This document shows positions 1 to 64,000 of a DNA stretch of 64,000 nt, piece after piece. The stretch covers positions 64,766 to 128,765 of the forward strand of contig CAZCNP010000001.1 in NCBI GenBank assembly GCA_964500725.1, read 5' to 3'. The position numbers were made by a program, and so were the translations under genes. The notes under the pieces are model-generated. The model was not told where the DNA came from, did no database searches, and worked only from the letters and a program-made list of their open reading frames with translations. Within the stretch, counting starts at the first letter, position 1. Each line of letters starts with the position of its first letter. Origin of the DNA: an uncultured Gammaproteobacteria bacterium (GTDB lineage Bacteria; Patescibacteriota; Microgenomatia; Daviesbacterales; UBA10151).

Positions 1-1037
1 CCACTATCTCTAGGTTACTTGAACCTTTTAGTATTAATGTGGGAATTTATACAGGCAGCAAGAAGAGTATCAAGAATGCTGATGTTTATATTGGCACCCA
101 TGCTCTTTTATCAAAAAAACTTCTAACCCAAGATGTAGGCCTTGTAATAGTTGATGAACAGCAAAGATTTGGAGTACAGCAAAGAAGCTTTTTAAGATCA
201 AGGGCAAAGCTGCCACATTTTTTAACCACCACAGCTACCCCTATTCCCAGAACTGTAGCTTTAACTTTATATGGAGATTTAGACCTTTCTGTTATTGATG
301 AGCTGCCCAAAAATAGGCAAAAAATACAAACCTTTGTTGTTTTATCCAAAAAAAGGTCAGATGCCTACAAATTTATAGAAAAGAAAGTTAAAGAAGGAGA
401 CCAGGTTTATATTATCACTCCTTTAATAGAGGAATCAGAAACTTTAAAATCTGTCAGAGCTGCCAAAGTTGAGTTTGAAAGACTGCAAAGGGAAGTTTTT
501 CCTAATTTAAAGTTAGGTCTTTTGCATGGCAGATTAAAGGGGAAAGAAAAAGATCAAGTCATGCAGGACTTTAAAAATTTTAAGATTGATATCTTGGTGT
601 CCACCTCTGTTGTTGAAGTTGGCATGGATGTTACCAATGCTACCATTATGGTAATAGAGTCTGCAGAAAGATTTGGCCTGGCTCAACTTCATCAGCTCCG
701 AGGCAGGGTAGGCAGGGGTGCTAAACAGTCTTACTGTTTGCTTTTTACAGAAATAGAAGAACCCTCTATTTTGAACAGGTTAAGAAATATGGAAAAAATA
801 GATGATGGAATGAAACTGGCAGAATTGGATCTAAAAATAAGAGGAGCAGGAGAGATTCTTGGCACAAAACAATCTGGAAGATTTGAGTTAAAAATTGCTG
901 ACTTTTCAGATATTCACCTGGTAGAAAAAACCAGAAAGGCTGCATCTGATATTTTAAAAATTGACCCCACACTTGACAAATACCCATCCCTCAAGGCAAA
1001 ATTACAAAATAGCGCATCAGAAGTGATGCCTGATTGA
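1..1037 (+). CDS. recG: ATP-dependent DNA helicase RecG, C-terminal part. The frame is open to the window start, so the 5' end is truncated.
   Basis: Helicase motifs VDEQQRFGV and QLHQLRGRVGRG, with a RecG-like C-terminus. In-frame codons before the listed start at 39 contain no stop. Confidence 0.8.
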   Translation, partial: TISRLLEPFSINVGIYTGSKKSIKNADVYIGTHALLSKKLLTQDVGLVIVDEQQRFGVQQRSFLRSRAKLPHFLTTTATPIPRTVALTLYGDLDLSVIDELPKNRQKIQTFVVLSKKRSDAYKFIEKKVKEGDQVYIITPLIEESETLKSVRAAKVEFERLQREVFPNLKLGLLHGRLKGKEKDQVMQDFKNFKIDILVSTSVVEVGMDVTNATIMVIESAERFGLAQLHQLRGRVGRGAKQSYCLLFTEIEEPSILNRLRNMEKIDDGMKLAELDLKIRGAGEILGTKQSGRFELKIADFSDIHLVEKTRKAASDILKIDPTLDKYPSLKAKLQNSASEVMPD

Positions 1038-1049
1038 AGAAAAAAACAT

Positions 1050-1244
1050 ATGGCTGGAGAACCAAAAAGAAGACATTCTAAAGCACAAAAAAGAACCAGA
1101 AGAGCTGCAATTAAACTTTCAGTAAATCTGGTAAATTGCCAAAACTGTGGCAAATTAACTTTGTCTCACATAGTTTGTAAAAACTGTGGATTCTATAGAG
1201 GAAAAGCTGTAGAAAAAGAAAAAGTTCAAGTGATCAAGGCATGA
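1050..1244 (+). CDS. rpmF: 50S ribosomal protein L32
   Basis: N-terminal PKRRHSKAQKRTRR and two CxxC pairs (CQNCG...CKNCG) are typical of L32. Confidence 0.8.
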   Translation: MAGEPKRRHSKAQKRTRRAAIKLSVNLVNCQNCGKLTLSHIVCKNCGFYRGKAVEKEKVQVIKA

Positions 1245-1609
1245 AGACCAAGTCTGACCCAAGACACCTCAAAAGAAGACAACTCATGCAAGACTTGTTT
1301 TCCTGGCAATTTGGCAAAAGCAAAAAACCTGCAAAAGATATATCTGAGATAATCCCACAGCTTTCAAAGATTGATAAATTAATCTCTAAAGCTGCTCCAG
1401 ATCGGCCAATCAGTCAAATCAACAAGATTGATTTAGCTATCTTGCGTTTAGCAGTTTTTGAGTTAATAATAGATAAAGGGGTGCCTGTTAAAGTGGTCAT
1501 AGATGAGGCAGTAGAGTTGGGCAAAGAATATGGTTCTGACTCATCTGCCAGTTTCATAAATGGTGCTTTAGGTAAATTGGTAGAACTAAAGAAAATTAAA
1601 ACAACATGA
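1241..1609 (+). CDS. nusB: transcription antitermination factor NusB
   Basis: NusB-like helical protein (LAILRLAVFELI...IDEAVELGKEYG...FINGALGKL). Start overlaps the rpmF stop. Confidence 0.7.
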   Translation: MKTKSDPRHLKRRQLMQDLFSWQFGKSKKPAKDISEIIPQLSKIDKLISKAAPDRPISQINKIDLAILRLAVFELIIDKGVPVKVVIDEAVELGKEYGSDSSASFINGALGKLVELKKIKTT

Positions 1610-1842
1610 ATCAAGAAGCACAAATTTTACAAGCTATTGCAGAATATTTAAGCCTGTCTGTTGAAGACCTAGACCGTCATGCCCTACTTCGTGATGAGTT
1701 AAACTTAGGACCCATTGAGCTAAATGACCTTCTTTCATATTTATCAGATAAATTTAAAGTTACCTTTGATGAAACAGATTTAGAGGATTTAAAAAAGGTT
1801 GATGATCTGATTGTTTTGATTGAGGATAACTTATTAGATTAA
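1606..1842 (+). CDS. acyl-carrier-protein-like small acidic protein. The canonical phosphopantetheine-attachment Ser (DSL) is replaced by LGPIEL.
   Basis: 78-aa acidic four-helix ACP-like pattern (DELNLGPIELNDLL), located between nusB and rnc. Confidence 0.45.
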   Translation: MNQEAQILQAIAEYLSLSVEDLDRHALLRDELNLGPIELNDLLSYLSDKFKVTFDETDLEDLKKVDDLIVLIEDNLLD

Positions 1843-2531
1843 TGCCAAATAATGATTTTACAAACCTTTTAAGCCTTCTGCATTTAAAATTTAACAACAT
1901 CAAATTACTGCAGCAGGCTTTCTTGCACAGATCCTACTTAAATGAAGTCAAGACCTATCCGGAGTCTAATGAGCGATTGGAGTTTTTGGGTGATTCTGTT
2001 TTATCTTTGATAATCTCTTATTATTTATATAGCTCAAGACCGCAAGACTCAGAAGGAGAGCTAACCAACTTAAGAGCTCATATTGTCAAAACTAAATCCC
2101 TTGCCCAAGCAGCGCAGAAATTAAGTTTAGGAAAATATCTAAAGCTTTCCAAAGGTGAGGAAAGTTCCGGAGGAAGAGAAAATCCACAACTTTTGGCCAA
2201 CACCTACGAATCCCTTTTAGGAGCAATTTATTTGGACCAAGGTTTAGAAGTTACCAAAAAAATAATTGATAAAACACTGCTTCCTAATTTTGCAGAAGCT
2301 TTAAAAATGGGTCCGCCAAAGGATGCAAAGTCTTCTCTGCAGGAAATAGTCCAACAAAAGTTAAAAGAATCTCCCCATTATAAAATCTTAAAAACCCAAG
2401 GCCCTGACCATGCAAAACTGTTTACTGTTGCTGTATATATCGGTGGCAAAGAGAAAGGCAGAGGAGTCGGCACCAGCAAACAAGTGGCTGAAGAGCAAGC
2501 AGCTGCCATGGCTTTAGAACAGCTGGCTTAA
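1842..2531 (+). CDS. rnc: ribonuclease III
   Basis: RNase III signature [13 protein letters not shown], plus a C-terminal dsRBD-like region. Confidence 0.85.
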
Positions 2532-2577
2532 AAGTCTCCTTTGCATTTTTGAATACGCTTGTTGTATACTTACTTCC

Positions 2578-2949
2578 ATGCTAAAAATCCGTTTAATGAG
2601 AATAGGCGCAAAACAAAGACCTTTCTACCGCGTAGTGGCGGTGGATGAACGTGCCAAAAGAACTGGAGCCTACATTGAACTTCTGGGAACCTACAATCCT
2701 TTGACTGAACCCAAAGATATAAAACTTAAACAAGATAGAATTGATTACTGGATAAAACAGGGGGCCCAACCTTCGACTGGGTATTTAAGAATTATAGGTA
2801 AAGCCCCTCAAAGGCTACCTAGAAAACCAAAGAAGGAAAGCAAAAAAGAGGCTCCAGCTCAAGCTGTACAAGCTCAACAGGCAGAAGAGCCAAAAACAGA
2901 AGAAGTAAAGGAAGTGGAAGGCGAGAAAACTGATGAAAGACCTGCTTAG
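2578..2949 (+). CDS. rpsP: 30S ribosomal protein S16 with a Lys/Glu-rich C-terminal extension
   Basis: [41 protein letters not shown] matches the S16 N-terminus. Confidence 0.85.
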
Positions 2950-3217
2950 TCTTATTGTTACTAGTTTAGTTACTAAACCTGAAGCTGTTTCAATTGATGA
3001 ACAAACAGCAGAAGGTAATGTTGATTTAAATTTAACAGTTGATCCAACTGATATGGGGCTAATAATTGGCAAAGGCGGTCAAACAATAAGGGCGATTAGA
3101 AAACTTTTAACAGTTAGGGCAATTGCTGAAAATGTCAGAGTAAACTTACAGCTAACTGAACCTGCAGGAGAACCTGGAGCTGTAAACCAGGAATCTAGCA
3201 AGCAAGCTAACGCTTAA
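2933..3217 (+). CDS. KH-domain RNA-binding protein (YlqC/UPF0109-like)
   Basis: [20 protein letters not shown] motif; conserved position between rpsP and trmD. Confidence 0.7.
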
Positions 3218-3228
3218 TTTCTAGGCTC

Positions 3229-3921
3229 ATGAAAATCTCTATCATTACTCTCTTTCCCCAAAGTTTTGAAACTATCTTAAACACTTCAATTTTAAAACGG
3301 GCTCAACAAAAAAAACTGGTAGAATTTGAACTTATTAACCTCCGTAATTTTGGAGAAGGCAGACATCAAGTAGTCGATGATAGACCCTACGGCGGAGGAG
3401 CTGGGATGGTTTTGAAAGCAGATATACTTGCCAAAGCAGTAAAATCTTTTTCCAAACTACGAACTGCGAACTATAAACTACGAACTATCTTAACTTCAGC
3501 CTCAGGTACTCCCTACAAACAATCAAAAGCTTTAAAGTTGTCTAAATTGGATCATATAGTCATAGTCTGTGGACATTATGAGGGAGTGGACCAAAGATTT
3601 ATTGAAAATTATATTGACGAGGAAATCTCCATTGGAGATTATATTTTAACAGGAGGGGAGATTCCAGCTATGGTTATTGCTGATTCTATAGTCAGACTTA
3701 TCCCAGGAGTTTTAGAAAAGCTAGAAGCCACTCAAAATGAGTCCTTCTCAGAAAACCTACTTGAGTATCCTCAATATACCAGGCCAGAGGAATTTGAAGG
3801 AAAAAAAGCGCCTGCAGTTTTGCTTTCTGGAAATCATGCTGAAATAAAAAAATGGCAGATGCAAAAATCACTGGAAAAAACCAAAAAAGTAAGAGGGGAT
3901 TTACTCACTCAAAAGGATTAG
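3229..3921 (+). CDS. trmD: tRNA (guanine37-N1)-methyltransferase
   Basis: MKISIITLFPQSFE...DDRPYGGGAGMVLKAD matches the TrmD N-terminus and SAM-binding loop. Confidence 0.85.
   Translation: MKISIITLFPQSFETILNTSILKRAQQKKLVEFELINLRNFGEGRHQVVDDRPYGGGAGMVLKADILAKAVKSFSKLRTANYKLRTILTSASGTPYKQSKALKLSKLDHIVIVCGHYEGVDQRFIENYIDEEISIGDYILTGGEIPAMVIADSIVRLIPGVLEKLEATQNESFSENLLEYPQYTRPEEFEGKKAPAVLLSGNHAEIKKWQMQKSLEKTKKVRGDLLTQKD
3455..3489. repeat. heptanucleotide tandem tract (aactNNN)x5 inside the trmD coding sequence
   Basis: aactacg aactgcg aactata aactacg aactatc. Confidence 0.7.
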
Positions 3922-4609
3922 CCTTACCTCTAGGCGAAACTGGTCCTGTTTCAGAAGGAGCAGAAATAAAAGTATTACTGCTTTCTGCCAGCTTACTTAA
4001 AACTTGACTTTCTTTTTCACTAAACCCTGCTAAAGGAGCATCTGCGCCTCCTGAAGCAGGTGCAACCTGGGCATATAAAACATCCAGTTTTAACGAAGCA
4101 TCAACAATTTGTGAATCAGCCCCGGAAGAAACATCAAAGCTGCTTACCCTAATAAGTCTGGATGAACCTTCTAAATTATTTAACAAAGTCTGAAACATTA
4201 TCCTTGCTCCCTTAACCTCCACCTGAACAGGGAAACTATTAATATTGCCTGATTTATTAGAACTGGTATTCAAGGAAATAGAAGTAAGGCTAAACCCAGC
4301 CTGACTAACCAATTGTTGCAGCAATCCTAATGTACCTCCATAATCTCTTTCAGGAGGCAAAGATTCTAAAGCAAGTCTAACATGCGCAGATAAATCATCT
4401 TGATTTAGACTTTCTAAGGCTATAACCTTAGTTTCTAAAATTTTAGATTTAGCCATTAATTCATCTGCATTTTTTTGATTACTTATTAAGTTACTTATTT
4501 GTGGATAAATTACAAAGACAATTAAAAATAAACAAGATAATGCAACAATGGTAGGAAAAAGAAATAATTTATATGTTTGATAAAATTTTATAATCTCTTC
4601 TTTTTTCAT
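3905..4609 (-). CDS. pilO: type IV pilus assembly protein PilO-like
   Basis: N-terminal TM segment plus coiled coil. Downstream of and overlapping pilN within the pilMNO arrangement. Confidence 0.55.
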   Translation of the reverse strand: MKKEEIIKFYQTYKLFLFPTIVALSCLFLIVFVIYPQISNLISNQKNADELMAKSKILETKVIALESLNQDDLSAHVRLALESLPPERDYGGTLGLLQQLVSQAGFSLTSISLNTSSNKSGNINSFPVQVEVKGARIMFQTLLNNLEGSSRLIRVSSFDVSSGADSQIVDASLKLDVLYAQVAPASGGADAPLAGFSEKESQVLSKLAESSNTFISAPSETGPVSPRGKANPFE

Positions 4610-5151
4610 ATGCCTTTAATTTTTAAACTCATTCTGTAAACCCCATCTCTGCCTCTGTTAAGACTATCTAGGGAGATTTTACTGATTTTATTCTCATTCG
4701 TCTCCTTGGTAGTCAGAGTGCTAACTATATTGTCTAAAGTAGTCGAATCAGGCACCGTAATCAACAAAGCAGCCTCTCCTGACTGATCAACGGTGATTGA
4801 ATTGATAACTACAGAAGAAGATAATAATTTATCAATTACTTGATAAAGCAAGGTTTGCTTTGAGGGCGTCCCTAAATATTGATCGATTGTTGTCAGCCTA
4901 TTTTTTAACAGGGACAATGAAGATTCTACACTTTGTAAACTGGAGACTCTTTGTTGCTGCTCGCTGACTTTGGCTTGCACTTCAACAACATTACGACTCT
5001 GTAAAACACTCAAAGCTACAGTTAAAGAGGCCAAAAAAATCATAATCAAAAAAACTGTTACCCCAGCAAACTGAATCTTGTAGAACTTTTTTCTCTTGGT
5101 ATACTCAGTCAGTATTTCAGGGGGCAGTAAATTAACTGCAATTTTTGCCAT
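4606..5151 (-). CDS. pilN: type IV pilus assembly protein PilN
   Basis: AVNLLPPEIL motif, single TM segment, coiled coil; follows pilM. Confidence 0.65.
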   Translation of the reverse strand: MAKIAVNLLPPEILTEYTKRKKFYKIQFAGVTVFLIMIFLASLTVALSVLQSRNVVEVQAKVSEQQQRVSSLQSVESSLSLLKNRLTTIDQYLGTPSKQTLLYQVIDKLLSSSVVINSITVDQSGEAALLITVPDSTTLDNIVSTLTTKETNENKISKISLDSLNRGRDGVYRMSLKIKGI

Positions 5152-5154
5152 CTT

Positions 5155-6192
5155 TTAATCCTCCCTTAAAGCCAAACCAACAGCAACAGAATAAGAAGGC
5201 GCGTCCTGAGAAAGTTTCATTACTGAGGCTTTATCACGAGTAATAGAATACCAGGGATCAGCTTCTTGAACCTCCAAGCCTAAAGCATTAGCAAGATAGA
5301 TTACTAAACCTGGCATCTTTGCTCCACCGCCTGAAACTACCACTCTTTTAACAGGGTTTTGGGGATATTTGGTATCAAAAGCCTGGATTACTCTTTTTCC
5401 CTCAGAGGCAATAATATCAACAATAGGCTTTAAAGCCTCATAGACTTTCCCCTCCAGTTGCTCTTCTGTAAGCCCATAAATTCTTTTATATTGCTCTGCC
5501 TGGTTTACCTCAAAATTAAAATGTTGAGCCAAAGCGCGTGTTAAGGCCAGTCCTCCTGTAGAGATGGACCTTGTAAACCAGATAAGACCTTTAGCAACCG
5601 CTGCAAAGTCAGTAGATGCAGCCCCAAGCTGCACAATTAAAGTAGTAGGGGAAAATGGGTTATTTCCTACCAAAGACCTGCTGACAGCAATAGCTTCTGT
5701 TTCCAGTATCCTTGGAGTAAGTCCTGCAAAATTTAATACTTGTAAGTACTTGGAAACTATCCTTTTAGGAGAGGCAATTACCAGTACTACAGTTCTGGCA
5801 TTTTTTTCTTTTTCATTTGATCTTACCAATACCTGCCAGTTCAAGTTTACATCATTTAAAGACATTGGAATAAACTCCTCAGCTGCATAACGGATTGTTG
5901 ATTGAAGCTCTGCATCAGTTAAGTAAGGAAGATCATCAATAACCCTGGTAAATACCCTTGATTCAGGCAGGGCTACCACTATTTCTTTAGTATCAATCTT
6001 GGTAGCTGCAAATAACTGCTTTATAGAATTTGCCAAAGCCTCCAAATCAACATCGGCATCAGAAATAAGTCCAGGTTGAGGTGAAAGAACTGTTCCTAAG
6101 GAAACAAGCTTATACTGCTCCCCATTTTTCTCAAGCGATACAACCTTTATCAAAGATGATCCAATATCTAAACCAACAGAAATTTTTCCCAT
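5155..6192 (-). CDS. pilM: type IV pilus assembly ATPase-fold protein PilM
   Basis: Actin-like fold. N-terminal ISVGLDIGSSLIKVV is the PilM/FtsA-type phosphate-1 motif. Confidence 0.75.
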   Translation of the reverse strand: MGKISVGLDIGSSLIKVVSLEKNGEQYKLVSLGTVLSPQPGLISDADVDLEALANSIKQLFAATKIDTKEIVVALPESRVFTRVIDDLPYLTDAELQSTIRYAAEEFIPMSLNDVNLNWQVLVRSNEKEKNARTVVLVIASPKRIVSKYLQVLNFAGLTPRILETEAIAVSRSLVGNNPFSPTTLIVQLGAASTDFAAVAKGLIWFTRSISTGGLALTRALAQHFNFEVNQAEQYKRIYGLTEEQLEGKVYEALKPIVDIIASEGKRVIQAFDTKYPQNPVKRVVVSGGGAKMPGLVIYLANALGLEVQEADPWYSITRDKASVMKLSQDAPSYSVAVGLALRED

Positions 6193-6242
6193 CCTAAAAT
6201 TATTTTAGAACAAACTATACCCTAAACGCTATACCCTAAACC

Positions 6243-8036
6243 CTACTTTACCTGGTATGTTCCTTTTACTAGAGAAAAAGCTCCTGAAGGACCAGAGGTA
6301 AACATGCTGCTTGCCAAACCTGTTTCATAATCTATAGTGGAATTGTTAATAAGCTTTATCTTCCAGGCTGTTAACTCGGCAAATCTGTTGCCTGTTCCAG
6401 GCTCAATGATACCATTACCAGCATAATATACTCCTGTGTTACCATTACTGTTTACTTTTATTGCTGATAGGCCAGTAGTTCTTGAGTCATAATTTGATAA
6501 CACCATCAGCAAGCTGCTGCCTGTACCTGTCCCATTTAGATGATTATTGCTGTTCATTTCAAACTGCCCATCAATAATGATTACTCCCGATGAATATCCA
6601 TAGCTTGAATCAAGTGTTAGAGTGTTATTACTGTTTAATGTTAAATTACCTGTAATCCAAAGCGGGCTTTTGACTGTAATAGAACAACCACTGCCTAAGT
6701 TAACATTCCCGTTAATTTTTTTGGAATTAAGTATACTGACACAACCGTTTATATCACCTGTACTTTCCCCATTGCTCTGAGCAGTTTCTTTCCAATCTGC
6801 CACATTTGCATCTGAGATTGGAAAAACCTTGGGTGGTGAATCAGCAGAACCCGGGTGAGAGGTCCCAGATACAGTTGAGGAAATAATAGTTTGGTAGTAT
6901 GCATCTTTGCTGATTGTTAAATTCTCAATAGTGTTGGCATGAACATTGCCGCCAACCGTCATCTTATTGGAACCTGCTCTGATTGAAGTTGGAGCTCCTC
7001 CTAAATATAATCTAAAGCTTAAATCTAAACTTGGAATGGTTGCATTCCATGTTGGGTTCCCAGTTGACCAATTAGAAGACCATTTAGGCAAACCTCTCAA
7101 GTAACCTTGGGCCAAATCAGCCTGCCAGGACCAATAATTATTATTATCTTGGGTAGTATCAATCATAATCCAGTAAGTTGTATCTGATGTAACTGCAGGG
7201 GAAGAGGCAAAACCAACATCAATCCAACCATATTGGTCGGTCACTAAACTGCCAAATAAAGTACCTGAGGTTAATACTGCATTTTTATCCGGCCTGCCAT
7301 CTTTATCTTGCAAAATCCTCACTGTTGCATCAGCAGGATTGCCAATTTTTTTTATCTTTAAAGTTATTTTATTTATCGAGCCGGAAGTTGCCGGCTGAAA
7401 AGACTGGGCTGCATCAAACCTATCCTCTCCGTTGATATTCCTCCCGAAAGAAAAATCCTGACAATTACCATCAGTGCAATCTGTATCCTGGTCAGTCTCA
7501 GTTGCCGGCCCTCCAGCCACCCAAGCATCTCCTGTGATTACATTATCATTTCCTGCTGTAATATTACCATTTGAATAAATTGATCCCTCAACCCTGTTGC
7601 TATTGCCTAAATCTAAACCTCCATCTCCAACCTGCAGTCCATAAGTAAAAGCAATGCCAACCCCGTTTGATGCTGTAATCTTCACAGTTCTTTTGGCTCT
7701 GGCTTTTGCTTTATTGGGGATATAGCCGGTTGATTGAATAACTTTGGTAGAAGCATCAGAAGAGGTGATAGTCACGGAATATGATCCATCCCCAAAAACG
7801 GTTTCCAGCTCTCCGTTATAACTTCCAGCTGTGGCATTCAAAGCTGTTAAAGCCTTATCTGCTCCTGCTTCAGCTAAAGCTGTTGCTTTCTCTGCATCTG
7901 CAGCATAGAAGGCATTAGAAAAATAAACCTGGGCACCACCAACAACAAACAGCACCGTAAAAAGAACAACCCCTAAGGCTACAAACACAATAACTAAAAT
8001 CTGTCCTTTTTGGCTTAAATGTAAGTTTTTTTTCAC
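6243..8036 (-). CDS. large pilus-associated protein with a PilX-N-like N-terminus (TM helix + AxxAAEAG motif) and a long Gly/Asn/Thr-rich beta-rich body
   Basis: N-terminal hydrophobic helix followed by ADAEKATALAEAGADKAL, which is PilX_N-like. Confidence 0.55.
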   Translation of the reverse strand: MKKNLHLSQKGQILVIVFVALGVVLFTVLFVVGGAQVYFSNAFYAADAEKATALAEAGADKALTALNATAGSYNGELETVFGDGSYSVTITSSDASTKVIQSTGYIPNKAKARAKRTVKITASNGVGIAFTYGLQVGDGGLDLGNSNRVEGSIYSNGNITAGNDNVITGDAWVAGGPATETDQDTDCTDGNCQDFSFGRNINGEDRFDAAQSFQPATSGSINKITLKIKKIGNPADATVRILQDKDGRPDKNAVLTSGTLFGSLVTDQYGWIDVGFASSPAVTSDTTYWIMIDTTQDNNNYWSWQADLAQGYLRGLPKWSSNWSTGNPTWNATIPSLDLSFRLYLGGAPTSIRAGSNKMTVGGNVHANTIENLTISKDAYYQTIISSTVSGTSHPGSADSPPKVFPISDANVADWKETAQSNGESTGDINGCVSILNSKKINGNVNLGSGCSITVKSPLWITGNLTLNSNNTLTLDSSYGYSSGVIIIDGQFEMNSNNHLNGTGTGSSLLMVLSNYDSRTTGLSAIKVNSNGNTGVYYAGNGIIEPGTGNRFAELTAWKIKLINNSTIDYETGLASSMFTSGPSGAFSLVKGTYQVK

Positions 8037-8038
8037 TG

Positions 8039-8614
8039 TTAGATATTTCTTAGGTTCGCCTCAGATGTGGCTATATTAGTCTCAAAAGAGGCTCCGCTTC
8101 TTTGCTTTATAACCAAAGTCATTTTTATCCTAATTGCTGCAGTAGGAATAACTTCCCGAGGAGGAATTGCTGAGTTAAAGTATTGGAAGGTTAAGTTATC
8201 TATAGAGGTAGAAAAAATTCGGTCTGCTGTTTTTCTGGAGCTTGCAGAATCAGGAAACACTTTAAAGTGTAAGGTATTGGAATCTAGATAAAATATGTAG
8301 TAATCATAGGTGTCTGTAATAACGCTATTTGAAGAATCAATAGCAGGAACCTGTAGCACAAGTTGATTACTGCCAGATGTATAAGTATCGGAACCGTTAG
8401 TATACTGCTCAGCTACAGTATAAGCCTGCTTAATACTGCTTCTGACTACCACTAGAGCATCATTACTGTTTAAACCCATCTGCACCTTAGAAGACTGGTT
8501 GGTAAAAAGGCCTGCGCTGTTGACTATTATCACCAATAGTAATACTCCAACAATTGCAGTAATCCCCATTGCTATCAAAACCTCAACAAGGGTCAACCCT
8601 TTCTCAACTCTCAT
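8039..8614 (-). CDS. minor (pseudo)pilin, prepilin-type N-terminus
   Basis: N-terminus KGLTLVEVLIAMGITAIVGVLLL matches the class III signal (G|xTLVE). Confidence 0.7.
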   Translation of the reverse strand: MRVEKGLTLVEVLIAMGITAIVGVLLLVIIVNSAGLFTNQSSKVQMGLNSNDALVVVRSSIKQAYTVAEQYTNGSDTYTSGSNQLVLQVPAIDSSNSVITDTYDYYIFYLDSNTLHFKVFPDSASSRKTADRIFSTSIDNLTFQYFNSAIPPREVIPTAAIRIKMTLVIKQRSGASFETNIATSEANLRNI

Positions 8615-9072
8615 TGGTTTATTCCTCCTTCTCCAATCATGGTTTTTAAAGTAACATTTTGCAGTTTACTATTATCCTTCCAGGTAATTGTGACTGAAAC
8701 CTGTTTTATATGCTCTCCATTAGTACAAATCTGCTCACTGCAATTCTCAACAACTACATTTCCAGCTCCAGAAGGCAGCAAACTTAAACGGTTATCGGCA
8801 ATAGGGGAATTATCATTTACTAGATTAATGTAGCTTATTGTTCTTTTGTCCTCAATTTGTTTGGCTGCTATTTCTCTGGCCAGAGAAAGATGCCTGCTTT
8901 TACCAATTAGCATCATTGCATTAGGAATACTTGCCATCAAAAATACAATGGACCCTACGATCACTATAACCAGAAGAGACTCTATCAAAGAAAAACCACG
9001 GGAAGAATGTAAAATGTAAAATGTAAAATGTAAAATTCTTTTTGGCTTAATTGTAAATTGTACATTGTACAT
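8611..9072 (-). CDS. minor (pseudo)pilin. The listed ATG and the first ~22 codons are encoded by two heptanucleotide repeat tracts.
   Basis: RGFSLIESLLVIVIVGSIV prepilin motif. The upstream leader MYNVQFTIKPKRILHFTFYILH is encoded by (aatgtaa)x4 and (a/c)attgta x4. Confidence 0.6.
   Translation of the reverse strand: MYNVQFTIKPKRILHFTFYILHSSRGFSLIESLLVIVIVGSIVFLMASIPNAMMLIGKSRHLSLAREIAAKQIEDKRTISYINLVNDNSPIADNRLSLLPSGAGNVVVENCSEQICTNGEHIKQVSVTITWKDNSKLQNVTLKTMIGEGGINQ
9006..9033. repeat. (aatgtaa)x4 heptanucleotide tract in the minor-pilin leader coding sequence
   Basis: Four perfect copies. Confidence 0.85.
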
Positions 9073-9076
9073 TGTA
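9049..9076. repeat. ((a/c)attgta)x4 heptanucleotide tract spanning the annotated start codon of pilin 8611..9072
   Basis: Four copies carrying TGTACA palindromes at 7-bp spacing. Confidence 0.85.
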
Positions 9077-9079
9077 AAT

Positions 9080-9907
9080 TTACTTATTTATCGTTCCTGC
9101 AGAAAAAATGGCATAGTCAAAAAAAGAGGGGACTACTTTATCAAGCCTGAATACTTGAATCTTTCTTTGGGTCTGACCAGAAGTCCCAGTCGCTGTAAAT
9201 ATCTTTGCCTGAACAGGCAGAGAACCTGAATTTGGTCTAACAGCAAATGCCTGGGATGTACTACTATAAAGCAATCTAGCACGCAGTAATATCAACTTAC
9301 TTAAACCTGGTAAAGTAGTCGAACTGACATCTATATCTTTTCCACAAAGAAATGTTTTGTCAGTATCAGGAGATAAGGAGGTTGGAATCGCTGGCGAGGA
9401 ACAAGTAACAACATCAAAACCGGCACTTCTACCACTTATTGATTCTAGGAAATATTTATGGCTCTTATACTCACCTGAGGCATCATATATTACAGTTATT
9501 TCTATTGCGGGACGATCTGAACCAGCAGTTACCTCTGCATTTCCCCAATACACAGCTAGTGTTGAATAGTCATAAACCTTAGCCAAATCACTTGGATTAG
9601 CTAACCAGACTTGGGCCATTTCTTCCTTGCCAATTGGTGGATATTCTAGTGCATTGGTTCCAGCAGGCACAGTATTCATATCAACAGCAGAAGAATTATT
9701 GTCTAAAGTAAACTCATCTACTGTGGCTCCAGTTTGAATGGCTTTTTCTATACCTGCCTCAGCTGCAGAAAAAGCTCTGGAGGATTGTTCTACCTTACTG
9801 GCAGTGGAAACATCAGAAAGAGATCTCTGGACAACTGAAATCCCTATCCCCAAAGCCACAGTCATTACCAAAATCAATATTAAAACAACCTGTCCCTTTT
9901 CTCTCAT
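9080..9907 (-). CDS. PilX-N-domain pilus assembly protein
   Basis: N-terminal TM helix followed by AFSAAEAGIEKAIQ, the PilX_N signature. Confidence 0.55.
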   Translation of the reverse strand: MREKGQVVLILILVMTVALGIGISVVQRSLSDVSTASKVEQSSRAFSAAEAGIEKAIQTGATVDEFTLDNNSSAVDMNTVPAGTNALEYPPIGKEEMAQVWLANPSDLAKVYDYSTLAVYWGNAEVTAGSDRPAIEITVIYDASGEYKSHKYFLESISGRSAGFDVVTCSSPAIPTSLSPDTDKTFLCGKDIDVSSTTLPGLSKLILLRARLLYSSTSQAFAVRPNSGSLPVQAKIFTATGTSGQTQRKIQVFRLDKVVPSFFDYAIFSAGTINK

Positions 9908-9911
9908 ATTT

Positions 9912-10586
9912 TCATCTTAGTCCAACAGTAGTCTTAAATACAACTGGATCAATCTGGCCGGCAATCACAGCAGGCGCATTAACACCTGGACCTAAAGTAA
10001 ATGATACTGTCACACTATCTTTATAACCTGATTGTGGATTTTTGGTAAATGAACCAGTTGTAACTGACACTCCTGATTGAAGATTTGTATCAGTCAAAAT
10101 CACAATCTGTGTCATTGGATCAGCAATATTACATACTCTACTAACAAACTCTGATTCCGTTTCTTTTCTTAAAGGAGAAGAACCAGCAACATCTTGCTTT
10201 GCAGGATTATCTTGTTGTATATAACCATTAATGCTATGATCCGAAGGCTCAAGAGTAATTCTATAACGTGTGTATGTACCATTCGTGACCACTACCAAAG
10301 TGTTCGAAGAAACAATAGCAGGAGGAGATGGTAACTGCGGGCACACTACATTATCAGCGCCTCTGATAGTTTTATCCATATTATCCAAAACTGCCTGGCC
10401 ATTTTGTTTTATCACAGCCAGTATTTGTGATTTATTACTGCCTCTTAAAGTATTGGTAAAAATAGTTACTAAAATAGTCCCAACTATAGCAACAATAGCC
10501 ATAGTGACTAAAATTTCAACTAAAGTAAACCCAGCACCACTCTTTCTAATCCTGTCTTTGTGGTGCTGGGTAAACCCTTTATTCAT
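9912..10586 (-). CDS. type IV pilin-like protein with a long leader
   Basis: GFTQHHKDRIRKSGAGFTLVEILVTMAIVAIVG prepilin signal. The leader-coding DNA contains the conserved hairpin repeat. Confidence 0.75.
   Translation of the reverse strand: MNKGFTQHHKDRIRKSGAGFTLVEILVTMAIVAIVGTILVTIFTNTLRGSNKSQILAVIKQNGQAVLDNMDKTIRGADNVVCPQLPSPPAIVSSNTLVVVTNGTYTRYRITLEPSDHSINGYIQQDNPAKQDVAGSSPLRKETESEFVSRVCNIADPMTQIVILTDTNLQSGVSVTTGSFTKNPQSGYKDSVTVSFTLGPGVNAPAVIAGQIDPVVFKTTVGLR
10527..10576. repeat. pilin-leader hairpin repeat, copy A (arms aaacccagcaccac / gtggtgctgggtaaaccc)
   Basis: 11-bp perfect inverted repeat within the leader-coding region of pilin 9912..10586. The 44-nt core is identical to copy D. 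Confidence 0.8.
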
Positions 10587-11107
10587 AGTTTTCTTAATAT
10601 AGTTGTCAACTTTGATTGATGAGGTCCTGCAAAATCAGTCCACTGAACAATTACTGTAACTGTTTTTTGGGTAGTGTACGTAGTAGAATCATCTGATAAA
10701 ATTACAACTCTTTTAAACTTACCATCGCTTAATGGATCTTCTGCATTATTTGGTATATTATTTGCTGCTGTCGAAAACTGAAAGCTAGAACCACTGAACT
10801 TAAAGTAACAATTGGGCGTACAATTCGGAGAAATCTGATTTGTCCAAAGATCTGTATCCTGCCAGTTATCAATAGTTTGACTGTTCAATGTAAAACTTCC
10901 CGAGATAGAACTATTTCTATCTCTGCTGGAACGTACCTTCTCTATTCCTTCCTGGGCTAGTTTAGTGGCCTGGGCAGAATTTTTGGCAAAGGTGGCATTC
11001 CGTAAAGAAAAGATAGTAGCATAAGTTAAAGCTGCTACAACCAAAATTCCTACAGCAGAAGCTGTAACTACTTCCAGCAAAGACTGACCTGTTTCTCTCA
11101 TTGACAT
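10583..11107 (-). CDS. pseudopilin-like protein. The start is probably the internal ATG at 11107; the ORF track extends to 11194.
   Basis: MSMRETGQSLLEVVTASAVGILVVAAL class III-like signal. Confidence 0.5.
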   Translation of the reverse strand: MSMRETGQSLLEVVTASAVGILVVAALTYATIFSLRNATFAKNSAQATKLAQEGIEKVRSSRDRNSSISGSFTLNSQTIDNWQDTDLWTNQISPNCTPNCYFKFSGSSFQFSTAANNIPNNAEDPLSDGKFKRVVILSDDSTTYTTQKTVTVIVQWTDFAGPHQSKLTTILRKL

Positions 11108-11177
11108 TTGATTCCCTGTTTGATAATATATAAATACTAAACATGAAGCAGATATTTCGTATGTCTGCTTCTTTTTT

Positions 11178-11813
11178 TTATCCTTTTTCCTCAAATTTTA
11201 TATCTTTCTCTAGCCTAACGAAATCTCTAAAGTTACTGCCTGCAAATTGTCTTATTTCTCTGGCTGTCCTTGGACCTCTTGCTAACACAATTACATCCTT
11301 GCCAACTTCTTTAAGATACTTAAGGACAGGAAGAAAATCTCCATCACCTGATAATACAAGCACTCTGTCAAAATTATCTTTTTCTTTCATTAAATAAAAG
11401 GCCATCTCAACATCACAATTAGCTTTCCTTTGGGTGCTGCCATTTTCTTGATAATATAACTTTACAGGTTTTAGATATAACCTATACCCAAATTTCTTAA
11501 GCTTCAGATAAAACTTAATCCTACTAAGATGCCTTGAGAGTAAAATCAACTTAGCTTCATCCAGCTTTTTCCCATTCTGTTCAATATAGTTCTCAAGCTT
11601 CGTTTTTAATTTTTCAATCGGCACTGTTTCATTTTTTAGGTAATCATATTTGTACCCATGAACTTCTACCCCGCCAAAATAATACACTTCCGAAATATTA
11701 TATCTTTTTTTAAGGTACGTTATAAGCTTTGCATAATCAATCTTCCACCCTAAACTCTTTTCTCCACCGTAAAAGAGATTTGAAGCATCTATAAAAGCGT
11801 AGGTTTTATTCAT
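11178..11813 (-). CDS. NYN (LabA/PIN-like) domain protein
   Basis: AFIDASNL ... VLVLSGDGDFLPVLKYL match NYN-domain motifs. Confidence 0.6.
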   Translation of the reverse strand: MNKTYAFIDASNLFYGGEKSLGWKIDYAKLITYLKKRYNISEVYYFGGVEVHGYKYDYLKNETVPIEKLKTKLENYIEQNGKKLDEAKLILLSRHLSRIKFYLKLKKFGYRLYLKPVKLYYQENGSTQRKANCDVEMAFYLMKEKDNFDRVLVLSGDGDFLPVLKYLKEVGKDVIVLARGPRTAREIRQFAGSNFRDFVRLEKDIKFEEKG

Positions 11814-11831
11814 TAGTATATAAACTTCTTG

Positions 11832-13040
11832 CTAGAAAAGAGAACACCCTGCATTACCATTATATGAAGCAGTTATCTCAGCAGGAGTCAAAGCTCTATT
11901 ATAAATCCTAACTTCATCTATAGAACCATTAAAAAATTCTCCATTACCTCCATACTGACCAATATAAACATTCCGGGTAGCATCATAAAGCATGGGTGTA
12001 CTAGAGGCATAAGTGCCACTTCCTACTTGATTGCCATTAGCATAGATGGTATAGCCAGTGGTAGTAACTACATAGGTGATATGGTACCAAAAGTCTATAG
12101 AATAGCTGAAAGTGGCATCTGCTCCAGTTGTTATCCATGCAGAACCAGTACCAATATCTCCATGAATAGTGTTGCCGTTTTGCAGCTTCATATCAAAAGT
12201 GTAATCACCTCCGCTTCTGGTACCAAAAATAGCCCCAGTAGAATTATCCGCAGGCTTCACCCAAGCAGATATTGTAAACGGACCAGACATAGATCCTAAT
12301 GCATTAGCACCTAAAGAAACATAGTTGCTTCCATTAAATTGCCCTGCGCTACCAATCTTACCATTGGGATCCCAACTAGCTGTACTCCAGGTTCCAGTAT
12401 GGCCATAACCACTTTTATCTGCAACTTTGGTATCTGTTCCTTCATTAAAATCCCAATAACCAACTAAACCATTTAGCTGTGAACCAGAAGCATCACAGGT
12501 AGGCCTTGTTTTAAGGGTTCCCCCGGAAGTCATGGAAATAGATTTAGTGCTTGTAGTCCTAGTATTTTCCAGAGAAACTGCAAAAGAAGTGCATTTTGGC
12601 TCTCCGAAGTTCATCGTACCCGTCAGAAGATCAAAATTTATTGTATAAGCCGATCCTGGAAATCCCGGGTCTGACGGGCAAGCAACACCAACTCTTGATA
12701 TACTGTCTATTTGGATATTTGAATCTATCTTACTAATATCCAATTCTTTCTTTGAATAAAAAGTCCCTGATTCCTCACAACCTAAAGTTACAGTCTTACG
12801 GTCATCTGAAAATACTACTTGCCATTTAGCGCTGAAAGCGCTCTGGCATTTGTTATTAGAGCTGGCATTTGTCTGTGCTTGTCTTATTAAACCTTGAATA
12901 TCAGAAGTTGCGCTTTTTAATTTCTGGTCTTCTCCAAAATTGGCAAAATTAGCAAAAGCAAAAACTCCTGTTATAGCCATAATGGTCACAACCACCAAAA
13001 GCTCAACTAAAGTAAAGGCATTAGGGACAGCTTTAGCCAT
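11832..13040 (-). CDS. type IV pilin fused to a C-terminal LamG/concanavalin-like domain
   Basis: N-terminus AFTLVELLVVVTIMAITGV. C-terminus GNGEFFNGSIDEVRIYNRALTPAEI is the LamG hallmark. Confidence 0.7.
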   Translation of the reverse strand: MAKAVPNAFTLVELLVVVTIMAITGVFAFANFANFGEDQKLKSATSDIQGLIRQAQTNASSNNKCQSAFSAKWQVVFSDDRKTVTLGCEESGTFYSKKELDISKIDSNIQIDSISRVGVACPSDPGFPGSAYTINFDLLTGTMNFGEPKCTSFAVSLENTRTTSTKSISMTSGGTLKTRPTCDASGSQLNGLVGYWDFNEGTDTKVADKSGYGHTGTWSTASWDPNGKIGSAGQFNGSNYVSLGANALGSMSGPFTISAWVKPADNSTGAIFGTRSGGDYTFDMKLQNGNTIHGDIGTGSAWITTGADATFSYSIDFWYHITYVVTTTGYTIYANGNQVGSGTYASSTPMLYDATRNVYIGQYGGNGEFFNGSIDEVRIYNRALTPAEITASYNGNAGCSLF

Positions 13041-13046
13041 GTTTTA

Positions 13047-13078
13047 ATTGTACATTGTACATTGTACATTGTACATTG
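13047..13078. repeat. (attgtac)x4.5 heptanucleotide tract between a pilin stop and the pilin-LamG start
   Basis: Same unit as 9049-9076. Lies 6 nt upstream of the ATG of 11832..13040. Confidence 0.85.
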
Positions 13079-13079
13079 C

Positions 13080-13538
13080 TTAAGGTGGAGTAACTACAAA
13101 ATTATAATCACTAAAATCAGGCGCAAGAGGCCATGAAGTACCACAGCTGACTGGAAGAGATTGCGGGGGAGAAGGAGGGTTTTCCAGCTTGGCATAAAGA
13201 CAATAGCTTGTGCAATTATTTCCTGCTGCATCACAACCTAAAGGAACATAACCATATCCTTGAGGAATTTGGGTCATATAATTTCTTCGGCTACCCGCAC
13301 AAGGAGATCCTTGGCTAATATTACATAAATAACCAATCTGCCCCGGATAAGCATCCGCTTCTGTCACATATTGTTCCAGAGCCAGCTGAATGGATTTTAA
13401 ATCTGCCTGCCTTTTGCTGTCCCTGCCTTGTTTTAAGACAGAGGAATATAAAATCAAACCAATAGCAGAAAGTATAGCAATAATGCTGATTGTTATTAAA
13501 AGCTCAATTAAGGTGAAACCTTTTTTTTGGGCAGGCAT
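13080..13538 (-). CDS. type IV pilin (PilA/GspG-like)
   Basis: KKGFTLIELLITISIIAILSAIGL...RQADLKSIQLALEQY. Confidence 0.8.
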   Translation of the reverse strand: MPAQKKGFTLIELLITISIIAILSAIGLILYSSVLKQGRDSKRQADLKSIQLALEQYVTEADAYPGQIGYLCNISQGSPCAGSRRNYMTQIPQGYGYVPLGCDAAGNNCTSYCLYAKLENPPSPPQSLPVSCGTSWPLAPDFSDYNFVVTPP

Positions 13539-13575
13539 AACTTTAATTTAACACATAATCTTAAACTTTTGAACT

Positions 13576-13995
13576 TCAGTTTTCATAATATAAATCTAAA
13601 AAATCTTTTGCAGAGATAATCTCTATGTTTTTAAACTTTTTAAGAGAGAGTAGATGCTTTTTATCCCCGGAAATAATATACTCAGCTTTTGCCTCCTGGG
13701 CAGCTTCTAAAATTTTATTGTCCTTGGGATAGGTTTGTATCACTTTAACAATAACCTGGGGAGAAACCAGAATAGCAAACTCACCAATTCCTTTTATAAC
13801 TTCCTTTACTTCTTCCGCTGACCAACCAAATTTATTCTGCAGGTTTCTGGCAACCTCCAATAATATTGCATTACTTGTAAAAAGTTCTATGTCTCCTTTT
13901 TTAGCCAGTTCTAAACATTGCCTTGGGTTACCACCAAAAATAATTGCAGAAAGGTAAATATTGGCGTCAAAAACAACTTTAACCTTTTGCTTCAT
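13576..13995 (-). CDS. PIN-domain toxin (putative TA toxin, TIGR00305-like)
   Basis: VVFDANIYLSAII...ELFTSNAILLEV...ISGDKKHL is the PIN acidic-residue pattern. Overlaps the upstream RHH gene. Confidence 0.6.
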   Translation of the reverse strand: MKQKVKVVFDANIYLSAIIFGGNPRQCLELAKKGDIELFTSNAILLEVARNLQNKFGWSAEEVKEVIKGIGEFAILVSPQVIVKVIQTYPKDNKILEAAQEAKAEYIISGDKKHLLSLKKFKNIEIISAKDFLDLYYEN

Positions 13996-14224
13996 GGAGT
14001 ATACGGTCTATATCATCTTCCGAAGTTATCTTAAAATCCCTGGCAGTTTTCGCACCTCTTTTGTAAATCCTCTGCCATCTCTCTTCCTCAGAAGCATTAT
14101 CTATTAAAGAAGAGATAAAAGCGCTGCGGGATTGACCGCTCGTACTACGGCTTTTCTCCAGTTTCAGAGCCACTCTTTGAGGCATAGATATAGAAATTAC
14201 ATGGGTTGTTCTTTGAATTTTCAT
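13979..14224 (-). CDS. ribbon-helix-helix (CopG-like) antitoxin
   Basis: VISISMPQRVALKLEK matches an RHH beta-strand and helix. Its 3' end overlaps the PIN gene by 17 nt. Confidence 0.5.
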   Translation of the reverse strand: MKIQRTTHVISISMPQRVALKLEKSRSTSGQSRSAFISSLIDNASEEERWQRIYKRGAKTARDFKITSEDDIDRILHEAKG

Positions 14225-14284
14225 ACAGTGTAATAATAATTTATTTCTTAAGTTCTGTCAATATAACAAATTCAGTCAATTGTT

Positions 14285-14740
14285 TTATGGTGATGAGACT
14301 GAATAATGATAAGTACTTGCGCCAGATATAGTATTAGGGCATTCTGTAACTAAGTTATTATTGGATGAATTTTCCATTTCAGCAAATAAGCAATATTTAG
14401 TGCAATTATTACTAACATTATCACATCCTGTTGCATTTGCTGAAGTAGCAGAAACATACAAAGGAATATATAAATATGGGTGATTTGTAGTATCTACTGC
14501 CTCAGTTGGAACCTGGTTTAAATAAGGAGACCATGAAGGAGCAGGAAGAGATAAAGGATATGAGGTATTATCCCTATAATATTGTTCCAGGGCAGACTGG
14601 ATCTGTTTTAAATCAGATTTTCTTTGAGAGTCTCTGGCATTTTTAGTTAAATTATCATAAGAGGCAATAGAAATTGCCATCAAAATAGCAATTATAGAAA
14701 TAGTCACCAAAAGTTCAATTAAAGTAAAACCATTTTTCAT
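14285..14740 (-). CDS. type IV pilin
   Basis: MKNGFTLIELLVTISIIAILMAISIA...DLKQIQSALEQYY. Confidence 0.8.
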   Translation of the reverse strand: MKNGFTLIELLVTISIIAILMAISIASYDNLTKNARDSQRKSDLKQIQSALEQYYRDNTSYPLSLPAPSWSPYLNQVPTEAVDTTNHPYLYIPLYVSATSANATGCDNVSNNCTKYCLFAEMENSSNNNLVTECPNTISGASTYHYSVSSP

Positions 14741-14747
14741 ACCTTAT

Positions 14748-14782
14748 TCAATTGTCAATTGTCCAATGTTAATTGTCAATTG
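14748..14782. repeat. (tcaattg)x5 imperfect heptanucleotide tract immediately upstream of pilin 14285..14740
   Basis: CAATTG palindromes at 7-bp spacing. Confidence 0.8.
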
Positions 14783-14788
14783 TTTTAA

Positions 14789-16678
14789 TTAATTGGGAGT
14801 AAAGTTTATGGTAATAGTATAGATAGAATCATCATTTACTACATTTGAGAGGGAATCCTTATAGTAAGTTAGCACATCGCCATTACCATTCATCTGCTGG
14901 GTAACTGTTCTGGTTTTTCGAACACGATCACCTGCACCAACAGTCACTTCTTGTAAGTCAAATCCTGGAAAATCATTATATTGCTTAACGCGATCTAATC
15001 TATAAAGCCAACTATAATCCATATAAATAACACCAAATTTAAATCCATTGCCTCCTGTACCTACCTTCGTTTCGGTTACTGTCATAATTGCCAGACCTTT
15101 CCTGGGTGCCCGCCAAAAAATAACTGCTGTGTCAATCTGTCCTCCTAGAGAATGGCTTGGGGATAACATCATATAACTCGCTCCCCAAATATTACTATTA
15201 GGTGCTTTCCAATAAGGCTGTCCTGAAGGCACATCCATCCAAATTTCCGGTCCAGCTTCATAATTGGCCTGCTGTGTTGTGCCCCCATATTGCCAGACAT
15301 CTTGGCTGTAGTGGTAAAACCAGCAACGACTCCAGACAGGGTTATCTCCTGAGCATAAAGTAACATTTCCTAGGTTACCTGAATATTCGGAAGCCAAAGT
15401 ATGCGTTGATGGACAAGGCAAATTGGTACAAGTCCTTGAACTGTTACCTCCATCTAAGCTACTACAATCTGTGCCTTCGTTTGCAGGGGAGGGATTAGAA
15501 CAAGTTCTAGTTTGTGTGCCACTAGTACCACAAGCAGTTGCTGAACAAGCACTCCAATCAGACCATCCTCCATTAACAGGACATGCTTGAGTATTGCAAG
15601 CCACAGTTTCTGTTAAACCTCTTGTTACACCATCTGACAATAAACATTGAGATCCTCCATTGGCAGGAGAGGGATTTGTACAGGTTCTAGTTTGTGTGCC
15701 ACTAGTACCACAAGCTATGGCTGAACAACTACTCCAGGCAGTCCAAACACCATCAATCCTCTCCACCGGCCCTTGCTTTAATTTAATACTGACATCATAA
15801 CCTCGGCCATTACAAAGATAGCTTGAGTTATAATAATAAGGGCTTATAGCACCTGTGCTAGCGATAGTACTTGTGGAGTCTCGACTACTATAGTAAGCAA
15901 ATCCTCCTATACCCGGACATGTTCCATAACAGGAAGCCGTACAAGGTGTACACCGGTTTAAAATATTACTTAAATCAGAATTGCTTGGGCAACTCATGTA
16001 GACTGTTTTATTTGCTAGGCCGGCATCCGATGTTCTGCAATGGATGGCAGAAACAGTACTTAACATTGGCACAGTTGGACAAGCTGGACTAAGATCATAG
16101 GGAGTTGTTGTTCCACTTGAACCAATGGTAGAAACTGCTCCTGAAGGCAAAGTAGAACCATTATCATAGACTCCACCTCTAGAAATAGCAGCAATCAGAT
16201 TTTGAGCAGAAGCCCCTACAGATGTTTTACAATAACAATAATTCTGATTAGTTCCAGAAGCAAGACTATTTATACACTGCTGAGGAGTTACACCAGGAGG
16301 CGCGCTATCTAAAATACTACATGCTACAAATGACTTCCCGTCTGAACTGATAACATAATCATTGTCTTTAGGTGGAGTAGGCAAAGTGTTATTTACAAAA
16401 AATGAGGCAAGACTAGATAAACTGCTTAAAACAGGATAGCTAGCTGTTTTAATATTGTATTTTGACTCCATAACCTTGGCTATAGCATCAATATCTGCTT
16501 TTCTTTTAGTATCCCTGGCCTTTTGCCCAACTCCACTATACATTGTCAACCCAACCACACTTAACACCCCAATAATGGCTACTACTATCAAAAGCTCAAC
16601 TAAAGTAAACCCAGCACCACTTTTAGAACTCGGAAATGTGGTGCTGGGTAAACCCACACTTCTTTTTCTCATTTTCAT
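14789..16678 (-). CDS. pilin-like protein carrying two thrombospondin type-1 (TSP1) repeats and a Cys-rich C-terminal domain
   Basis: Leader SGAGFTLVELLIVVAIIGVL, plus WTAWSSCSAIACGTSGTQTRTCTNPSPANGGSQC and WSDWSACSATACGTSGTQTRTCSNPSPANEGTDC. Confidence 0.75.
   Translation of the reverse strand: MKMRKRSVGLPSTTFPSSKSGAGFTLVELLIVVAIIGVLSVVGLTMYSGVGQKARDTKRKADIDAIAKVMESKYNIKTASYPVLSSLSSLASFFVNNTLPTPPKDNDYVISSDGKSFVACSILDSAPPGVTPQQCINSLASGTNQNYCYCKTSVGASAQNLIAAISRGGVYDNGSTLPSGAVSTIGSSGTTTPYDLSPACPTVPMLSTVSAIHCRTSDAGLANKTVYMSCPSNSDLSNILNRCTPCTASCYGTCPGIGGFAYYSSRDSTSTIASTGAISPYYYNSSYLCNGRGYDVSIKLKQGPVERIDGVWTAWSSCSAIACGTSGTQTRTCTNPSPANGGSQCLLSDGVTRGLTETVACNTQACPVNGGWSDWSACSATACGTSGTQTRTCSNPSPANEGTDCSSLDGGNSSRTCTNLPCPSTHTLASEYSGNLGNVTLCSGDNPVWSRCWFYHYSQDVWQYGGTTQQANYEAGPEIWMDVPSGQPYWKAPNSNIWGASYMMLSPSHSLGGQIDTAVIFWRAPRKGLAIMTVTETKVGTGGNGFKFGVIYMDYSWLYRLDRVKQYNDFPGFDLQEVTVGAGDRVRKTRTVTQQMNGNGDVLTYYKDSLSNVVNDDSIYTITINFTPN
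15485..15750. repeat. two ~85-bp, ~90%-identical DNA segments 180 bp apart, encoding the two TSP1 repeats
   Basis: 15485-15570 versus 15665-15750. Also similar to 56105-56215 in the 1094-aa protein gene. Confidence 0.75.
16607..16655. repeat. pilin-leader hairpin repeat, copy B
   Basis: Same arms with a different loop. Here read in a different frame (GLPSTT...SGAGF) within pilin 14789..16678. Confidence 0.8.
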
Positions 16679-16920
16679 AATCCAATCCTTTTTTTTAATT
16701 CTCTTATTGAATTACCACTATATTTTAGTCTTTTTTCTCTTAATCTAGCTAAATTTTCCATATTGAAAGCTTCGTAATAATGAAGAGTCCATGGCTTATA
16801 TCGTTTAGTAGAAAATACTTCACCATTATTATGCTCCAATAAACGCCTTTCAAGATCGTTTGTAGATCCAATATAAATCTGATTATTAGACATACTAACT
16901 AAGATATAAACATAATACAT
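16675..16920 (-). CDS. GIY-YIG nuclease (homing-endonuclease-like, stand-alone domain)
   Basis: MYYVYILVS...QIYIGSTNDLERRLLEHNNG is the GIY-YIG motif block. Confidence 0.75.
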   Translation of the reverse strand: MYYVYILVSMSNNQIYIGSTNDLERRLLEHNNGEVFSTKRYKPWTLHYYEAFNMENLARLREKRLKYSGNSIRELKKRIGL

Positions 16921-16922
16921 AA

Positions 16923-16953
16923 GTGGTGCTGGGTAAAACCCTTTTTAGGCATT
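16923..16953 (-). pseudogene. orphan pilin start fragment (MPKKGFTQHH...) left upstream of the GIY-YIG gene
   Basis: The start context gggcattac and the right hairpin arm gtggtgctgggtaaaaccc are duplicated from pilin 18965..20023 (MPKNSGFTQHH). Confidence 0.5.
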
Positions 16954-16963
16954 ACTTCTATCT

Positions 16964-17008
16964 TGTCATTTTAGTCAGCAAATATGCAAGTATTTGTGGT
17001 AAAATTAG
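16964..17008 (+). promoter_or_regulatory. ~45-bp upstream element (promoter/operator candidate) of AbiEii-like cassette 1
   Basis: gtcattttagtcagcaaatatgcaagtatttgtggtaaaatt is repeated almost identically at 17943-17988 and contains a TAAAAT -10-like box. Confidence 0.45.
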
Positions 17009-17011
17009 ATT

Positions 17012-17305
17012 ATGCAACAAGCATCTATGAACAAGTTCTTGGCTTCGCCGATAAAACAGGCATTTTGGGATTATAATTTTACCGAACACCAGCTTCTGAA
17101 AAAATTGGCAAAAGGCACAAGAGAAGAAAAAACATGGATTATAGGCAGAATTTTGGAAAATCTTCCTTTTAATTCTATATGGAAATATACAACACCAAAA
17201 CAAGTAAAAGAAATCTTTCCATACCTTCACCTGCGCCCCAAACTTAAACAAATCTGGAGCTATACACTCTCTTTGTGGGGAAAATATGAAAAAACCTCTC
17301 ACTAA
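17012..17305 (+). CDS. small partner protein of the AbiEii-like nucleotidyltransferase (putative antitoxin/regulator; not AbiEi-like)
   Basis: 97 aa, overlaps the downstream NTase gene. Paralogous to 17991..18203 (WDYN...ILENL / INYGNL). Confidence 0.5.
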   Translation: MQQASMNKFLASPIKQAFWDYNFTEHQLLKKLAKGTREEKTWIIGRILENLPFNSIWKYTTPKQVKEIFPYLHLRPKLKQIWSYTLSLWGKYEKTSH

Positions 17306-17939
17306 ACTTCAGGAGGAGGTTCTTAAAAACTTTTTTGCCCAGCCAATTGGAAAATCCTACTTTTTGACTGGTGGCACTGCGCTTTCCGGATTTTATTTTT
17401 ACCATCGTGATAGTATTGATCTTGACTTTTTCACCTTTGAAACTATTGAAATTGAGCCTGTAAGACAGCTGCTCGAGATGGTTGCAAAAGAAGCCGGTTT
17501 ATCTTTGGATCATCGCGTGGCAACATCCGGATATCATAAATTTTTTCTGACAGGCAAAAAGGAGGAGCTTAAAATTGATCTGGTCAGAGAACAAAAGGTC
17601 CATTTTGGGGAAATTAAGACTTTTGGCAAAATAAAAGTGGATTCTATAGAAAACATTGGCAGTAATAAAATTACCGCAATTTTTGGCAGGACAGAGGCAA
17701 AAGACTTCATTGATCTTTATTTAATCTTGCAGAAGAAACTATTTACTTTTGAAAAACTCCTAAAAGATGCTAAAAAGAAGGATTTGGGTCTTTCTGAATT
17801 TTATCTGGCCCATATGCTTCTTGAAGTAAAAAATCTAAAAAATTTTCCCAAGATGTTAATTCCTTTTGACAAATCAACCATGAAAAACTATTTTATCTTG
17901 TTGGCAAACAGACTTCTAGTAGAAGCGAAGCCAGAATAA
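17286..17939 (+). CDS. AbiEii/DUF1814-family nucleotidyltransferase (type IV TA toxin-like)
   Basis: FLTGGTALSGFYFYHRDSIDLDFF N-terminal NTase motif. Confidence 0.65.
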   Translation: MKKPLTKLQEEVLKNFFAQPIGKSYFLTGGTALSGFYFYHRDSIDLDFFTFETIEIEPVRQLLEMVAKEAGLSLDHRVATSGYHKFFLTGKKEELKIDLVREQKVHFGEIKTFGKIKVDSIENIGSNKITAIFGRTEAKDFIDLYLILQKKLFTFEKLLKDAKKKDLGLSEFYLAHMLLEVKNLKNFPKMLIPFDKSTMKNYFILLANRLLVEAKPE

Positions 17940-17942
17940 ACA

Positions 17943-17988
17943 GTCATTTTAGTCAGCAAATATGCAAGTATTTTATGGTAAAATTATA
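17943..17988 (+). promoter_or_regulatory. second copy of the cassette upstream element
   Basis: Near-identical to 16964-17008. Confidence 0.45.
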
Positions 17989-17990
17989 GA

Positions 17991-18203
17991 GTGAAAACAC
18001 CTTACTTTATATGGGATTACAATATTAAAAATAATTGGCAGCCTAAAACCCAGGAGCAATGGGAATGGTTTTTAGTACGGAAGATTAATTATGGAAACCT
18101 CAAAGGTTTGAAAAAGGAAACTATCGCGGAATACTTTCCAAAAATAAAACAGATGCTCGATCCTGGCAAACGGGAGATGCTTGCGTACTTTCTAAACCAA
18201 TGA
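17991..18203 (+). CDS. small partner protein of the AbiEii-like NTase (paralog)
   Basis: 70 aa, overlaps the downstream gene start. Confidence 0.5.
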   Translation: MKTPYFIWDYNIKNNWQPKTQEQWEWFLVRKINYGNLKGLKKETIAEYFPKIKQMLDPGKREMLAYFLNQ

Positions 18204-18874
18204 ATTTAACAAAACTGCAAAAACTGGCAATAGAACTGTTAGCGCATTCTCCACTCAGGAACATTTTCTACTGGACTGGCGGAACGTTACTTGCATCTCA
18301 CTATTTACATCATCGGGAATCTATTGATCTTGATTTCTTTAGCGAAAAAAAGTTTTCTCTTGAAGAAATTAACCGTTTCACCCAGGAACTTAAAGAGAAA
18401 GGCGGTTTCGCAACCGTACATTACCAGAAAATATTCGATAGATATGAATTTCTGTTTGAAAATGAAGAACACCTACGGATAGAGTTTGTCTACTATAATC
18501 ACGAGAAAAAGACACTGAGAAAACGAGAACTTCTTAATGGAGTACACATTGATTCTTTAGATGATATTGCTGCAAATAAAGTAATGGCATACTTTGACAG
18601 AAACGAACCAAAAGATTTATTTGATATCTATTTCCTTATTCATAAATCAGGATTCAATCCTTTAAAATTATTGAAACTTGTCAAGCAAAAATTTGGCATT
18701 TCTTTTAACGAAGCATCTTTTTGGAGTGAGGCATTTAAATGTTTTCCCCTTCTTCATACTTTAAAACCCCTGATGCTTCAAAAAGAAGAGGACAAACAAA
18801 AACAATTACTCAAAACCATTGAAGATTATTTCCAAGAAGGCTCCGCAAGATTTCTACATAAAAACCTAGAATAA
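18200..18874 (+). CDS. AbiEii/DUF1814-family nucleotidyltransferase (paralog)
   Basis: YWTGGTLLASHYLHHRESIDLDFF. Confidence 0.65.
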   Translation: MNLTKLQKLAIELLAHSPLRNIFYWTGGTLLASHYLHHRESIDLDFFSEKKFSLEEINRFTQELKEKGGFATVHYQKIFDRYEFLFENEEHLRIEFVYYNHEKKTLRKRELLNGVHIDSLDDIAANKVMAYFDRNEPKDLFDIYFLIHKSGFNPLKLLKLVKQKFGISFNEASFWSEAFKCFPLLHTLKPLMLQKEEDKQKQLLKTIEDYFQEGSARFLHKNLE

Positions 18875-18888
18875 ATTAAAAATCTAAC

Positions 18889-18957
18889 CAATAATTGCTA
18901 CTACTATCAAAAGCTAGCTCAACCAGGGTAAACCCCTGGGGAGTTTTTTCATGCATT
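18889..18957 (-). pseudogene. pilin 5' fragment (MHEKTPQGFTLVELAFDSSS...), truncated
   Basis: DNA similar to the 5' end of pilin 14789..16678 (ctactactatcaaaagct...gtaaaccc); reaches a stop after about 25 codons. Confidence 0.5.
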
Positions 18958-18964
18958 AATCTTA

Positions 18965-20023
18965 TTATATTAAAGGAATAAGGTAATCAAGGCTTTGCCT
19001 TGAAAAAATCATATATCCAATCCCTGGAGAAATTGCAAAACCATCGCCTCCACCACCCACTGAAAATACCGAAAAACTCGCACCTTCCAGTTGAAAAATC
19101 TGAGTTGCACACCCAGTACAACCTGTGTTTATAGCGTTCAATAATGTTTTTGCTTTATTTATGCTGGCGGGAACAGCAGCAAAGGATATTCCTGTATATC
19201 CAGAAAGTAAAGAGATCTTAGTTTGTACAGCCTGTACCCCTTGAATTTGTGAATTAGATGACCCATCAGCGTTGATAAAAAAAGCCATTCCTACAGTGAC
19301 CGGAGAAGTGTTGTTTTGACAACCATCAGAACAGTCTGACAAATAATAGTCTCCATTAGCTGCAACCGTCGCAATAGATAAAATCCCATTTTCTTCTCCT
19401 CCTAAATCTGTATAAAATTTTCCGAGTGTATAAGAACTACCTTTATCTACCGTTAAACCGACAAAGTTGAAACCTGCTGTGAGGTTAATAGTTTGGAAAG
19501 CTGGAGCAGGATATGTGGGCGGACCACCACCACCGGAGGAAGTTTTGCAAAAACAATTAACAGAATCTTGCGCATTAACACATGAATTATTACCAATGTT
19601 ACTCCCCAAAGGAGCGCAAACAGAAAAATTATCTCCAGAAACAGTATCTCCAGAACCATTTGTATTATTATAGTTAGCATTTATATCTGGTCCTACTACA
19701 ATATAGGAAGTATTAGTTGTTCCATCGGGGGTAGGAATTTTTCCAGAGGCAAACATAGCTTCTGTTAATGGTTTATATCCACCCTGGCCACCATTTGCAG
19801 TAGGATCATAATTTGTTTCATAGGCTTTTTTAATAGCATCAATATCTGCTCTTCTTTTGGCATCCAGGGTTGAATTCCTGACTGCTTGAAAAGACACAAA
19901 ACCTACTACAGATAAAATACTGATTATGGAAATAACTACTAAAAGTTCAATGAGGGTAAAACCAGCACCACTCTTTCTAATCCTGTCTTTGTGGTGCTGG
20001 GTAAAACCAGAGTTTTTGGGCAT
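18965..20023 (-). CDS. type IV pilin-like protein with a long leader and a Gly/Asn-rich C-terminal domain
   Basis: MPKNSGFTQHHKDRIRKSGAGFTLIELLVVISIISILSVVGF. The 5' ~110 bp after the TM helix is near-identical to 20070..21152. Confidence 0.75.
   Translation of the reverse strand: MPKNSGFTQHHKDRIRKSGAGFTLIELLVVISIISILSVVGFVSFQAVRNSTLDAKRRADIDAIKKAYETNYDPTANGGQGGYKPLTEAMFASGKIPTPDGTTNTSYIVVGPDINANYNNTNGSGDTVSGDNFSVCAPLGSNIGNNSCVNAQDSVNCFCKTSSGGGGPPTYPAPAFQTINLTAGFNFVGLTVDKGSSYTLGKFYTDLGGEENGILSIATVAANGDYYLSDCSDGCQNNTSPVTVGMAFFINADGSSNSQIQGVQAVQTKISLLSGYTGISFAAVPASINKAKTLLNAINTGCTGCATQIFQLEGASFSVFSVGGGGDGFAISPGIGYMIFSRQSLDYLIPLI
19957..20007. repeat. pilin-leader hairpin repeat, copy D
   Basis: ccagcaccactctttctaatcctgtctttgtggtgctgggtaaaacc within pilin 18965..20023. 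Confidence 0.8.
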
Positions 20024-20069
20024 TACTTACATTTTGTCACAGAAAGAGTTGGGGAGTCAAGAAAAAATA

Positions 20070-21152
20070 TCAGAGGCATCCATTACCACTATTGTAAAGC
20101 AAGCCTACTTCACCGGCAGAGAGAGCCCTGTTATAGATCCTGGCATCATCAACCAAACCATTCATCCATTCTCCTCCTGTTATAGAATACCTTCCCATCA
20201 GAGAAACTCCATGATTATTCGTAAATGAATAATTAGTAGGTCCTGCTTTGAGCTCATTATCAACATATAAACTGGCTTTTGTGCCATCAAAGACACCAAC
20301 AATATGATACCAGCTATCATTTGTTACCATAAACGAAGTATTAACCACCCATGGAAGACCGCCACCACCGTTTTGACCAAACACCGGTGAATTAGCATCA
20401 CTAAGAGCTATCTCAGCAAAAGAAGTATTTGTACCAATAATAGTTCTCCAGCTGCCAGCTCCAGCTGCAGCTGGTTTTACCCATGCAGAAAATGTAAATG
20501 GTAAAGTTTTATCAGTGGGCAACACCTGGCCAGCATTTATATAATCATTGTTACCATCAAACTGTCCTGCATTACCAAATTTGCCCGTACTGACTGTAGC
20601 TCCAGAAGCCACACCATTATGATTATTACCTGATGAGTCTTTCACTTCACCTGCAGTATTGTTCCAATTTGTAGTCTCATCCATCTTCCAATATCCTATC
20701 AGCCCATAAATCAAGCTGTTGGTAGGATCACAGGTAGAATTTGATAGAGAATTAATTTGAGTAATAAGAGTGGTATCTCCTTGAGTAGAGGTAGCACAAG
20801 TACTAGTGTTATCATTCATAGTAGCGCAGACTTTATATGCTGTATTGCTATTTAGGCCACCTGCCCCGGGTCCTACAAAAAATATATATGATCCTCCTTC
20901 CGGAGGAGTAGGGATCTTACCGGAGGCAAAATTAGAATCCTGTAATGGTTTATATCCACCCTGGCCACCATTTGCAGTTGGATCATAATTTGTTTCATAG
21001 GCTTTTTTAATTGAGTCAATATCTGCTTTTCTTTTAGCATCCAAAGCATTAGACCTGACATTTTTATAAGAAACCAACACAATAGTATAGAGTATAGTCA
21101 GAATAGAAATAATAACCAGAAGTTCAATTAAGGTAAAAGCATTTTTCTTCAC
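20070..21152 (-). CDS. type IV pilin fused to a C-terminal LamG domain
   Basis: NAFTLIELLVIISILTIL; C-terminus LVDDARIYNRALSAGEVGLLYNSGNGCL. Confidence 0.75.
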   Translation of the reverse strand: MKKNAFTLIELLVIISILTILYTIVLVSYKNVRSNALDAKRKADIDSIKKAYETNYDPTANGGQGGYKPLQDSNFASGKIPTPPEGGSYIFFVGPGAGGLNSNTAYKVCATMNDNTSTCATSTQGDTTLITQINSLSNSTCDPTNSLIYGLIGYWKMDETTNWNNTAGEVKDSSGNNHNGVASGATVSTGKFGNAGQFDGNNDYINAGQVLPTDKTLPFTFSAWVKPAAAGAGSWRTIIGTNTSFAEIALSDANSPVFGQNGGGGLPWVVNTSFMVTNDSWYHIVGVFDGTKASLYVDNELKAGPTNYSFTNNHGVSLMGRYSITGGEWMNGLVDDARIYNRALSAGEVGLLYNSGNGCL

Positions 21153-21745
21153 TGTGAGCTTGGTTTACAGTAAGGAGTACCAGTTTCTAACCTCGCACAC
21201 ACTTTCCAGGAAATAACACTAGGTCCAAATCTTGACGAGGCTGCAGCTGTTCCCTTTAAGGGTCCCGTTCTATCTGATCCCGTGTTTGCGGCTAGTCCCC
21301 ATGAACCAATATCAATCCAAGCGCTTTCTCCTGTAGCTGCTGTTGGTCCTATAGGGCATTTATCAGCATCAGCTCCTCCAGATGTAACAGTCCACTCAGT
21401 CCCATCTGTTTTCGGGCTTGTCGGAACAGTAGCTGCTATGCTTGTCCTTATACAATAATGAGCCTTATTTGCAGTATCAGCATTATCGACCGGTACCACC
21501 CCTCCGCTGAAGCCAGAAGCAGGTAAAGAAGTATAATATACAGTCGCTGGGGCTCTGGTTGTCTCTAAAGCATTTGCAATAGCATCAATATCTGCTTTTC
21601 TTCTGGCATCTCTGGCATTGGTTTGTGCAGAAGTAAAAATAGTTAGTCCGATTGTTGACAAAATAGCAATTATAGCTACAACCACCAGCAACTCAACTAA
21701 AGTAAAACCACTCTCTAATCTATTCTTATACAATTGTGTTTTCAT
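21149..21745 (-). CDS. type IV pilin
   Basis: ESGFTLVELLVVVAIIAILSTIGL...RRKADIDAIANALE. Confidence 0.8.
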   Translation of the reverse strand: MKTQLYKNRLESGFTLVELLVVVAIIAILSTIGLTIFTSAQTNARDARRKADIDAIANALETTRAPATVYYTSLPASGFSGGVVPVDNADTANKAHYCIRTSIAATVPTSPKTDGTEWTVTSGGADADKCPIGPTAATGESAWIDIGSWGLAANTGSDRTGPLKGTAAASSRFGPSVISWKVCARLETGTPYCKPSSQ

Positions 21746-21749
21746 TATC

Positions 21750-22217
21750 TTATTGCTGTGCAGCTCTACAATAAAAATTAAGTGTTCCTGTAGTAACTAT
21801 TGAAGTTTCACTTGAAGAATTGCCATTACCTTTTTCTAGTCTTGCACAAGCGATAAATTTGGGATCCGAAGCATTAACAGTGACAACATATTGATAACTA
21901 TTTCCACCATAAGCTATTGCGTTACCAGATTTTGCTGTGTCCACAGGATCAAATGGTTGTTGATTATTAGCAAAGATACTAGGACCATAAGTTGGATAAG
22001 TTTCGCTTCCTGGTGCTCCAGTACGGTTTGACTCCATGGCTGTAGCTATAGCATCAATGTCTGCACGCCTTCTGCCATCCCTCGCTTGTTTTTGAGCATT
22101 CGAAAAAGCAGCAACGCCTATCACAGACAAAAAGGCAATAATGGTAACAACTACCATCAGTTCAATAAGGGTGAAACCTGAAGTATTATTTTTAAGTTTG
22201 GGCAGAAACTTCTTCAT
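21750..22217 (-). CDS. type IV pilin
   Basis: TSGFTLIELMVVVTIIAFLSVIGV...RRRADIDAIATAME. Confidence 0.8.
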   Translation of the reverse strand: MKKFLPKLKNNTSGFTLIELMVVVTIIAFLSVIGVAAFSNAQKQARDGRRRADIDAIATAMESNRTGAPGSETYPTYGPSIFANNQQPFDPVDTAKSGNAIAYGGNSYQYVVTVNASDPKFIACARLEKGNGNSSSETSIVTTGTLNFYCRAAQQ

Positions 22218-22335
22218 ATTATTATTTGCTTAATTTTCTATATACTAATCTATTATTGATACAAATCTTTCGGGCTGTCAATACGTCAGTTCAAAGCTAA
22301 ATAGATAGATGTAAATACCACTCCATTAATTTATC

Positions 22336-22412
22336 TCCCCAATAGAGCATAATTAAACTACCTAATACCAAAAATGGCCCAAAGGGGATGGTTTGACCAA
22401 AGTGTGAAGATA
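22336..22412 (-). pseudogene. duplicated 3' fragment of pilD (~85% identical to 23356-23432)
   Basis: Reverse translation gives ...SHFGQTIPFGPFLVLGSLIMLYW, matching the PilD C-terminus KHFGQTIPFGPFLVLGSLIMLYW. Confidence 0.6.
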
Positions 22413-22427
22413 TCAGTTGAGCTTCAA

Positions 22428-23072
22428 TCAAAGGTATTTTTTGACTTCATCTTCAAAAAAATGCTTTATCTCTTCCGGCTGGGGCAGGGAAACTTTTGCA
22501 ACCGGTGTAACAGAAAAACTGGATATATCACCAAAGTAAACCAGTTGTTCCAGGAAAAGTTTCTCACTAAAAGCACCCCCATAAACCTTTTCAGATACTG
22601 AAATAATTTGTTTTATATCAATATGACCCTGTTTTAAAATCGTGTACAAGTCAAAGTAATCCCTGTATTCTCCTCTTCTGCCAATTGTGTATGCTTTTTG
22701 TATAGCAATTTCCGGTATGGAAAATAGGGAAAGCCCTTTTCCTGTTTTCAAAATTTGGAAGTGCGGTTTGAAAGGATAGTAAAGAAAAGTAATTTTTATA
22801 CCATTTTTTGTAAATAAGGTTAGCTCGTCTAATGTGTCAATAACAACATTATCTATTGCCAATACCTGGGAAAGTTTTTCCAGTAATTTTTTGGGAATCT
22901 GGGAGGTACTAAAAAAATCAAAATCAAACGATTTACGGTGGGCAAGCTGAAGAGCAAGCGCAGTTCCTCCAGCTAACACAAACTCTTCAGTAAAGGGAAT
23001 GATTTTTTGTAATAAATCTCTCCTCTTATCATCCAAGATGCCGGGGTGTACTTTTGAGATATTTTTGTTCAT
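22428..23072 (-). CDS. AbiEii/DUF1814-family nucleotidyltransferase (third copy)
   Basis: FVLAGGTALALQLAHRKSFDFDFF. Confidence 0.6.
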   Translation of the reverse strand: MNKNISKVHPGILDDKRRDLLQKIIPFTEEFVLAGGTALALQLAHRKSFDFDFFSTSQIPKKLLEKLSQVLAIDNVVIDTLDELTLFTKNGIKITFLYYPFKPHFQILKTGKGLSLFSIPEIAIQKAYTIGRRGEYRDYFDLYTILKQGHIDIKQIISVSEKVYGGAFSEKLFLEQLVYFGDISSFSVTPVAKVSLPQPEEIKHFFEDEVKKYL

Positions 23073-23316
23073 CTAATTTAGTACTAATACCAAGAACTAT
23101 GTTCTTGATAAAGTTAAAAGCTGAGGCTGTATAAATTTTTTTGGGAAAACCCAGAAAACATTTTTTTACTTCTTTTTCTCCAACAACATTAAGAAGAGAT
23201 TTTATCTCTTCCAGCGAACCAAACATTAGCGTCTGATGGATATTGTCTAAAGAACCCTGTTCTACTTCATCTAAATACCATACACGTTTTGTACCCATGA
23301 ACAAATTATACCTCAA
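23029..23316 (-). CDS. small partner protein of the third AbiEii-like NTase
   Basis: 95 aa, upstream of and overlapping the NTase gene; unrelated in sequence to the other two partners. Confidence 0.4.
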   Translation of the reverse strand: MRYNLFMGTKRVWYLDEVEQGSLDNIHQTLMFGSLEEIKSLLNVVGEKEVKKCFLGFPKKIYTASAFNFIKNIVLGISTKLDEQKYLKSTPRHLG

Positions 23317-24243
23317 TTACTGCCCTAAATGAAGATACCAGTCAATAATTTGACTGCCCCAATATAGCATTATCAAACTTCCTAACACTAAAAATGGGCC
23401 AAAGGGGATTGTTTGGCCAAAATGCTTTTTACCCAGGAGTATCAGACCTACTGAAAATACAGCTCCTGTTAAAAATGATAAAATTAAAGCAACCAGGGCA
23501 TTAGGGAAGCCTAACATCAACCCTATAAAAGCCCCTAACTTAACATCCCCTCCACCCATACCTTTACCGCGGGTTATAATAATCAAGCTTAAGAAAAAAC
23601 CTCCAATTGCTAGCCCCATTAAAATAGATAACAAAAATGGCTGGGCAGTAATCAAAGCATGCCTTTGGAAATAATCACTATGTGGAGGAAGTAAGTATCT
23701 CCCCACTGGAGTCTGAGAAAGGTAAAAGTAAAGGTATCCAATCTTATATATGGTAAATAAAAATAGGGAAACTGCCCCCACAACAATAGCTGGCAAAATA
23801 ACCCTGTCTGGAATAAACATCTTTTTTAAATCTGTTAAAAAAAGAGCTGTTAAAACTGCTATAAAGAATATATTTAACAAAACTTCTATAACTTTAATTT
23901 GAAATTTGAAATTTGAAATTTGAAATTGAAGAGGGGAGAGACCTTGAAAGCTTTGAAAGAAAAGAAATCCTACCAATAATCCTACTGCCACCTCGACTAA
24001 TAAATACTCCATGCCAATTTTTTTCTTGCAATACCTGCATTTTCCAGCAAGCAGGATATAGGAGAAAATAGGAAAAAGGTCGTACCATCTAAGTTCTGTT
24101 TTGCAGAATAGACAATACGACCTTCCCTTAAAATACTTACCAATTAAACTTCGGTCAGCCAATACCTTCGTAAAACTCCCTAAAATAATGCCTATTAAAA
24201 ACCCGACTGACCCCCAAATGACCATTATGGCGCGTACGTACAA
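23317..24243 (-). CDS. pilD: prepilin peptidase (A24 family)
   Basis: N-terminal CxxC...CxxC zinc-finger region and catalytic GGGDVKLGAFIGLMLG motif. Confidence 0.85.
   Translation of the reverse strand: MYVRAIMVIWGSVGFLIGIILGSFTKVLADRSLIGKYFKGRSYCLFCKTELRWYDLFPIFSYILLAGKCRYCKKKIGMEYLLVEVAVGLLVGFLFFQSFQGLSPLQFQISNFKFQIKVIEVLLNIFFIAVLTALFLTDLKKMFIPDRVILPAIVVGAVSLFLFTIYKIGYLYFYLSQTPVGRYLLPPHSDYFQRHALITAQPFLLSILMGLAIGGFFLSLIIITRGKGMGGGDVKLGAFIGLMLGFPNALVALILSFLTGAVFSVGLILLGKKHFGQTIPFGPFLVLGSLIMLYWGSQIIDWYLHLGQ
23899..23926. repeat. (tttgaaa)x4 heptanucleotide tract inside the pilD coding sequence
   Basis: Four perfect copies; encodes FQISNFKFQI. Confidence 0.85.
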
Positions 24244-24785
24244 GTACCTCCAGATGTTTTAATAAGATCCAATTTTGAACCAACCTCATAAAGGGCTGTA
24301 TCATCTCCACCATCTTCTTCTCTCTTATCATTACCAGCTGCAGTCTGTTGAGCTGACTCTAAATCAGTATTAATCTCCCATGCCTCGCCATCAGAACAAT
24401 AAGTGTAGTGGTATGCTGCACTATTGACTGGATCAACTGGCAAGGTAGGAACTGATACGCTCTGTTGGGCTGATAAATCAACCTTTACCCAACCTGTACC
24501 ATCAGAAGCTCTAGGACTACTCTCTGTGGTTCTACCAACACATGTTGGTCCACCTTGAGAACACAAAATAACCTCTGCAGAATCAGTCGCTTCCTGCACA
24601 GCTACGTTAATTGCCTGTTGTAGATTTGCAAGATCAGTAAGTCTGGCTGCATCTCGACCTCTACGAGTAAGCTCTAATGGGTTTATAATCAACACTACCA
24701 CTGCTGCCAATATGGCTATAATTGCTATAACAACTAAAAGTTCAACCAAAGTAAAACCTTTGTGAACTTGAGCAGATTTTTTCAA
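24225..24785 (-). CDS. type IV pilin (candidate major pilin)
   Basis: HKGFTLVELLVVIAIIAILAAVVV; immediately downstream of pilC. Confidence 0.75.
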   Translation of the reverse strand: MKKSAQVHKGFTLVELLVVIAIIAILAAVVVLIINPLELTRRGRDAARLTDLANLQQAINVAVQEATDSAEVILCSQGGPTCVGRTTESSPRASDGTGWVKVDLSAQQSVSVPTLPVDPVNSAAYHYTYCSDGEAWEINTDLESAQQTAAGNDKREEDGGDDTALYEVGSKLDLIKTSGGTCTYAP

Positions 24786-24873
24786 ACTTTCTCACCCCCT
24801 TTGTTAATCCATTGTAGACATAACTAATATTAGCTAGTCAAGAGGTCAGTTAAAAAACAGCTTCCAGTTTCAA

Positions 24874-26076
24874 CTAAAATGATGTAGTTAATTTGTATAT
24901 TGGCAAAATAATGGAAATAACCAAAAATGCTACCCCTATACCCAAAATAACTAAAACTATTGGCTCAATTGCTACTGTTAGGTTTTTGATCAAGTGATCT
25001 GATTCTGATTCGAAAAAATCTGCCAGCTTGAAAAATATTTCATCAACCTTACCAGTTTCCTCACCTACTTTGACCATCTGGCCAACAATTTTAGGAAAAA
25101 CATTAGGATTTAAAAGTGAGGAAAAAGGCAACCCTTTTTCTACTCCTTTATAGGATTCTTTAATAGCATTTTTAAAAACAGGGTTATCTGTCAAATCACC
25201 CACAATCCCTATAGACTCCAGCAAAGGAATACCTGCAGAGGTCAAAAGACCAAAAGTGCGGTTAAAATTAGTTAAAGTTACAGAGGAAACCACCTTGCCT
25301 ACAATCGGAGTTTTTAGAATTAATTTACCAATTACCATACTTCCTCCAGGAGTTTTCTTCCATCTATGAATACCAACCACAGCTCCAACTAAAGCAATTA
25401 TCCCTGCCCACCAATAATTAACAAACATAGAAGAGGTACCTATTAATATTTTAGTAGGCAGAGGCAGCTCCATTGTTGACTGCTCATATAAGTTGGTAAG
25501 TTTGGGAATAACAAAAACCATCATAATTATAATGACTACTACCATCATTGACAAAACAACAATAGGATAAATCATTGCCCCCTTAACTTTGGCCTGAAAC
25601 TCCCTTTCTTTTTCCAAACTGTTAGCCATCTGCATAAGCACATTGTCAAGTTTGCCTGAAGTCTCACCGCTTTTGACTAAATTAACGTAAAGGCGGGGGA
25701 AAATATTAGGAAACTTTGATAAAGCCTGGGCTAGAGTTAAACCTCCTTTAATATCTTGGGAAATATCAGCAAGGGCTCTTTTTAAAGTTTTATTTACCTG
25801 TTGCTCTTCTAAAATATCTATAGCCTCCGATAAAACCAGACCACTGCCTACCATTGTTGCCAACTGTCTGGTAACTATCACTAACTCTGTAAAACTTACC
25901 TTGTTTAAAAACCGGTCTAAAAAAGTGTTCGCAGAGGAATTTTTAGGGTTTAGAGCAACTAAAATTAAGCCTTTTTTACGCACTGTTGAAGCAGCAGCAT
26001 GAGCATCTGGGGCTTCCACACTACCATTATGACTTGCTCCTTGTAAATCTTTAGCTTTGTACAGAAATTCAGCCAT
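24874..26076 (-). CDS. pilC: type IV pilus platform protein PilC (GspF family)
   Basis: Duplicated GspF-domain architecture with three TM segments. Confidence 0.8.
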   Translation of the reverse strand: MAEFLYKAKDLQGASHNGSVEAPDAHAAASTVRKKGLILVALNPKNSSANTFLDRFLNKVSFTELVIVTRQLATMVGSGLVLSEAIDILEEQQVNKTLKRALADISQDIKGGLTLAQALSKFPNIFPRLYVNLVKSGETSGKLDNVLMQMANSLEKEREFQAKVKGAMIYPIVVLSMMVVVIIIMMVFVIPKLTNLYEQSTMELPLPTKILIGTSSMFVNYWWAGIIALVGAVVGIHRWKKTPGGSMVIGKLILKTPIVGKVVSSVTLTNFNRTFGLLTSAGIPLLESIGIVGDLTDNPVFKNAIKESYKGVEKGLPFSSLLNPNVFPKIVGQMVKVGEETGKVDEIFFKLADFFESESDHLIKNLTVAIEPIVLVILGIGVAFLVISIILPIYKLTTSF

Positions 26077-27128
26077 TACTTTAGCAGTTTACTCAATAAT
26101 TCCGGCCTTAAGGCAAACTTTAATGCTACCTCCTGAGAAATCTTTCCCGCCCGCACTAAATTAGCCAGTGCCCGCTCCAAAGGCTGCATACCCAGTTCTG
26201 CTGATGTTTGTATAGTATTATCTATTAAATAAGTCTTGCCTTCTCTAATAATGCTTCTTACTGCAGGAGTAGCAAATAAGATTTCTGCTGCCAAAGTTCT
26301 TCCAGGCTGAATAGTAGGTATTAACCTTAGAGATAAAATTGCCTCCAAAGTGGCAGCAAGCTGTAATCTGATTTGAGATTGCTGCACCTCTGGGAAAACA
26401 TCAATAATTCTATCCATAGACTGCGAGGCTGAATTTGTATGAAGTGTTGCAAAAACTAAGTGCCCTGTTTCTGCAATAGTCATAGCCGATGAAATAGTTT
26501 CCAGATCTCTCATTTCACCTACTAAAACTACATCAGGATCTTCCCGCAGAGCTGCGCGCAAAGCATTATTCCAAGATTTAGTATCAGAAAACATTTCCCT
26601 TTGCTCTATTAAGGATTTACCAGCAGGATAGACATACTCAATTGGGTCTTCAACAGTTAAAATATGGGCTGAACGAGCTTGATTAATATAGTTGATAAAA
26701 GAGGCCAAAGCTGTGGATTTACCATGACCAGTTGGTCCTGTGACTAAAATAAAACCTTGCTTTAATTCCAGAAGCTTTGTGATATTAGCAGGCAAACCTA
26801 ATTCCTCAATTGTTGGTATCTTGTAGGGAATAAGTCTTAAGGCCACCCCAGAATTACCTTTTTGCTTGTATAAATTAGCCCTAAACCTGGCTTTTTTCTC
26901 AAATTCAAAAGAAAAATCAAGTTCTAAATTTTCTTTAAAAAGATTATATTGAGTTTCTGACAATAAAGGTCTGATCAGACTTTCAATCTGTTCCGGTGTA
27001 ATTGGCGTTTCCCCAGGCACAGGCAACAGTTCGCTATGAATCCGCAGCATTGGAGGAGAACCTACAGATAAGTGTAAGTCTGAAGCATTTCTTTGGATAG
27101 TCAAATCCAAAAGTTGAGTTATATTCAT
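26076..27128 (-). CDS. pilT: twitching-motility retraction ATPase PilT
   Basis: Walker A LVTGPTGHGKSTAL, PilT-like length, AIRNLIRE-like region (AVRSIIREGK). Confidence 0.85.
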   Translation of the reverse strand: MNITQLLDLTIQRNASDLHLSVGSPPMLRIHSELLPVPGETPITPEQIESLIRPLLSETQYNLFKENLELDFSFEFEKKARFRANLYKQKGNSGVALRLIPYKIPTIEELGLPANITKLLELKQGFILVTGPTGHGKSTALASFINYINQARSAHILTVEDPIEYVYPAGKSLIEQREMFSDTKSWNNALRAALREDPDVVLVGEMRDLETISSAMTIAETGHLVFATLHTNSASQSMDRIIDVFPEVQQSQIRLQLAATLEAILSLRLIPTIQPGRTLAAEILFATPAVRSIIREGKTYLIDNTIQTSAELGMQPLERALANLVRAGKISQEVALKFALRPELLSKLLK

Positions 27129-27131
27129 ATC

Positions 27132-28841
27132 CTAATCCTGGGCTACTCTTAGCACCTCCTCCATTGTGGTCACTCCTTCTATAACTTTTAAATACCCATC
27201 CTGCTTCATAGTAATCATCCCCTCAGAGACAGCTACTTCTTCAATCTCGCCGGAGGAGGCGTGTTCTAAAATTAGCTTGGAAATCGGCTCTAAAATAACC
27301 AGCACCTCAAAAATACCCACTCTTCCCAAATAACCAGTTTGAGCACAAGCAACACAACCTTTTCCTTTATAGAGCTTGAGCGTTGTGGCTTTGTCAGCTG
27401 GCAAGAATTTGCCTAAAACATGTTTAATATTTTCAGCAACTTCAGGAGGAACGCTAAGTTCAATCCTGCAGCGTGGGCAAATTTTACGCACAACACGCTG
27501 TCCCACTACAGCATTTAAAGAAGAAGTCAGCAAAAATGGCTCAATCCCCATATCTAAAAGCCTGGGAGGAGCGCCGGCAGAAGAGTTAGTATGAACAGTA
27601 GAAAAAACCTGGTGGCCAGTCAAAGCTGCCTGTATAGCCAAATCAGCTGTTTCTGTATCCCGAATTTCTCCTACCATTATAATATTAGGGTCTTGTCTTA
27701 AAAAGCTTCTTAAAGCTGAAGCAAAGGTAAGACCAATTTGGGTATTGGCTTGAACTTGATTTACTCCAGGAATCTGATACTCAACAGGGTCTTCAATGGT
27801 AACAATATTTACTTTAGTGGTAGAGATTTTACTCAAAACTGAATATAAAGTAGTAGTTTTACCAGAACCAGTTGGACCGCAGATTAAGATAATTCCATGA
27901 GGGCGGGTTAGCTGAGTTTCCAGATTTTTCAAAGAGGTTCCTCTCAACCCCAATTCTAAAAGAGTAGGGGCCCCGCTTGATTTAGGCAATAACCTTAAAA
28001 CCACTTTTTCTCCAAAAACAGTTGGCACAGTGGAAACCCTAATATCTACTGTACTTTGTTCATGAGTAAAGCTAAACCTGCCATCCTGAGGCAGCCTTTT
28101 TTCATCAATTTTGAGCACTGAAAGAATTTTAATCCTGGAAATTAAAGCATCATGCACCCCTTTGGGAAGCAAAATCTTTTCCTGTAGAATTCCATCAATT
28201 CTATATCTAACCCTGGTCCTGTCTTCTTGTGGCTCAATATGAATATCAGAAGCCCTGCTTTTTAAAGCATATTCCAAAAGCTGGTTGATAATATTGGAAA
28301 CTGGAGCCTCACGTAAGATTTCTGGAGCATTCTGAACTCCCTCGTCCATTTTTACCGACTCAACTTCTTTTAAGGCTGAGGTAACCTCAGAGGTTAGGTT
28401 TTGAGAGTACTGGTCAGAGATAACTTTGAGAATATCTTGTTCTTGGGCTAAAAATGGTTTGACCCTAAGCCCTGCTCTTTTTTCCACAAACTGAGCGATT
28501 TGAATATCCAAAGGGTCGGCCATTGCCACCCATAATTCTTCTCCTTTTTTGTCAAAAGGGATAATATGGTAACGGCGGGCAGCAGGTTCTGGAATTAAGT
28601 TTAAAATATCAGCAGAAATAGCCTGGCCTTCAAGCTTAATATAGGGGATATTTAAAATCTGGGCTTTGGCTTGGGTAATTTTGTCAGATGGAATTAGATT
28701 ATGTTGCAGCAGAATCTTTTCAACAGGTTGGCCTGAATTAATACTTTCAAGCTTAATAGAGGAGAGTTGATCAGAAGTTAAAAGACCCTGATTAAACAAT
28801 ATGTCTTCTAAAGCGCTATCTTGGACAGTTTGGTTTACCAT
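27132..28841 (-). CDS. pilB: type IV pilus assembly ATPase PilB (GspE family)
   Basis: Walker A ILICGPTGSGKTTTL and a tetracysteine CPRC...CVAC zinc motif. Confidence 0.85.
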   Translation of the reverse strand: MVNQTVQDSALEDILFNQGLLTSDQLSSIKLESINSGQPVEKILLQHNLIPSDKITQAKAQILNIPYIKLEGQAISADILNLIPEPAARRYHIIPFDKKGEELWVAMADPLDIQIAQFVEKRAGLRVKPFLAQEQDILKVISDQYSQNLTSEVTSALKEVESVKMDEGVQNAPEILREAPVSNIINQLLEYALKSRASDIHIEPQEDRTRVRYRIDGILQEKILLPKGVHDALISRIKILSVLKIDEKRLPQDGRFSFTHEQSTVDIRVSTVPTVFGEKVVLRLLPKSSGAPTLLELGLRGTSLKNLETQLTRPHGIILICGPTGSGKTTTLYSVLSKISTTKVNIVTIEDPVEYQIPGVNQVQANTQIGLTFASALRSFLRQDPNIIMVGEIRDTETADLAIQAALTGHQVFSTVHTNSSAGAPPRLLDMGIEPFLLTSSLNAVVGQRVVRKICPRCRIELSVPPEVAENIKHVLGKFLPADKATTLKLYKGKGCVACAQTGYLGRVGIFEVLVILEPISKLILEHASSGEIEEVAVSEGMITMKQDGYLKVIEGVTTMEEVLRVAQD

Positions 28842-28895
28842 AAGCAGTTACCCTTTTTTAAAAAGGGTATGTAATCATTATGTTAAAATTGCGCT

Positions 28896-29516
28896 GTGAT
28901 TGCAAGGCTTTATATTTGTAGAAATATTGACAAGAGAGCAGAGGAGATTAAAAAGATATTAGCTTCCCACATCGGAAGTGGGAACGTAAATCATCCTGAT
29001 GTTTTATACTTTGAAAAAGATACTAAGTTAGGGATTGCTGAAAGCAGAAAAATAATAGATCACTTTTCTCTAAAACCTTACTCTGCCAAAGGCAGGGTAG
29101 CAGTTTTAGAACAAGCAGAAGATTTAACCCTTGATGCTCAAAATGCCCTGTTAAAAACACTAGAAGAGTTACCTACTGAGGCAGTTTTTATTCTGGGGGC
29201 TGCCTCTGAAGATAACCTTTTACCAACAATTTTATCCAGATGCCAGATTATTAAAGTTCACAGTTCACAGTTCACAGTTCACAGTTATAACAAAGACATT
29301 GAGAAATTGCTGCAGACTACAATTGAGGAAAGATTTGAATATATAGAGAAATTAAAAGATAGGGAGCAGTTCCTATATTCTTTAACAAGCTTTTTCCATC
29401 AAAAATTACCAAACAGCGCTTCATTTTTAGAAAAACTTTTGCAAGCAGAGGGATGGGCCAAACAAAATGTTAATATCAGGGCAATTTTAGAATATTTGAT
29501 GCTTGAAATGCCATAA
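28896..29516 (+). CDS. holB: DNA polymerase III delta' subunit-like protein (short form)
   Basis: Sensor motif TILSRCQII; about 200 aa, AAA+-lid-like. Confidence 0.55.
   Translation: MIARLYICRNIDKRAEEIKKILASHIGSGNVNHPDVLYFEKDTKLGIAESRKIIDHFSLKPYSAKGRVAVLEQAEDLTLDAQNALLKTLEELPTEAVFILGAASEDNLLPTILSRCQIIKVHSSQFTVHSYNKDIEKLLQTTIEERFEYIEKLKDREQFLYSLTSFFHQKLPNSASFLEKLLQAEGWAKQNVNIRAILEYLMLEMP
28964..28984. repeat. 21-bp palindromic element ttcccacatcggaagtgggaa, in-frame inside holB
   Basis: Perfect 7-bp arms TTCCCAC/GTGGGAA with a 7-nt spacer; encodes SHIGSG. Confidence 0.85.
29256..29283. repeat. (gttcaca)x4 heptanucleotide tract inside the holB coding sequence
   Basis: Four perfect copies; encodes VHSSQFTVHS. 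Confidence 0.85.
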
Positions 29517-29523
29517 TTTTCTT

Positions 29524-29551
29524 GACTCTAGACTCTAGTCACTAGACTCTA
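29524..29551. repeat. (gactcta)x4 heptanucleotide tract in the holB-gyrB intergenic region
   Basis: Three perfect copies plus one variant (gtcacta); TCTAGA palindromes. Confidence 0.8.
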
Positions 29552-29579
29552 ATTATGCTAAACTATACACTTAGCCTAA

Positions 29580-31538
<1,959 letters not shown>

Positions 31539-31549
31539 ATTTTTCCCAT

Positions 31550-32620
31550 ATGAAAAAAATATATTTTACTGTTGGGCCATCACAAATTTATCCAACTCTA
31601 TATAAACATTTAAACAAAGCTATAAAAGAGGATATTTTCTCTTTAAACCATAGGGGGGAAGAGTTTAAAAAGTTATTTACCAGCACCACAGAAGGACTAA
31701 AAAAACTTCTTAATATTCCAGCAAACTTTCAAATATTCTTTGTTTCTTCTGCTTTAGAAGGAATGGAAAGAACAATTCAGGGCTGCTCCGAGAAAACATC
31801 TTTCCATATTATTACTGGTTCTTTTGGAAAAGCTTGGGCCAACTATGCTTCTCAACTGGGCAGAAATGTCTTAACTTACAATATAGACCCAACCCAAAAG
31901 GCTGAACTTTCAAATATTAAAATTCCTCAAAGAGCAGAAATAATTTGTATAACCCAAAATGATACTTCCACAGGCTATTGGATTCCTATGGATGAAATTA
32001 TTAAATTAAAGAAGAAGTATCCTGAAAAGCTAGTTGCTATTGATGTAGTTTCCTCAGTTCCTTTTGTGACCATTGATTATAAATATATAGATATAGCTTT
32101 TTTCTCAGTGCAAAAAGGTTTTGGACTGCCGGCAGGACTGGGGGTAATAATTGCCAGCCCCAAAGCTTTAGAAAAAACTGAAAAGTTACTTAAAAACAAA
32201 AGTGTTATCGGCAGTTATCATAGTTTTAAACACCTTTCTGAAAAAGCATTAAACTTACAAACTCCAGAAACACCTAATGTTTTAAATATTTATCTTCTAA
32301 ATAGCGTTATAAAAGATATGTTAAAAATAGGAATTAATAATATCAGGCAGGATATGGATAAAAAAGCTAAAGCCCTTTATGAACTTTTTGAAAATCATCA
32401 TCTATATAAACCATATGTTGCCAATAAAGAATTTAGATCTCCAACAACAGCAGTGTTTGATGTTAAAGGAACCTCAGAAAGCTTAAGAAAAAAATTAAGC
32501 CAAAAGGGCTTTATTGTTGGGGCAGGATATGGGGATAATAAATTAAATCATATAAGGGTTGCCAACTTCCCAGCCCACACCTACAAAGACACCTTACAAC
32601 TACTAAAATATATTGCATGA
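31550..32620 (+). CDS. serC: phosphoserine aminotransferase-like class V aminotransferase
   Basis: FTVGPS, LNHRGEEF, PANFQIFF and FSVQKGFGLPAGLGVII match the SerC blocks (FSSGPA, SHRGKEF, AQKNIGPAGL). Confidence 0.65.
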   Translation: MKKIYFTVGPSQIYPTLYKHLNKAIKEDIFSLNHRGEEFKKLFTSTTEGLKKLLNIPANFQIFFVSSALEGMERTIQGCSEKTSFHIITGSFGKAWANYASQLGRNVLTYNIDPTQKAELSNIKIPQRAEIICITQNDTSTGYWIPMDEIIKLKKKYPEKLVAIDVVSSVPFVTIDYKYIDIAFFSVQKGFGLPAGLGVIIASPKALEKTEKLLKNKSVIGSYHSFKHLSEKALNLQTPETPNVLNIYLLNSVIKDMLKIGINNIRQDMDKKAKALYELFENHHLYKPYVANKEFRSPTTAVFDVKGTSESLRKKLSQKGFIVGAGYGDNKLNHIRVANFPAHTYKDTLQLLKYIA

Positions 32621-32701
32621 GGAAGGTCCATTTTTTAGGAATAAAGGGGAGCGGGGAGTTGCGCGGATATCTAGAGTTTTAAATTATGGTATAATTTACC
32701 T

Positions 32702-32947
32702 ATGAATAAATCTTCCGTATTATCGTATTCTGTAATTTATGAAGAAGCTCCGGAGGGGGGATATGTCGTGCGTGCGCCAGCCTTACCAGGATGTCATACT
32801 CAAGGTGAAACCATAGAAGAAGCGGAAAAAAATATCAAAGAGGCTATTGAGTTATATTTAGAAAGCCTAAATGCGCATGATGAAAAAATCCCCCAGGAGA
32901 GAAGAATTTTCCAAAGCAAAGTTGACGTGCAATTCCCATTTGTTTAA
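32702..32947 (+). CDS. hicB: HicB-family antitoxin
   Basis: YSVIYEEAPEGGYVVRAPALPGCHTQGETIEEAEKNIKEAIELYLESL. Confidence 0.65.
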   Translation: MNKSSVLSYSVIYEEAPEGGYVVRAPALPGCHTQGETIEEAEKNIKEAIELYLESLNAHDEKIPQERRIFQSKVDVQFPFV

Positions 32948-32976
32948 TAAACCATGGGACTATTTTCTTTCAGAAA

Positions 32977-33207
32977 ATGAAAAATCTTCCGGCTTTAACC
33001 TCCAAAAAAGTCATTAAGGCATTAAAAAAAGCAGGATTTATTGAAGACAGACAAAAAGGTTCTCATCTTATACTAGTAAATCTGTTAACCAATAAAAAAG
33101 TTGTGGTGCCTATTCATGCCGGAAAAACTATCAAGAAACCCTTATTGCAATCAATAATAGAAGACGATGCAGGTTTAACAATCGAGAATTTTCTGAAACT
33201 GCTTTAA
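32977..33207 (+). CDS. hicA: HicA-family mRNA interferase toxin
   Basis: KKVIKALKKAGFIEDRQKGSHLIL. Confidence 0.65.
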   Translation: MKNLPALTSKKVIKALKKAGFIEDRQKGSHLILVNLLTNKKVVVPIHAGKTIKKPLLQSIIEDDAGLTIENFLKLL

Positions 33208-33216
33208 TTTCTATCT

Positions 33217-34518
33217 ATGATCAAGGTACATTTCTTAGGAATAGGTGGTTCTGGAGCATCTGGGGCTGCAGCTATTGCCCAAGCACAAGGGTATAAAGTA
33301 ACAGGCTGTGACCTTTACCCAGAAAATGAATTTACTACAGTATTTAATTCCAACCAAATGTTTGCTGGCCACAGTCCAGAGCATTTAGCTTCCCACATCG
33401 GAAGTGGGAATGTAGATATTTTAGCTGTTACTCCAGCAATCTTTTCTTTAGACCCCAATAACCCAGAACTATTAGAAGCTAAGAAAAAAGGTATTCCTGT
33501 TTTAACCTGGCAACAATTTTTGGGGAAATATTTGGCAAAGGACAAACTTGTGATTGCTATAGCAGGTACCCATGGTAAATCTACCACCACTGCTATGATA
33601 GCCCAATTGCTAGAAGATGCTGGTTTAGATCCAACAGCTCTACTAGGAGCAATTATTCCCAGGTGGGAAACCAATTACAGGATTGGGAAAGGCAAATTTT
33701 TTGTAGTTGAGGCAGATGAATTTAATGATAATTTCTTAAGTTTAAAACCCAATATTGCTGTTGTTACCAATATTGAAATGGATCACCCAGAATACTTTAA
33801 AGATTTTGAAGCAGTAAAGATGAGTTTTTATAAATTTTTACTACAAACCAACCAAACAGCTGTTGTTAACTTAACTGATCCAGGCATTGCTGAGGTGGCT
33901 AAAAACACCATGAAACATTCTGGTATTACTTATTTAGATTATTCCAAAAATGAATTAGGTATAGACCTTAAAGTTCCTGGAGGGTTCAATAACCTAAATG
34001 CTAAAGCTGCTATGCAGGTTGGACTAGTTTTAGGAATTGAAACCAATGTTATCAAACAGAGTTTAGGAAACTTTACTGGAGCCAGTAGAAGATTTGAATA
34101 TATTGGAGAGTACAATGGAGCTAAAGTATATTCTGACTTTGGGCATCATCCTAGAGAAATAGAAGTTACAGCAAAAGCTGCTAGACAAAAATTTCCTGAC
34201 AGTAGAATTTTATTAATCTTCCAACCTCATATGTTTTCCAGAACCAAAGCTTTATTTGATAATTTTGTAAATGTTTTAAAAAATGTCCCAACTGATAAAA
34301 CTTTTATCATGGATATTTACCCCTCAAGAGAGATAGATACAGGGTTAGTTACAAGCAAACAGTTAGTTGAAGCAATTAACAAACCCTCAGTTGTATATAT
34401 TGGATCTGCCTCAGAAACTTTAGAAAAGCTTAAACCAAAAATCCAAAAAGGGGATATTGTCTTTTTTATGAGCGCTGGAGATACAGATATGTTAGCTAAA
34501 AAATTAGTCAGGTCCTAA
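33217..34518 (+). CDS. murC: UDP-N-acetylmuramate--L-alanine ligase
   Basis: HFLGIGGSGASGAAAIA; GTHGKSTTTAMIAQLL. Confidence 0.9.
   Translation: MIKVHFLGIGGSGASGAAAIAQAQGYKVTGCDLYPENEFTTVFNSNQMFAGHSPEHLASHIGSGNVDILAVTPAIFSLDPNNPELLEAKKKGIPVLTWQQFLGKYLAKDKLVIAIAGTHGKSTTTAMIAQLLEDAGLDPTALLGAIIPRWETNYRIGKGKFFVVEADEFNDNFLSLKPNIAVVTNIEMDHPEYFKDFEAVKMSFYKFLLQTNQTAVVNLTDPGIAEVAKNTMKHSGITYLDYSKNELGIDLKVPGGFNNLNAKAAMQVGLVLGIETNVIKQSLGNFTGASRRFEYIGEYNGAKVYSDFGHHPREIEVTAKAARQKFPDSRILLIFQPHMFSRTKALFDNFVNVLKNVPTDKTFIMDIYPSREIDTGLVTSKQLVEAINKPSVVYIGSASETLEKLKPKIQKGDIVFFMSAGDTDMLAKKLVRS
33390..33410. repeat. 21-bp palindromic element, in-frame inside murC
   Basis: Identical 21-mer. About 30 nt are near-identical to the holB copy (tagcttcccacatcggaagtgggaaYgtaRat). 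Confidence 0.85.
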
Positions 34519-35328
34519 ATCAACTTTTTTTAATCCTTTAAGTTTCTTGCCAAAAAACCTGCTTGCTATCTGATAAACCCTATCTGGTGCATCTGTGACA
34601 TAAAACTCTAAAGTAGGCTCTTTGCTATCAGAAAGCAAATTATTATTTTCTAAGGTAATTTTTAGCTGTTGGGCTGTTGGAACTGCTGAATCTACAATAT
34701 TAACTTTGGGTCCAACTACATTTCTAATAGTTTCCAACAATAGAGGATAGTGGGTACAGCCTAAAATTAGGATATCAACTCCAGAGGAAATAATTTCTTC
34801 CAAATAATCTTTTGCCAATAATTTAGCAGCTGGATGATCTCCTAAACCTTCTTCTGCTAAAGACACAAAAAGAGGGCAGGCAGTAGCAACCACTTTTATT
34901 TTTAGATTTATTTTTTTTATTTCTTTTTCGTATGCATAACTTGCAATTGTGCCTTGGGTTCCAATCACCCCAATTTTTTTATTTTTTGTTTCTTCTGTAG
35001 CTTTTTTTGCTGCAGGAATAATAACTCCAATTACTGGCACAGGAGAGATCTTTTTAATTTCATCTAAAGCAACAGAAGAAATGGTGTTACAAGCAACTAC
35101 CAAAAATTTTACTTTTCTTTTTAGCAGAAAATTAACTAACTGCTTGGCAAATTTAGTAATTACTTCCTTAGATCTAGTCCCATATGGAACTCTTGCTGTA
35201 TCACCAATATAAATAATACTTTCATGAGGTAATAGCTTAACTATTTCTTTGGTTACTGTTAAACCACCAATTCCTGAATCAAATATACCAATTGGACTGT
35301 TGTTTGTCTTTCGCATTCTCAAGATCAA
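34504..35328 (-). CDS. murI: glutamate racemase
   Basis: IGIFDSGIGGLTV ... LGCTHYPLL. Confidence 0.9.
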   Translation of the reverse strand: MILRMRKTNNSPIGIFDSGIGGLTVTKEIVKLLPHESIIYIGDTARVPYGTRSKEVITKFAKQLVNFLLKRKVKFLVVACNTISSVALDEIKKISPVPVIGVIIPAAKKATEETKNKKIGVIGTQGTIASYAYEKEIKKINLKIKVVATACPLFVSLAEEGLGDHPAAKLLAKDYLEEIISSGVDILILGCTHYPLLLETIRNVVGPKVNIVDSAVPTAQQLKITLENNNLLSDSKEPTLEFYVTDAPDRVYQIASRFFGKKLKGLKKVDLGPD

Positions 35329-35346
35329 AACGATATAATATCATAA

Positions 35347-36705
35347 ATGCAATCGTTTAAGGATAAAAAAATATTGGTGTTTGGATTGGGCTTAAATCAA
35401 GGTGGAGTAGGGTCTGCTTTGTTTTTTGTAAAACTTGGAGCAGAAGTAAAAGTTACAGATTTAAAAACCAAAGAAGTTTTACAACCCTCTTTAGATCAAC
35501 TCAAAGATTTCCCAAATATTTCCTATACCCTAGGAGAACATAAAAATGAAGATATCGATTGGGCAGATTTAATAATCAAAAATCCTGCAGTTAAGCCAGG
35601 TAATCAATATATTGAATATGCTTTGAAAAATGGCAAACAAGTTGAAACAGATATGGGAATATTCTTACAATCTGTTTTACCATCTCAAATTATTGGGGTT
35701 ACAGGAACTAAGGGAAAATCTACTACTTCTTCTTTAATTTATGAAGTATTAAAAGCTGCTGGTAGAAAAGTAGTCTTTGCTGGCAATATTGGTAAAAGTG
35801 TTTTAGAAACTATCCCCTTTGTTGATAAAGATACCTTAGTAGTTTTGGAAATTTCTTCTTTCCAGTTAGAGGCTTTTGATGCTCATAAAGTTTCTCCTAA
35901 ATGGGCAGTAATAACCAACATTACTCCAGATCATCTAAATTATTACAAATCAATGGATGAATATATAAAAGCAAAAAAGGTAATAGGGAAGTACCAAACA
36001 GAAAAAGATTATATGTTATTGAAGAAAGATGATCCAGTCACCACTAATCCAAGTTTCTTAGAAGGATTAAAAGGACAAATCATTTATTGCTCAACAGAAG
36101 ATTTACCCCAAAATTTTCATCCCCACCTTTTAGGTCAACATAATTTAGGTAATATTGCTGCTGTCTATAACTTAGGAAAGCTGTTTGATATCAACCCAGA
36201 TCTCTTACTCAAAACTCTTACTAATTTTAAAGGGATACCCTTTAGAATGGAGCTTATTAAAGATTGGGATGGAGTAAAAATTTATAATGATACTACAGCT
36301 ACCTCACCTGAGTCAGGAATTCAAGCCATAAAAGCTTTACGTTCCCACATCGGAAGTGGGAAGCTAAATATTATCCTTGTTTGCGGAGGAATGAACAAAG
36401 GAATGGACTACACAGAATATGCCAAAGAGATTAGCAAATCAGTTAAAAAAGTTTTCTTCCTAGAGGGAGACTCTACTGACTCCATTCTCCGGTCATTGCA
36501 AGCGGAGCAAAACAATCTAGAAACTTTTGGGCCATACAACAACTTAGAACAACTCTTGGAAGATGTTAAAAAAGTAGCAAAACCAGGAGATACAATTTTA
36601 TTTTCTCCAGCAGCAACATCATTTAACTTATTCCAAAATGAATTTGACAGGGGAAGAAAATTTAATAAAGCAGTTGAAAAAGTTTTTGGGACAAGTACTT
36701 CTTAG
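35347..36705 (+). CDS. murD: UDP-N-acetylmuramoylalanine--D-glutamate ligase
   Basis: GVTGTKGKSTTSSLI and a Mur ligase C-terminal domain. Confidence 0.85.
   Translation: MQSFKDKKILVFGLGLNQGGVGSALFFVKLGAEVKVTDLKTKEVLQPSLDQLKDFPNISYTLGEHKNEDIDWADLIIKNPAVKPGNQYIEYALKNGKQVETDMGIFLQSVLPSQIIGVTGTKGKSTTSSLIYEVLKAAGRKVVFAGNIGKSVLETIPFVDKDTLVVLEISSFQLEAFDAHKVSPKWAVITNITPDHLNYYKSMDEYIKAKKVIGKYQTEKDYMLLKKDDPVTTNPSFLEGLKGQIIYCSTEDLPQNFHPHLLGQHNLGNIAAVYNLGKLFDINPDLLLKTLTNFKGIPFRMELIKDWDGVKIYNDTTATSPESGIQAIKALRSHIGSGKLNIILVCGGMNKGMDYTEYAKEISKSVKKVFFLEGDSTDSILRSLQAEQNNLETFGPYNNLEQLLEDVKKVAKPGDTILFSPAATSFNLFQNEFDRGRKFNKAVEKVFGTSTS
36342..36362. repeat. 21-bp palindromic element, in-frame inside murD
   Basis: Identical 21-mer, same reading frame (RSHIGSGKLN). 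Confidence 0.85.
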
Positions 36706-37189
36706 ATAATCTTTGAAGAATTTCATATCCTCCAAATAATAAAACAGTGTAGCCTACATCTCCAATTAAACTATTTCTGAAAAAGGGGATTGCCATTGTA
36801 TAACTTTGGATTAGACCACTTAAAGTATGTGGGTACCAATTATTTGGTGGAGCCCAAACTCCAAAGTTAGTAATAATAAAAAACAAAATAGAAGAAAATA
36901 GTGCTGATCCTAAAACAAACTTTGCTGATTTATGCTTTCTTAACCAAAGCCCAATAAGACCTATCAAAACAAAGCTGCCATAAACATAAAACATATCCAC
37001 ACCATAAAACCCAATAAAATAATCACTAAAGAGCAAAGCAAGTAATGGTAAAAAGGCAAACTTCTTAGGTAAATATGTACCTCCAAAAAGACAAAGAGCA
37101 GTTATAGGAACTATATTTGGATGATGGGGAAGCAACCTTGATAATACTCCAACCAGCACTATTAATATTGCTGCTAATTTCAAATTCAT
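36662..37189 (-). CDS. polytopic membrane protein (possibly an ECF-type S-component-like)
   Basis: Five or six predicted TM helices; no diagnostic motif recognised. Confidence 0.4.
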   Translation of the reverse strand: MNLKLAAILIVLVGVLSRLLPHHPNIVPITALCLFGGTYLPKKFAFLPLLALLFSDYFIGFYGVDMFYVYGSFVLIGLIGLWLRKHKSAKFVLGSALFSSILFFIITNFGVWAPPNNWYPHTLSGLIQSYTMAIPFFRNSLIGDVGYTVLLFGGYEILQRLSKKYLSQKLFQLLY

Positions 37190-37304
37190 AACCTATATAC
37201 AATATGAAAGAGAGAATCATTTGTCAATCTACCATATATTGTATACCTGTAGAAAAATGAAATCTTAAGCAATCTGCAGTATAATTATTGCCCTCCCTAA
37301 TTAG

Positions 37305-38441
37305 ATGTTAGATAAATTAATTAAAGCTTTAAAAAGAGAATATCAAACCCTCAATATTATTGAGATCTCTAGAAATAACTTGCTTTCAAACTTTAAATAC
37401 CTTGCTTCTTTAAACAAAAAGATAAAAATAGCCCCTGTGGTAAAAAGTAATGGATATGGACATGGTATAGAAAATATAGCAAAGATCTTAGATGACCTAA
37501 ATTTCCCTTTCTTTTGTGTAGATAGCTTATTTGAAGCCTATCTGTTACAAAAAGCTCTTGTAATCAATAAAGTTTTGGTCATGGGTTATACTAACCCAGA
37601 AAATTTAAAAGTTAAAAAGCTTCCATTTTCTTTTGCTGTTTTTGATCTAGAAACTGCTAAAGTATTAAATGAATTCCAACCAGGTTGTAAAATTCATATT
37701 TTTGTAGATACCGGCATGCACAGAGAGGGCATACCAGTTAAAGATTTGCCTCAATTTTTGGAAGAACTAAAGAAATTACCAAATATTAAAATTGATGGAC
37801 TGATGTCTCATCTTGCTTCGTCTGAAAGTAAAAGTGATCCAATTTTTGCAAGCCAAATTAAACAATTTCAAAAAGCAAAAGAGATCTGTAAAAAATTAAA
37901 AATAAATCCTAAATGGTTCCATATTTCAGCAACAGGTGGAATAGTAAATCCTAAAACTAGATCTATTATAGCAAGTATTTCTAATTTAGTTAGGGCAGGC
38001 CTTGCTCTTTATGGTTTTTCTTCTTCCACCTTTGACCCAAATCTAAAACCAGTTCTGACTTTAAAAACTAAAATTTCTCAGATTAAAAAAATTAAAAAAA
38101 GAGAAAAGGTTGGGTATAATGGAACATATATTGCTAAAAAAGAATTAACAGTTGGAATATTACCAATTGGCTACTATGATGGAATAGACAGAAGATTATC
38201 CAATAAAGGATGGGTGACTATAAATAATATTCCCTGTAAAATTTTAGGAAGAGTTTCTATGAATATTAATTCTGTCGATCTAACAAAAATTACAAACCCA
38301 CAAGTTGGTCAGGAGGTAGTAGTTTTTTCAAGCAACCCACAAGATCCAAATTCAATTGGCAATGTGGCCAAAGCTTGTAAAACCATTCCATATGATATAC
38401 TCATTTCTCTGGCTTCTTCTACTAAAAGAATCATTATATGA
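37305..38441 (+). CDS. alr: alanine racemase
   Basis: APVVKSNGYGHG is the PLP-Lys motif. Confidence 0.85.
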   Translation: MLDKLIKALKREYQTLNIIEISRNNLLSNFKYLASLNKKIKIAPVVKSNGYGHGIENIAKILDDLNFPFFCVDSLFEAYLLQKALVINKVLVMGYTNPENLKVKKLPFSFAVFDLETAKVLNEFQPGCKIHIFVDTGMHREGIPVKDLPQFLEELKKLPNIKIDGLMSHLASSESKSDPIFASQIKQFQKAKEICKKLKINPKWFHISATGGIVNPKTRSIIASISNLVRAGLALYGFSSSTFDPNLKPVLTLKTKISQIKKIKKREKVGYNGTYIAKKELTVGILPIGYYDGIDRRLSNKGWVTINNIPCKILGRVSMNINSVDLTKITNPQVGQEVVVFSSNPQDPNSIGNVAKACKTIPYDILISLASSTKRIII

Positions 38442-39349
38442 AAGTATTAATCATCACTGGCGGCACCTCATCTGAAAGGCCTGTATCTTTAAAATCAGCT
38501 CGTCAAGTCAAAAAAGGCTTGGAAGAAAGTAATCATCAAGCAACACTTTTCGACCTTAAAAAAGGTAAAGAAAAATTAAAAGAAACAGCAAAGAAATTTG
38601 ATGTAATCTTTCCAGTTCTGCATGGAGAAGAAGGAGAAGGAGGAACTTTGCAAAAATTATTAGCTGATATAGGAAAACCTTTTGTAGGTGGTGATCCAAA
38701 AGGATTTAAAGAAGGCTGGTATAAAATATCTTTCAAAAAATTCTGTAATAAAAATAAAATTTTAACTGCTCCTTGGAAAAAAGTAAAAAGCAAAATAGAT
38801 ATGATTAAATTTGGTTTTCCATCTGTGTTAAAAGCCTCAAATGGAGGTTCATCAAAAGAAGTTATTATTCTAAAAACAGAAGGTGATTTAAAAAAGGCTG
38901 ATTGCCAAAAGCTGCTCAAATCAAATACTGATTTATTTGTAGAAAGATTCCTTCCAGGTATTGAAGTTACTGCTGCTATATTAGACAACAAAGCTTTACC
39001 TTTAATAGAAATTGTTCCTCCTAAAGGAGGTTGGTTTGATTATAAAAATAAGTATTCTGGAGCAACAAAAGAGATTACAAACGCGCCCTCTGTCAACAAA
39101 TCTTTAACAAAATCAGTTCAAAAAATGGCCTTAAAAATCCATCAACTTTTAAATCTAGGGTCTTACTCTAGAATTGACTTTATTATCTTTGAAGGTAAAC
39201 CATATGTTTTAGAAATTAATACCATCCCAGGATTAACTTCAGAGTCTCTTTTTCCAAAAGCAGCTAAAGCAGTTGGAATTTCATTCCCTAAACTAATGGA
39301 TAAATTAGTTAAGATGGCTTATGAGGAAAAACTTTCTAAAACCAAATGA
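38438..39349 (+). CDS. ddl: D-alanine--D-alanine ligase
   Basis: FPVLHGEEGEGG...LEINTIPGLTSESLFPK. Confidence 0.85.
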   Translation: MKVLIITGGTSSERPVSLKSARQVKKGLEESNHQATLFDLKKGKEKLKETAKKFDVIFPVLHGEEGEGGTLQKLLADIGKPFVGGDPKGFKEGWYKISFKKFCNKNKILTAPWKKVKSKIDMIKFGFPSVLKASNGGSSKEVIILKTEGDLKKADCQKLLKSNTDLFVERFLPGIEVTAAILDNKALPLIEIVPPKGGWFDYKNKYSGATKEITNAPSVNKSLTKSVQKMALKIHQLLNLGSYSRIDFIIFEGKPYVLEINTIPGLTSESLFPKAAKAVGISFPKLMDKLVKMAYEEKLSKTK

Positions 39350-39932
39350 TCCGCGGTTAATCCAAATCTCTCAAGAAATCCCTAAGGACCAGATTAATTC
39401 CAAAGGTACTAAAAAAATTATTGATGCAATGCTCAACATTGCTTATGGAGAACAAAAGAAGAAAGATAAACCTATTATGGTAGGACTAGCTGCTCCCCAA
39501 ATAGGTATTTTAAAAAGAATAATTTTAGTGGATACAGCAGCAGATGGCAAAGGACAAGTGGGAGAGTTAAAAGTTTTTATAAACCCAAAAATAACCTGGA
39601 GATCCAAAAGAAAAAGGGAGTGGTATGAAGGATGCTACTCTACAGGCAAAGTTTGTGGCATAGTCTCACGTCCAATTTCTATAAAAATCCAAGCATTGAC
39701 GATCCAGGGCGACACCCTGGAGGCTAGATATACAGGGTATGTAGCCAGAATTTTCCAGCATGAAATTGATCACTTAGATGGAAAAGTATTTATAGATTTA
39801 ATCAAAGATGAAGACAAACTCCACATAGTAGAAAAAGCAGAATTTTCTTTATATAGAGATGAGCAAGCTTGGAGACACTGGCCCAATAAATGCTCTTTCC
39901 AAGAGTGGCACAAAATTAGTAGTATACTCTAA
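39321..39932 (+). CDS. def: peptide deformylase
   Basis: GLAAPQIG, EGCYS and QHEIDHLDG are the three PDF motifs. Confidence 0.85.
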   Translation: MRKNFLKPNDPRLIQISQEIPKDQINSKGTKKIIDAMLNIAYGEQKKKDKPIMVGLAAPQIGILKRIILVDTAADGKGQVGELKVFINPKITWRSKRKREWYEGCYSTGKVCGIVSRPISIKIQALTIQGDTLEARYTGYVARIFQHEIDHLDGKVFIDLIKDEDKLHIVEKAEFSLYRDEQAWRHWPNKCSFQEWHKISSIL

Positions 39933-40263
39933 TTAATGGTTAGACTGTTTCGAAATATTACAATTATCTTCCTTACAGTTATTCTTTGCATACTTGTACT
40001 TTATTTAATGCTTTACCTTTACTCCTCACAAAAATTTCTTCAGTTTAGGTGGTGCGAAAACTGCAACTATAACATGGGTAGAGCAGTAACTGTAAGTTGT
40101 ATAGGTATAAAAATTAAACAAACTGTAGCTTTTAAAAGTTGTCGTAGCTTCCCAATTTAATAGGTTGGGATATACAATTCATTACTTTAAGGCCCTTGCT
40201 TCTGGAAGGCTGAAAAAGGTATAATCAAAGCAGAGCGAAAGCTCTTTTTTAGTTCACTTCTTT

Positions 40264-42708
40264 ATGTCAAACATTGGAAAAGTACAGCCAGCACCTATTA
40301 TAGAAGAGATGCAGAAGTCTTATTTGGACTATGCCATGTCTGTTATTGTTTCAAGAGCTTTACCAGATGTTAGAGATGGATTAAAACCAGTGCAGAGAAG
40401 AATAATCTATGCCATGGCCGAACAAGGCTTGCACCACACAGCCCGTTTCCAAAAATCAGCTGCTGTTGTTGGAGAAGTATTGAAAAATTTCCACCCACAT
40501 GGTGATGCCCCAGTTTATGAGGCTATGGTTAGAATGGCCCAAAACTTTTCCATGAGGTATATGTTAGTTGATGGCCAAGGAAACTTTGGTTCTATAGATG
40601 GAGACAGTCCTGCGGCAATGCGTTATACAGAGGCTAGACTATCAGCTATTGCTGATGAACTCTTAAGAGATATCAATAAAAATACTGTTGAATTTGTAGA
40701 CAACTATTCTGGCACTACCAAAGAACCAGTTTTACTCCCATCAGTTATCCCTAACTTACTGCTTAATGGTGCCTCTGGTATTGCTGTTGGTATGGCCACT
40801 CAGATCCCGCCTCATAATTTAGGAGAAATTTGTGATGCTCTTGCGCATATGATAGAACACCCTGAGGCTACTGTAGAAGACCTCCTGCAATTTGTCAAAG
40901 GCCCTGATTTTCCAACAGGTGCTTCTATATATGATCAAACAGAAATTTTAGCTGCATATGCTACAGGCAAAGGTAGAATAGTAATGAGAGCAAAGGCAGA
41001 AATAGATGAAACCCCACAAGGCAAAATGCAAATTATTGTTTCTGAATTACCATACCAAGTAAACAAAGCCACTTTGATTGCCAGAATTGCTGAGATGGTT
41101 AAAGATAAAAAGCTTGAAGGAATAGCAGACTTGCGGGATGAATCAGACAGAAAACAAATGGTTAGAATTGTATTTGACTTAAAAAGAGATGCTAAACCTC
41201 AATCACTTTTAAATAACCTCTATAAACATACTGCTATGCAGTCTGTATTTAATGTTAATCTTGTAGCTTTGGTTGATGGAGTCCCGCATCTTTTAACTTT
41301 AAAACGCGTCCTAGAAGAATTTATTCACCACAGACAAACAGTTGTTAGAAGAAGGTCGGAATATGAACTGGCTGAAGCAAAAGCACGAGAGCATATTTTA
41401 GAAGGTTTAAAAATTGCTGTTGATAATATAGATGCTGTCATTGAAACAATCAAAAAAAGCAAGGATGCAGATACTGCCAGAGAGAACTTGATAAGCAAGT
41501 TTAAACTTTCAGAACTTCAAGCTGTTGCTATTTTGGATATGCAGCTTCGAAGACTGGCAGCGCTTGAAAGACAAAAGATTGAAGATGAGTTAAAGATGGT
41601 CCGTGAAACCATTACTTATTTGGAAGATTTACTTGCCCATCCTGAGAAAATACTAAAAGTGATCAAAGAAGAGTTAACAAGAATTAAAGAAAGATATGGA
41701 GATGATAGAAAAACCAGAGTTTATAAACAAAAAGTAGGGGAGTTTCCTGAGGAGGATTTAGTACCTAATGAAGTTACTATTGCCACCATTACAGAGGGGG
41801 GTTATATCAAAAGACAATCACCAATGTCTTTTAGAACCCAGCAAAGAGGTGGCAAAGGGGTAATGGGTATATCTACCAAAGAAACAGATGCTGTTTCTCA
41901 TATTTTCTATACTCAAACACACGACAGCATTTTATTCTTTACAGACAAGGGAAGAGTTTTTCAAATTAAAGTTTGGGAAATTCCAGAAACTCAAAGAGCT
42001 GCCAAAGGCCAGGCTATAGTAAATCTAATTAATGTTGAACAAGGTGAAAAAGTTACAGCAGTTTTGACTACCCGCCAAAAAGGAGAAAGCGCCCAGTTCT
42101 TCTTTATGTGCACCTGCAAAGGAACAGTTAAAAAAACTGCTATTTCAGAATATACCAATATTAGAAAAAGCGGTTTGGTAGCAATCAAGTTAGATACTGG
42201 TGATGAGTTAGGCTGGGTAGCTGCCACCTCAGGCAAAGATGATTTAATTATTGTAGCAAGGTCAGGCAAATCAATCCGTTTCTCAGAATCTCAGGTCAAA
42301 CCTACTCATAGAGATACATCTGGTGTTAGAGGAATAAGATTAGGAAAAGATGATGAGGTGGTTTCCTTAAATCTGATTCAAAACAATGATGATAAATTGC
42401 TGGTAATTATGGAAAATGGACTGGGCAAAAAAACACCTTTCTCAGCCTGGAGCAAACAGGGCAGGGGAGGACAGGGAGTTAAAGCAGCACAAGTTACCTC
42501 CAAAACTGGACCAATTGTTACAGCTGCAGCAGTAGATGGAACAATGGATACTTTAGTGTTAACCTCTACCAAAGGACAGCTAATCAAGATGAATCTGGAA
42601 GAGGTGCCTACTTTGCAACGCCAAACCCAGGGTGTAATTTTAATGAGAGTCAGACCTGGGGAAAAAGTAGCAGCAGCAACAGTAGTTTCATCAAAAGAGA
42701 AAACCTAA
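40264..42708 (+). CDS. gyrA: DNA gyrase subunit A
   Basis: Active-site region [10 protein letters not shown] and six C-terminal beta-pinwheel blades. Confidence 0.95.
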
Positions 42709-42918
42709 ATGGGCAAAGAAAAACTGCTTTCAACTATAGCTATCATTTATTTTATGTTGGGGTTTGTGTTTGCTGTTAGTTTTGCACTTTATTACCGCTG
42801 GTCAGCTTATTCTTTTTTATCCCCAGGGTTTTATAGTGTGATTTTTACCTGGCCATTTCAGCTTATTGGCTTTGCAAGCGATTTCCTCAACTATGGCCTC
42901 GCAGGAAAACCTATATAA
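42709..42918 (+). CDS. small two-TM membrane protein (hypothetical)
   Basis: Hydrophobic 69-aa ORF starting at the gyrA stop. Confidence 0.3.
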   Translation: MGKEKLLSTIAIIYFMLGFVFAVSFALYYRWSAYSFLSPGFYSVIFTWPFQLIGFASDFLNYGLAGKPI

Positions 42919-42970
42919 TTTATACAACTTTCTGATATAATCATTCCTCTAATAAAGATATAAATGAAAT

Positions 42971-44728
42971 ATGGTTGCAGAACTTGAACGTATAGATACC
43001 ACAATACAAGGAACAACTAATACTATCGGCGAGAGACCGTCAATTGATCCTAATACCTCACCTCCCTGGTGGTTTAGATTTCCAACTCTAATTGTAAACA
43101 GCAATCTCCATATTATTGACCAAGGCAGAAAAACAAATCATACAGAAGCAGCTCAAGTTTTCGACGCTGCCCGACCTATGTTGGAAACAATAGCAAGAGA
43201 ATTTGAAAGAGCAGGATGCAGCACTATTACAGTTTCACATAATGAAGAAGTACCTATCACCACAAACGGATCCCATGATAACCCTGCCTACTCAATCACT
43301 ATTAATCCAGTATATCTAGGATCTTTACCCAAACAAGTTGAGATAGCCCTAGCAGATTACAGACTTCATCCTGATGATCCTCGTTTATTAAAAGCCTTAA
43401 AAAAATACCTTCCTGAAGAAAAAACACCTTTATTGGCAGGCATAGGAAACAGATTATTACGAATACTCCAGCGACGCAAGGATCCAGAAGAGAAAAAACA
43501 AGAATCGGAAAAGAACTTCGTCAATATGATTTTTATCAGGGATGACAACGGCGCAATCGCAGCTGCCCCTGACCGCGCAAAACAGTTATTTAATTGGACA
43601 TTAATGGCCAAAGTAGGAGCTTTTAAAGAAACTATTACTGCATTTAAAGAAGCCGGCGGCGAAATCGAGTTTAGCAATCATATTTTAGCAACCCTAGAAG
43701 GTGGCCACCCATTTTTAGAATCTATTGATCTAGCACAACATTTAATGGTAGTTGGTTCCACTAAAAGCGTTGGGAGTGCTGAAGTAATAGAAAACGTTGA
43801 CCCCATATCGAGGCGACTTTGGAGAAACTCACCCGTAGTTAATGGTCTTCGGGAGCTAGGGAAATTTCTGGGCCGCAGAGATTTATTATCACCTCCACTA
43901 GCTTTTCATCAAATGGTACGCAGTAGACTCCTTCAACGAAAATTAAAAAAAATTGCAAAATTTGCGCGTCAAGCTGAAGGAGCTTTTTGGGGATTTTATC
44001 CAAAACAGAAAATGGTAGAATCAGCAACAGCTCTTATGGATCCTCCGCTGACTGGAGTTGCCATAGTTACCTCATCTGGAAAATTTGGCGCTATCAAAAC
44101 TAAACTTGGATTTAAAGATATAGTTACTTCAATACCCGCAAGAAAGAAACATCCTACAGATGAATCAAAAATTGTCTATTTACCTGTTCAGGGACAAGAG
44201 GTTAGAAAGCCTTCCGTAGAAGCAGAAGAATTTACCTGGCCAGTCTACGAACTTGCCTCAGAAAACCCTGAGACATACACCGTAAGACTTCAAGAAACTA
44301 AAGACGGGTATATAAAATCCTCTGAGGGAGATATCACAGCCCCAGTTGTAAAAGGTGTAGCGCACTTACACGATAAAGCAATTATTAAAGAAGGAGTTGA
44401 TGATATTTTTGAGGTAGATACTTCAGAATTTCCAGCTTTTGGTTGTGGGGTGGATTTAATGCAAGAAATGAGCAGGAGAGTGATGAAAAAAGCAATCGAT
44501 ACATGGATCAAACGAGGAAGAAAAGACAAAGCAGCTATCTTTTATGTTCCAAATCATGGTTATAATATAATGACTTTCTGGAAAGAAGACAAAAATGGCA
44601 TCATTCCAGAAGATCCATTTGCGTTGCTTAAAGAAGCGGTAGAAAAAGGTGAATTAATAATCACAAGAGAAGTGCCTCAACGTCATTACTACCGACCACT
44701 GGACGATTATTATGCTAAAACAGCCTAG
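42971..44728 (+). CDS. hypothetical 585-aa protein with visibly higher GC and CGN-rich codon usage than its neighbours
   Basis: Long intact ORF with no recognisable motifs; composition is atypical for this genome. Confidence 0.6.
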   Translation: MVAELERIDTTIQGTTNTIGERPSIDPNTSPPWWFRFPTLIVNSNLHIIDQGRKTNHTEAAQVFDAARPMLETIAREFERAGCSTITVSHNEEVPITTNGSHDNPAYSITINPVYLGSLPKQVEIALADYRLHPDDPRLLKALKKYLPEEKTPLLAGIGNRLLRILQRRKDPEEKKQESEKNFVNMIFIRDDNGAIAAAPDRAKQLFNWTLMAKVGAFKETITAFKEAGGEIEFSNHILATLEGGHPFLESIDLAQHLMVVGSTKSVGSAEVIENVDPISRRLWRNSPVVNGLRELGKFLGRRDLLSPPLAFHQMVRSRLLQRKLKKIAKFARQAEGAFWGFYPKQKMVESATALMDPPLTGVAIVTSSGKFGAIKTKLGFKDIVTSIPARKKHPTDESKIVYLPVQGQEVRKPSVEAEEFTWPVYELASENPETYTVRLQETKDGYIKSSEGDITAPVVKGVAHLHDKAIIKEGVDDIFEVDTSEFPAFGCGVDLMQEMSRRVMKKAIDTWIKRGRKDKAAIFYVPNHGYNIMTFWKEDKNGIIPEDPFALLKEAVEKGELIITREVPQRHYYRPLDDYYAKTA

Positions 44729-44730
44729 TT

Positions 44731-45006
44731 TTATTTACTTCCTAGAAACTTTTGAACTGCATCATTTAGGTAATTTGATAACCTGGCTATAATAAAAGCA
44801 GATAAAAGGAAATCCCAAAAAGGATTTAAAATTTCTGTTCCTAAAAAAATATTAAATAAACTTACCTGGTAACCAAAAGTTAAAAGAATTGCTATTGCTA
44901 AAGAAAGCAGGGGAATATAAGGCTTTAACTGCCTAACACTTCCCAACAAATATTCAATAATAGCCTCATTTAGAGTAACAAAGATAAAAATTACAAACCA
45001 GTTCAT
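44731..45006 (-). CDS. small membrane protein (hypothetical)
   Basis: Three predicted TM helices. Confidence 0.35.
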   Translation of the reverse strand: MNWFVIFIFVTLNEAIIEYLLGSVRQLKPYIPLLSLAIAILLTFGYQVSLFNIFLGTEILNPFWDFLLSAFIIARLSNYLNDAVQKFLGSK

Positions 45007-45290
45007 TTAGATTGGGCAGGAAGAGCAATTAGCAGTTTGTACAGGTTAATCAAAGCTCCCACTATTGTCAAGGTTTCATCTTGTTTGTGTTCATTCAAAT
45101 CCTCTTGAGTGGATTGTGTTAGTCTCATCTGTAGATCAGTAATTTCTTTATCTTTTTCTAATATAGCCTCTTGCAAACTTATCACCTGCTGGTTTAAAGA
45201 AGCCAAGGTTGTCTGGAAATTTTCAATCTGATCCTGAAAAAAGGCATTAGAGGTAGTAGATTGTGGAGTATTAAAGATTATTTCAGACAT
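45003..45290 (-). CDS. small coiled-coil protein (hypothetical)
   Basis: Heptad-like coiled coil; overlaps the neighbouring gene. Confidence 0.35.
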   Translation of the reverse strand: MSEIIFNTPQSTTSNAFFQDQIENFQTTLASLNQQVISLQEAILEKDKEITDLQMRLTQSTQEDLNEHKQDETLTIVGALINLYKLLIALPAQSK

Positions 45291-45338
45291 TAATATTGAG
45301 CAGGATGAAGCTAATATACCTAAAGCAGTCTCAGCTTG

Positions 45339-47651
45339 TCAAATCTTAAAAAGCATCTGCAGTGGAGGATAAGTCAAAATCAAAAGCTGCATCACTAAAA
45401 CAAAGACAACTGAGGCAAACAATTTTTTATTGGAAAGTATTGAATGATGCCTTCTAATAATAAATGGCAGAGTCATCTGAAAAACTACCATTGCAGTAAA
45501 AGTAGCATTTCTGGCTGTTTGTAACCCAAAATTAGAAAGAAGGTAGTAAAAGATCCCTAAACAGAAAACTGCAATAATACCACCAACAGCAATTACATAT
45601 CTGAGCATATTTGGTCCCAGCAGATTGGAGTCTTTTCTGGGAGGATTTTTCATCACATGCTTTGAAGGACTATCAAATCCTAAGCTTAATGCTGGCAATC
45701 CATCTGTGACAAAATTTATCCAAAGAATCTGGGCAGGCAGCAGGGGAGTAGGAAAGCCTAAAACAACAGCAAAAACTATTAGTAATGTTTCTGATAAATT
45801 CCCTGTCAGCAAAAATTTCACCACTTTTAAAATATTGCTATAAATTAACCTACCTTGCTCAATGGCTGTAACCAGAGTAGCAAAGTTATCATCCAGCAAA
45901 ATAATATCTGATGCCTCCTTGGAAACATCTGTGCCAATTTTGCCCATAGAAACACCAACTTCAGCCTGTTTTAAAGCCAACACGTCATTAACCCCATCAC
46001 CTGTAACTGCCACCACCTCTCCTAGTCTTTGCAAAGTCTGGACAATCCTTAATTTTTCCTGGGGAGTAATTCTGGCAAAGATTTTGACCTTGTTAATCCT
46101 TTTTTGCAGCTGTTCATCACTAAGTTCTTGCAGCTGAACTCCAGTTAACACCTCATCTCCTAATTTTAACAGCCCCAAATCTTCACCAATTGCCTTGGCT
46201 GTCAACTCATTGTCACCTGTCACCATTATCACCTCAATGCCAGCATCCTTGGCTACTCTGATAGCTTCCTTAGCTTCTGGACGCACCTCATCTGCAATGC
46301 CCGCCAAACCTAAAAACTGCCCATCCTTGGAAAAGGCTAAAGTCCGAAGACCTTTTTTGGCCATTTTTTGATACTCTAAGTCCCATTTTTCTTTTTCCTT
46401 TTCAGATAAACGGCAGTCAGCGATTAAGACTTCAGGCGCGCCTTTGGTAAAGGCAGTTTTTTGGCTGCCTTCCTGCCAAACAACTGTCATTTTTCTGCTC
46501 TTTAGATCAAAAGGAATTTCTTCAACAAGTTTTCCCTCAGCTCTTTCCAAATCAATATCCAACCCTTTATCTTTTGCCCAAAGCAATAAAGCACCTTCAG
46601 TAGTATCACCCAAAATATCAAAGCTGCCCCCGTCTTCTTTTAATACTAGGGAAGCGCTATTGCAAAGCACTGCGCATTTTAGAAGCTCATTTTCCTTGCG
46701 ATCTTTAATGCTAACTTCTTTTACTCTCATTTCATTTTTGGTCAAAGTACCTGTTTTATCAGTAACAATTACTGTAGCTGCGCCCAACGACTCAACAGCA
46801 ATCATTTTTCTGACTAAGGCTTTTTTGTGGTACATTCTTCTAACTCCCAATGCCAAAACTAGTGTCAGTACTGTAGGCAATCCCTCAGGCACAATTGCAA
46901 CCATTAAAGCAATGCTGCCTAAAAGCACCTGGGTAATTTCAAAGCCTTGAAAAACCCGTAGAGCAAAAACCACAGCAGAGATGCCAAGCGCTCCGATACC
47001 AATCCCGCGGCTTAAAGTTTCCAGGGCTTTTTCTAGAGGAGTTTGTTCGTCCTCTATTTGAGTTAAATCCTGGGCAATAGTCCCAAACTTTGTTTTTAAT
47101 CCTGTTTGGGTAACTAAAATCTTAGCCCGGCCGGAAACTACAGTAGTACCAAAGAAAACTAAATTCTCGCTTTGCTTGCTGGTCTTGGCAACAGGCAGGG
47201 ACTCGCCAGTCAAAACCGACTCATTAACCTGCAGCAGGTAGCTTTCTATAATTTGCCCGTCTGCTGGAACTTTATCACCAGATTCTAAAATCACCACATC
47301 TTCTGGAACAAGATGAGTTGATTGAATTTCAACTTCTTTACCATCCCTTAGGACTCTGGCAAATTCAACTTCAAATTTCTTCAATGCTTCCAGCTCTTTT
47401 GAGGCTTTGTATTCCTGCCAAAAACCTAAAACGATATTTAAAAGCAAAATTGCAGCAATTAAAAATACATCTATAAAATCCCCAACAACCAAAGAAAGTA
47501 CCACTGCTCCAAAAAGCAAAAAAGCAAAAGGATTTTTAATTTGCCTGAGAAACACTTTAAAAGCAGAAATCCTATTCTTTTGAGGAAGGGTATTTAAACC
47601 ATATTTTATTAAAGCCTCTTGAGCTTTTGCGGAAGTAAGTCCTAATATCAT
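45339..47651 (-). CDS. P-type cation-transporting ATPase (type IIA, Ca2+-ATPase-like)
   Basis: DKTGTLT, KGAPE, VTGDNELTAKAIG, GDGVNDVLALKQAEVGVSMG. Confidence 0.9.
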   Translation of the reverse strand: MILGLTSAKAQEALIKYGLNTLPQKNRISAFKVFLRQIKNPFAFLLFGAVVLSLVVGDFIDVFLIAAILLLNIVLGFWQEYKASKELEALKKFEVEFARVLRDGKEVEIQSTHLVPEDVVILESGDKVPADGQIIESYLLQVNESVLTGESLPVAKTSKQSENLVFFGTTVVSGRAKILVTQTGLKTKFGTIAQDLTQIEDEQTPLEKALETLSRGIGIGALGISAVVFALRVFQGFEITQVLLGSIALMVAIVPEGLPTVLTLVLALGVRRMYHKKALVRKMIAVESLGAATVIVTDKTGTLTKNEMRVKEVSIKDRKENELLKCAVLCNSASLVLKEDGGSFDILGDTTEGALLLWAKDKGLDIDLERAEGKLVEEIPFDLKSRKMTVVWQEGSQKTAFTKGAPEVLIADCRLSEKEKEKWDLEYQKMAKKGLRTLAFSKDGQFLGLAGIADEVRPEAKEAIRVAKDAGIEVIMVTGDNELTAKAIGEDLGLLKLGDEVLTGVQLQELSDEQLQKRINKVKIFARITPQEKLRIVQTLQRLGEVVAVTGDGVNDVLALKQAEVGVSMGKIGTDVSKEASDIILLDDNFATLVTAIEQGRLIYSNILKVVKFLLTGNLSETLLIVFAVVLGFPTPLLPAQILWINFVTDGLPALSLGFDSPSKHVMKNPPRKDSNLLGPNMLRYVIAVGGIIAVFCLGIFYYLLSNFGLQTARNATFTAMVVFQMTLPFIIRRHHSILSNKKLFASVVFVLVMQLLILTYPPLQMLFKI

Positions 47652-48202
47652 TTTAATAAACTAACAGGCATAACGATTAAAAGTATACCTGCAGTATTTA
47701 ATACGTAAGTTACAATTGCTATTTGGTAATATTTTAACTTAGAAATTCCAAGCATCACCAAACCCAACTCGTCTGGCAGGGGAGAGGCTACAATTAGCGC
47801 TCCTACTACTGGAGTAAGAAAAGTTAGTTTCCATTTTATGAGAAAATAATTAATTTTTTCAAACCGTAATTGATGGGATACTAAATTAATCTCAGAAGAG
47901 ATTCCTTCTCTAAAGAATTTAATAATTATTATATCTGCTAAAGCTGAACCAAATCCTGCCAGCAAAGCTAAACTAAAAGGGTTATTACTCTTGGCCAGCA
48001 CAACAAGCATTGCAAGTGAAATCGGAGAAGTTAAAAATGAAGTATAAAACATTCCGGCAATAAATTCTGCAACAAACTTCAATGGCAAAATTGTTCCCAC
48101 CAAATTATTTAGCAAACCGTTTCTAATAAGATACCAGGAAACAATCACACTGATAGTAAAGATTGTAGTTTTTACAATGAATCTTCTTCGACTTGAGTCC
48201 AC
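47648..48202 (-). CDS. membrane protein (DedA/VTT-like?)
   Basis: Four or five TM helices; overlaps the ATPase gene start. Confidence 0.35.
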   Translation of the reverse strand: MDSSRRRFIVKTTIFTISVIVSWYLIRNGLLNNLVGTILPLKFVAEFIAGMFYTSFLTSPISLAMLVVLAKSNNPFSLALLAGFGSALADIIIIKFFREGISSEINLVSHQLRFEKINYFLIKWKLTFLTPVVGALIVASPLPDELGLVMLGISKLKYYQIAIVTYVLNTAGILLIVMPVSLLK

Positions 48203-48223
48203 TACTTTAGTGTATCAAAAATA

Positions 48224-48643
48224 TTGACATTAAAGAATAACTACTACATGATAGTATTAAGACAACAAAAAAAGGAGGTGATAGTTTTGCAAATCTTAAT
48301 AGCTTTAGTATTAAATACAGTAGCGCTGCTTATAACAGCCTATATTGTTCCAGGATTTCAAGTCCAAAATTTTACCACAGCTTTACTTGCTGCTATTGTT
48401 TTAGGGGTAGTTAATACCTTTATTAAACCAATTCTACACTTTATCACAGCGCCATTATCACTGATTACATTAGGACTATTTGCTTTTGTGGTAAATGCTG
48501 TAGTTTTATTTATAGTAGCTTCTATAGTTAAAGGGCTAACAATTGATGGCTGGCTTCCAGCAATACTGGGAGGTATAGTCTTATCAGTTGTTTCTACGCT
48601 GTTAAATGCAGTCTTGAAAGACTTGGGTAAATTGGGGAAGTAA
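48224..48643 (+). CDS. DUF360-family ('phage holin family') four-TM membrane protein
   Basis: LLITAYIVPGFQV...LLAAIVLGVVNTFIKPIL...LGLFAFVVNAVVL pattern. Confidence 0.55.
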   Translation: MTLKNNYYMIVLRQQKKEVIVLQILIALVLNTVALLITAYIVPGFQVQNFTTALLAAIVLGVVNTFIKPILHFITAPLSLITLGLFAFVVNAVVLFIVASIVKGLTIDGWLPAILGGIVLSVVSTLLNAVLKDLGKLGK

Positions 48644-48645
48644 TA

Positions 48646-49569
48646 TTAGTCTTTACTATTACCTGAATGAAATGCTTTATGCGCATCTTTTAAATGGGCA
48701 TTGGTAACATGAGTATAAATTTGGGTGGTTGAGATATTGGAATGTCCCAACATTTCTTGCACAGACCTAATATCAGCTCCATTTATTAACAAATCTGTGG
48801 CAAAAGAATGCCTTAAACTATGAGGAGTTGCCTTAACTGAAAACCCTAAGGCTTTAACATATTTTTCTACAACTCTTTCAATAGATCTGGTAGTAAGCCT
48901 CATTGACTCACCTCCATTTTCAGGATTTACTTTTCCTTGAAATCTAATAAATAAAGGCTTAAAAGTGTCTTTACGGGCATATAAATAAGTCTCTATGGCT
49001 GAAGCTGCAGAATCTGAAATAAAAACCACTCTTTCTTTACCCCCCTTACCAACTATGCCAAACTCTTTTCTTTGTAAATTAATAGTATCTCTATTTAGGC
49101 AAGCCAATTCTGATACCCTAAGTCCTGTTGAAAATAGAGTTTCCAAAATAGCTTTATCACGCAATCCATCTTTTTTTGTTACATCTGGAGCCTCCAATAA
49201 AGATTTTAATTGTGACTCATCCAGCACCTTCAAAGGTGCTGGATCTGTTTCTCCCAGCTCAACTTTTTCAGGGGATAGAGTAGAGACATCAATCCTTGCC
49301 AGGTATCTTAAAAATGCCCGCAGAGCTATCATAAAATAATTTTGAGTGATTCTTTTTAAAGGTTTACCCGTTTGCGGATCCGTCCATCTAGACAGGTAAA
49401 GCCTGTATTTTCTAATTAGATTTAAATCTATATTCCTAGGGTCTATATCCCCAGCAAATTCTAAAAATCTTTTAAGATAATGATCGTAATTTCTAATAGT
49501 GAGCTGGGAAGCGTTTCTTTCCAGCTCAAGATATTCTAGAAAGTCTGTAATTAAGGCAGCAAGGGTCAT
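48646..49569 (-). CDS. tyrosine recombinase (XerC/XerD-like)
   Basis: C-terminal HSLRHSFATDLLINGADIRSVQEMLGHSNISTTQIYTHV with catalytic R..H..R..Y. Confidence 0.8.
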   Translation of the reverse strand: MTLAALITDFLEYLELERNASQLTIRNYDHYLKRFLEFAGDIDPRNIDLNLIRKYRLYLSRWTDPQTGKPLKRITQNYFMIALRAFLRYLARIDVSTLSPEKVELGETDPAPLKVLDESQLKSLLEAPDVTKKDGLRDKAILETLFSTGLRVSELACLNRDTINLQRKEFGIVGKGGKERVVFISDSAASAIETYLYARKDTFKPLFIRFQGKVNPENGGESMRLTTRSIERVVEKYVKALGFSVKATPHSLRHSFATDLLINGADIRSVQEMLGHSNISTTQIYTHVTNAHLKDAHKAFHSGNSKD

Positions 49570-50312
49570 AACAAAGCAAGTCCCAAAATCCCCAAAACTG
49601 TTAATACCCCTCCGACAATAGCCAGGTTAAAAGTTAACCCTTCCAAACCTGCAGGTGGAAGTGTTGCTACAGGTTGTTTTGTTTCAGTAGGCCTGACAAT
49701 TGATTTAGGCTGGGCTGAATCTGTACCAACTGAACCTCTGCCTGCAGGCAGAGGGTTGGTACTACCTCCTGGTGCAGGTGAGACTTGAGCGCAACTCCCT
49801 GATCCTATAGTATAACTCCCGTCAACTACTGAGTTTAAGACATCTACAACTGTCCCTCTTTGCACTACATTAGAATCAGTGGTTTTGGCTTTATCATTAG
49901 GGTCAAAGTCGAACTTGATTTGAGTTACCCCGGCAGGAGCAGTGGGTACTACTGTAAATTGGACAGTAATCAGGGTGCCTTTGCCGGAAAAGGGTGTTGA
50001 GACAGAAGCTAAACCTGAAACAGTAATTTTACCACTTGAGGCATCAATGTTGTTGCCAGGATAATCTGGATAAATTGTCCCTTTGGTAATAGAAGTGGCA
50101 GTAAACCTGGAGGTATCATAAAGCAGGATAGCATCAGCTCCATCTGTTTCTGTTCCACCGCTGTCAAGATCAATATTTAAAGAAAAACTACAACTTTGGT
50201 TAAAAGTGCCACTGGCTGGGTTTAAGGATAAAGTAGCTGTCTGGGCAAAAACTGAGGAAGGGAGTATAACAATTATAACGGTTATCGTGATTATAAAAAT
50301 AATATTCTTCAT
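49566..50312 (-). CDS. secreted cohesin-like domain protein with a C-terminal hydrophobic anchor
   Basis: Signal peptide, beta-sandwich-like ...GKGTLITVQFTVVP...IKFDF..., C-terminal TM segment. Confidence 0.45.
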   Translation of the reverse strand: MKNIIFIITITVIIVILPSSVFAQTATLSLNPASGTFNQSCSFSLNIDLDSGGTETDGADAILLYDTSRFTATSITKGTIYPDYPGNNIDASSGKITVSGLASVSTPFSGKGTLITVQFTVVPTAPAGVTQIKFDFDPNDKAKTTDSNVVQRGTVVDVLNSVVDGSYTIGSGSCAQVSPAPGGSTNPLPAGRGSVGTDSAQPKSIVRPTETKQPVATLPPAGLEGLTFNLAIVGGVLTVLGILGLALL

Positions 50313-50950
50313 CTTATCTCCAGTTCCAGATTATCAACTTGCTCTAAAATATTTTTAGATGTGGCAGCCTCCACTAAATTAGAAGCTGTGGTTGAACCTT
50401 TCTTAAAATCAACTGTTAAAGATGTTTTGCCAGGGATTTTTGCCTTAAAATTTATCAAAGCAAATTGTCCAGAACCTTTAAAACTTTTATTTAAACTACT
50501 GATCCCTGAAATTGAAATCAAACCATTTTTGACGTCTACAGACGCCAGAGGGTATTCATCAAATATTTTTCCTTTGATGATGGCAGTCCCTGATGCCTCT
50601 AAAACTTTGAGATCAAAGCGGACTATCAAATCAGCTCCGGAGACAGCTTTTTCACCAGTATCTACTACTACCGTAACAGGCACTACCTCTCCCACACGCA
50701 AACTTGTTTTAGTAGTATTTAAAGAAATTTTAGAAATAGTTGAAACCATGCTAACCTGATTATTATTAGTTTGAGTTACTACAGAAGAACTGCGGGTAAT
50801 CAAAACTTTAACAACAGATATAACCTCTATTAAAACAATAATACCTAAAATTGAAAAAACAACTCTAGGAATTGTTAAGAAGTTTTTGACTTTATCAAAT
50901 TTCTTTTGATTATTTTGCTGAGAAAAAACTTGCACATCTAAATTATCCAT
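50309..50950 (-). CDS. membrane-anchored cohesin-like domain protein
   Basis: N-terminal TM segment; GEVVPVTVVVDTGEKAVSGADLIVRFD. Confidence 0.4.
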   Translation of the reverse strand: MDNLDVQVFSQQNNQKKFDKVKNFLTIPRVVFSILGIIVLIEVISVVKVLITRSSSVVTQTNNNQVSMVSTISKISLNTTKTSLRVGEVVPVTVVVDTGEKAVSGADLIVRFDLKVLEASGTAIIKGKIFDEYPLASVDVKNGLISISGISSLNKSFKGSGQFALINFKAKIPGKTSLTVDFKKGSTTASNLVEAATSKNILEQVDNLELEIR

Positions 50951-50992
50951 ATAATATTAATGTAGTACAATTTCCCTTCTTTTACCAGCCCG

Positions 50993-52768
50993 TCATGGCG
51001 AAGCAGCTGGACTTGGACTTACAGCTGGGGTGGGGGTAGGAGTAGAACTCTGGCTCGGGCTTGGGCTAGAAGCGGTAGAAGCTGCGGGGCTTGGACTGGA
51101 AGATGGGGCCGCCGCCGCTGCAGGACCGCCGGCAGCTGGTTCTGAATCATCTGAGGAGCCAAAGTCATGTCTCATACAGGCCCAATCTACAGAATTAACT
51201 CTGCCATCTTGGTTAAAATCAGCGGTTCTGCCTGCTGCATCGATGGCAACAATCCACTGACGAACCAGCTCAGCCCTATCTAAGCTGTTAATTACCCCGT
51301 CTCCAAGGGCTGGGAAAATATCTCCAACAGGTAAAACAAAATTATTAACATTTGTAGTACCATTTCCTGCTGTAAATTCAGCAGTCCTCCGGAGCGATCT
51401 TGGAGCTTTTAAGGATAATTTATAATTTTTGCCTTCTTCTAATTTTTGAGTCAAACCAGTAATTACACCACTTGTATCAATACTTACTTTTTGTTTTGTC
51501 TTTGTGCCTGTATCAAACGCTCCTGCCAGGACCAGATCAACATTACTCACTGCTGCTGCAGCAGTCTGGCCGCAGAAAAACCTGGCTCCAACAGAAAGCT
51601 GAGAAATAGCGCTACATTGGCTTTCAGCAACTTGGCCATCTGAATCTGTCAAGGTTACAGGCAATGCTTGTCCCTCTGGAGCATTTGGCCAAACTGCTTT
51701 AACACGATTGTTTTTCCACTCTTTAACCTGCAGTTCTGTCTCATCACTTTTGACCAGACCTTTATTGGCACCAAAACCATGACTTTTCTCTGCTGTCAAA
51801 GTAATAATGGTGTTGCTGCCTTCAAAGCTTAACAAACAGCTGGCTATGCTAGGTTCTCCCAACAGTCTAATACTGGCCTGATGCCTAACACTGGCATCAC
51901 TGGAACCTTGAAATTCCACAAAAATAGTCTTCAGGCCGGGAGTCTGATCTTTAAACTCAAAATCGCGAAGCGTAGGCTCAGCAGTATAAGGCTCCAAAAG
52001 AGCTGCAGCCAAATCAGTTGGGTTTTCAGCAACCCTAAAAAATGAGGTGGTGGTAGCAGGGAGAATTTGAACAATTCCTCCCTGAGCGCCCGCTGTCAAA
52101 GGACCTGCCCGATCTGAGGAAGTAGCACTAATGTCGCCAAAATTAAGCTGGGCCACCCCGGCTAGACTTTTGGTTTTAAATTGCAGTATCCCTAAATTAA
52201 CTTCACCAGAAACTCTGGCAACAGAGGCTGATCTTACTCCAGTAAAGCGCCAAGACCCTGACAGATTATTTTTTTCATTAATAATCTGATCGATACGACT
52301 CTCAGAAGAAGGGACAAAATTTATAAGCTCTAATTTTTCTTTGTCAAAACTTAGAGTAACATCTACTGCTGAAATATTAAACGAGCCAGCATTTAGTTTG
52401 AAAGACACATTAAAAGTTTCATTAAATGGTTTAGAAACTTGTGCTGAATCTAAGATAAAAGATACGTCACCACTAGTTGAGGCAGGAGTGGGGATGGGGA
52501 GTGCACTAGAGGTGGCAGGTGCCCCTGGAGCGCCTAAACTAGAAGTCAGTTCCAAAGAAATTTTACTCTTAAGTGCCACCCACTGGCTATTCCTTTGAGC
52601 CACATTATCTCCTTTAAATACAATTGGAGAATTGGCAGCCCTGGATTGAATAATTTTTTGCTGGCTGAGTAATTTTATTCCCAAAGGAAGGGCCAAAATC
52701 AGTATCCCCAAAAGGAGGAAACTGATAAGATGTTTTTTATTCTTAAATAAATCTAAAAATTCTCTCAT
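50993..52768 (-). CDS. secreted protein with a dockerin-like repeat pair and a Pro/Ala/Ser-rich C-terminus
   Basis: GDGVINSLDRAEL ... DFNQDGRVNSVDWACM are dockerin type I-like repeats. Confidence 0.55.
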   Translation of the reverse strand: MREFLDLFKNKKHLISFLLLGILILALPLGIKLLSQQKIIQSRAANSPIVFKGDNVAQRNSQWVALKSKISLELTSSLGAPGAPATSSALPIPTPASTSGDVSFILDSAQVSKPFNETFNVSFKLNAGSFNISAVDVTLSFDKEKLELINFVPSSESRIDQIINEKNNLSGSWRFTGVRSASVARVSGEVNLGILQFKTKSLAGVAQLNFGDISATSSDRAGPLTAGAQGGIVQILPATTTSFFRVAENPTDLAAALLEPYTAEPTLRDFEFKDQTPGLKTIFVEFQGSSDASVRHQASIRLLGEPSIASCLLSFEGSNTIITLTAEKSHGFGANKGLVKSDETELQVKEWKNNRVKAVWPNAPEGQALPVTLTDSDGQVAESQCSAISQLSVGARFFCGQTAAAAVSNVDLVLAGAFDTGTKTKQKVSIDTSGVITGLTQKLEEGKNYKLSLKAPRSLRRTAEFTAGNGTTNVNNFVLPVGDIFPALGDGVINSLDRAELVRQWIVAIDAAGRTADFNQDGRVNSVDWACMRHDFGSSDDSEPAAGGPAAAAAPSSSPSPAASTASSPSPSQSSTPTPTPAVSPSPAASP

Positions 52769-52771
52769 ATT

Positions 52772-53980
52772 TTACGGGCACAGGTTAAGGCCAGCATCAA
52801 ATTCCCTGCGCCAAATATTATAATCCTTAATATCAATCACTCCGTCTCCTTTTTGATTGTTGTTACACTCTGGATAGAAATCAGCTGTCTCAGTAGTTAC
52901 TGCTCCTACGAATTCACTATACCAGGTATTGTAATCATCAATACTCACACATAGATTTCCACCTATTGTATCCCCATTGATACAAGGAGGAATACATGTA
53001 TTAGTTGCTGAACAAATATATTCAGCGGTAGCGCAAGTTTTACTGGCTACAGTACAAGAGGCGCCAGTTACAGTAGTACAAGTACCACCAGTGGATAAGG
53101 TAGTTTTATTACAGGTTCCAGTTAAGTTAGTACCACAGGCTGTAGCAGTAGTACATACATCTGCAGCAGCAGTCCCACAGGTATCACAACCAGCGCAGGC
53201 TTGGGTATTACATGCTGTCACTGCTGATCTGGTTTCTGTCCTATTAGTAGCGGTAGTTAGAGTACCATCAAGTTTTGTACATTCTGTCCCACCAGCACCA
53301 GGTGCAGGTGCAGAGCATGTCCTGGTTTCTCCGGTTAAAGTACCTCCTCCACATGTTACAGTACAAGTGCCACCACTCCAAGCAGACCAGGTACCATTAG
53401 TAGGACCTGCAATAGTATAAGTAGTAGTTGTTGTACCTCCAATAGCCACGGTACCTGCTTGATCTTTGGCAACAATCTGATTGGTAGTAATAGTAATTGT
53501 AGCTGTCCCTGCGCTAATAGCTGTAAAAGTAAGCTTTCCTAGCGGAACATAAGTCCGGGAAACTAAATCACCAGTCTTGCTAACAGCAACATAATGCACA
53601 GTTATAGGATTTACAGCAGGATTTCTACTTTCCAATACCAATTCCGGTAAAACAGTCGTATCTTTTGAAAAAGTATCCAGCCTCAGGTTATTAGCATAGG
53701 TAATAGTTACATCCACGCCGGTAATCCGTGCCGCCGGATTCAAATTAATGCCAAATTCAAGATCAAAGACGCTGTTTATATTCACAGATCCTGTTGGGGT
53801 AGGTGGTATAAATACCAAACTGCCAGCATCAGTTGCTTTTGAACGCAAATCCTGTTGTTGTTTGGCCAAATAAAAAGTTACAGGTATACCAATCACAACC
53901 ACTAAAATTATAATCAGGACTAAGATATGTCCCTGCAGCAAATTCCTAACATCAATTAATTTCTCTTTTATGTTATTCAT
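52772..53980 (-). CDS. membrane-anchored protein with a TSP1 repeat, a Cys/Thr-rich region and a C-terminal dockerin-like module
   Basis: WSAWSGGTCTVTCGGGTLTGETRTCSAP ... GDGVIDIKDYNIWRREF. Confidence 0.55.
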   Translation of the reverse strand: MNNIKEKLIDVRNLLQGHILVLIIILVVVIGIPVTFYLAKQQQDLRSKATDAGSLVFIPPTPTGSVNINSVFDLEFGINLNPAARITGVDVTITYANNLRLDTFSKDTTVLPELVLESRNPAVNPITVHYVAVSKTGDLVSRTYVPLGKLTFTAISAGTATITITTNQIVAKDQAGTVAIGGTTTTTYTIAGPTNGTWSAWSGGTCTVTCGGGTLTGETRTCSAPAPGAGGTECTKLDGTLTTATNRTETRSAVTACNTQACAGCDTCGTAAADVCTTATACGTNLTGTCNKTTLSTGGTCTTVTGASCTVASKTCATAEYICSATNTCIPPCINGDTIGGNLCVSIDDYNTWYSEFVGAVTTETADFYPECNNNQKGDGVIDIKDYNIWRREFDAGLNLCP

Positions 53981-55191
53981 TGTCTTGCAAATTGGCTCCT
54001 CCAGGTGTTAAAAAGCACCAGATCTACTGCCACATCCGCACAATTATTAAGAGCAGGGGGGGCATTTGTAATAGAATTCCCATTAATAAAAGCTGTTCTC
54101 CATTTATCAAAGTCTGCCTGCTCAATCCTTCCGTTGCCATCAATATCACCACTGACACTACAGGAAGCAACTGTACAGGTAAAATCAGCTCCAGCATAGA
54201 CACCTTTGTAAGGAGATTGTTCTCCTTGTCTAACACCCTGAATACTGGTGTTATATTTCATGCCTGTTACTATTTTAGCTCTTAAAGTAGTAGAAGTATT
54301 GCCTTGAGTATTTGCTCCAAAATCTTTATTATTACCAGTTGGAGCAATTAAAGTTGTACCAGTATATATACCTAAATTTTCAGGATGCCAACCATCATCT
54401 TGATCGTTAGGAAAAGCATTAGTTCTCACAACATAAGCAACAGACTCAGGGATTGGATCCCAAGTAACTGTGACCACGGTACCATCAGCAGAACACACAG
54501 GTTGTAGGTGCGAAGCTGCAGGAAGGGGATTAGGAGGTGGAGCGGGAGGTGGATTTGCGGTAACTGTGACCGATGTCAGACCAGTGCCACTACAGGTACA
54601 AGCAGCTTGCCCAGCAGGAATATTGCAGCTGCTGGAATTGTATAAGGTAAAGGTATAATTATTATTAGGCTGTATCCAAGTAGCAGCTTGGGATTGAGCT
54701 CCAGAACCACTGCTAGCAAAAACAGTACCAGGAGCAGGATTGCCAGTTCCACTGACACAAACAAAAGTACTGCTGGTATTACTGCTAGTCCAGGAGATGG
54801 AAGAAGTACAAGTACCAGCTCCAGCTGCTACATTACAAGGATTAGGACTGGCAGTAATTGATCCGGTTGGGGTGTTGCTGCCATCCCCACCGCTGCCACC
54901 TCCTCCACCCGAAATGTCACATTCCTCCATACCGCTCCATGACGCAACTGCATCAGGACCATTTGGACATTCAATACCTGATGTACTTTCTCCGCAGGCG
55001 GTACATGCGTACACGCAAGCTTTCTGACCTTTACCGGGCTTGTTACCCTTACTCGCATCACATATACTATCACAGCCCACCCTCCTCGTACCAGTGCAAG
55101 CCTGGTATGCCTTACTAGAAGTTGTAGTAAACAATACAAGAACCATTAATTCCAGGAAAATAAAAACTATAAAAATTAACTTCTTTTTCAT
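53977..55191 (-). CDS. secreted Cys-rich protein with a C-terminal dockerin-like module
   Basis: Signal peptide; GDIDGNGRIEQADFDKWRTAF. Confidence 0.5.
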   Translation of the reverse strand: MKKKLIFIVFIFLELMVLVLFTTTSSKAYQACTGTRRVGCDSICDASKGNKPGKGQKACVYACTACGESTSGIECPNGPDAVASWSGMEECDISGGGGGSGGDGSNTPTGSITASPNPCNVAAGAGTCTSSISWTSSNTSSTFVCVSGTGNPAPGTVFASSGSGAQSQAATWIQPNNNYTFTLYNSSSCNIPAGQAACTCSGTGLTSVTVTANPPPAPPPNPLPAASHLQPVCSADGTVVTVTWDPIPESVAYVVRTNAFPNDQDDGWHPENLGIYTGTTLIAPTGNNKDFGANTQGNTSTTLRAKIVTGMKYNTSIQGVRQGEQSPYKGVYAGADFTCTVASCSVSGDIDGNGRIEQADFDKWRTAFINGNSITNAPPALNNCADVAVDLVLFNTWRSQFARQ

Positions 55192-55303
55192 TCTAAAAAC
55201 TCTCCCTTGATATAAAGGGCTGTATATCTAAACTTAACCATTTAGGATAGCTTTGTCAACCCCGATTTAGCCTGTCCCGATATAATCGGGATCGGAGTCA
55301 AAC

Positions 55304-55546
55304 TTACCTCGGGGAAGCTGGAGCAAGGTCAGATTTAAGTTCAAACTCTACAGTAGGACTGGTTGTTTCCCAAGTATTACCATTTTTAGTTATATTTGGT
55401 CCAGCAACAGGAGTTATAGGATCAGAAGAAGCTTTAGAAAATAATTTTAATGGGTTTCCAGAGGTAATCAAATATATTCCAGCAACAAGACCTACAAGAA
55501 GTAAAAGCAAGATAAGAATATGGGCAAAACCTTTTTGGCTTTTCAT
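55304..55546 (-). CDS. small N-terminally anchored protein (hypothetical)
   Basis: TM helix HILILLLLLVGLVAGIYLI. Confidence 0.35.
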   Translation of the reverse strand: MKSQKGFAHILILLLLLVGLVAGIYLITSGNPLKLFSKASSDPITPVAGPNITKNGNTWETTSPTVEFELKSDLAPASPR

Positions 55547-55585
55547 CTAACTTAAGTATAATCACATATTTTTACCGCTGTCAAT

Positions 55586-58500
55586 CTAGCGATTTGAAAC
55601 TCCCAGATACAATACTGATTTATCTCCACAGCTATACCAATTCCATCCACCTGCGGATATGGGGTAGGAAACATATGGATTGCCTGAACAAGCTTTAGAG
55701 TTTGATTGAACATCAACTATAACTGCATAATTACCTCCACTATTTAAAGTAAAACTGGCAGAATATGAAGAAGCAGTTGAAGATCCGACTTCATACCAAA
55801 CACAATTTAGAGAAGAAGCATTAACACAATTAAATTTGTTAATATTATATCCCAAAATATCAGAGCTAGTGATACGAGTCCTGTCTGTTCCATCATTTGA
55901 CTTGGCAATATAAATATGGCTGCCAGTTACAGAGGATGAGGAACTGATACCAGCATTAAAAGTTACTGCCTGGCCTAAGATTGCTGTATTAGGCCCACTA
56001 ATTGAAGCTGTGGGATATGAGGAATCACCAACTACAGAAGATGCGCATGGACGGCTGTTACAAGATTGGTTTTGGGATGAATCGCCGGAACAATCAGTAC
56101 CTCCATTGGCAGGAGTAGGGTTAGTACAAGTTCTGCTTCTTGTCTGATTTCCACTACCACAGCTTACAGAACAAACAGACCAACTACTCCAGGCTGACCA
56201 TCCTCCATTAACTGCAGCGGGAGCTACTGTTGGAGCAGCTGTAGCAGATGGAACAGGAGTAGCAGCAGGTGCTGTGGTTGGAGCTGTGGTTGGAGTTGTG
56301 GTTGGAGCAGTAGTAGGAACTGGTGTTGAAGCAACTGTAGCAGCTGGAACAGGAGTAGCAGCAGAGGCTAACACTATTTTGAGTTGATGAATTATTTCTC
56401 TGCCTTTATTGGTTTTAAACTTAACAAAGATAAATTTATCTCCTGGAGCAGTGGAGAAGGTATGGGAAACTTTAATATTATCTGTATAATTTAATTCAGA
56501 ACCCCATTCAGTATCACCAGTAGGTCTATTATCATAGGCTACCTGATATTTAATGGTATATTCAGGAGACTGTGTAGGAGAGGGGGATGGATTTGCTGAA
56601 GAAACAACTAAATCAATTTTTGATGAAGTACCACAACTGTAAAAAGTCATGCCTCCACTAGTAACAGGATAAGTAGTATATGGATTACCACTGCATAATC
56701 TCTGATTAGCATTAGCCCCAGATGGCTTTGCGTTTACAATTATTTTATAATTACCAGACTGAAGAGGGGTAAAACTTGTTACAACTCTATTCTCATTACT
56801 ACTACCTAGTTTGTACCAAATACAACCATCTCCATCACAATTGAAATTACTTTGACTGAGGTTTGCTATATCATTACTATTTATCTTTGATCCCTGGCCA
56901 TTGTTATCTCTGGCTACCCAGATATCACTGTTTTCTATACCAGTTGAACTGACAAGTGAGGCAATATAACTCAAACTCTGACCAACACTACCTTCACCCG
57001 GACCTCTTAACATAGCACTAGGATGATCTACAGGAGTAAGCAAAGGCAGTTGCAGAGTAGCCAAACCAATATCATGGAACAAATATCCCCCCATATCACT
57101 GCCTGTTCCTCCTGAATTATTTCCCCACCCATCTCTTGCTCCAAAATATAAGAAAAGTTTAGAATTATCAGGAGACTCAACTACTGTTGGTAGGTTAATC
57201 GAAACATTAGTTTGAGGATTATTAAACTTCATCCAAGGGAAAGGCCCTGCTTGAGTAATAATTTGCGCCCTGTTTTCTCCAGGCCATTTAGCTAAAGGAT
57301 TTTTGGTCCAGAAAGCGTCAACTCTTGGAAGACCTCCAGAAATAGCATTGTAAAACATCACATGATTACCGCTGCCTTGATCAAAATAATAAATAGGCCC
57401 TTCTTCTGCTGTTCCAATCTTAGTTGCTTGATCTATGGGAGTAAAAAGAGGGTTCCCGCTCCAAGGAGTCCAAGGGCCAAGGGGGGAGGAAGATGAGGTA
57501 GCGTAACCTGAAGTAATAGCATGGCAACCTGCTTCGCCATCTCCTTGATGCCCACCTGTTCCTTCCCATTTGCCATTTTCATATTGTGTTTGTCCTGCTA
57601 AAAACAGTACCCAAGTCCCATTAATTTGATGAGGTACCCCATTGGCAGTTATATAATCACAACCCCATATCATATTACCTCCACTACAACTTCTTATTTG
57701 TTGTTGACAATAATTTAGATCAGCAGGTACCACAACAGAAGAATTTTGGGAAATTCTGGTAAAAGGACCCAAAGGAGAGTTAGCCTCAGACAAACCTGAT
57801 CTGGCAGGATACCTGCTACTTCCATCACCATTTGGAAGTTGGGTAGCTAAATCCCAGTAAAGGACACTCCCATCCACAGGGTGCCAGGCTTCCCAGGTGT
57901 AGGCATACCATTTGCCATTGTACGGAAAAACATTGGCATACATAAATGATGTTCCAGAAAATCCTGCCGTTTCTGATTCTCTTTCCCATTCACCTTTAGC
58001 TCCTAAAACCTTTAAAGGTCCCTTTTTGGTAAAGTTAATTCCGTCAGAAGAGGTAGCCACACAAGATTTCCAACCTATTACTTCCTCTAAGTTTCTATTA
58101 AAATCCAAAGATCCAGGAAAATCGGTTGGAGTAGAAACACCAGCATCAGTTACCCTTTCCAGTTGCACACCATCCCAGAAACTGGTAAATCTAGTTGCTG
58201 TTGGGGTAGCAAAGGAAATAGTTACAGCCTTAGCATTTGAGTCAGTGGTAAATTTGACATAAATTCTTTGCCAATTATTATTTCCTCTCTTAATCACTGA
58301 TGCAGTGGAAGAATCAATAACATTTTCTGCAAAGTTTCTTGGATCAGATTTATATTGCTTAACAATTAGCCCCATTTCTGTATTAGAATCAGCCCAAAAA
58401 TAGGCAGAGGCAATATATGTAGTATTGGGGGTTACTAAAAGCCCCATTGGTGAGGCTAAATTAGCCTCAGTATGATTATTATTATAATAATAATTACCTG

Positions 58501-58870
58501 TATAAGCCCCTCCTCCCTTGGTACCATCTGTTTCAACTTTTAAACTTCTTTCTCCAAACAACTTCTTTTCTGAAACTGAGGAAACACTAGCGTGCCAGGT
58601 ATCCCAACCATTTACTCCTAAATTACTCTCAAAAGATGGATTTAATAGATTCTCAGTACAATCATAGTAAAGATAATAAGTTCCATTATCTTTAACTACA
58701 AATGGATCCCTGGCTCCCAGCAAATCATGATAGCTGCTATTGCCCCAACGGATTACTGGTTGGGAATAAATTTGGGGATTTGCAATATTGTCTGTAGCTG
58801 CTCCCAACACCGAAGCAGGGGAAAAGGGGAGAAGTAATATAGAAAATAAGGCAATAATAATCTTTTTCAT
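55586..58870 (-). CDS. 1094-aa secreted multidomain protein: glycoside-hydrolase-like beta-propeller with CBM4_9-like insert, Thr/Pro linker, TSP1 repeat, Ig-like C-terminal repeats
   Basis: Signal peptide; [15 protein letters not shown] (GH43/32-like); NPSFESNLG (CBM4_9-like); [28 protein letters not shown] (TSP1). Confidence 0.6.
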
Positions 58871-59277
58871 TAGTTAAAAGTTGTTGGTGATTTATCGCCA
58901 CTCTGAGGTATCTGTATCTGTGCAGGAACTGGAGTGGGAATTACACTGCTGCTAGAGGCCTTTGGCTGTGAACTCGGAACTGGAGTTATTGCAACACCTG
59001 TTTGAATCGAAGTTGATACAGACTTAGCAGTACTAGCAGGACTATAACCCCTTGACATCTCTGGCAATGATCCGCCTGCAGACTGAGGATTGATTGGTAT
59101 CTTTTGAGTATTTTGTATAGGACTATTAGCTTTTACAAAAGTACCAGTAGTCTTCTTTTGTCCATTATAATTTTTGAGTATAAAAAACCCTGTTGCAGCT
59201 ATCCCTATAATAAGGAAGACAATAACTAAAACAAAAACAATAAAACCTTCTTGAGATTCTAACCTATTTTTGGGCAT
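58870..59277 (-). CDS. small membrane-anchored Ser/Pro-rich protein (hypothetical)
   Basis: N-terminal TM segment; low-complexity tail. Confidence 0.35.
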
Positions 59278-59375
59278 CTAACACTAATATGAACCTTCTT
59301 ATAACTAATTGTCAAATACCGAAGGAGGAAATATATTGTGCGACAACAAATAGCTTTTAAATTACAGTTAGCAAA

Positions 59376-59912
59376 TTAACGTAATTTTGCATTTTTCTGA
59401 TTCAAAAAGGCTTGTTTATGTTTAACATACTCAAAAAAACGGGGATTGGCAACAAACTCAAAAACTTTCACTTCTGCTGAATGAGGATAGGGGAGAATTA
59501 ACACCTTCTTAGTAGCAGGAAGAGCAAGGTACTTTTCAAGCTTTAAAGCATTGGTGTCACCACATTCTGTAGGAAAATATAAATCCTTATCTATTACATC
59601 AACTTCAAAACCTATTAAAGGATATTCGTATTTTATATCTTTTTCAAACACGCCACATTGCGATGTTAAATAATCTTTGGCAAAAGATTTTAAAGCTAAA
59701 TGCCCATCATTTTCACCGCTTTTTGAAAACCCATTCTTTGAATCCAAAACAAAATCTATCTTTGTAATAAATTCATCAGGTTGGGCAAGCACTTGCGATG
59801 AAATAGTAAACAATCCTTCCTGATGCATCCAAGCAATTTCATCAATATTGTCCCAATCAATATTTGGAGTAAAATTGCTGTAAAATATTTTTACAAAATC
59901 TTCACTTGTCAT
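59376..59912 (-). CDS. hypothetical protein (nuclease-fold?) downstream of the integrase
   Basis: 178 aa; LIGFEVDVIDKD...ECGDT is a weak PD-(D/E)xK-like pattern. Confidence 0.3.
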   Translation of the reverse strand: MTSEDFVKIFYSNFTPNIDWDNIDEIAWMHQEGLFTISSQVLAQPDEFITKIDFVLDSKNGFSKSGENDGHLALKSFAKDYLTSQCGVFEKDIKYEYPLIGFEVDVIDKDLYFPTECGDTNALKLEKYLALPATKKVLILPYPHSAEVKVFEFVANPRFFEYVKHKQAFLNQKNAKLR

Positions 59913-60918
59913 TTGCTTCAGCTAATGGATGATACTTTCGATGAGTTTCTTGAGCAAATCTATCAGAAGCATTAATATACCTGGTAGTAGTACCTAGAGA
60001 TTCATGTCCTAATAAAATCTGTATAGCAGCAGCAGAAGCACCATTCTCAGCCATATAAGTAGCAAAACCGTGTCTTAAGGAATGCGGAGTAGTTGGCAGA
60101 TTTATCCTCAAGGCCTCTCTATACTTTTGAATTTTTCCTTGGATATAACGAGCTGTTAGTCGCTGGGGTATACCTTTTCCTGTTGTCTTACTTTTAGTTG
60201 GTACAAATAGCGCCTGCTCTCGATCCTGTCTCAATTTTAAGTAACTCTCCAAACAAGACTTGGCACGATCGGTTAAATAAACAAATCTCTGTTTTCTTCC
60301 TTTACCGATTATAAAAATCCTACCCTCATCATTTAAATCGCGTTTATTCAGATTTACTAATTCGGAAATGCGCATCCCTGTAGAAAACAGGGTCTCTAAA
60401 ACTGCCCTATTTCTCGCACCAATCAGTGAGTGTTTTTCCAAACGAGAGGGACTTTCTATCAAAGCAACTAGATCTTGAAAATCTGCTACGTTCGGATGAG
60501 GCCTTCCCCGTTTGACCATCTTGAAGAAATCAGGGATAACCGGACAATCGTACTCCTGATCAATAAGAAACCTAATGTAGGCTCTCACCGCGGACAAACA
60601 TCTGTTAATACTAATAGCAGCCAATCTGCGTGACGATTTTTCCTTCAGGAAGGAAGTTTTCCGATCTTTTGACGCAAGATAAGCTTTGAATTCCAAAACA
60701 GAGCGTTTATCTAAATCTTTAATATATAGATTTCTCGATTCAAGAAAGTTGTCAAATAACAAAAGGTCGCTTTTATAATGGTAAATCGTCTCAGGAGAAT
60801 AATTATTGGTTTCCAAAAATAAATAGAAGTCTTCAATTAGATCCAACCTTAAGGCTTTATGATTACCAAAACTACTTTTAGGTTCAGACATTTTATTTAA
60901 GACCATTGAGTCTTTCAA
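59902..60918 (-). CDS. tyrosine recombinase/integrase with an N-terminal SAM-like domain
   Basis: HSLRHGFATYMAENGASAAAIQILLGHESLGTTTRY. Confidence 0.8.
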   Translation of the reverse strand: MKDSMVLNKMSEPKSSFGNHKALRLDLIEDFYLFLETNNYSPETIYHYKSDLLLFDNFLESRNLYIKDLDKRSVLEFKAYLASKDRKTSFLKEKSSRRLAAISINRCLSAVRAYIRFLIDQEYDCPVIPDFFKMVKRGRPHPNVADFQDLVALIESPSRLEKHSLIGARNRAVLETLFSTGMRISELVNLNKRDLNDEGRIFIIGKGRKQRFVYLTDRAKSCLESYLKLRQDREQALFVPTKSKTTGKGIPQRLTARYIQGKIQKYREALRINLPTTPHSLRHGFATYMAENGASAAAIQILLGHESLGTTTRYINASDRFAQETHRKYHPLAEANDK

Positions 60919-61384
60919 AGATTAAATTAAGACCTTGATGTTCCGAATCGATTACAGTCTCAACTCTAGCCCGTCCCTTTTTTCTCTTAAAATCACCTGT
61001 GGATGGCCTTAAATAAAAAAATTGATCCCTTTTTATGGTATCTCTAGCAAAAACTAAGAATTTATATAAGTCGAGATTCTCTTCAAGTAACACAAAGACA
61101 TAATAATCTGATCTAGATCTTTTTAAGGCTCCAAATTGCCAACCCGAAGAATACGCTTTATCTACACCTTGTTTGGCATAACTATATGTAGAGCGCTTAC
61201 AGTTTCTGCTATAAATTGCTGTCTTAACTTCTAGAGTAATATTTCCTTCTATTATTATGTCTGCTAGGGTATTTATGTTTTGACTCCCAAGAATATAACA
61301 GTTAAAACCCTTTTTAAGTATTTCGGAATAGAGTAGTGCTTCACCTAATTTGCCCAAAATAGTCCTACTAGAGGAGTTTCTCAT
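60893..61384 (-). CDS. PD-(D/E)xK nuclease-fold protein (hypothetical)
   Basis: ...LADIIIEGNITLEVKTAI is a D...E-x-K motif. Overlaps the integrase start by 26 nt. Confidence 0.4.
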   Translation of the reverse strand: MRNSSSRTILGKLGEALLYSEILKKGFNCYILGSQNINTLADIIIEGNITLEVKTAIYSRNCKRSTYSYAKQGVDKAYSSGWQFGALKRSRSDYYVFVLLEENLDLYKFLVFARDTIKRDQFFYLRPSTGDFKRKKGRARVETVIDSEHQGLNLIFERLNGLK

Positions 61385-62273
61385 ATTTTCATATCTTAAT
61401 CCTTATACACCAATCTGTAAAATTTTATCATCATAGGTTAGCATGAATATCTTACTTGTAATGCTGATTACAAGAATAATACCAAGGCTAAATAGGTATT
61501 GTCAAGCATGAAATTAACAATAAGCTATATAATATTTAAGGGGTTGAAGTAATGTTAGATCATTACCAGTGGGTGGATCCTTACGGGGTGAAACTATTAA
61601 CACTATGAAGGCATTCTTACCCCTTTCTTTCCTATCTGAGCCTGCTCAGGCGCGAGGCCCTGGAAGGCCTCAAAAACGGCTTATTGGGGAGTAGGAGCTA
61701 TATACCTTCATCCAAAGTTTAGATTGTTATAGAGGGCCAAACTAAACATTAGTATAAAATAAAAAACTCCGGAATATAACTTAAAAAATTTGGACGGGAA
61801 TAACACAAAAATATGTACCAATAAAAGTTTATAATTCCTACCTTTTGTTCGCTTTATATTTCAACCAATCAGTCAAAGCAGGTCTCCTCCGTCAAAATGT
61901 ATATATCTCATATTGTACGACATCAAATGTAGGGAATTCACAACAATTCTCTAAAAGAGAAGAGAAGATCTAAGCAAGAGCTCGATATAAACAAACTCAT
62001 TACACTCATAAATAAAACAACACCATTACTGCTAACAGAGCAGACCTCTCCTCTAAGCAAGCTTCGGGTATTGTAAGAAGGAAACTAGCAGTTATCCACA
62101 AACGGTGACAATACAGGCACAAGTAGACCCCATAGTTTTTCTTCTTTGTGCCTATCAACTATATCATTCTATATCATTTATTCTTTTCACGAAAATACCC
62201 TATAATTTTTCACGACTCTACTCTGACTTTAGAGTTTTAATACTTCCCCACTTCCCCATCTTTATTGTATTTT

Positions 62274-62308
62274 AATTGTCAATTCTCAACTTTCAATTCT
62301 CAATTTAT
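62274..62308. repeat. (aaYtNtc)x5 imperfect heptanucleotide tract at the edge of the ORF-free region
   Basis: aattgtc aattctc aactttc aattctc aatttat. Confidence 0.6.
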
Positions 62309-62309
62309 T

Positions 62310-63092
62310 CTATCCACTCCAAGAAGTTGTAAAAAGACTAACAAAAAAGATTGCTGCCCCTATAAACGCATACTCCCAAATAATCCTTTGATTCAGCCTC
62401 CCCCTCAGATGCTGCGTAGTTAAGCCTAATAAGACATAAAGAGCTGTTGCCAAAGACAAAGCCTTTATGGTGATTGGAGAAGGCCAAAATGAAAAGCTCA
62501 AAGAAAGTTCCCCCAAAACCAAACTCAAAATTAAACTTTGAACTAGAATAGGCATATTTATTCTATCTTCCATATTAATAGACCAAAGTGTTTGCAGAAT
62601 CAGCAGGAAGCTTACTGCAAATACCACTACCCCATTCCAGAAAAACATCATGTTAAAAGCCAAAATTACATGATAAATAAAAAATGCTGAAAGCAAAGTA
62701 AAAAGAAGGCTGGTAGTTGAGGCTGCTCTATATAAAGGAATAGTCCTTAAGCTAGCCACGTTAAAGACGTTTTGGGCCAGCAGTAACAAATAAAAGGTCA
62801 AGCCAAAAACAAAAGCTACAGGCAGCCTGGTCAACCATCTAACTGGTAATAAAAAGTAAAAACTTGCCACAGCCACAGTAAAAAAAGTGGGTAAAATCAT
62901 CAGCACAATAGCCTTCGTAATATTTAAACCCTCCCAAAGAGACCAGAGCGAAAGAGCATATGCCAAAACTGCCAACCCTCCCAAAAATTTAAACCTTAAA
63001 TTAAAATCAACCATTTGTGTTGATAAAAGTCCTATAGTTAAAATAATGGCAGAGATAACTATTTTTTGTCTTTTATTTAGGCCTGGATTCAT
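62310..63092 (-). CDS. polytopic membrane protein (hypothetical)
   Basis: Seven or eight TM helices. Confidence 0.5.
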   Translation of the reverse strand: MNPGLNKRQKIVISAIILTIGLLSTQMVDFNLRFKFLGGLAVLAYALSLWSLWEGLNITKAIVLMILPTFFTVAVASFYFLLPVRWLTRLPVAFVFGLTFYLLLLAQNVFNVASLRTIPLYRAASTTSLLFTLLSAFFIYHVILAFNMMFFWNGVVVFAVSFLLILQTLWSINMEDRINMPILVQSLILSLVLGELSLSFSFWPSPITIKALSLATALYVLLGLTTQHLRGRLNQRIIWEYAFIGAAIFFVSLFTTSWSG

Positions 63093-63101
63093 AGAGAGAC
63101 C

Positions 63102-63635
63102 TTACTTAGCCACCAGTTTTAACACATGACAAATAGCTATTGCCAAAGCATCTGTGGCATCATCCAAATGACCACCCTTCCTGTTAACTTTTAACTTATT
63201 TCTTTTTCTGCCATTAGTTCCTAAAAATTTCCTCACTCCTTCATGGACCTGATTTTTATCAGCCCTGCCTGAACCAGCCACCATTAGCTTTACCTGCAAG
63301 CCTGTATAGTCTTGAAAAGGCAATCTATTTTGAGCAGCTGTTAACATAATAACTCCCCTAGCCTGACCTACCATAATAGCTGTTCTGGTATTAGCCCCAA
63401 AAAATAACATCTCACACACCATCTGATCTGGCTGATACTTTTTAATCACATCGCTAAGCTCTCTATGAATCATGCTCAACCTGTCCTGCATTAATTTATC
63501 TTTAGGAGTGCTGATATTTCCATAAGTAATAAGCTCAATATCATAATCAAACTCTCTGCCGATAATGTCATCAGGCACTTTGATAATTCCATATCCAGTT
63601 GTAGCAGTTCCAGGATCAATCCCTAATATAATCAT
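63102..63635 (-). CDS. ruvC: crossover junction endodeoxyribonuclease RuvC
   Basis: MIILGIDPGTATTGYGII and C-terminal DALAIAICH. Confidence 0.85.
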   Translation of the reverse strand: MIILGIDPGTATTGYGIIKVPDDIIGREFDYDIELITYGNISTPKDKLMQDRLSMIHRELSDVIKKYQPDQMVCEMLFFGANTRTAIMVGQARGVIMLTAAQNRLPFQDYTGLQVKLMVAGSGRADKNQVHEGVRKFLGTNGRKRNKLKVNRKGGHLDDATDALAIAICHVLKLVAK

Positions 63636-64000
63636 AAAGTTAGGTCAAAATTTGTGTATACTTTTTGCACATCATCTAAATCCTCTAACCTTTCTGCAAA
63701 TTCTAGTACTTTTTTAGCAGATTCTGAATCATTTATTGTTACTAAAATGTTTGGTTTATAGACTAATCCTTGTGACTCTACTCCATACCCTCCCTGAGTA
63801 ATTTTATTACCCATAGTATTTAGTTCTGAGCTTTCTGTATATACCAAATACTTTTGTATATTATCCTCCAAATAATCCTCCACATCCTTTGCTCCCAAAT
63901 CTATAAGCTCTAACATTTCATCCTCTACTCCTCCACCTTTACTAACTACTTTAATCTCCCCACACCTATCAAACATATATGAAACACTTCCCTGTCCACC
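63632..64000 (-). CDS. yebC: YebC/PmpR-family transcriptional regulator, C-terminal half. The N-terminus lies beyond the window end.
   Basis: ...DDVQKVYTNFDL C-terminus; the frame is open to the window end. Confidence 0.7.
   Translation of the reverse strand, partial: GGQGSVSYMFDRCGEIKVVSKGGGVEDEMLELIDLGAKDVEDYLEDNIQKYLVYTESSELNTMGNKITQGGYGVESQGLVYKPNILVTINDSESAKKVLEFAERLEDLDDVQKVYTNFDLTL

What the first reader, a model, noticed from the sequence alone, without database searches (positions are those of the whole stretch)
14789..16678. Pilin fused to thrombospondin type-1 repeats; TSP1 coding DNA shared among three surface proteins
The prepilin-leader protein 14789..16678 carries two textbook TSP1 repeats (W-S-x-W-S...C-S-x-T-C-G-x-G-x-Q-x-R-x-R-x-C), ~90% identical to each other at DNA level. 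Further TSP1 repeats sit in 52772..53980 and in the 1094-aa protein. The 1094-aa protein's copy (56105-56215) shares ~80% DNA identity with the pilin copies, including an identical 'gaccatcctccattaac'. TSP1 domains are characteristically eukaryotic adhesion modules. A pilin-TSP1 fusion is a candidate pilus-tip adhesin, possibly for attachment to a host cell surface in an episymbiont.
Basis: partly seen in the sequence, partly recalled or inferred. Interest (0 to 1): 0.7.

Follow-up and report, generated by a model that had tools for sequence, protein, structure and literature searches.

The report
Type IV pilin carrying thrombospondin repeats
A pilus subunit of an uncultured Daviesbacteria (CPR) bacterium carries two genuine thrombospondin type-1 repeats and an uncharacterised beta-sandwich domain, so it is a new example of the known "modular pilin" way of putting adhesion modules on a pilus, and such repeats turn out to be fairly common in prokaryotes.

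Summary
The ORF 14789..16678 (-) is real and intact (629 aa). The identical protein is in NCBI for a Candidatus Daviesbacteria MAG.

**What it contains**
- A canonical prepilin N-terminus (G|FTLVE). Pfam N_methyl scores above threshold.
- Two thrombospondin type-1 repeats (TSRs). Pfam TSP_1 scores 27.7 bits against a cutoff of 21.6.
- An AlphaFold2 model of the two TSRs (pLDDT 86) best matches human thrombospondin-1 TSRs (E 1e-9).
- The gene lies in a complete type IV pilus locus (PilB/T/C/D/M/O, at least 12 pilin genes, two LamG-lectin pilins).

**Best reading**
It is a five-part modular pilin: pilin head, flexible linker, Cys-rich domain, two TSRs, and a C-terminal jelly-roll domain. The jelly-roll domain has only 10 relatives among 1.84 billion representative proteins. 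I think the TSRs most likely act as a disulfide-stapled stalk that presents the distal jelly-roll as the binding module.

- The pilin repeats are a reduced, apparently prokaryote-only subtype (two Trp, one Arg, C-x4-C), not textbook TSRs.
- DNA identities are 76% and 71%, not 90% and 80%.
- A codon test shows no DNA sharing among the three window genes.
- TSRs are widespread in prokaryotes, especially Patescibacteria.

**Novelty**
The pilin–TSP1–TSP1 architecture is already listed once in a 2021 catalogue of modular pilins. This is a new member of a known kind, of moderate interest.

The parts
14789..16678 (-). Whole gene: 629-aa modular type IV pilin. The identical protein is in NCBI for a Candidatus Daviesbacteria MAG (GCA_016198315.1, contig JACQIW010000013.1).
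   Evidence: ORF; Pfam N_methyl + TSP_1; exact match P0001
16610..16678 (-). Class III signal (leader) peptide, aa 1-23, ending in Gly-1 before FTLVE. The ATG overlaps the TGA of the upstream GIY-YIG ORF (ATGA), and an AAGGA sits upstream. The leader is long: close relatives have 5-6 aa.
   Evidence: Sequence read; relatives P0027/P0038/P0040/P0050
16196..16609 (-). Mature pilin head, aa 24-161: hydrophobic alpha1-N with Glu5 (FTLVELLIVVAIIGVLSVVGL), then a globular part with 4 Cys. It is 45-70% identical to the heads of pilins that carry other cargo.
   Evidence: N_methyl 24.8 bits; BLAST to P0027/38/40/50; paralogous to at least 8 other pilin genes in the window; head-only search
16085..16195 (-). 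Ser/Gly/Thr-rich linker, aa 162-198, presumed flexible.
   Evidence: Sequence composition; the flexibility is inference
15755..16084 (-). Cys-rich middle domain, aa 199-308 (CPxVPxL...C...YxxCP...), with no Pfam family. It is homologous to the middle domain of another pilin-TSR fusion, P0091.
   Evidence: No Pfam hit; phmmer to P0091 E 9.5e-8; sequences
15578..15754 (-). TSR1, aa 309-367: 6 Cys, 2 Trp, long variant (..CLLSDGVTRGLTETVAC..).
   Evidence: Pfam TSP_1; custom HMM 47.1 bits; AF2 model pLDDT 86 and Foldseek match to TSP-1 TSRs
15410..15577 (-). TSR2, aa 368-423: 6 Cys, 2 Trp. A tandem duplicate of TSR1 that shares codons with it above expectation.
   Evidence: Pfam; custom HMM 42.0 bits; codon test P=0.002; model
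14792..15409 (-). C-terminal domain, aa 424-629, ending ...TITINFTPN. It is a jelly-roll/beta-sandwich belonging to a rare, undescribed family.
23317..24243 (-). Prepilin peptidase PilD (context: the processing enzyme).
   Evidence: Pfam A24_N_bact + Peptidase_A24
24874..28841 (-). PilC platform protein, PilT-like retraction ATPase and PilB assembly ATPase (context: the machinery).
   Evidence: Pfam T2SSF and T2SSE
3905..6192 (-). PilM, a candidate PilN (no family match), and PilO (context: the machinery).
   Evidence: Pfam PilM_2; PilO
56042..56209 (-). Canonical TSR ([25 protein letters not shown]...) in the 1094-aa secreted protein.
   Evidence: Pfam TSP_1 47.5 bits; custom HMM 83 bits
53192..53398 (-). 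Divergent TSR with a long insertion, in the 402-aa protein of the cohesin/dockerin cluster.
   Evidence: Missed by Pfam; custom HMM 37.5 bits, E 3e-11; ortholog P0058 has 4 TSRs

Best explanation
The gene encodes a modular type IV pilin of a Candidatus Daviesbacteria (Patescibacteria/CPR) bacterium.

**Shown**
- It has a class III signal peptide with G-1/F+1/E+5.
- A PilD peptidase and a full PilB/PilT/PilC/PilM/PilO machinery lie in the same locus.
- Its pilin head is homologous to the heads of other pilins.
- It has two bona fide TSRs, each with six Cys.
- It ends in a jelly-roll domain.

**Inferred**
- PilD cleaves after Gly23, and the head is polymerised into the pilus as a low-abundance subunit. 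It would sit at the tip, or sparsely along the shaft, which the 37-residue S/G/T linker would allow.
- The Cys-rich domain and the two TSRs form a thin, disulfide-stapled stalk. Each TSR is about 5 nm long (my knowledge of the TSP-1 TSR crystal structure).
- The stalk holds the C-terminal jelly-roll domain away from the filament. That domain binds a surface ligand, probably a glycan or a protein on a partner or host cell or substrate.
- PilT-driven retraction would then pull the cell onto the target.

The locus encodes several alternative cargo-bearing pilins: two LamG-lectin pilins, a 352-aa pilin and this one. It therefore looks like a repertoire of adhesin-presenting subunits.
For: **Pilin identity and machinery**
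- Pfam N_methyl and TSP_1 both score above their curated cutoffs.
- The sequence has G|FTLVE.
- PilD, PilC, PilT and PilB and PilM and PilO are on the same strand in the same locus.
- At least 8 paralogous pilin heads are in the window.

**Cargo swapping on a shared head**
- The same head, at 45-70% identity, carries unrelated cargo in P0027, P0038, P0040 and P0050. More distant relatives P0137 and P0139 (35-37% identity) carry a CBM_4_9 module.
- Two LamG_3 pilins are in the locus.

**TSR fold**
- The AF2 model has pLDDT 86.1.
- The best PDB matches are human TSP-1 TSRs 7yyk, 3r6b and 1lsl, E 1e-9 to 5e-9.

**TSRs as stalk rather than ligand site**
- Each repeat has only 2 basic against 3-4 acidic residues, and one Arg of the ladder.
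- In other prokaryotic proteins, TSRs sit between unrelated domains: cohesin, dockerin, PG_binding and SprB.

**Jelly-roll as effector**
- It is distal.
- It is fused directly to pilins by a Pro-rich linker in P0125 and P0128.
- Its fold resembles the gingipain adhesin domain, CBM51/4/22/61 and MAM domains.

**Concept precedent**
- Modular pilins PilB (vWA) and PilC (lectin) of S. sanguinis are experimentally shown adhesins, and 264 architectures have been catalogued (PMC8179133).
- Lectin-like minor pilins and T4P-dependent host binding are reported in Saccharibacteria (PMC11623550).
Against: - There is no experimental data for this protein or any close relative.
- Neither the pilin head nor the full-length protein could be modelled.
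- The leader is 23 aa, against 5-6 aa in relatives. The true start, or the processing, could therefore differ.
- The head resembles major-type (T2SSG-like) pilins rather than the tip-complex minor pilins, so a tip location is unproven.
- Whether Daviesbacteria are episymbionts is not known from these data.
- Formation of 13 disulfides (26 Cys) outside the cell is assumed.
Confidence: 0.6

Rival explanations
1. The TSRs themselves are the adhesive element. As in thrombospondin, properdin or apicomplexan TRAP, the repeat face would bind a glycan or protein on a host or partner cell. The C-terminal domain would be accessory.
For: - TSRs are ligand-binding modules in all characterised eukaryotic proteins (established knowledge).
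- The fold is conserved.
- TSRs recur on otherwise different pilins, P0091 and P0111 (5 TSRs), which suggests they add something of their own.
- TSRs are enriched in lineages that live on or in other cells: Patescibacteria, DPANN, Bdellovibrionales and Rickettsiales.
Against: - The pilin repeats lack the third Trp and the second Arg of the Trp-Arg ladder, and their net charge is -1 to -2. This is unlike the basic, glycosaminoglycan-binding face of TSP-1 TSRs (the comparison with TSP-1 is from my knowledge).
- They are internal, not distal.
- None of the 81 other prokaryotic TSR ORFs sampled has a prepilin motif upstream of its TSRs. In the hits, TSRs lie next to many unrelated domains, as a spacer would.
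- The enrichment is biased, because the query alignment was built from CPR-like units.
Confidence: 0.2
2. The protein is not built into a pilus. The class III signal peptide and hydrophobic helix only export it and anchor it in the membrane, as archaeal substrate-binding proteins use pilin-type signals. It would then be a cell-surface-tethered adhesin or sensor.
For: - The cargo is very large (about 470 aa beyond the head).
- The leader is unusually long.
- Modular pilin-like proteins with enzymatic or binding cargo are catalogued without proof of assembly (PMC8179133).
Against: - The head is full length and closely related to ordinary 150-aa pilins in the same locus.
- Glu5, needed for subunit docking in T4P (established knowledge), is kept.
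- The gene is embedded among pilin genes and machinery.
- S. sanguinis PilB, with a comparably bulky cargo (processed protein 50.5 kDa), is assembled into pili (PMC8179133).
Confidence: 0.12
3. The TSRs were recently acquired by horizontal transfer from a eukaryote (an animal or protist host), and the fusion is a lineage-specific accident with little function.
For: - The highest-scoring database hits by total bits are animal multi-TSR proteins such as SCO-spondin and coadhesin.
- The cargo part of the gene has somewhat higher GC (0.42-0.46) than its flanks (0.31-0.37).
Against: - The high total bit scores come from many repeats per animal protein. Per unit, the nearest relatives of the pilin TSRs are all prokaryotic at 55-67% identity, against 32-50% for animal proteins.
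- The W2/C-x4-C subtype was found only in unnamed metagenomic proteins and in loci from prokaryotic genome records.
- The same long+short two-TSR cassette occurs on contigs with Gammaproteobacteria-like gene order.
- All six Cys are kept in both copies, and an independent pilin, P0091, shares the middle domain plus a TSR.
- The higher GC is also seen in the other Cys/Gly/Thr-rich surface genes.
Confidence: 0.05

Closest known systems
Modular type IV pilins (Raynaud et al. 2021, PMC8179133), e.g. Streptococcus sanguinis PilB (pilin + vWA) and PilC (pilin + concanavalin-A-like lectin)
   Same: An N-terminal IPR012902 pilin module is fused through a linker to non-pilus 'effector' modules. The gene sits in a T4P locus with other cargo-bearing (LamG) pilins. 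The paper's Dataset S1 already lists the architecture IPR012902-IPR000884-IPR000884 (N_methyl-TSP1-TSP1) for one protein.
   Different: The cargo here has four units (Cys-rich domain, 2 TSRs, novel jelly-roll) instead of one. No TSR-bearing pilin has been studied. The organism is an uncultured CPR bacterium. There is no evidence of assembly or binding.
Thrombospondin type-1 repeats of eukaryotes (TSP-1 TSR2-3, properdin, F-spondin, apicomplexan TRAP; Pfam PF00090)
   Same: Pfam scores above threshold. Each unit has six Cys. It has the WxxW motif, the QxR strand and the CxNPxPxxGGxxC motif. The predicted three-stranded elongated fold best matches 7yyk, 3r6b and 1lsl at 38-40% identity.
   Different: It has two rather than three Trp and one Arg rather than RxR. 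It has one extra residue between Cys1 and Cys2 (CSATACG against CSVTCG). Net charge is acidic. The C-mannosylation and O-fucosylation machinery is eukaryotic and not expected here. In this sample the subtype occurs only in proteins without eukaryote names and in prokaryotic genome loci.
Lectin-like minor pilins of Saccharibacteria T4P (Grossman et al. 2024, PMC11623550)
   Same: A CPR bacterium with a T4P locus holding many pilins, some with predicted carbohydrate-binding cargo. T4P are shown there to mediate binding to the host bacterium.
   Different: A different phylum-level lineage (Daviesbacteria/Microgenomates) and a different cargo (TSRs plus an unknown jelly-roll). There are no genetics or imaging here.
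Other pilin-TSR fusions found here: P0091 (517 aa: pilin, the same Cys-rich domain, 1 TSR, DUF1554) and P0111 (806 aa: T2SSG pilin, 5 TSRs, Gly-rich tail)
   Same: Both have a prepilin N-terminus followed by TSRs. P0091 also shares the middle domain (E 9.5e-8).
   Different: They differ in number of TSRs and in distal domain. P0111 sits on a contig that also encodes an OmpA-family protein, which suggests an outer membrane. These are apparently independent fusions.

Membership tests
Type IV pilin (class III signal peptide protein) | N-terminal methylation/cleavage motif (Pfam PF07963 / IPR012902) scoring above the curated threshold | tested here: met
   24.8 bits against a cutoff of 21.2, aa 22-42
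Type IV pilin (class III signal peptide protein) | Gly at -1, a hydrophobic residue at +1 (Phe), Glu at +5, followed by about 20 hydrophobic residues (alpha1-N) | tested here: met
   ...SGAG|FTLVELLIVVAIIGVLSVVGL
Type IV pilin (class III signal peptide protein) | A cognate prepilin peptidase and assembly machinery encoded in the genome | tested here: met
   PilD 23317-24243; PilC, PilT and PilB 24874-28841; PilM 5155-6192; PilO 3905-4609
Type IV pilin (class III signal peptide protein) | A globular alpha-beta pilin head packed on alpha1-C | tested here: inconclusive
   The head is homologous to other pilins, but no structure model of the head could be made.
Type IV pilin (class III signal peptide protein) | Cleavage, N-methylation and incorporation into filaments | not testable with these tools
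   Needs biochemistry or microscopy
Thrombospondin type-1 repeat (Pfam TSP_1 PF00090) | Profile HMM score at or above the gathering threshold | tested here: met
   27.7 bits against 21.6, two stretches. An independent HMM of 733 units scores 47.1 and 42.0 bits.
Thrombospondin type-1 repeat (Pfam TSP_1 PF00090) | Six conserved Cys per repeat (three disulfides) | tested here: met
   6 Cys in each of TSR1 and TSR2. Disulfide formation itself was not tested.
Thrombospondin type-1 repeat (Pfam TSP_1 PF00090) | WxxWxxW tryptophan ladder interleaved with an RxRxR arginine ladder | tested here: inconclusive
   Only WxxW (2 Trp) and a single Arg (TQTRTC) in the pilin units. The full motif is present in the 1094-aa protein.
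Thrombospondin type-1 repeat (Pfam TSP_1 PF00090) | An elongated three-stranded TSR fold | tested here: met
   AF2 pLDDT 86.1. Foldseek top hits are TSP-1 TSRs 7yyk, 3r6b and 1lsl (E 1e-9 to 5e-9), then properdin, C6 and Unc5.
Modular pilin (sensu Raynaud et al. 2021) | [quoted passage not shown] | tested here: met
   N_methyl + 2 x TSP_1. The architecture is listed in Dataset S1 of PMC8179133.
Carbohydrate-binding module / lectin (for the C-terminal domain) | Sequence membership in a described CBM, lectin or adhesin family | tested here: not met
   No Pfam hit at E<=10 other than noise, and no PDB sequence match
Carbohydrate-binding module / lectin (for the C-terminal domain) | A beta-sandwich/jelly-roll fold like CBMs | tested here: met
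Carbohydrate-binding module / lectin (for the C-terminal domain) | Demonstrated ligand binding | not testable with these tools
   Needs glycan arrays or binding assays

The most novel reading that the evidence does not exclude
TSRs would not be a eukaryotic invention occasionally borrowed by bacteria. Instead they would be an old, widespread prokaryotic surface module with its own subtype (two Trp, C-x4-C). This module would be concentrated in cell-associated lineages (Patescibacteria, DPANN, Bdellovibrio-like predators, Rickettsiales). It would be actively shuffled, as a DNA cassette, among pilins, cohesin/dockerin scaffolds and secreted enzymes. The Daviesbacteria pilin would then be one snapshot of a TSR-based attachment toolkit for episymbiosis.
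Probability: 0.25. Interest if true: 0.65.

Novelty: new member of a known kind. Interest (0 to 1): 0.42.

Why it matters
How ultrasmall CPR bacteria recognise and hold on to partner cells is largely unknown. In the few cultured Saccharibacteria, type IV pili and lectin-like minor pilins are implicated (PMC9894109, PMC11623550).

This locus offers a concrete, testable candidate from an uncultured lineage. It is a pilin displaying a disulfide-rich TSR stalk and a previously undescribed jelly-roll domain, alongside two LamG-lectin pilins.

The finding also corrects a common assumption. TSRs are not rare in prokaryotes, and they form at least one subtype seen here only in prokaryotic and unnamed metagenomic proteins. 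That bears on the origin of a domain usually discussed only for animals and apicomplexans.

The practical value is modest until binding or localisation is shown.

Tried and rejected
**Full-length or N-terminal (aa 1-430) structure model**
- Four alignments (A4-A7) mixed pilin heads, TSR cassettes and C-terminal fragments.
- MAFFT pulled heads and middle-domain fragments onto the TSR block each time, so I dropped this approach.
- I modelled the TSR pair (A8) and the C-terminal domain (A2) separately instead.

**Family assignment of the middle and C-terminal domains**
- Pfam at E<=10 gave nothing usable.
- A PDB sequence search also gave nothing usable.

**afdb50 fold search of the C-terminal domain**
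- The library was unavailable.

**Context of P0091**
- It lies only on 2.5-3.3 kb contigs, which are uninformative.

**Literature on TSP1 in CPR or bacteria**
- I found no paper on TSP1 in CPR bacteria.
- Hits concerned type-3 repeats (bioRxiv 10.1101/2023.11.21.568195) or eukaryotes (PMC3417536).

**Recent DNA exchange between the pilin TSRs and the 1094-aa or 402-aa copies in this window**
- I rejected this by the codon test.

**tRNA and Rfam scan of the window, to place the organism**
- Nothing was found.
- The organism was identified from the exact protein match instead.

**Search for a pilin-TSR ortholog in the sister genome**
- I could not pursue it.
Full report
**The observation**

The minus-strand ORF 14789..16678 is intact and encodes 629 aa. 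Pfam gives three results for it:
- TSP_1 (PF00090) scores 27.7 bits against a gathering score of 21.6, in two stretches (aa 311-366 and 371-422).
- N_methyl (PF07963) scores 24.8 bits against 21.2, at aa 22-42.
- TSP1_spondin is below threshold.

The 1094-aa protein (55586..58870) has one strong TSR: TSP_1 47.5 bits, aa 892-942. The 402-aa protein (52772..53980) gets no Pfam hit even at E<=10.

I built an HMM from 733 TSR units extracted from the database hits. It scores the 402-aa protein 37.5 bits (E 3e-11) over the full model. It scores the pilin units 47.1 and 42.0 bits and the 1094-aa unit 83 bits. No other ORF in the window scores.

The quantitative claims are too high:
- The two pilin units are 76% identical in DNA over the 114-nt core, and 82% over the best 103 nt.
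- The pilin units and the 1094-aa copy are 71% identical.
- Both values are in line with the 68-73% amino-acid identity.

I also ran a synonymous-codon test. For positions with identical amino acids, it compares the number of identical codons with the expectation from the window's own codon usage.
- TSR1 against TSR2 shows an excess: 20 of 31 against 12.0 expected, P=0.002.
- The pilin against the 1094-aa or 402-aa copies shows none (P=0.14-0.50).
- This points to a fairly recent tandem duplication inside the pilin gene. It gives no sign of DNA exchange among the three window genes.

The 'textbook' consensus applies only to the 1094-aa protein. The pilin units read W-x-x-W-S-x-C-S-A-x-A-C-G-T-S-G-T-Q-T-R-T-C. 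They have two Trp, one Arg and an extra residue between Cys1 and Cys2. Each has six Cys.

**Organism and context**

The identical protein is in NCBI as a 'prepilin-type N-terminal cleavage/methylation domain-containing protein' of a Candidatus Daviesbacteria MAG. The assembly is GCA_016198315.1, contig JACQIW010000013.1.

The gene lies in a complete type IV pilus locus on the minus strand:

| Component | Coordinates |
|---|---|
| PilB | 27132-28841 |
| PilT-like ATPase | 26076-27128 |
| PilC | 24874-26076 |
| PilD prepilin peptidase | 23317-24243 |
| PilM | 5155-6192 |
| PilO | 3905-4609 |

The locus also holds at least 12 genes with prepilin motifs. Two of them carry Laminin_G_3 lectin-like domains (11832-13040 and 20070-21152). 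One 352-aa pilin has unassigned cargo (18965-20023).

The N-terminus reads ...SGAG|FTLVELLIVVAIIGVLSVVGL, with Gly-1, Phe+1 and Glu+5. The ATG overlaps the stop of an upstream GIY-YIG ORF (ATGA), and AAGGA sits upstream. The leader is 23 aa, whereas the closest relatives have 5-6 aa.

**Anatomy**

| Part | Residues | Notes |
|---|---|---|
| Leader | 1-23 | Class III signal peptide |
| Pilin head | 24-161 | Homologous to other pilin heads |
| S/G/T-rich linker | 162-198 | Presumed flexible |
| Cys-rich middle domain | 199-308 | No Pfam family |
| TSR1 | 309-367 | 6 Cys |
| TSR2 | 368-423 | 6 Cys |
| C-terminal domain | 424-629 | Jelly-roll, rare family |

*Head.* It is 45-70% identical to the heads of metagenomic pilins P0027, P0038, P0040 and P0050, whose C-terminal parts are unrelated to ours. 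A head-only search found further relatives, some carrying CBM_4_9. One head family therefore carries interchangeable cargo.

*Middle domain.* It has no Pfam family. It is homologous to the equivalent region of P0091 (E 9.5e-8). P0091 is a 517-aa protein with the order pilin, this domain, one TSR, DUF1554.

*TSR pair.* Modelled with a clean 30-sequence alignment, it gives mean pLDDT 86.1. Its best PDB matches are the human thrombospondin-1 TSRs 7yyk, 3r6b and 1lsl (E 1e-9 to 5e-9, 38-40% identity). These are followed by properdin, C6 and Unc5. The low TM-scores reflect the inter-domain angle of an elongated two-domain model.

*C-terminal domain.*
- It has no Pfam or PDB sequence match.
- An exhaustive phmmer search over 1.84 billion representative proteins found only 10 relatives, with E-values from 4e-18 to 1.5e-4.
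- In those relatives the domain is usually C-terminal, ends ...TFTPN and is about 180 aa. It occurs twice in P0123.
- Two relatives are pilins, where a Pro-rich linker joins the domain directly to the head (P0125, P0128). Others carry dockerin-like, LamG-like or other surface-protein regions.
- The AF2 model from a 12-sequence alignment has pLDDT 73.8 and pTM 0.77. It is a beta-sandwich/jelly roll.

**How it most likely works**

The shown elements fit the modular-pilin concept established for S. sanguinis PilB and PilC (PMC8179133). These elements are the prepilin signal, PilD, the machinery with a retraction ATPase, a head shared with ordinary pilins, and cargo joined by a flexible linker.

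I infer the following sequence:
1. PilD cleaves after Gly23.
2. The head is incorporated at low abundance, at the tip or sparsely along the shaft.
3. The Cys-rich domain and the two TSRs make a thin, disulfide-stapled stalk of roughly 10 nm (TSR length from my knowledge of the TSP-1 structure).
4. The distal jelly-roll domain binds the ligand.

I favour the TSRs as stalk rather than as the binding site for four reasons:
- They are internal, not distal.
- Each has only 2 basic against 3-4 acidic residues and a truncated Trp-Arg ladder.
- In other prokaryotic proteins, TSRs sit between many unrelated domains such as cohesin, dockerin, PG_binding_1 and SprB.
- The jelly-roll domain is found directly on other pilins.

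The alternative, that the TSRs themselves bind, is not excluded. P0111 is a pilin with five TSRs and no recognisable distal globular domain.

Host attachment in an episymbiosis is plausible by analogy with Saccharibacteria, where T4P and lectin-like minor pilins are implicated (PMC9894109, PMC11623550). Nothing here shows it for Daviesbacteria.

**Are TSRs 'eukaryotic'?**

By total score, the top hits of the whole protein are animal multi-TSR proteins (SCO-spondin, coadhesin). That is because they hold many repeats.

Per cassette, the closest relatives (55-67% identity) are unnamed metagenomic proteins of the same CSATACGxSGTQTRTC subtype. They even share the same long+short pair organisation. 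Two of them lie on contigs with typical gammaproteobacterial neighbourhoods, next to reprolysin-like and LRR proteins.

A scan of one genome per prokaryotic species used two narrow peptide patterns and found 136 confirmed TSR stretches. The best 80 loci break down as follows:

| Group | Loci |
|---|---|
| Patescibacteria (Paceibacterota, Saccharibacteria, Nomura-, Moran-, Yanofsky-, Gracilibacteria) | about 43 |
| Gammaproteobacteria/Azotimanducaceae | 10 |
| Rickettsiales | 4 |
| Bdellovibrio-like bacteria or Myxococcales | 4 |
| DPANN archaea | 3 |
| Omnitrophota | 2 |
| Planctomycetales | 2 |

The query alignment was built from CPR-like units, so the CPR share is biased upward.

Further results on subtype and nearest neighbours:
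- The two-Trp/C-x4-C subtype occurs only in metagenomic proteins without eukaryote names and in prokaryotic genome loci in this sample.
- The nearest units to the pilin TSRs are all prokaryotic.
- The canonical unit of the 1094-aa protein is equidistant from animal and prokaryotic units.
- None of the 81 TSR-bearing ORFs in those loci has a prepilin motif before the TSRs.

The pilin-TSR fusion is therefore rare among TSR proteins. It has arisen at least three times: this protein, P0091 and P0111.

**A partial rescue of the 'shared DNA' idea**

Locus L005 is labelled as an uncultured Gammaproteobacteria MAG. It is syntenic with window 48.6-55.2 kb at about 85% nucleotide identity, so it is a close relative of this genome.

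Its ortholog of the 402-aa protein (P0058, 504 aa) has four TSRs in the order A-B-B-A. A is the 402 type. B is the pilin type (VNGAWSAWSACSATACGTSGTQTRTC...). The window protein has one A unit followed by an unrelated Cys/Thr-rich stretch.

Unit B shares codons with pilin TSR2 above expectation: 20 of 32 against 12.1 expected, P=0.003. TSR units of the pilin subtype have therefore moved between the pilin and the cohesin/dockerin-cluster gene within this lineage. TSR number also varies between close relatives.

**Comparison with what is known, and novelty**

Modular pilins are an established class. More than 1,200 proteins and 264 architectures have been catalogued, many from CPR phyla (PMC8179133). 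That paper's Dataset S1 already lists IPR012902-IPR000884-IPR000884 once.

I found no paper discussing TSP1 repeats in CPR bacteria or on pilins.

The protein is therefore a new, uncharacterised member of a known kind. Three elements are new here:
- recognition of the four-unit cargo,
- the rare C-terminal domain family,
- the picture of a prokaryote-only TSR subtype that is shuffled among surface proteins.

I score interest as moderate, at 0.42.

**Limits**

- There is no experimental evidence.
- There is no model of the head or of the full-length protein.
- The fold matches of the jelly-roll domain are generic.
- The taxonomic census is pattern-biased and capped at 80 loci.
- The direction of any ancient transfer between eukaryotes and prokaryotes is unresolved.

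Noticed in passing
window 16675-16920 (-) and 16678: An 81-aa GIY-YIG ORF ends with a TGA that overlaps the pilin ATG (ATGA). The pilin leader is 23 aa, against 5-6 aa in its closest relatives. Insertion of the GIY-YIG gene may have re-created the start of the pilin gene.
   Followed up: partly
window 11178-24243: Selfish or defence-type genes sit between the pilin genes: NYN (11178-11813), PIN_3 plus a small antitoxin-like ORF (13576-14224), and three AbiEii nucleotidyltransferases (17286-17939, 18200-18874, 22428-23072). This part of the pilus locus looks like a variable island of pilin cassettes.
   Followed up: partly
window 11832-13040, 20070-21152, 18965-20023 (-): There are three more large pilins in the same locus. 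Two carry Laminin_G_3 lectin-like domains (101 and 94 bits). One, of 352 aa, has cargo that matches no Pfam family.
   Followed up: partly
window 48646-60918: A second surface-protein cluster holds cohesin-like proteins (49566-50312), a dockerin/cohesin protein (50993-52768), the 402-aa and 404-aa proteins with dockerin-like C-termini, and the 1094-aa TSR protein. It is flanked by a tyrosine recombinase gene at 48646-49569 (Pfam Phage_integrase) and by a recombinase-like ORF at 59902-60918 (judged from its sequence only; no Pfam scan). It may be an island.
   Followed up: partly
L005 5395-6939 versus window 52772-53980: A contig labelled 'uncultured Gammaproteobacteria' (CAYQAW010000002.1) is syntenic with the window at about 85% nucleotide identity, so the label is probably wrong. 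Its ortholog of the 402-aa protein has four TSRs (A-B-B-A), where the window protein has one TSR plus an unrelated Cys/Thr-rich stretch (window gene nt 804-992).
   Followed up: yes
L085 6408-10421: The 806-aa pilin with five TSRs (P0111) lies directly next to a PMT-family protein O-mannosyltransferase and near three other T2SSG-type pilins. A glycosyltransferase beside a TSR protein is curious, because eukaryotic TSRs are glycosylated.
   Followed up: no
window 14792-15409 (-); P0121-P0130: The C-terminal domain defines a very small undescribed family: 10 relatives among 1.84 billion representatives. It has invariant Trp, Gly and Asp positions and a terminal TFTPN motif. It is found on pilins and on proteins with dockerin-like or LamG-like regions, and it occurs in tandem in P0123.
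   Followed up: partly
window 55586-58870 (-): In the 1094-aa protein the TSR sits between two similar modules of about 110 aa (...[22 protein letters not shown]... and ...[22 protein letters not shown]...). These give a weak Y_Y_Y match. The N-terminal half has a sub-threshold CBM_4_9 match, and the region at aa 260-620 is unassigned.
   Followed up: no
L003 and L004: On contigs with Gammaproteobacteria-like gene order, the closest TSR cassettes (P0046, P0092) lie next to reprolysin-like metalloprotease and LRR protein genes. This resembles the ADAMTS-type pairing of protease and TSR in animals.
   Followed up: no

What the first reader, a model, noticed from the sequence alone, without database searches (positions are those of the whole stretch)
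17012..18203. Small partner ORFs of the AbiEii-like NTases do not look like AbiEi
Canonical AbiE systems pair the DUF1814 NTase with a ~200-aa wHTH AbiEi antitoxin. Here the upstream partners are only 97, 70 and 95 aa. Two are mutually paralogous (17012..17305 and 17991..18203); the third is 23029..23316. All overlap the NTase start, implying translational coupling, and none has an obvious HTH. This could be a minimal or novel antitoxin/regulator family for DUF1814 NTases.
Basis: inference. Interest (0 to 1): 0.6.

Follow-up and report, generated by a model that had tools for sequence, protein, structure and literature searches.

The report
Small unannotated partners of AbiEii toxins
Three toxin-like nucleotidyltransferase genes in this candidate-phyla-radiation genome are each preceded by a tiny, conserved, unannotated helical protein that most likely acts as a minimal antitoxin, adding two new partner families to a toxin class already known to swap antitoxins.

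Summary
Three small ORFs (97, 70 and 89/95 aa) overlap the starts of three AbiEii/DUF1814 NTase genes by 20, 4 and 44 nt. All three NTases pass Pfam's PF08843 threshold and keep motifs I-IV and the R-x-S-x-D phospho-acceptor serine.

The small proteins are real genes, with 47, 84 and 16 homologue clusters, mostly from Patescibacteria. They match no AbiEi, COG5340 or HTH model, no PDB sequence (MenA1 included) and no PDB fold.

ORF1 and ORF2 are long and short subtypes of one "W-D-Y" superfamily (hhalign 95%, E 3.5e-8). This superfamily has only 67 clusters among 1.84 billion proteins. ORF3 belongs to a separate family. Both give only sub-threshold hits to Pfam DUF6922.

In 38 of 40 informative loci an AbiEii gene directly follows the small gene. 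Rare relatives carry a weak Phd/YefM-like or an RHH-like N-terminal extension and still precede AbiEii.

Best reading: these are minimal, DNA-binding-domain-less antitoxins that bind the NTase directly, like MenA1 with MenT1. Function is untested, and the proteins are basic, which is atypical for antitoxins.

Verdict: a new variant of a known kind, of moderate interest.

The parts
16965..17007 (+). Upstream or promoter stretch of module 1. TG-extended -10 box TGGTAAAAT at 16997-17005, ending 6 nt before the ATG at 17012. It is 95% identical to 17943-17986.
   Evidence: (D8); spacing read directly from the sequence
17012..17305 (+). Small partner 1 (97 aa), long subtype of the W-D-Y superfamily; putative minimal antitoxin
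17286..17939 (+). AbiEii/DUF1814 NTase 1 (217 aa), motifs I-IV intact (G29 G30; R41 S43 D45 D47; K128..R135; K139 D140..D143)
   Evidence: motif definitions from PMC3985639
17943..17986 (+). Upstream or promoter stretch of module 2. TGGTAAAAT at 17976-17984, ending 6 nt before the GTG at 17991.
17991..18203 (+). Small partner 2 (70 aa, GTG start), short subtype of the W-D-Y superfamily. AF2 model has three helices (pLDDT 87.9) after a flexible N-terminal W-D-Y segment.
18200..18874 (+). AbiEii/DUF1814 NTase 2 (224 aa), motifs intact
23029..23298 (-). Small partner 3 (89 aa from ATG 23298; longest ORF starts at TTG 23316). Separate family, all-helical AF2 model (pLDDT 70.8). -10 box TATAAT at 23310-23305, ending 6 nt before the ATG.
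22428..23072 (-). AbiEii/DUF1814 NTase 3 (214 aa), motifs intact
23326..23424 (-). 3' end of the prepilin peptidase gene; upstream copy of the ~99-nt direct repeat that brackets module 3
   Evidence: (D4)
22306..22404 (-). Orphan copy (79-81% identical) of the peptidase 3' end, directly after the NTase 3 stop; downstream boundary of the module 3 cassette
   Evidence: (D4)

Best explanation
These are three independent two-gene toxin-antitoxin-type cassettes. In each, a short, basic, all-helical protein with no DNA-binding domain is translated first, probably from a leaderless or near-leaderless mRNA. The AbiEii/DUF1814 nucleotidyltransferase is translated next, by coupling through the overlap. 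The NTase is the toxin; by analogy it adds nucleotides to tRNA 3' ends. The small protein is its cognate minimal antitoxin and acts by direct binding to the NTase. This resembles the way the 68-aa MenA1 blocks MenT1: it occludes the active site and possibly drives autophosphorylation of the conserved serine in the H-R-x-S-x-D-x-D loop. Two of the small proteins (ORF1 long, ORF2 short) belong to one 'W-D-Y' superfamily whose invariant N-terminal Trp-Asp-Tyr lies in a flexible segment, a plausible contact motif. The third belongs to an unrelated family doing the same job. Shown here: gene structure, conservation, family relationships, tight pairing, intact catalytic motifs, and lack of any known antitoxin or HTH signature. 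Inferred: toxicity, antitoxicity, direct binding and autophosphorylation.
For: Pairing: an AbiEii-like ORF directly follows or overlaps the small gene in 38 of 40 loci with enough downstream DNA, in unrelated neighbourhoods such as a pilin cluster, the dnaA region and RNase HII. The same holds for remote relatives at 58% GC. Gene order and overlaps of 20, 4 and 44 nt fit antitoxin-first TA operons. All three NTases pass PF08843 and keep hGG, R-x3-D-h-D, K-x6-R and K-D-x-x-D, the residues whose mutation abolishes AbiEii toxicity (PMC3985639). They also keep Ser two residues before the first catalytic Asp, with the same spacing as MenT1 R37/T39/D41 and MenT3 R76/S78/D80 (PMC11375011). The small proteins have no DNA-binding or AbiEi signature. 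The AF2 model of family 2 is confident (pLDDT 87.9): three helices after a lower-confidence N-terminal W-D-Y segment. Fusion evidence: rare relatives carry N-terminal extensions. P0164 has a weak Phd/YefM hit (E 0.029) and a top PDB hit to antitoxin VapB46 (E 0.098). P0193 and P0207 have a beta-alpha-alpha RHH-like pattern. All still precede AbiEii. This is the classic DNA-binding plus neutralising-domain layout of type II antitoxins and places the W-D-Y domain in the neutralising position. Precedent: MenA1 (68 aa, two helices, no wHTH) neutralises MenT1, and even a single helix suffices (PMC10435456, PMC11375011). AbiEi is also now reported to bind AbiEii and induce autophosphorylation (bioRxiv 10.64898/2026.01.19.700257).
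Against: No experiment and no complex model: toxicity, neutralisation and binding are all inferred. The small proteins are basic (pI 9.1-9.9; family medians about 9.8), unlike typical acidic neutralising domains, so nucleic-acid binding is not excluded. There is no sequence or fold similarity to MenA1, so the mechanistic analogy rests on size, position and the toxin family only. The Phd/YefM and RHH assignments of the fusion extensions are below significance or pattern-based. One locus lacks the NTase (L027) and one has a degraded NTase (L024). Three copies in a small CPR genome could also mean the NTases are not strongly toxic.
Confidence: 0.6

Rival explanations
1. The small proteins are simply divergent members of the existing Pfam family DUF6922. 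On this reading they are not new families, although DUF6922 itself has no known function. This is a rival about identity, not about mechanism.
For: DUF6922 is the only Pfam family that recurs. It hits 15 of 19 family 1 members, 6 of 17 family 3 members and 12 of 57 superfamily representatives; the best hit is E 1.4e-4 at 21.7 bits. Family 1-type proteins match model positions 2-36, and family 3 proteins match positions 24-51.
Against: No member reaches the gathering score of 27 bits; window ORF1 scores 14.5 bits and ORF2 and ORF3 get no hit. Family 3 and the W-D-Y superfamily show no profile-profile similarity to each other (E 0.12-0.24), which is hard to reconcile with both belonging to one 52-residue family. 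The precomputed Pfam annotation of all 147 homologues is empty.
Confidence: 0.35
2. The small basic helical proteins are nucleic-acid binders: cryptic transcriptional autorepressors of the operon, or proteins that shield the tRNA target. On this reading they counteract the NTase without binding it, as in the original type IV AbiE model.
For: Basic pI across all three families. Small helical bundles. Modules 1 and 2 share a 44-nt, 95% identical upstream stretch containing a short inverted repeat, CAAATA-N6-TATTTG, that could be an operator.
Against: No HTH, RHH or other DNA-binding profile hit. Foldseek finds no PDB neighbour despite thousands of HTH structures there. Some relatives acquired separate putative DNA-binding extensions, which suggests the core domain does not bind DNA. 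The shared upstream stretch is absent from all other loci. MenAT1 shows no autoregulation (PMC11375011), and AbiEi itself is now reported to bind AbiEii.
Confidence: 0.15
3. The roles are reversed or non-TA. The small protein is the effector, or a substrate or specificity adaptor, and the NTase modifies or controls it, as the MntA nucleotidyltransferase AMPylates HepT. Alternatively, the pair is a housekeeping RNA-modification module.
For: NTase-as-antitoxin exists in HepT/MntA systems; one such pair sits in the same hotspot in the sister genome. The three coexisting copies may argue against strong toxicity.
Against: Every characterised DUF1814 NTase (AbiEii, MenT1, MenT3, MenT4) is the toxin (PMC3985639, PMC7450476, PMC10435456). 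The small gene is upstream and translationally coupled, like an antitoxin. The antitoxin-like N-terminal fusions are on the small protein. Patchy, cassette-like distribution with flanking repeats argues against housekeeping.
Confidence: 0.07
4. The small ORFs are truncated or degraded AbiEi/COG5340 genes.
For: None found beyond their position upstream of AbiEii.
Against: No AbiEi or COG5340 hit in Pfam, NCBIfam or PADLOC, even at E up to 1. No PDB hit to AbiEi, MenA3 or MenA4. Length and sequence are conserved over dozens of clusters, which is the signature of intact genes.
Confidence: 0.02

Closest known systems
MenA1-MenT1 (Rv0078B-Rv0078A) of Mycobacterium tuberculosis
   Same: A DUF1814 NTase toxin is preceded by a very short (68 aa) helical antitoxin that lacks any wHTH or DNA-binding domain. 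The toxin has a Ser/Thr phospho-acceptor two residues before the catalytic Asp; here the motif is H-R-x-S-x-D-x-D.
   Different: No detectable sequence or fold similarity between MenA1 and any of the three small proteins. The models here are 3- to 5-helix bundles with a conserved N-terminal aromatic motif, not a two-helix V. The NTases are closer to JHP933 than to MenT1. Binding and phosphorylation are untested here.
AbiEi-AbiEii (Streptococcus agalactiae / Lactococcus) abortive-infection TA system
   Same: The toxin belongs to the same Pfam family, PF08843, with motifs I-IV. Both are overlapping bicistronic operons with the partner gene first.
   Different: The partner is not a ~200-aa COG5340 wHTH + CTD protein. 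PADLOC AbiEi models do not match it, so defence finders would score these as orphan AbiEii genes.
JHP932-JHP933 of Helicobacter pylori (PDB 4O8S/4OK0) and related plasmid loci
   Same: JHP933 is the closest solved structure to these NTases by profile (E 2e-8; identity of 4O8S confirmed in PMC4125220). It also has an overlapping upstream gene in 'classic TA configuration' (PMC7450476).
   Different: Upstream partners of JHP933-like NTases on plasmids (129-aa and 180-aa hypotheticals, and a 231-aa HTH_3 protein) do not match the HMMs of the families here.
Pfam DUF6922 (PF21956), uncharacterised
   Same: The only recurrent, though weak, profile similarity for both small-protein families.
   Different: All scores are below gathering (at most 21.7 bits against 27). 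No literature exists on it. Its genomic context could not be retrieved.
Type II antitoxins with an N-terminal Phd/YefM or RHH DNA-binding domain and a C-terminal neutralising domain
   Same: Rare superfamily members (P0164, P0193, P0207) have this two-part layout, with the W-D-Y domain in the C-terminal position, and still precede AbiEii.
   Different: The window's proteins consist of the W-D-Y domain alone. The N-terminal domain assignments are weak (E 0.029; pattern only).

Membership tests
AbiE (AbiEi/AbiEii) system | Toxin is a DUF1814/PF08843 NTase with motifs I-IV (hG[G/S]...R..DhD; K-x6-R; +DxxD) | tested here: met
   PF08843 scores of 50.9, 69.6 and 49.2 bits against GA 22.5. Invariant G29 G30, R41, D45, D47, K128, R135, D140 and D143 in all three NTases and in seven relatives. 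Definitions from PMC3985639.
AbiE (AbiEi/AbiEii) system | Partner is a COG5340 AbiEi protein of ~200 aa: N-terminal wHTH plus C-terminal antitoxicity domain | tested here: not met
   The partners are 97, 70 and 89 aa. No AbiEi, COG5340 or HTH hit in Pfam, NCBIfam or PADLOC. No PDB sequence or Foldseek hit.
AbiE (AbiEi/AbiEii) system | Bicistronic operon, partner gene first, genes overlapping or abutting | tested here: met
   Overlaps of 20, 4 and 44 nt. The same arrangement is seen in related loci.
AbiE (AbiEi/AbiEii) system | Toxicity neutralised by the partner; abortive-infection phenotype | not testable with these tools
   Requires expression and phage-challenge assays.
MenAT1-type (MenA1-like minimal antitoxin) | Short helical antitoxin without a DNA-binding domain, upstream of a DUF1814 toxin | tested here: met
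   70-97 aa. AF2 models are all-helical. No DNA-binding profile hit.
MenAT1-type (MenA1-like minimal antitoxin) | Homology to MenA1 (sequence or fold) | tested here: not met
MenAT1-type (MenA1-like minimal antitoxin) | Toxin carries the Ser/Thr phospho-acceptor two residues before the catalytic Asp (R-x-[ST]-x-D) | tested here: met
   Invariant H-R-x-S-x-D-x-D in all 10 aligned NTases. Compare MenT1 R37/T39/D41 and MenT3 R76/S78/D80.
MenAT1-type (MenA1-like minimal antitoxin) | Antitoxin binds the toxin and induces autophosphorylation | not testable with these tools
   No complex prediction tool was available; needs biochemistry.
Pfam DUF6922 (PF21956) | Whole-protein score at or above the gathering threshold (27 bits) | tested here: not met
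   Window ORF1 scores 14.5 bits; ORF2 and ORF3 get no hit. The best relative scores 21.7 bits. Family 3 relatives score 12-13.8 bits.
Pfam DUF6922 (PF21956) | Distant (superfamily-level) relationship by profile-profile comparison | not tested
Classical type II antitoxin (Phd/YefM, RHH) | Recognisable N-terminal DNA-binding or dimerisation domain | tested here: not met
   Absent from the three window proteins. Present only as weak or pattern-level extensions in rare relatives.

The most novel reading that the evidence does not exclude
The W-D-Y superfamily and the family 3 proteins are two previously unrecognised, structurally novel antitoxin families for DUF1814 toxins. They neutralise the toxin through a short N-terminal aromatic/acidic plug (W-D-Y or W-Y) that inserts into the NTase active site and triggers serine autophosphorylation. 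They travel as self-contained, leaderless-mRNA cassettes that insert at the ends of type IV pilus genes in CPR bacteria and regenerate the host gene end. If so, this would be a small site-specific TA or defence cassette system guarding the pilus locus.
Probability: 0.2. Interest if true: 0.6.

Novelty: new variant of a known kind. Interest (0 to 1): 0.4.

Why it matters
DUF1814/AbiEii NTases are a widespread toxin and abortive-infection class. How different antitoxins control them is an active question: the published models range from type IV, to type VII, to antitoxin-induced autophosphorylation. Two more unrelated minimal partners would give independent natural test cases for whether any small binder can trigger autophosphorylation. 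These partners have no known fold, no DNA-binding domain and tightly conserved pairing.

There is also a practical point. Defence and TA finders that require AbiEi (for example PADLOC) will call these loci orphan AbiEii genes, and so under-count such systems in CPR genomes. The gain is incremental, because MenA1 already established the principle and partner swapping among TA toxins is well known.

Tried and rejected
- Truncated AbiEi/COG5340: rejected, with no hits in Pfam, NCBIfam or PADLOC.
- Homology to MenA1, AbiEi, MenA3/4 or any solved structure: none by profile-versus-PDB or by Foldseek. A hit of family 2 to a designed helical repeat protein (8g8i, E 6e-5, 24 residues, no stretch passing on its own) was judged compositional.
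- Literature search for DUF6922: zero papers.
- tblastn of the relative closest to DUF6922 against plasmids: no match.
- Source names for remote relatives: none.
- Viral contigs: no relatives of family 1 or family 2, so there is no evidence of phage carriage.
- The genome-contig scan with the merged alignment confirmed only 3 loci, because confirmation used ORF1. The alignment of distant representatives was too diverse to seed a scan.
- A link between family 3 and families 1/2: not supported.
- RHH assignment for the P0193 and P0207 N-termini: no Pfam or PDB support, so it is kept as a pattern-level inference only.
- Partners of JHP933-like NTases on plasmids: unrelated to the families here.
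- The shared 44-nt upstream repeat as a family-wide operator: rejected, because it is absent from all other loci.
- The generic sigma-70 scan did not flag the module promoters, because it requires a -35 match. The -10 boxes were read directly from the sequence.

Full report
**What is there.** The window (37% GC) matches a Candidatus Daviesbacteria genome: small protein 3 is 100% identical to HY383_03675. The region 14.8-26 kb is a type IV pilus locus. It holds several pilin-like genes with N_methyl motifs, a prepilin peptidase and a T2SSF-like platform gene. Three two-gene modules are embedded in it.
- Module 1: small ORF 17012..17305 (97 aa) and NTase 17286..17939 (217 aa).
- Module 2: small ORF 17991..18203 (70 aa, GTG start) and NTase 18200..18874 (224 aa).
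- Module 3, on the minus strand: small ORF 23298..23029 (89 aa; 95 aa if counted from the TTG at 23316) and NTase 23072..22428 (214 aa).

The overlaps are 20, 4 and 44 nt. An HMM scan of all window ORFs finds exactly these three NTases and three partners.

**The NTases are genuine AbiEii/DUF1814 proteins.** All three exceed the PF08843 gathering score (50.9, 69.6 and 49.2 bits against 22.5) and hit 12-19 PADLOC AbiEii models each. They are only 28-32% identical to one another. They nonetheless share every residue defined as essential in AbiEii (PMC3985639):
- motif I, G29 G30;
- motif II, R41-x3-D45-x-D47;
- motif III, K128-x6-R135;
- motif IV, K139-D140-x-x-D143.

These residues are also invariant in seven relatives. 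The loop reads H-R-x-S-x-D-x-D, with the same R/S/D spacing as the phospho-acceptor loops of MenT1 (R37/T39/D41) and MenT3 (R76/S78/D80) (PMC11375011). By profile, the closest solved structure is H. pylori JHP933 (4O8S/4OK0, E 2e-8), not MenT1/3/4 or AbiEii. JHP933 itself has an overlapping upstream gene (PMC7450476).

**The small ORFs are real genes without annotation.** Homology searches return 47, 84 and 16 clusters respectively. Named sources are Daviesbacteria, Gottesmanbacteria and 'Patescibacteria group', and none carries a precomputed Pfam domain or an informative name. Conservation is strong and column-specific:
- family 1 has invariant Q-A-F-W-D-Y, K31, L32, G35 and W89;
- family 2 has W8, D9, Y10, W26, L28, R30, N33, D57 and K60;
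- family 3 has 23 invariant columns.

None hits AbiEi, COG5340 or any HTH model in Pfam, NCBIfam or PADLOC, even at E up to 1. Profile searches against all PDB chains at E up to 10 return neither MenA1 nor AbiEi nor MenA3/4.

**Relationships among the three.**
- Pairwise, ORF1 and ORF2 are 25% identical (E 0.05), and first-pass hhalign gave E 1e-3.
- A merged alignment is collinear, with invariant W-D-Y and R46.
- Used as a profile against 1.84 billion representatives, it retrieved only 67 clusters at E up to 1e-3. These fall into a long subtype (like ORF1) and a short subtype (like ORF2).
- With these enriched alignments, hhalign links long and short subtypes at 95% probability and E 3.5e-8 over 81 columns.
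- Each subtype HMM hits the other subtype's window ORF as its only cross-hit.

Family 3 shows no similarity to either subtype.

**DUF6922.** The only recurrent Pfam signal is sub-threshold PF21956. It appears in 15 of 19 family 1 members, 6 of 17 family 3 members and 12 of 57 superfamily representatives. The best score is 21.7 bits (E 1.4e-4) against a gathering score of 27. Family 1-type proteins match model positions 2-36, and family 3 proteins match positions 24-51. I treat this as a possible distant relationship, not as membership. No paper mentions DUF6922, and I could not retrieve the context of confirmed members.

**Co-occurrence.** In 40 fetched loci with enough downstream sequence, 38 have an AbiEii-like ORF starting at or overlapping the end of the small gene. 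One has only NTase fragments (L024) and one has none (L027). Some of these loci are near-duplicates of one another.

The neighbourhoods are otherwise unrelated: pilin genes, dnaA/dnaN, RNase HII, AAA_14 genes. Tandem modules recur (L006-L008, L032). Remote long-subtype members, including two loci at 58-59% GC that are presumably non-CPR, are also followed by overlapping AbiEii genes. No relatives were found on IMG/VR viral contigs.

**Fusion evidence.** A few superfamily members carry N-terminal extensions of about 65 aa.
- P0164 has a weak Phd/YefM match (E 0.029, model positions 2-43), and its best PDB hit is antitoxin VapB46 (E 0.098).
- P0193 and P0207 share a strand-helix-helix pattern typical of RHH domains, but with no database support.
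- P0164 and P0193 were checked, and both precede overlapping AbiEii genes.

This layout, a DNA-binding domain followed by a neutralising domain, is that of classical type II antitoxins. It places the W-D-Y domain in the neutralising role, and the window's proteins are that domain alone.

**Expression signals.** In all three window modules a -10-like box ends exactly 6 nt before the start codon: TGGTAAAAT for modules 1 and 2, TATAAT for module 3. In nearly all related loci a TATAAT, TATACT, TAAAAT or TACAAT box, often TG-extended, ends 6-10 nt before the ATG. This implies leaderless or near-leaderless small-gene mRNAs, with the NTase translated by coupling. That step is inference from promoter geometry; no transcript data were available.

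**Mechanism.** The best-supported model is a minimal, DNA-binding-domain-less antitoxin that binds its NTase directly. The precedents are as follows.
- MenA1 binds MenT1, and even a single helix suffices for neutralisation (PMC10435456, PMC11375011).
- AbiEi is now reported to bind AbiEii and induce autophosphorylation through a short acidic/hydrophobic loop, D85/E86/I87 (bioRxiv 10.64898/2026.01.19.700257).
- The conserved serine in the NTase loop makes antitoxin-induced autophosphorylation plausible here.
- The invariant, flexible W-D-Y segment is a candidate contact motif. This last point is speculative.

The main caveat is that all three small-protein families are basic (median pI about 9.8). 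This leaves room for nucleic-acid binding.

**Comparison and novelty.** The toxin side is ordinary AbiEii. The partner side fails the AbiEi membership test and shows no homology to MenA1, but it works like MenA1 in outline. DUF1814 toxins are already known to pair with unrelated antitoxins: COG5340, COG4861 and MenA1. This is therefore a new variant of a known kind: two uncharacterised partner families, one a small superfamily of 67 clusters, enriched in CPR bacteria. Interest is moderate. It is useful for TA and defence annotation and as an independent test of the autophosphorylation model, but it is not a new principle.

Noticed in passing
window 16965-17007 and 17943-17986: The upstream regions of modules 1 and 2 are 95% identical over 44 nt (31 nt exact). 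The small proteins they precede are only 25% identical and the NTases only 32%. The stretch contains CAAATA-N6-TATTTG and is absent from 51 related loci. Possible explanations are promoter gene conversion, a shared operator or a cassette boundary.
   Followed up: partly
window 16997-17014, 17976-17993, 23310-23296; loci L001-L048 upstream of the small genes: A -10-like box ends exactly 6 nt before the start codon in all three modules (including the GTG start of module 2), and 6-10 nt before it in nearly all related loci. There is no Shine-Dalgarno sequence, which suggests leaderless mRNAs.
   Followed up: partly
window 22306-22404 and 23326-23424; L010 2854-2952, 4630-4721, 5594-5643: Module 3 is bracketed by a ~99-nt direct repeat (79-81% identical) of the 3' end of the prepilin peptidase gene. 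In sister Daviesbacteria the same repeat occurs three times. The copies separate the AbiEii module plus an IS200-like Y1 transposase gene from a HepT/MNT toxin-antitoxin pair. This looks like a repeated-insertion hotspot that regenerates the host gene end.
   Followed up: partly
window 18885-18954 (-), 16922-16968 (-), 16569-16612: Orphan pilin 5'-end fragments flank modules 1 and 2. One reads 'MHEKTPQGFTLVEL...' and then goes out of frame. The other is a remnant of a pilin start, 'MPKKGFTQHH'. The tandem modules therefore appear to have been inserted into, or recombined within, a pilin gene.
   Followed up: partly
window 16675-16920 (-): An 81-aa stand-alone GIY-YIG nuclease gene (PF01541, 59.5 bits) sits between the large pilin gene and module 1. 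It is bracketed by 28-nt imperfect repeats (16637-16664 and 16922-16949) and may be a small mobile homing-type element.
   Followed up: partly
window 14789-16678 (-): A 629-aa pilin-like protein with an N_methyl motif carries two thrombospondin type 1 repeats (PF00090, 27.7 bits against GA 21.6; internal DNA repeat 15474-15576 and 15654-15756). This is an unusual adhesin-type domain for a bacterial pilin. The neighbouring pilin 20070-21152 carries a Laminin_G_3 lectin domain (94 bits).
   Followed up: partly
L006-L008 (439-1294 and 3001-3869), L032, L038, L019: Tandem or nearby duplicated small-gene + AbiEii modules recur in other CPR contigs, as in this window. This suggests that the cassettes accumulate side by side.
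   Followed up: no
L013, L015 (GTDB representative contigs CAZYPW010000006.1, CAYNFQ010000002.1): These records are titled 'uncultured Gammaproteobacteria bacterium', yet they carry family 1 modules 60-82% identical to the window's and have 36-37% GC. The record titles may be taxonomically wrong, or the bins may be mixed.
   Followed up: no
P0153 (128 aa), P0186 (287 aa): P0153 is a short-subtype W-D-Y domain fused to a hydrophobic, probably membrane-spanning, C-terminal tail. P0186 contains six tandem copies of a segment that matches profile positions 21-44. The significance of both is unknown.
   Followed up: no
L053, L054 (58-59% GC): Long-subtype W-D-Y proteins paired with AbiEii also occur on high-GC contigs. 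The superfamily is therefore not strictly confined to low-GC CPR genomes.
   Followed up: partly

What the first reader, a model, noticed from the sequence alone, without database searches (positions are those of the whole stretch)
22330..23432. Third AbiEii-like pair flanked by a duplicated pilD 3' end
22336-22412 reverse-translates to ...SHFGQTIPFGPFLVLGSLIMLYW, the C-terminus of PilD. It is ~85% identical at DNA level to 23356-23432, the real pilD end. The NTase and small-ORF pair (22428-23316) lies exactly between the two copies. Two independent insertions in this window show flanking target duplication. That argues these NTase pairs travel as a mobile module, not as static toxin-antitoxin loci. 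The ~15% divergence suggests an old event or ongoing gene conversion.
Basis: seen in the sequence. Interest (0 to 1): 0.75.

Follow-up and report, generated by a model that had tools for sequence, protein, structure and literature searches.

The report
Toxin cassette flanked by duplicated pilD end
A 0.9-kb toxin-antitoxin-like gene pair in a groundwater Daviesbacteria genome sits between two diverged copies of the last ~108 bases of the prepilin peptidase gene. Half of its relatives elsewhere are likewise bracketed by repeats of their local target, so these pairs move by recombination without a recombinase of their own.

Summary
pilD (23317-24243, minus strand) ends in a 108-nt segment, P1 (23424-23317). 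It recurs as an orphan, P2, at 22404-22297, in frame down to its own stop codon (79% identity over 99 nt). An 89-aa ORF plus an AbiEii nucleotidyltransferase lies between the copies.

Most related Daviesbacteria have pilD followed directly by a pilin gene. Ten lineages carry one to three orphan pilD ends with varied cargo: AbiEii pairs, HepT/MNT pairs and an IS200-like element.

The copies are not a drifted transposon-type duplication. In the first 23 codons all 11 differences are synonymous (P=4.5e-8), so both copies evolved as working pilD ends before being joined.

The cassette is horizontally mobile. It is 92% identical to a relative whose flanking genes are 54-76% identical, and the shared tract runs from about -165 in pilD through P1, the cassette and the 5' part of P2.

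Across the cassette family, 18 of 37 members have target-derived flanking repeats of 21-130 nt, against 3 of 159 controls. There is no recombinase, no inverted termini and no conserved ends.

The parts
23317..24243 (-). pilD, the prepilin peptidase gene. NCBI aa from the ATG at 24225. It is intact and full length relative to homologues.
   Evidence: PF06750 at E=1.7e-23 and PF01478 at E=3.6e-12. There are 2796 homologues, and the C-terminus matches the Daviesbacteria consensus.
23317..23424 (-). P1, the functional pilD 3' end and upstream copy of the repeat (HFGQTIPFGPFLVLGSLIMLYWGSQIIDWYLHLGQ*). It belongs to the recently exchanged tract that starts about 165 nt before the stop.
   Evidence: establish the repeat. 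Against L007, third-codon-position identity jumps from 25-55% to 75-80% at about -165 to -180.
23299..23316 (-). 18-nt spacer TTGAGGTATAATTTGTTC. It holds the cassette's own -10 box (GGTATAAT) 6 nt before the ATG, which suggests a leaderless transcript.
   Evidence: A (T)GnTATAAT-like box a few nt before the small-ORF start codon recurs in most of the 18 repeat-flanked cassettes at unrelated targets. Function is inferred.
23029..23298 (-). 89-aa ORF, the conserved partner of the NTase and presumed antitoxin. It is predicted to have four helices and has no known family.
22428..23072 (-). AbiEii-family nucleotidyltransferase, 214 aa, the presumed toxin. It overlaps the 89-aa ORF by 44 nt.
   Evidence: PF08843 at E=8.7e-13. 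It matches 11 PADLOC AbiEii models. There are 1025 homologues at E<=1e-30, mostly in Microgenomates.
22405..22427 (-). 23-nt spacer between the NTase stop and the orphan copy. This is the right junction of the insertion.
   Evidence: Spacer length and sequence are not conserved across the family.
22297..22404 (-). P2, the orphan pilD 3' end and downstream copy (HFGQTIPFGPFLVLGSLIMLYWGDKLMEWYLHLSI*). It is not joined to any pilD body. Its 5' 59 nt travel with the cassette, while its tail and the downstream DNA are host-type.
   Evidence: establish the copy. It shares 57/59 nt with the orphan in L007. It is 80-85% identical to functional pilD ends of other species, no closer to its own P1 than to those.
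22252..22281 (-). Native pilin promoter (TTGACA, 18 nt, AATAAT; 11 of 12 matches). It starts 15 nt after the P2 stop, as at empty sites.
   Evidence: In the empty-site relative L178 the -35 box overlaps the pilD stop codon.
21750..22217 (-). First pilin gene downstream (155 aa), the gene that directly follows pilD at empty sites.
   Evidence: PF07963 at E=5.5e-8. In most related loci pilD is followed by a pilin gene within 35-100 nt.
16965..17986 (+). Second example in the window. AbiEii pair 1 (17012-17939) is bracketed by a 44-nt direct repeat (16965-17007 and 17943-17986, 95% identical) made of host pilin-promoter sequence.
   Evidence: (D17).

Best explanation
The locus is a toxin-antitoxin-like cassette (89-aa protein plus AbiEii nucleotidyltransferase, with its own promoter). 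It entered the junction between pilD and the first pilin gene by recombination of horizontally acquired DNA, not by an enzyme of its own.

Step 1 (inferred). Incoming DNA from a diverged Daviesbacteria donor carried a pilD 3' part followed by the cassette. It paired with the resident pilD as a one-sided homology anchor. Its far end was joined inside the resident pilD 3' end, about 107 nt before the stop. The donor end now completes pilD as P1. The resident end was pushed downstream as an orphan, P2, still attached to the native pilin promoter. This is an 'insertion with long target duplication', equivalently a displacement. It is tolerated because there is no free intergenic space here: the pilin -35 box abuts the pilD stop.

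Step 2 (supported by tract structure). Once P1-cassette-P2 exists, the whole block spreads among relatives by ordinary homologous recombination. The pilD body is the left arm. The orphan P2 is a portable right arm that pairs with the recipient's own conserved pilD end, even though the downstream pilin genes share no homology. Repetition at the same site builds arrays of cargo separated by orphan pilD ends.

The same logic applies family-wide at other gene boundaries, including a tRNA 3' half and gene 3' or 5' ends. Toxin-antitoxin addiction is presumed to favour retention.
For: Joined alleles, not duplicate-and-drift. For P1 versus P2, the first 23 codons show 11 synonymous and 0 non-synonymous differences (pS 0.74, P=4.5e-8). 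Over all 35 codons P=4e-5. The same signature appears in other repeat pairs:
- L120: 16 synonymous, 2 non-synonymous, P=2e-9.
- L172: P=5.5e-5.
- L018: P=6e-5.
- L176: P=6e-4.
- L127: P=0.006.
P2 is as similar to other species' functional pilD ends (80-85%) as to its own P1 (79%).

Empty site. In most of 80 species-level loci the pilD stop is followed by a pilin gene within 35-100 nt. P2 plus its promoter reproduces that junction.

Horizontal transfer of the block. Between L001 (the window) and L007, identities are:
- pilC 75.7%.
- pilD body 70.7%.
- cassette 91.9%.
- last 25 nt of P1 plus spacer 97.7%.
- P2 5' part 57/59.
- downstream intergenic 60%.
- first pilin 54%.
Third-position identity switches at about -165 in pilD.

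Serial arrays at the same site:
- L007: pilD, AbiEii pair, IS, orphan, HepT/MNT, orphan.
- L018: pilD, IS, orphan, HepT/MNT, orphan.
- L172: three copies.
- The most downstream orphan keeps the same ...WYLHLSI* tail next to the native intergenic region in the window and L172; L007's last orphan, shortened by an internal deletion, keeps a similar remnant.

Family-level evidence. 18 of 37 testable cassettes have flanking direct repeats against 3 of 159 size-matched controls (Fisher's test on the uncorrected 20 of 39 gave P=7e-14). The repeats differ between loci and are pieces of the local target: the tRNA-Pro 3' half, gene 3' ends including the stop codon, and gene 5' ends or promoters.

No dedicated machinery. 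There are no inverted termini and no conserved end sequences. The small protein has no recombinase-like sequence or fold.

Precedent. Long, variable target duplications spanning start or stop codons are described for restriction-modification units, mostly in naturally competent bacteria (PMC2853133). One-sided-anchor displacement that leaves orphaned 3' regions is described for T6SS and Rhs loci (PMC5361080).
Against: - Natural transformation and RecA-dependent recombination in Daviesbacteria are assumed from the presence of a type IV pilus locus and from general knowledge.
- The origin of the first duplication at each new target (step 1) is not resolved. Some repeats are 95-100% identical (L113/L116 at 43/43; window pair 1 at 42/44). 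Those would also fit a true in-situ duplication.
- Orphan 5' limits cluster loosely, at -107 to -93 and at -61 to -56, and lie near a hairpin in pilD. That could hint at a preferred break or a recognition site.
- Other cassette comparisons (L172, L176) show cassette identity only slightly above pilD-body identity. Long co-residence with occasional exchange is therefore also involved.
- The cross-lineage tract analysis rests on one lineage pair for the AbiEii cassette and one for HepT/MNT.
Confidence: 0.6

Rival explanations
1. Site-specific integration by a recombinase encoded elsewhere in the genome. The pilD 3' end would be an attB-like site. Cassettes would be integrase-less, cis-mobilisable units carrying an attP that mimics the pilD end, as islands do at tRNA genes. 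Tandem accretion would give the arrays.
For: - Different cargos recur at the same site, with arrays of partial pilD ends.
- One family member duplicates the 3' half of tRNA-Pro, the classical integrase signature.
- Orphan 5' limits cluster near a hairpin.
- In L007 the orphan is a hybrid whose switch point lies at ...GAGTG|RTAT, about -25.
Against: - No integrase lies in the cassette or in the 20 kb around it (Pfam gene table).
- Across the family the targets are unrelated sequences, with repeat lengths of 21-130 nt and no shared core. A single site-specific enzyme does not fit that.
- The copies are homologous over about 100 nt upstream of any putative crossover, which an attP does not need.
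- The tract shared between lineages is contiguous from -165 in the pilD body, outside the repeat.
Confidence: 0.15
2. A transposon-like insertion made a long staggered-cut target duplication in situ, and the two copies then drifted apart or were partly homogenised by gene conversion.
For: Direct repeats bracket the cassette exactly. Some family members have 95-100% identical repeats.
Against: - A non-functional copy drifting to 79% identity should carry mostly non-synonymous changes, about 79% expected. Observed: 0 of 11 in the conserved part (P=4.5e-8). Even if only 5 changes fell on the orphan lineage, P=5e-4.
- There is no transposase, no inverted termini, no fixed repeat length and no conserved ends.
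- Conversion from P1 would make the copies alike, not synonymously saturated.
Confidence: 0.04
3. The fragment is the remnant of a second pilD paralog or of a tandem pilD duplication, and the cassette merely landed between the two genes.
For: The orphan retains an open frame, a stop codon and a fully pilD-like peptide.
Against: - Within the about 10 kb fetched on either side of pilD in the 80 species-level loci, no second full-length pilD appears; only short 3'-end fragments are found, always immediately downstream of pilD.
- Fragments start at different points, from -107 to -35, and there can be three per locus.
- The same repeat phenomenon occurs around this cassette family at unrelated targets.
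Confidence: 0.04
4. The cassette is an autonomous mobile element of a new type. The nucleotidyltransferase and/or the 89-aa protein would catalyse insertion with long target duplication.
For: Flanking repeats are strongly enriched around this particular two-gene unit. The partner protein has no known family or fold match. The cassette carries its own promoter.
Against: - HepT/MNT pairs and an IS200-like element show the same pilD-end duplications, so the cargo is not the common factor.
- The NTase is a clear AbiEii/DUF1814 member, a family known from the author's own knowledge as tRNA-modifying toxins.
- Synonymous-only divergence of the repeats points to recombination between alleles.
Confidence: 0.05
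5. Metagenome assembly artefact: two strain variants of the pilD end were stitched into one contig.
For: The source is a metagenome-assembled genome.
Against: The architecture is identical in the NCBI MAG and in three independently assembled Logan contigs. Analogous architectures appear in four assemblies of another species and in many other genomes. No shared k-mer path would lead from the NTase end back into the pilD end.
Confidence: 0.02

Closest known systems
Insertion with long target duplication of restriction-modification gene units (Nobusato et al. 2000, cited in PMC2853133; Furuta et al. 2010, PMC2853133)
   Same: - A small selfish gene unit with no mobility gene.
- Flanking direct repeats longer than 30 bp and of variable length.
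- The repeats equal a single-copy sequence at the empty site of relatives.
- The repeats often span a stop or start codon, so the target gene stays intact.
- The phenomenon is seen mostly in naturally competent bacteria, and its mechanism is unknown.
   Different: - The cargo is a toxin-antitoxin-like pair, not a restriction-modification unit.
- The host is a CPR/Patescibacteria lineage.
- The repeat copies here are strongly diverged (79%), with synonymous-only differences that show two alleles of different origin. The published cases are about 90-100% identical.
- Serial arrays form at one site.
- About half of a whole cassette family shows the feature.
Orphan 3'-end and immunity arrays of T6SS effector, Rhs and CDI loci, formed by sequential displacement via homology-facilitated illegitimate recombination (Kirchberger et al. 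2017, PMC5361080)
   Same: - A conserved upstream gene part acts as a one-sided anchor.
- The incoming DNA supplies a new 3' end plus linked small genes.
- The old 3' end is pushed downstream and kept as an orphan.
- Repetition gives strings of orphaned 3' regions.
- Alleles within an array come from different strains rather than from duplication.
   Different: There, the replaced 3' end encodes a variable toxin domain, and its replacement is the adaptive point. Here, the replaced end is a conserved housekeeping C-terminus and the cargo is an unrelated toxin-antitoxin pair. The pilD product is essentially unchanged.
Integrase-mediated islands at tRNA or gene 3' ends, and their integrase-less derivatives (cis-mobilisable elements). 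From the author's own knowledge.
   Same: Insertion occurs at the 3' end of a conserved gene. The gene is restored by element-borne sequence. Partial gene copies serve as attL/attR-like direct repeats. Tandem accretion occurs. One family member sits at the tRNA-Pro 3' half.
   Different: There is no integrase in or near the cassette. The family shares no common core sequence. Repeats are 21-130 nt and drawn from unrelated targets.
AbiE type IV toxin-antitoxin / abortive infection system (AbiEi antitoxin plus AbiEii NTase; Pfam PF08843 description)
   Same: The NTase is a clear AbiEii-family member in an overlapping two-gene operon, with the small upstream gene first.
   Different: The partner is an 89-aa four-helix protein with no similarity to AbiEi winged-helix antitoxins or to any family tested.

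Membership tests
AbiE (AbiEi/AbiEii) toxin-antitoxin | Toxin with an AbiEii/DUF1814 nucleotidyltransferase domain | tested here: met
   PF08843 at E=8.7e-13, 49.2 bits against a cut-off of 22.5. It also matches 11 PADLOC AbiEii models.
AbiE (AbiEi/AbiEii) toxin-antitoxin | Cognate AbiEi antitoxin (winged-helix N-terminal domain plus C-terminal domain, about 200-300 aa) | tested here: not met
AbiE (AbiEi/AbiEii) toxin-antitoxin | Bicistronic operon, small gene first, translationally coupled | tested here: met
   The ORFs overlap by 44 nt on the same strand. The pairing is conserved in 59 of 80 related loci.
AbiE (AbiEi/AbiEii) toxin-antitoxin | Toxicity of the NTase and its neutralisation by the partner | not testable with these tools
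   Needs expression assays.
Insertion with long target duplication (criteria of Furuta et al. 2010, PMC2853133) | Inserted unit shorter than 20 kb with no transposase, integrase or other mobile-element gene | tested here: met
   The insert is 0.9 kb with two ORFs, neither recombinase-like. There are no inverted termini.
Insertion with long target duplication (criteria of Furuta et al. 2010, PMC2853133) | Flanking direct repeats longer than 30 bp | tested here: met
   99 nt gapless, 108 nt in frame. Across the family the range is 21-130 nt.
Insertion with long target duplication (criteria of Furuta et al. 2010, PMC2853133) | The repeat corresponds to a single-copy sequence at an empty site in related genomes | tested here: met
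   pilD is followed directly by a pilin gene in most of 80 related loci and in L178.
Insertion with long target duplication (criteria of Furuta et al. 2010, PMC2853133) | The two repeat copies are near-identical to each other and to the target, as in published cases | tested here: not met
   Identity is 79%, with synonymous-only divergence in the conserved part. The copies are different alleles.
Integrase-type integrative element or cis-mobilisable element | Tyrosine or serine recombinase in the element or adjacent, with a short identical core shared by attL and attR | tested here: not met
   The Pfam table of the 20-kb surroundings shows no recombinase. No core is shared by family members at different targets.
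Insertion sequence / transposon | Transposase, terminal inverted repeats, and a short target duplication of fixed length | tested here: not met
   The repeat is long and variable in length.
Integron gene cassette | attC recombination site at the cassette end, with an integron integrase and attI nearby | tested here: inconclusive
   No integrase is nearby. The cassette carries its own promoter. No attC-like structured inverted repeat appears at the 3' junction in the inverted-repeat scan. No dedicated attC model was run.

The most novel reading that the evidence does not exclude
The conserved 3' end of pilD in Daviesbacteria is a dedicated cassette-capture platform, integron-like but without a linked integrase. 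A host-encoded, structure- or sequence-specific activity would act at the hairpin-bearing FGQTIPFGPF-coding segment. It would repeatedly insert diverse small selfish cassettes (toxin-antitoxin pairs, IS200-like units), each with a replacement gene end. More broadly, these 1-kb AbiEii pairs would be a new class of integrase-less mobile cassettes in CPR bacteria, using borrowed target segments as their 'ends'.
Probability: 0.15. Interest if true: 0.8.

Novelty: new variant of a known kind. Interest (0 to 1): 0.55.

Why it matters
How chromosomal toxin-antitoxin modules move between genomes without any mobility gene is poorly explained. Here a whole family of about 1-kb cassettes in ultra-small CPR bacteria shows a consistent footprint. 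Long, target-derived flanking repeats are present, and their two copies are different functional alleles.

That footprint turns a vague notion ('TA loci are mobile') into a testable one. The mechanism would be recombination-driven insertion or displacement at gene boundaries, with the orphaned gene end acting as a portable homology arm next to hypervariable DNA.

It extends 'insertion with long target duplication', known for restriction-modification units, to another class of addiction module and to a phylum with tightly packed genomes. It also identifies the pilD-pilin junction as a recurrent capture site.

For annotation, short in-frame 'pseudo-ends' of conserved genes can be used as markers of such insertions.

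Tried and rejected
- **Terminal inverted repeats at the cassette borders.** None found.
- **Conserved element ends across the family.** Left and right spacers vary in length and sequence. Only a promoter-like TATAAT box is shared.
- **Does the pilD fragment travel with more distant NTase relatives?** No pilD fragment was found in 80 metagenome loci with NTases of 30-68% identity. The pilD association is confined to the close cassette lineage (NTases at least 77% identical).
- **Circular-intermediate (Campbell) signature.** At first the tract shared with L007 seemed to be only the last 22 nt of P1 plus the first 85 nt of P2, a circular permutation. Third-codon-position analysis showed the tract actually begins at about -165 in the pilD body and is contiguous. 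This argument was dropped.
- **Which copy is resident?** Comparison with the closest empty or near relative (L005, pilD 85% aa) gave 82% for P1 and 79% for P2. That is not decisive.
- **Repeats around the 35%-identity NTases (L156-L162).** These turned out to be tandem paralogous cassettes, not target duplications, and were excluded. Two apparent hits (L134, L153) were coordinate artefacts of truncated matches and were excluded from the 18-of-37 count.
- **Literature.** No paper was found describing long target duplication for toxin-antitoxin cassettes or in CPR bacteria.
Full report
**Source and layout**

The window comes from contig JACQIW010000013.1 of a Candidatus Daviesbacteria metagenome-assembled genome, GCA_016198315.1. 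The region is a type IV pilus locus. On the minus strand it reads pilB, pilT, pilC, a pilin, pilD (23317-24243), then a run of pilin genes.

**Checking the observation**

- The direct repeat is real: 22306-22404 versus 23326-23424, 99 nt, 79% identical, spacing 1020 (D10; alignment). blastn gives E-values of about 1e-20 to 1e-23.
- In frame, both copies run from the H of HFGQTIPFGPF... to a stop codon at the same relative position. P1 is 23424-23317; P2 is 22404-22297.
- Between them lie an 18-nt spacer, an 89-aa ORF (23029-23298), an overlapping 214-aa AbiEii nucleotidyltransferase (22428-23072; PF08843, E=8.7e-13) and a 23-nt spacer.
- P2 is followed 15 nt later by a strong promoter-like site for the next pilin gene.
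- The same structure is present in three independently assembled contigs.

**What relatives look like**

I fetched 80 species-level genome loci that encode pilD relatives.

- In most Daviesbacteria the pilD stop is followed by a pilin gene within 35-100 nt. This is the empty site. In L178 the pilin -35 box even overlaps the pilD stop.
- About 15 loci carry insertions at this junction. The cargos are AbiEii pairs, HepT/MNT pairs, HicB-like and four-helix-bundle genes, and an IS200-like Y1 transposase element.
- Extra pilD 3'-end fragments occur in the window, L007-L010, L018, L016, L028, L061, L172, L176, L175 and L177.
- Several loci form arrays:
  - L007: pilD, the same AbiEii cassette, IS, orphan, HepT/MNT, orphan, pilin.
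  - L018: pilD, IS, orphan, HepT/MNT, orphan, pilin.
  - L172: three pilD-end copies.
- In the window and L172 the most downstream copy ends ...WYLHLSI* and abuts the native intergenic region. L007's last orphan, shortened by an internal deletion, keeps a similar remnant. This fits it being the old resident end.

**The two copies are different alleles, not a drifted duplicate**

- In the 23 conserved codons, all 11 differences between P1 and P2 are synonymous. pS is 0.74 and pN is 0. Under neutrality P=4.5e-8, and P=5e-4 even if only five of the changes fell on the orphan lineage.
- The tail differs at residues that also vary among functional pilD orthologues.
- P2 is no closer to its own P1 (79%) than to the functional pilD ends of other species (80-85%).
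- Other repeat pairs show the same signature: L120 has 16 synonymous and 2 non-synonymous differences (P=2e-9), and L172, L018, L176 and L127 follow the same pattern.
- The orphan therefore spent almost all of the divergence time as part of a working gene. The present arrangement joined two already diverged alleles.

**The cassette is horizontally mobile**

- Between the window (L001) and L007, identities are: pilC 75.7%, pilD body 70.7%, first pilin 54% (effectively non-homologous) and downstream intergenic 60%. The cassette, in contrast, is 91.9% identical, and the last 25 nt of P1 plus the spacer are 97.7% identical.
- Third-codon-position identity in pilD is 25-55% upstream of about -180 and 75-80% from there to the stop. 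Mismatches thin out sharply after -167.
- On the other side, the 5' 59 nt of P2 match the L007 orphan at 57 of 59 positions. The tails then diverge.
- The recently shared tract is therefore contiguous: pilD from about -165, then P1, then the cassette, then the 5' part of P2.
- The HepT/MNT cassette shows the same pattern between L007 and L018. It is 90-97% identical, including the adjoining parts of both pilD-end copies, and then drops to unrelated pilins.
- Other AbiEii cassettes at this site (L172, L176) are only slightly more similar than the pilD bodies. Long residence with occasional exchange is therefore part of the picture.

**A family-wide property**

- A metagenome scan with the NTase returned 80 loci at 30-68% identity. 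None is next to pilD.
- Of 37 cassettes with enough flank, 18 have a direct repeat within 300 nt on both sides. Only 3 of 159 size-matched pseudo-cassettes in the same contigs do (two artefactual hits removed from the real set, and Fisher's test on the uncorrected 20 of 39 gave P=7e-14).
- The repeats are 21-130 nt long, 69-100% identical and different at every locus. They are recognisable pieces of the local target:
  - the 3' half of tRNA-Pro (L109, L152);
  - the last 17 codons plus stop of an upstream ORF (L127);
  - the last 25 codons of a convergent downstream gene (L120);
  - the first codons of a ruvC-like gene (L128);
  - promoter plus start codon of downstream genes (L113, L116, L130, L096).
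- Spacers between repeat and cassette vary, and no terminal motif is shared. The exception is a TATAAT box, often preceded by TG, a few nt before the small-ORF start. This suggests an own promoter and a leaderless transcript.
- In this window, AbiEii pair 1 (17012-17939) is likewise bracketed by a 44-nt, 95% identical repeat made of host pilin-promoter sequence.

**No machinery in the cassette**

- The 89-aa protein is conserved, with 20 invariant residues in 45 homologues.
- It matches nothing in Pfam, NCBIfam, PADLOC or PDB sequences.
- There are no terminal inverted repeats.
- No recombinase appears in the 20-kb gene table.

**Mechanism proposed**

- Step 1 is inferred. DNA from a diverged donor carried a pilD 3' part plus the cassette. 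It used pilD as a one-sided anchor, and its far end was joined within the resident pilD end. The resident end was displaced downstream.
- Such insertions survive in these compact genomes because they keep both the upstream gene and the downstream promoter intact. Furuta et al. made the same argument for repeats spanning start or stop codons.
- Step 2 is supported by the tract structure. The block then spreads by ordinary homologous recombination. The pilD body is the left arm. The orphan is a portable right arm that pairs with the recipient's conserved pilD end, bypassing the non-homologous pilins. Each transfer renews the orphan tail from a functional recipient end, which explains why orphans look coding-intact.
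- That the pair acts as a toxin-antitoxin module, and that addiction helps retention, rests on family knowledge and was not tested here.

**Comparison with known systems**

- The closest described phenomenon is 'insertion with long target duplication' of restriction-modification units (PMC2853133). All of its criteria are met except that the repeats here are diverged alleles.
- The closest mechanistic analogue is the sequential displacement that leaves orphaned 3' regions at T6SS, Rhs and CDI loci, proposed to occur by homology-facilitated illegitimate recombination (PMC5361080).
- The locus resembles tRNA-gene islands in outcome but lacks an integrase and a common core.
- I found no report of this footprint for toxin-antitoxin cassettes or in CPR bacteria.

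**Verdict**

It is wrong about the nature and age of the repeats. I rate the finding as a new variant of a known kind and moderately interesting. The main open point is how the first duplication at a new target arises, and whether a host activity at the pilD end is involved.

Noticed in passing
window 16965-17007 and 17943-17986: AbiEii pair 1 (17012-17939, + strand) is bracketed by a 44-nt direct repeat (95% identical, 31 nt perfect). The repeat is host pilin-promoter sequence, with homologues upstream of pilins in L018, L030 and L015. The downstream copy now precedes AbiEii pair 2.
   Followed up: partly
window 16638-16657, 16675-16920, 16924-16943: An 81-aa GIY-YIG nuclease ORF (PF01541, E=4e-16) is wedged directly upstream of the 629-aa pilin gene, with its stop overlapping the pilin ATG. 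It is flanked by copies of GTGGTGCTGGGTAAA(A)CCC, one of them inside the pilin N-terminal coding region. This may be another small insertion with target duplication.
   Followed up: partly
window 18887-18945: A frameshifted fragment of a pilin N-terminal coding region lies just after AbiEii pair 2. It is about 88% identical to 16567-16612, with a 4-nt insertion. The whole GIY-YIG, pair 1 and pair 2 block may therefore sit between copies of a pilin 5' end.
   Followed up: partly
L007 3874-4617; also L015, L016, L018, L172, L177, L179 just after the pilD stop: An IS200-like element occupies the same pilD-pilin junction in at least seven related species. It has a Y1_Tnp gene of 192-238 aa and direct subterminal hairpins ACACCCTTGGGGTGT at both ends. 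It occurs both with and without an adjoining orphan pilD end.
   Followed up: partly
L018 11805-11897: A 93-nt insertion splits one orphan pilD end in two. It contains a hairpin (ACTCCGCAGTTTACTGCGGAGT) and may be a miniature element.
   Followed up: no
window 23397-23418 (minus strand): The FGQTIPFGPF-coding part of pilD forms a terminator-like hairpin (GGCCAAAC-AATCCCC-TTTGGCC followed by CATTTTT). The 5' limits of several orphan copies (-107 to -93) fall in or next to it.
   Followed up: no
window 28958-29003, 33384-33429, 36336-36381: Three copies of a 46-nt repeat (80% identical) contain the palindrome TTCCCACATCGGAAGTGGGAA. Their function is unknown.
   Followed up: no
window 23894-23927; also 9003-9080, 13044-13077, 14748-14781, 62272-62305: Short runs of 7-nt periodic repeats occur. 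One, TTTGAAA x4, lies inside pilD and encodes FQISNFKFQIK in a variable loop. Others, of the type TTGTAAA/TTGTACA, lie near pilin genes.
   Followed up: no
L175 271-318: A close relative of the cassette is preceded by only the last about 45 nt of a pilD end, with no pilD gene upstream; an unrelated minus-strand ORF is there instead. It is followed directly by the usual pilin promoter. The gene-end fragment can therefore stay with the cassette after rearrangement.
   Followed up: partly
window 10507-10577, 16587-16657, 19938-20008: The 5' regions of several pilin genes share an inverted repeat, ACCCAGCACCAC ... GTGGTGCTGGGT, spanning the start of the coding region. It may be a conserved mRNA hairpin.
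   Followed up: no
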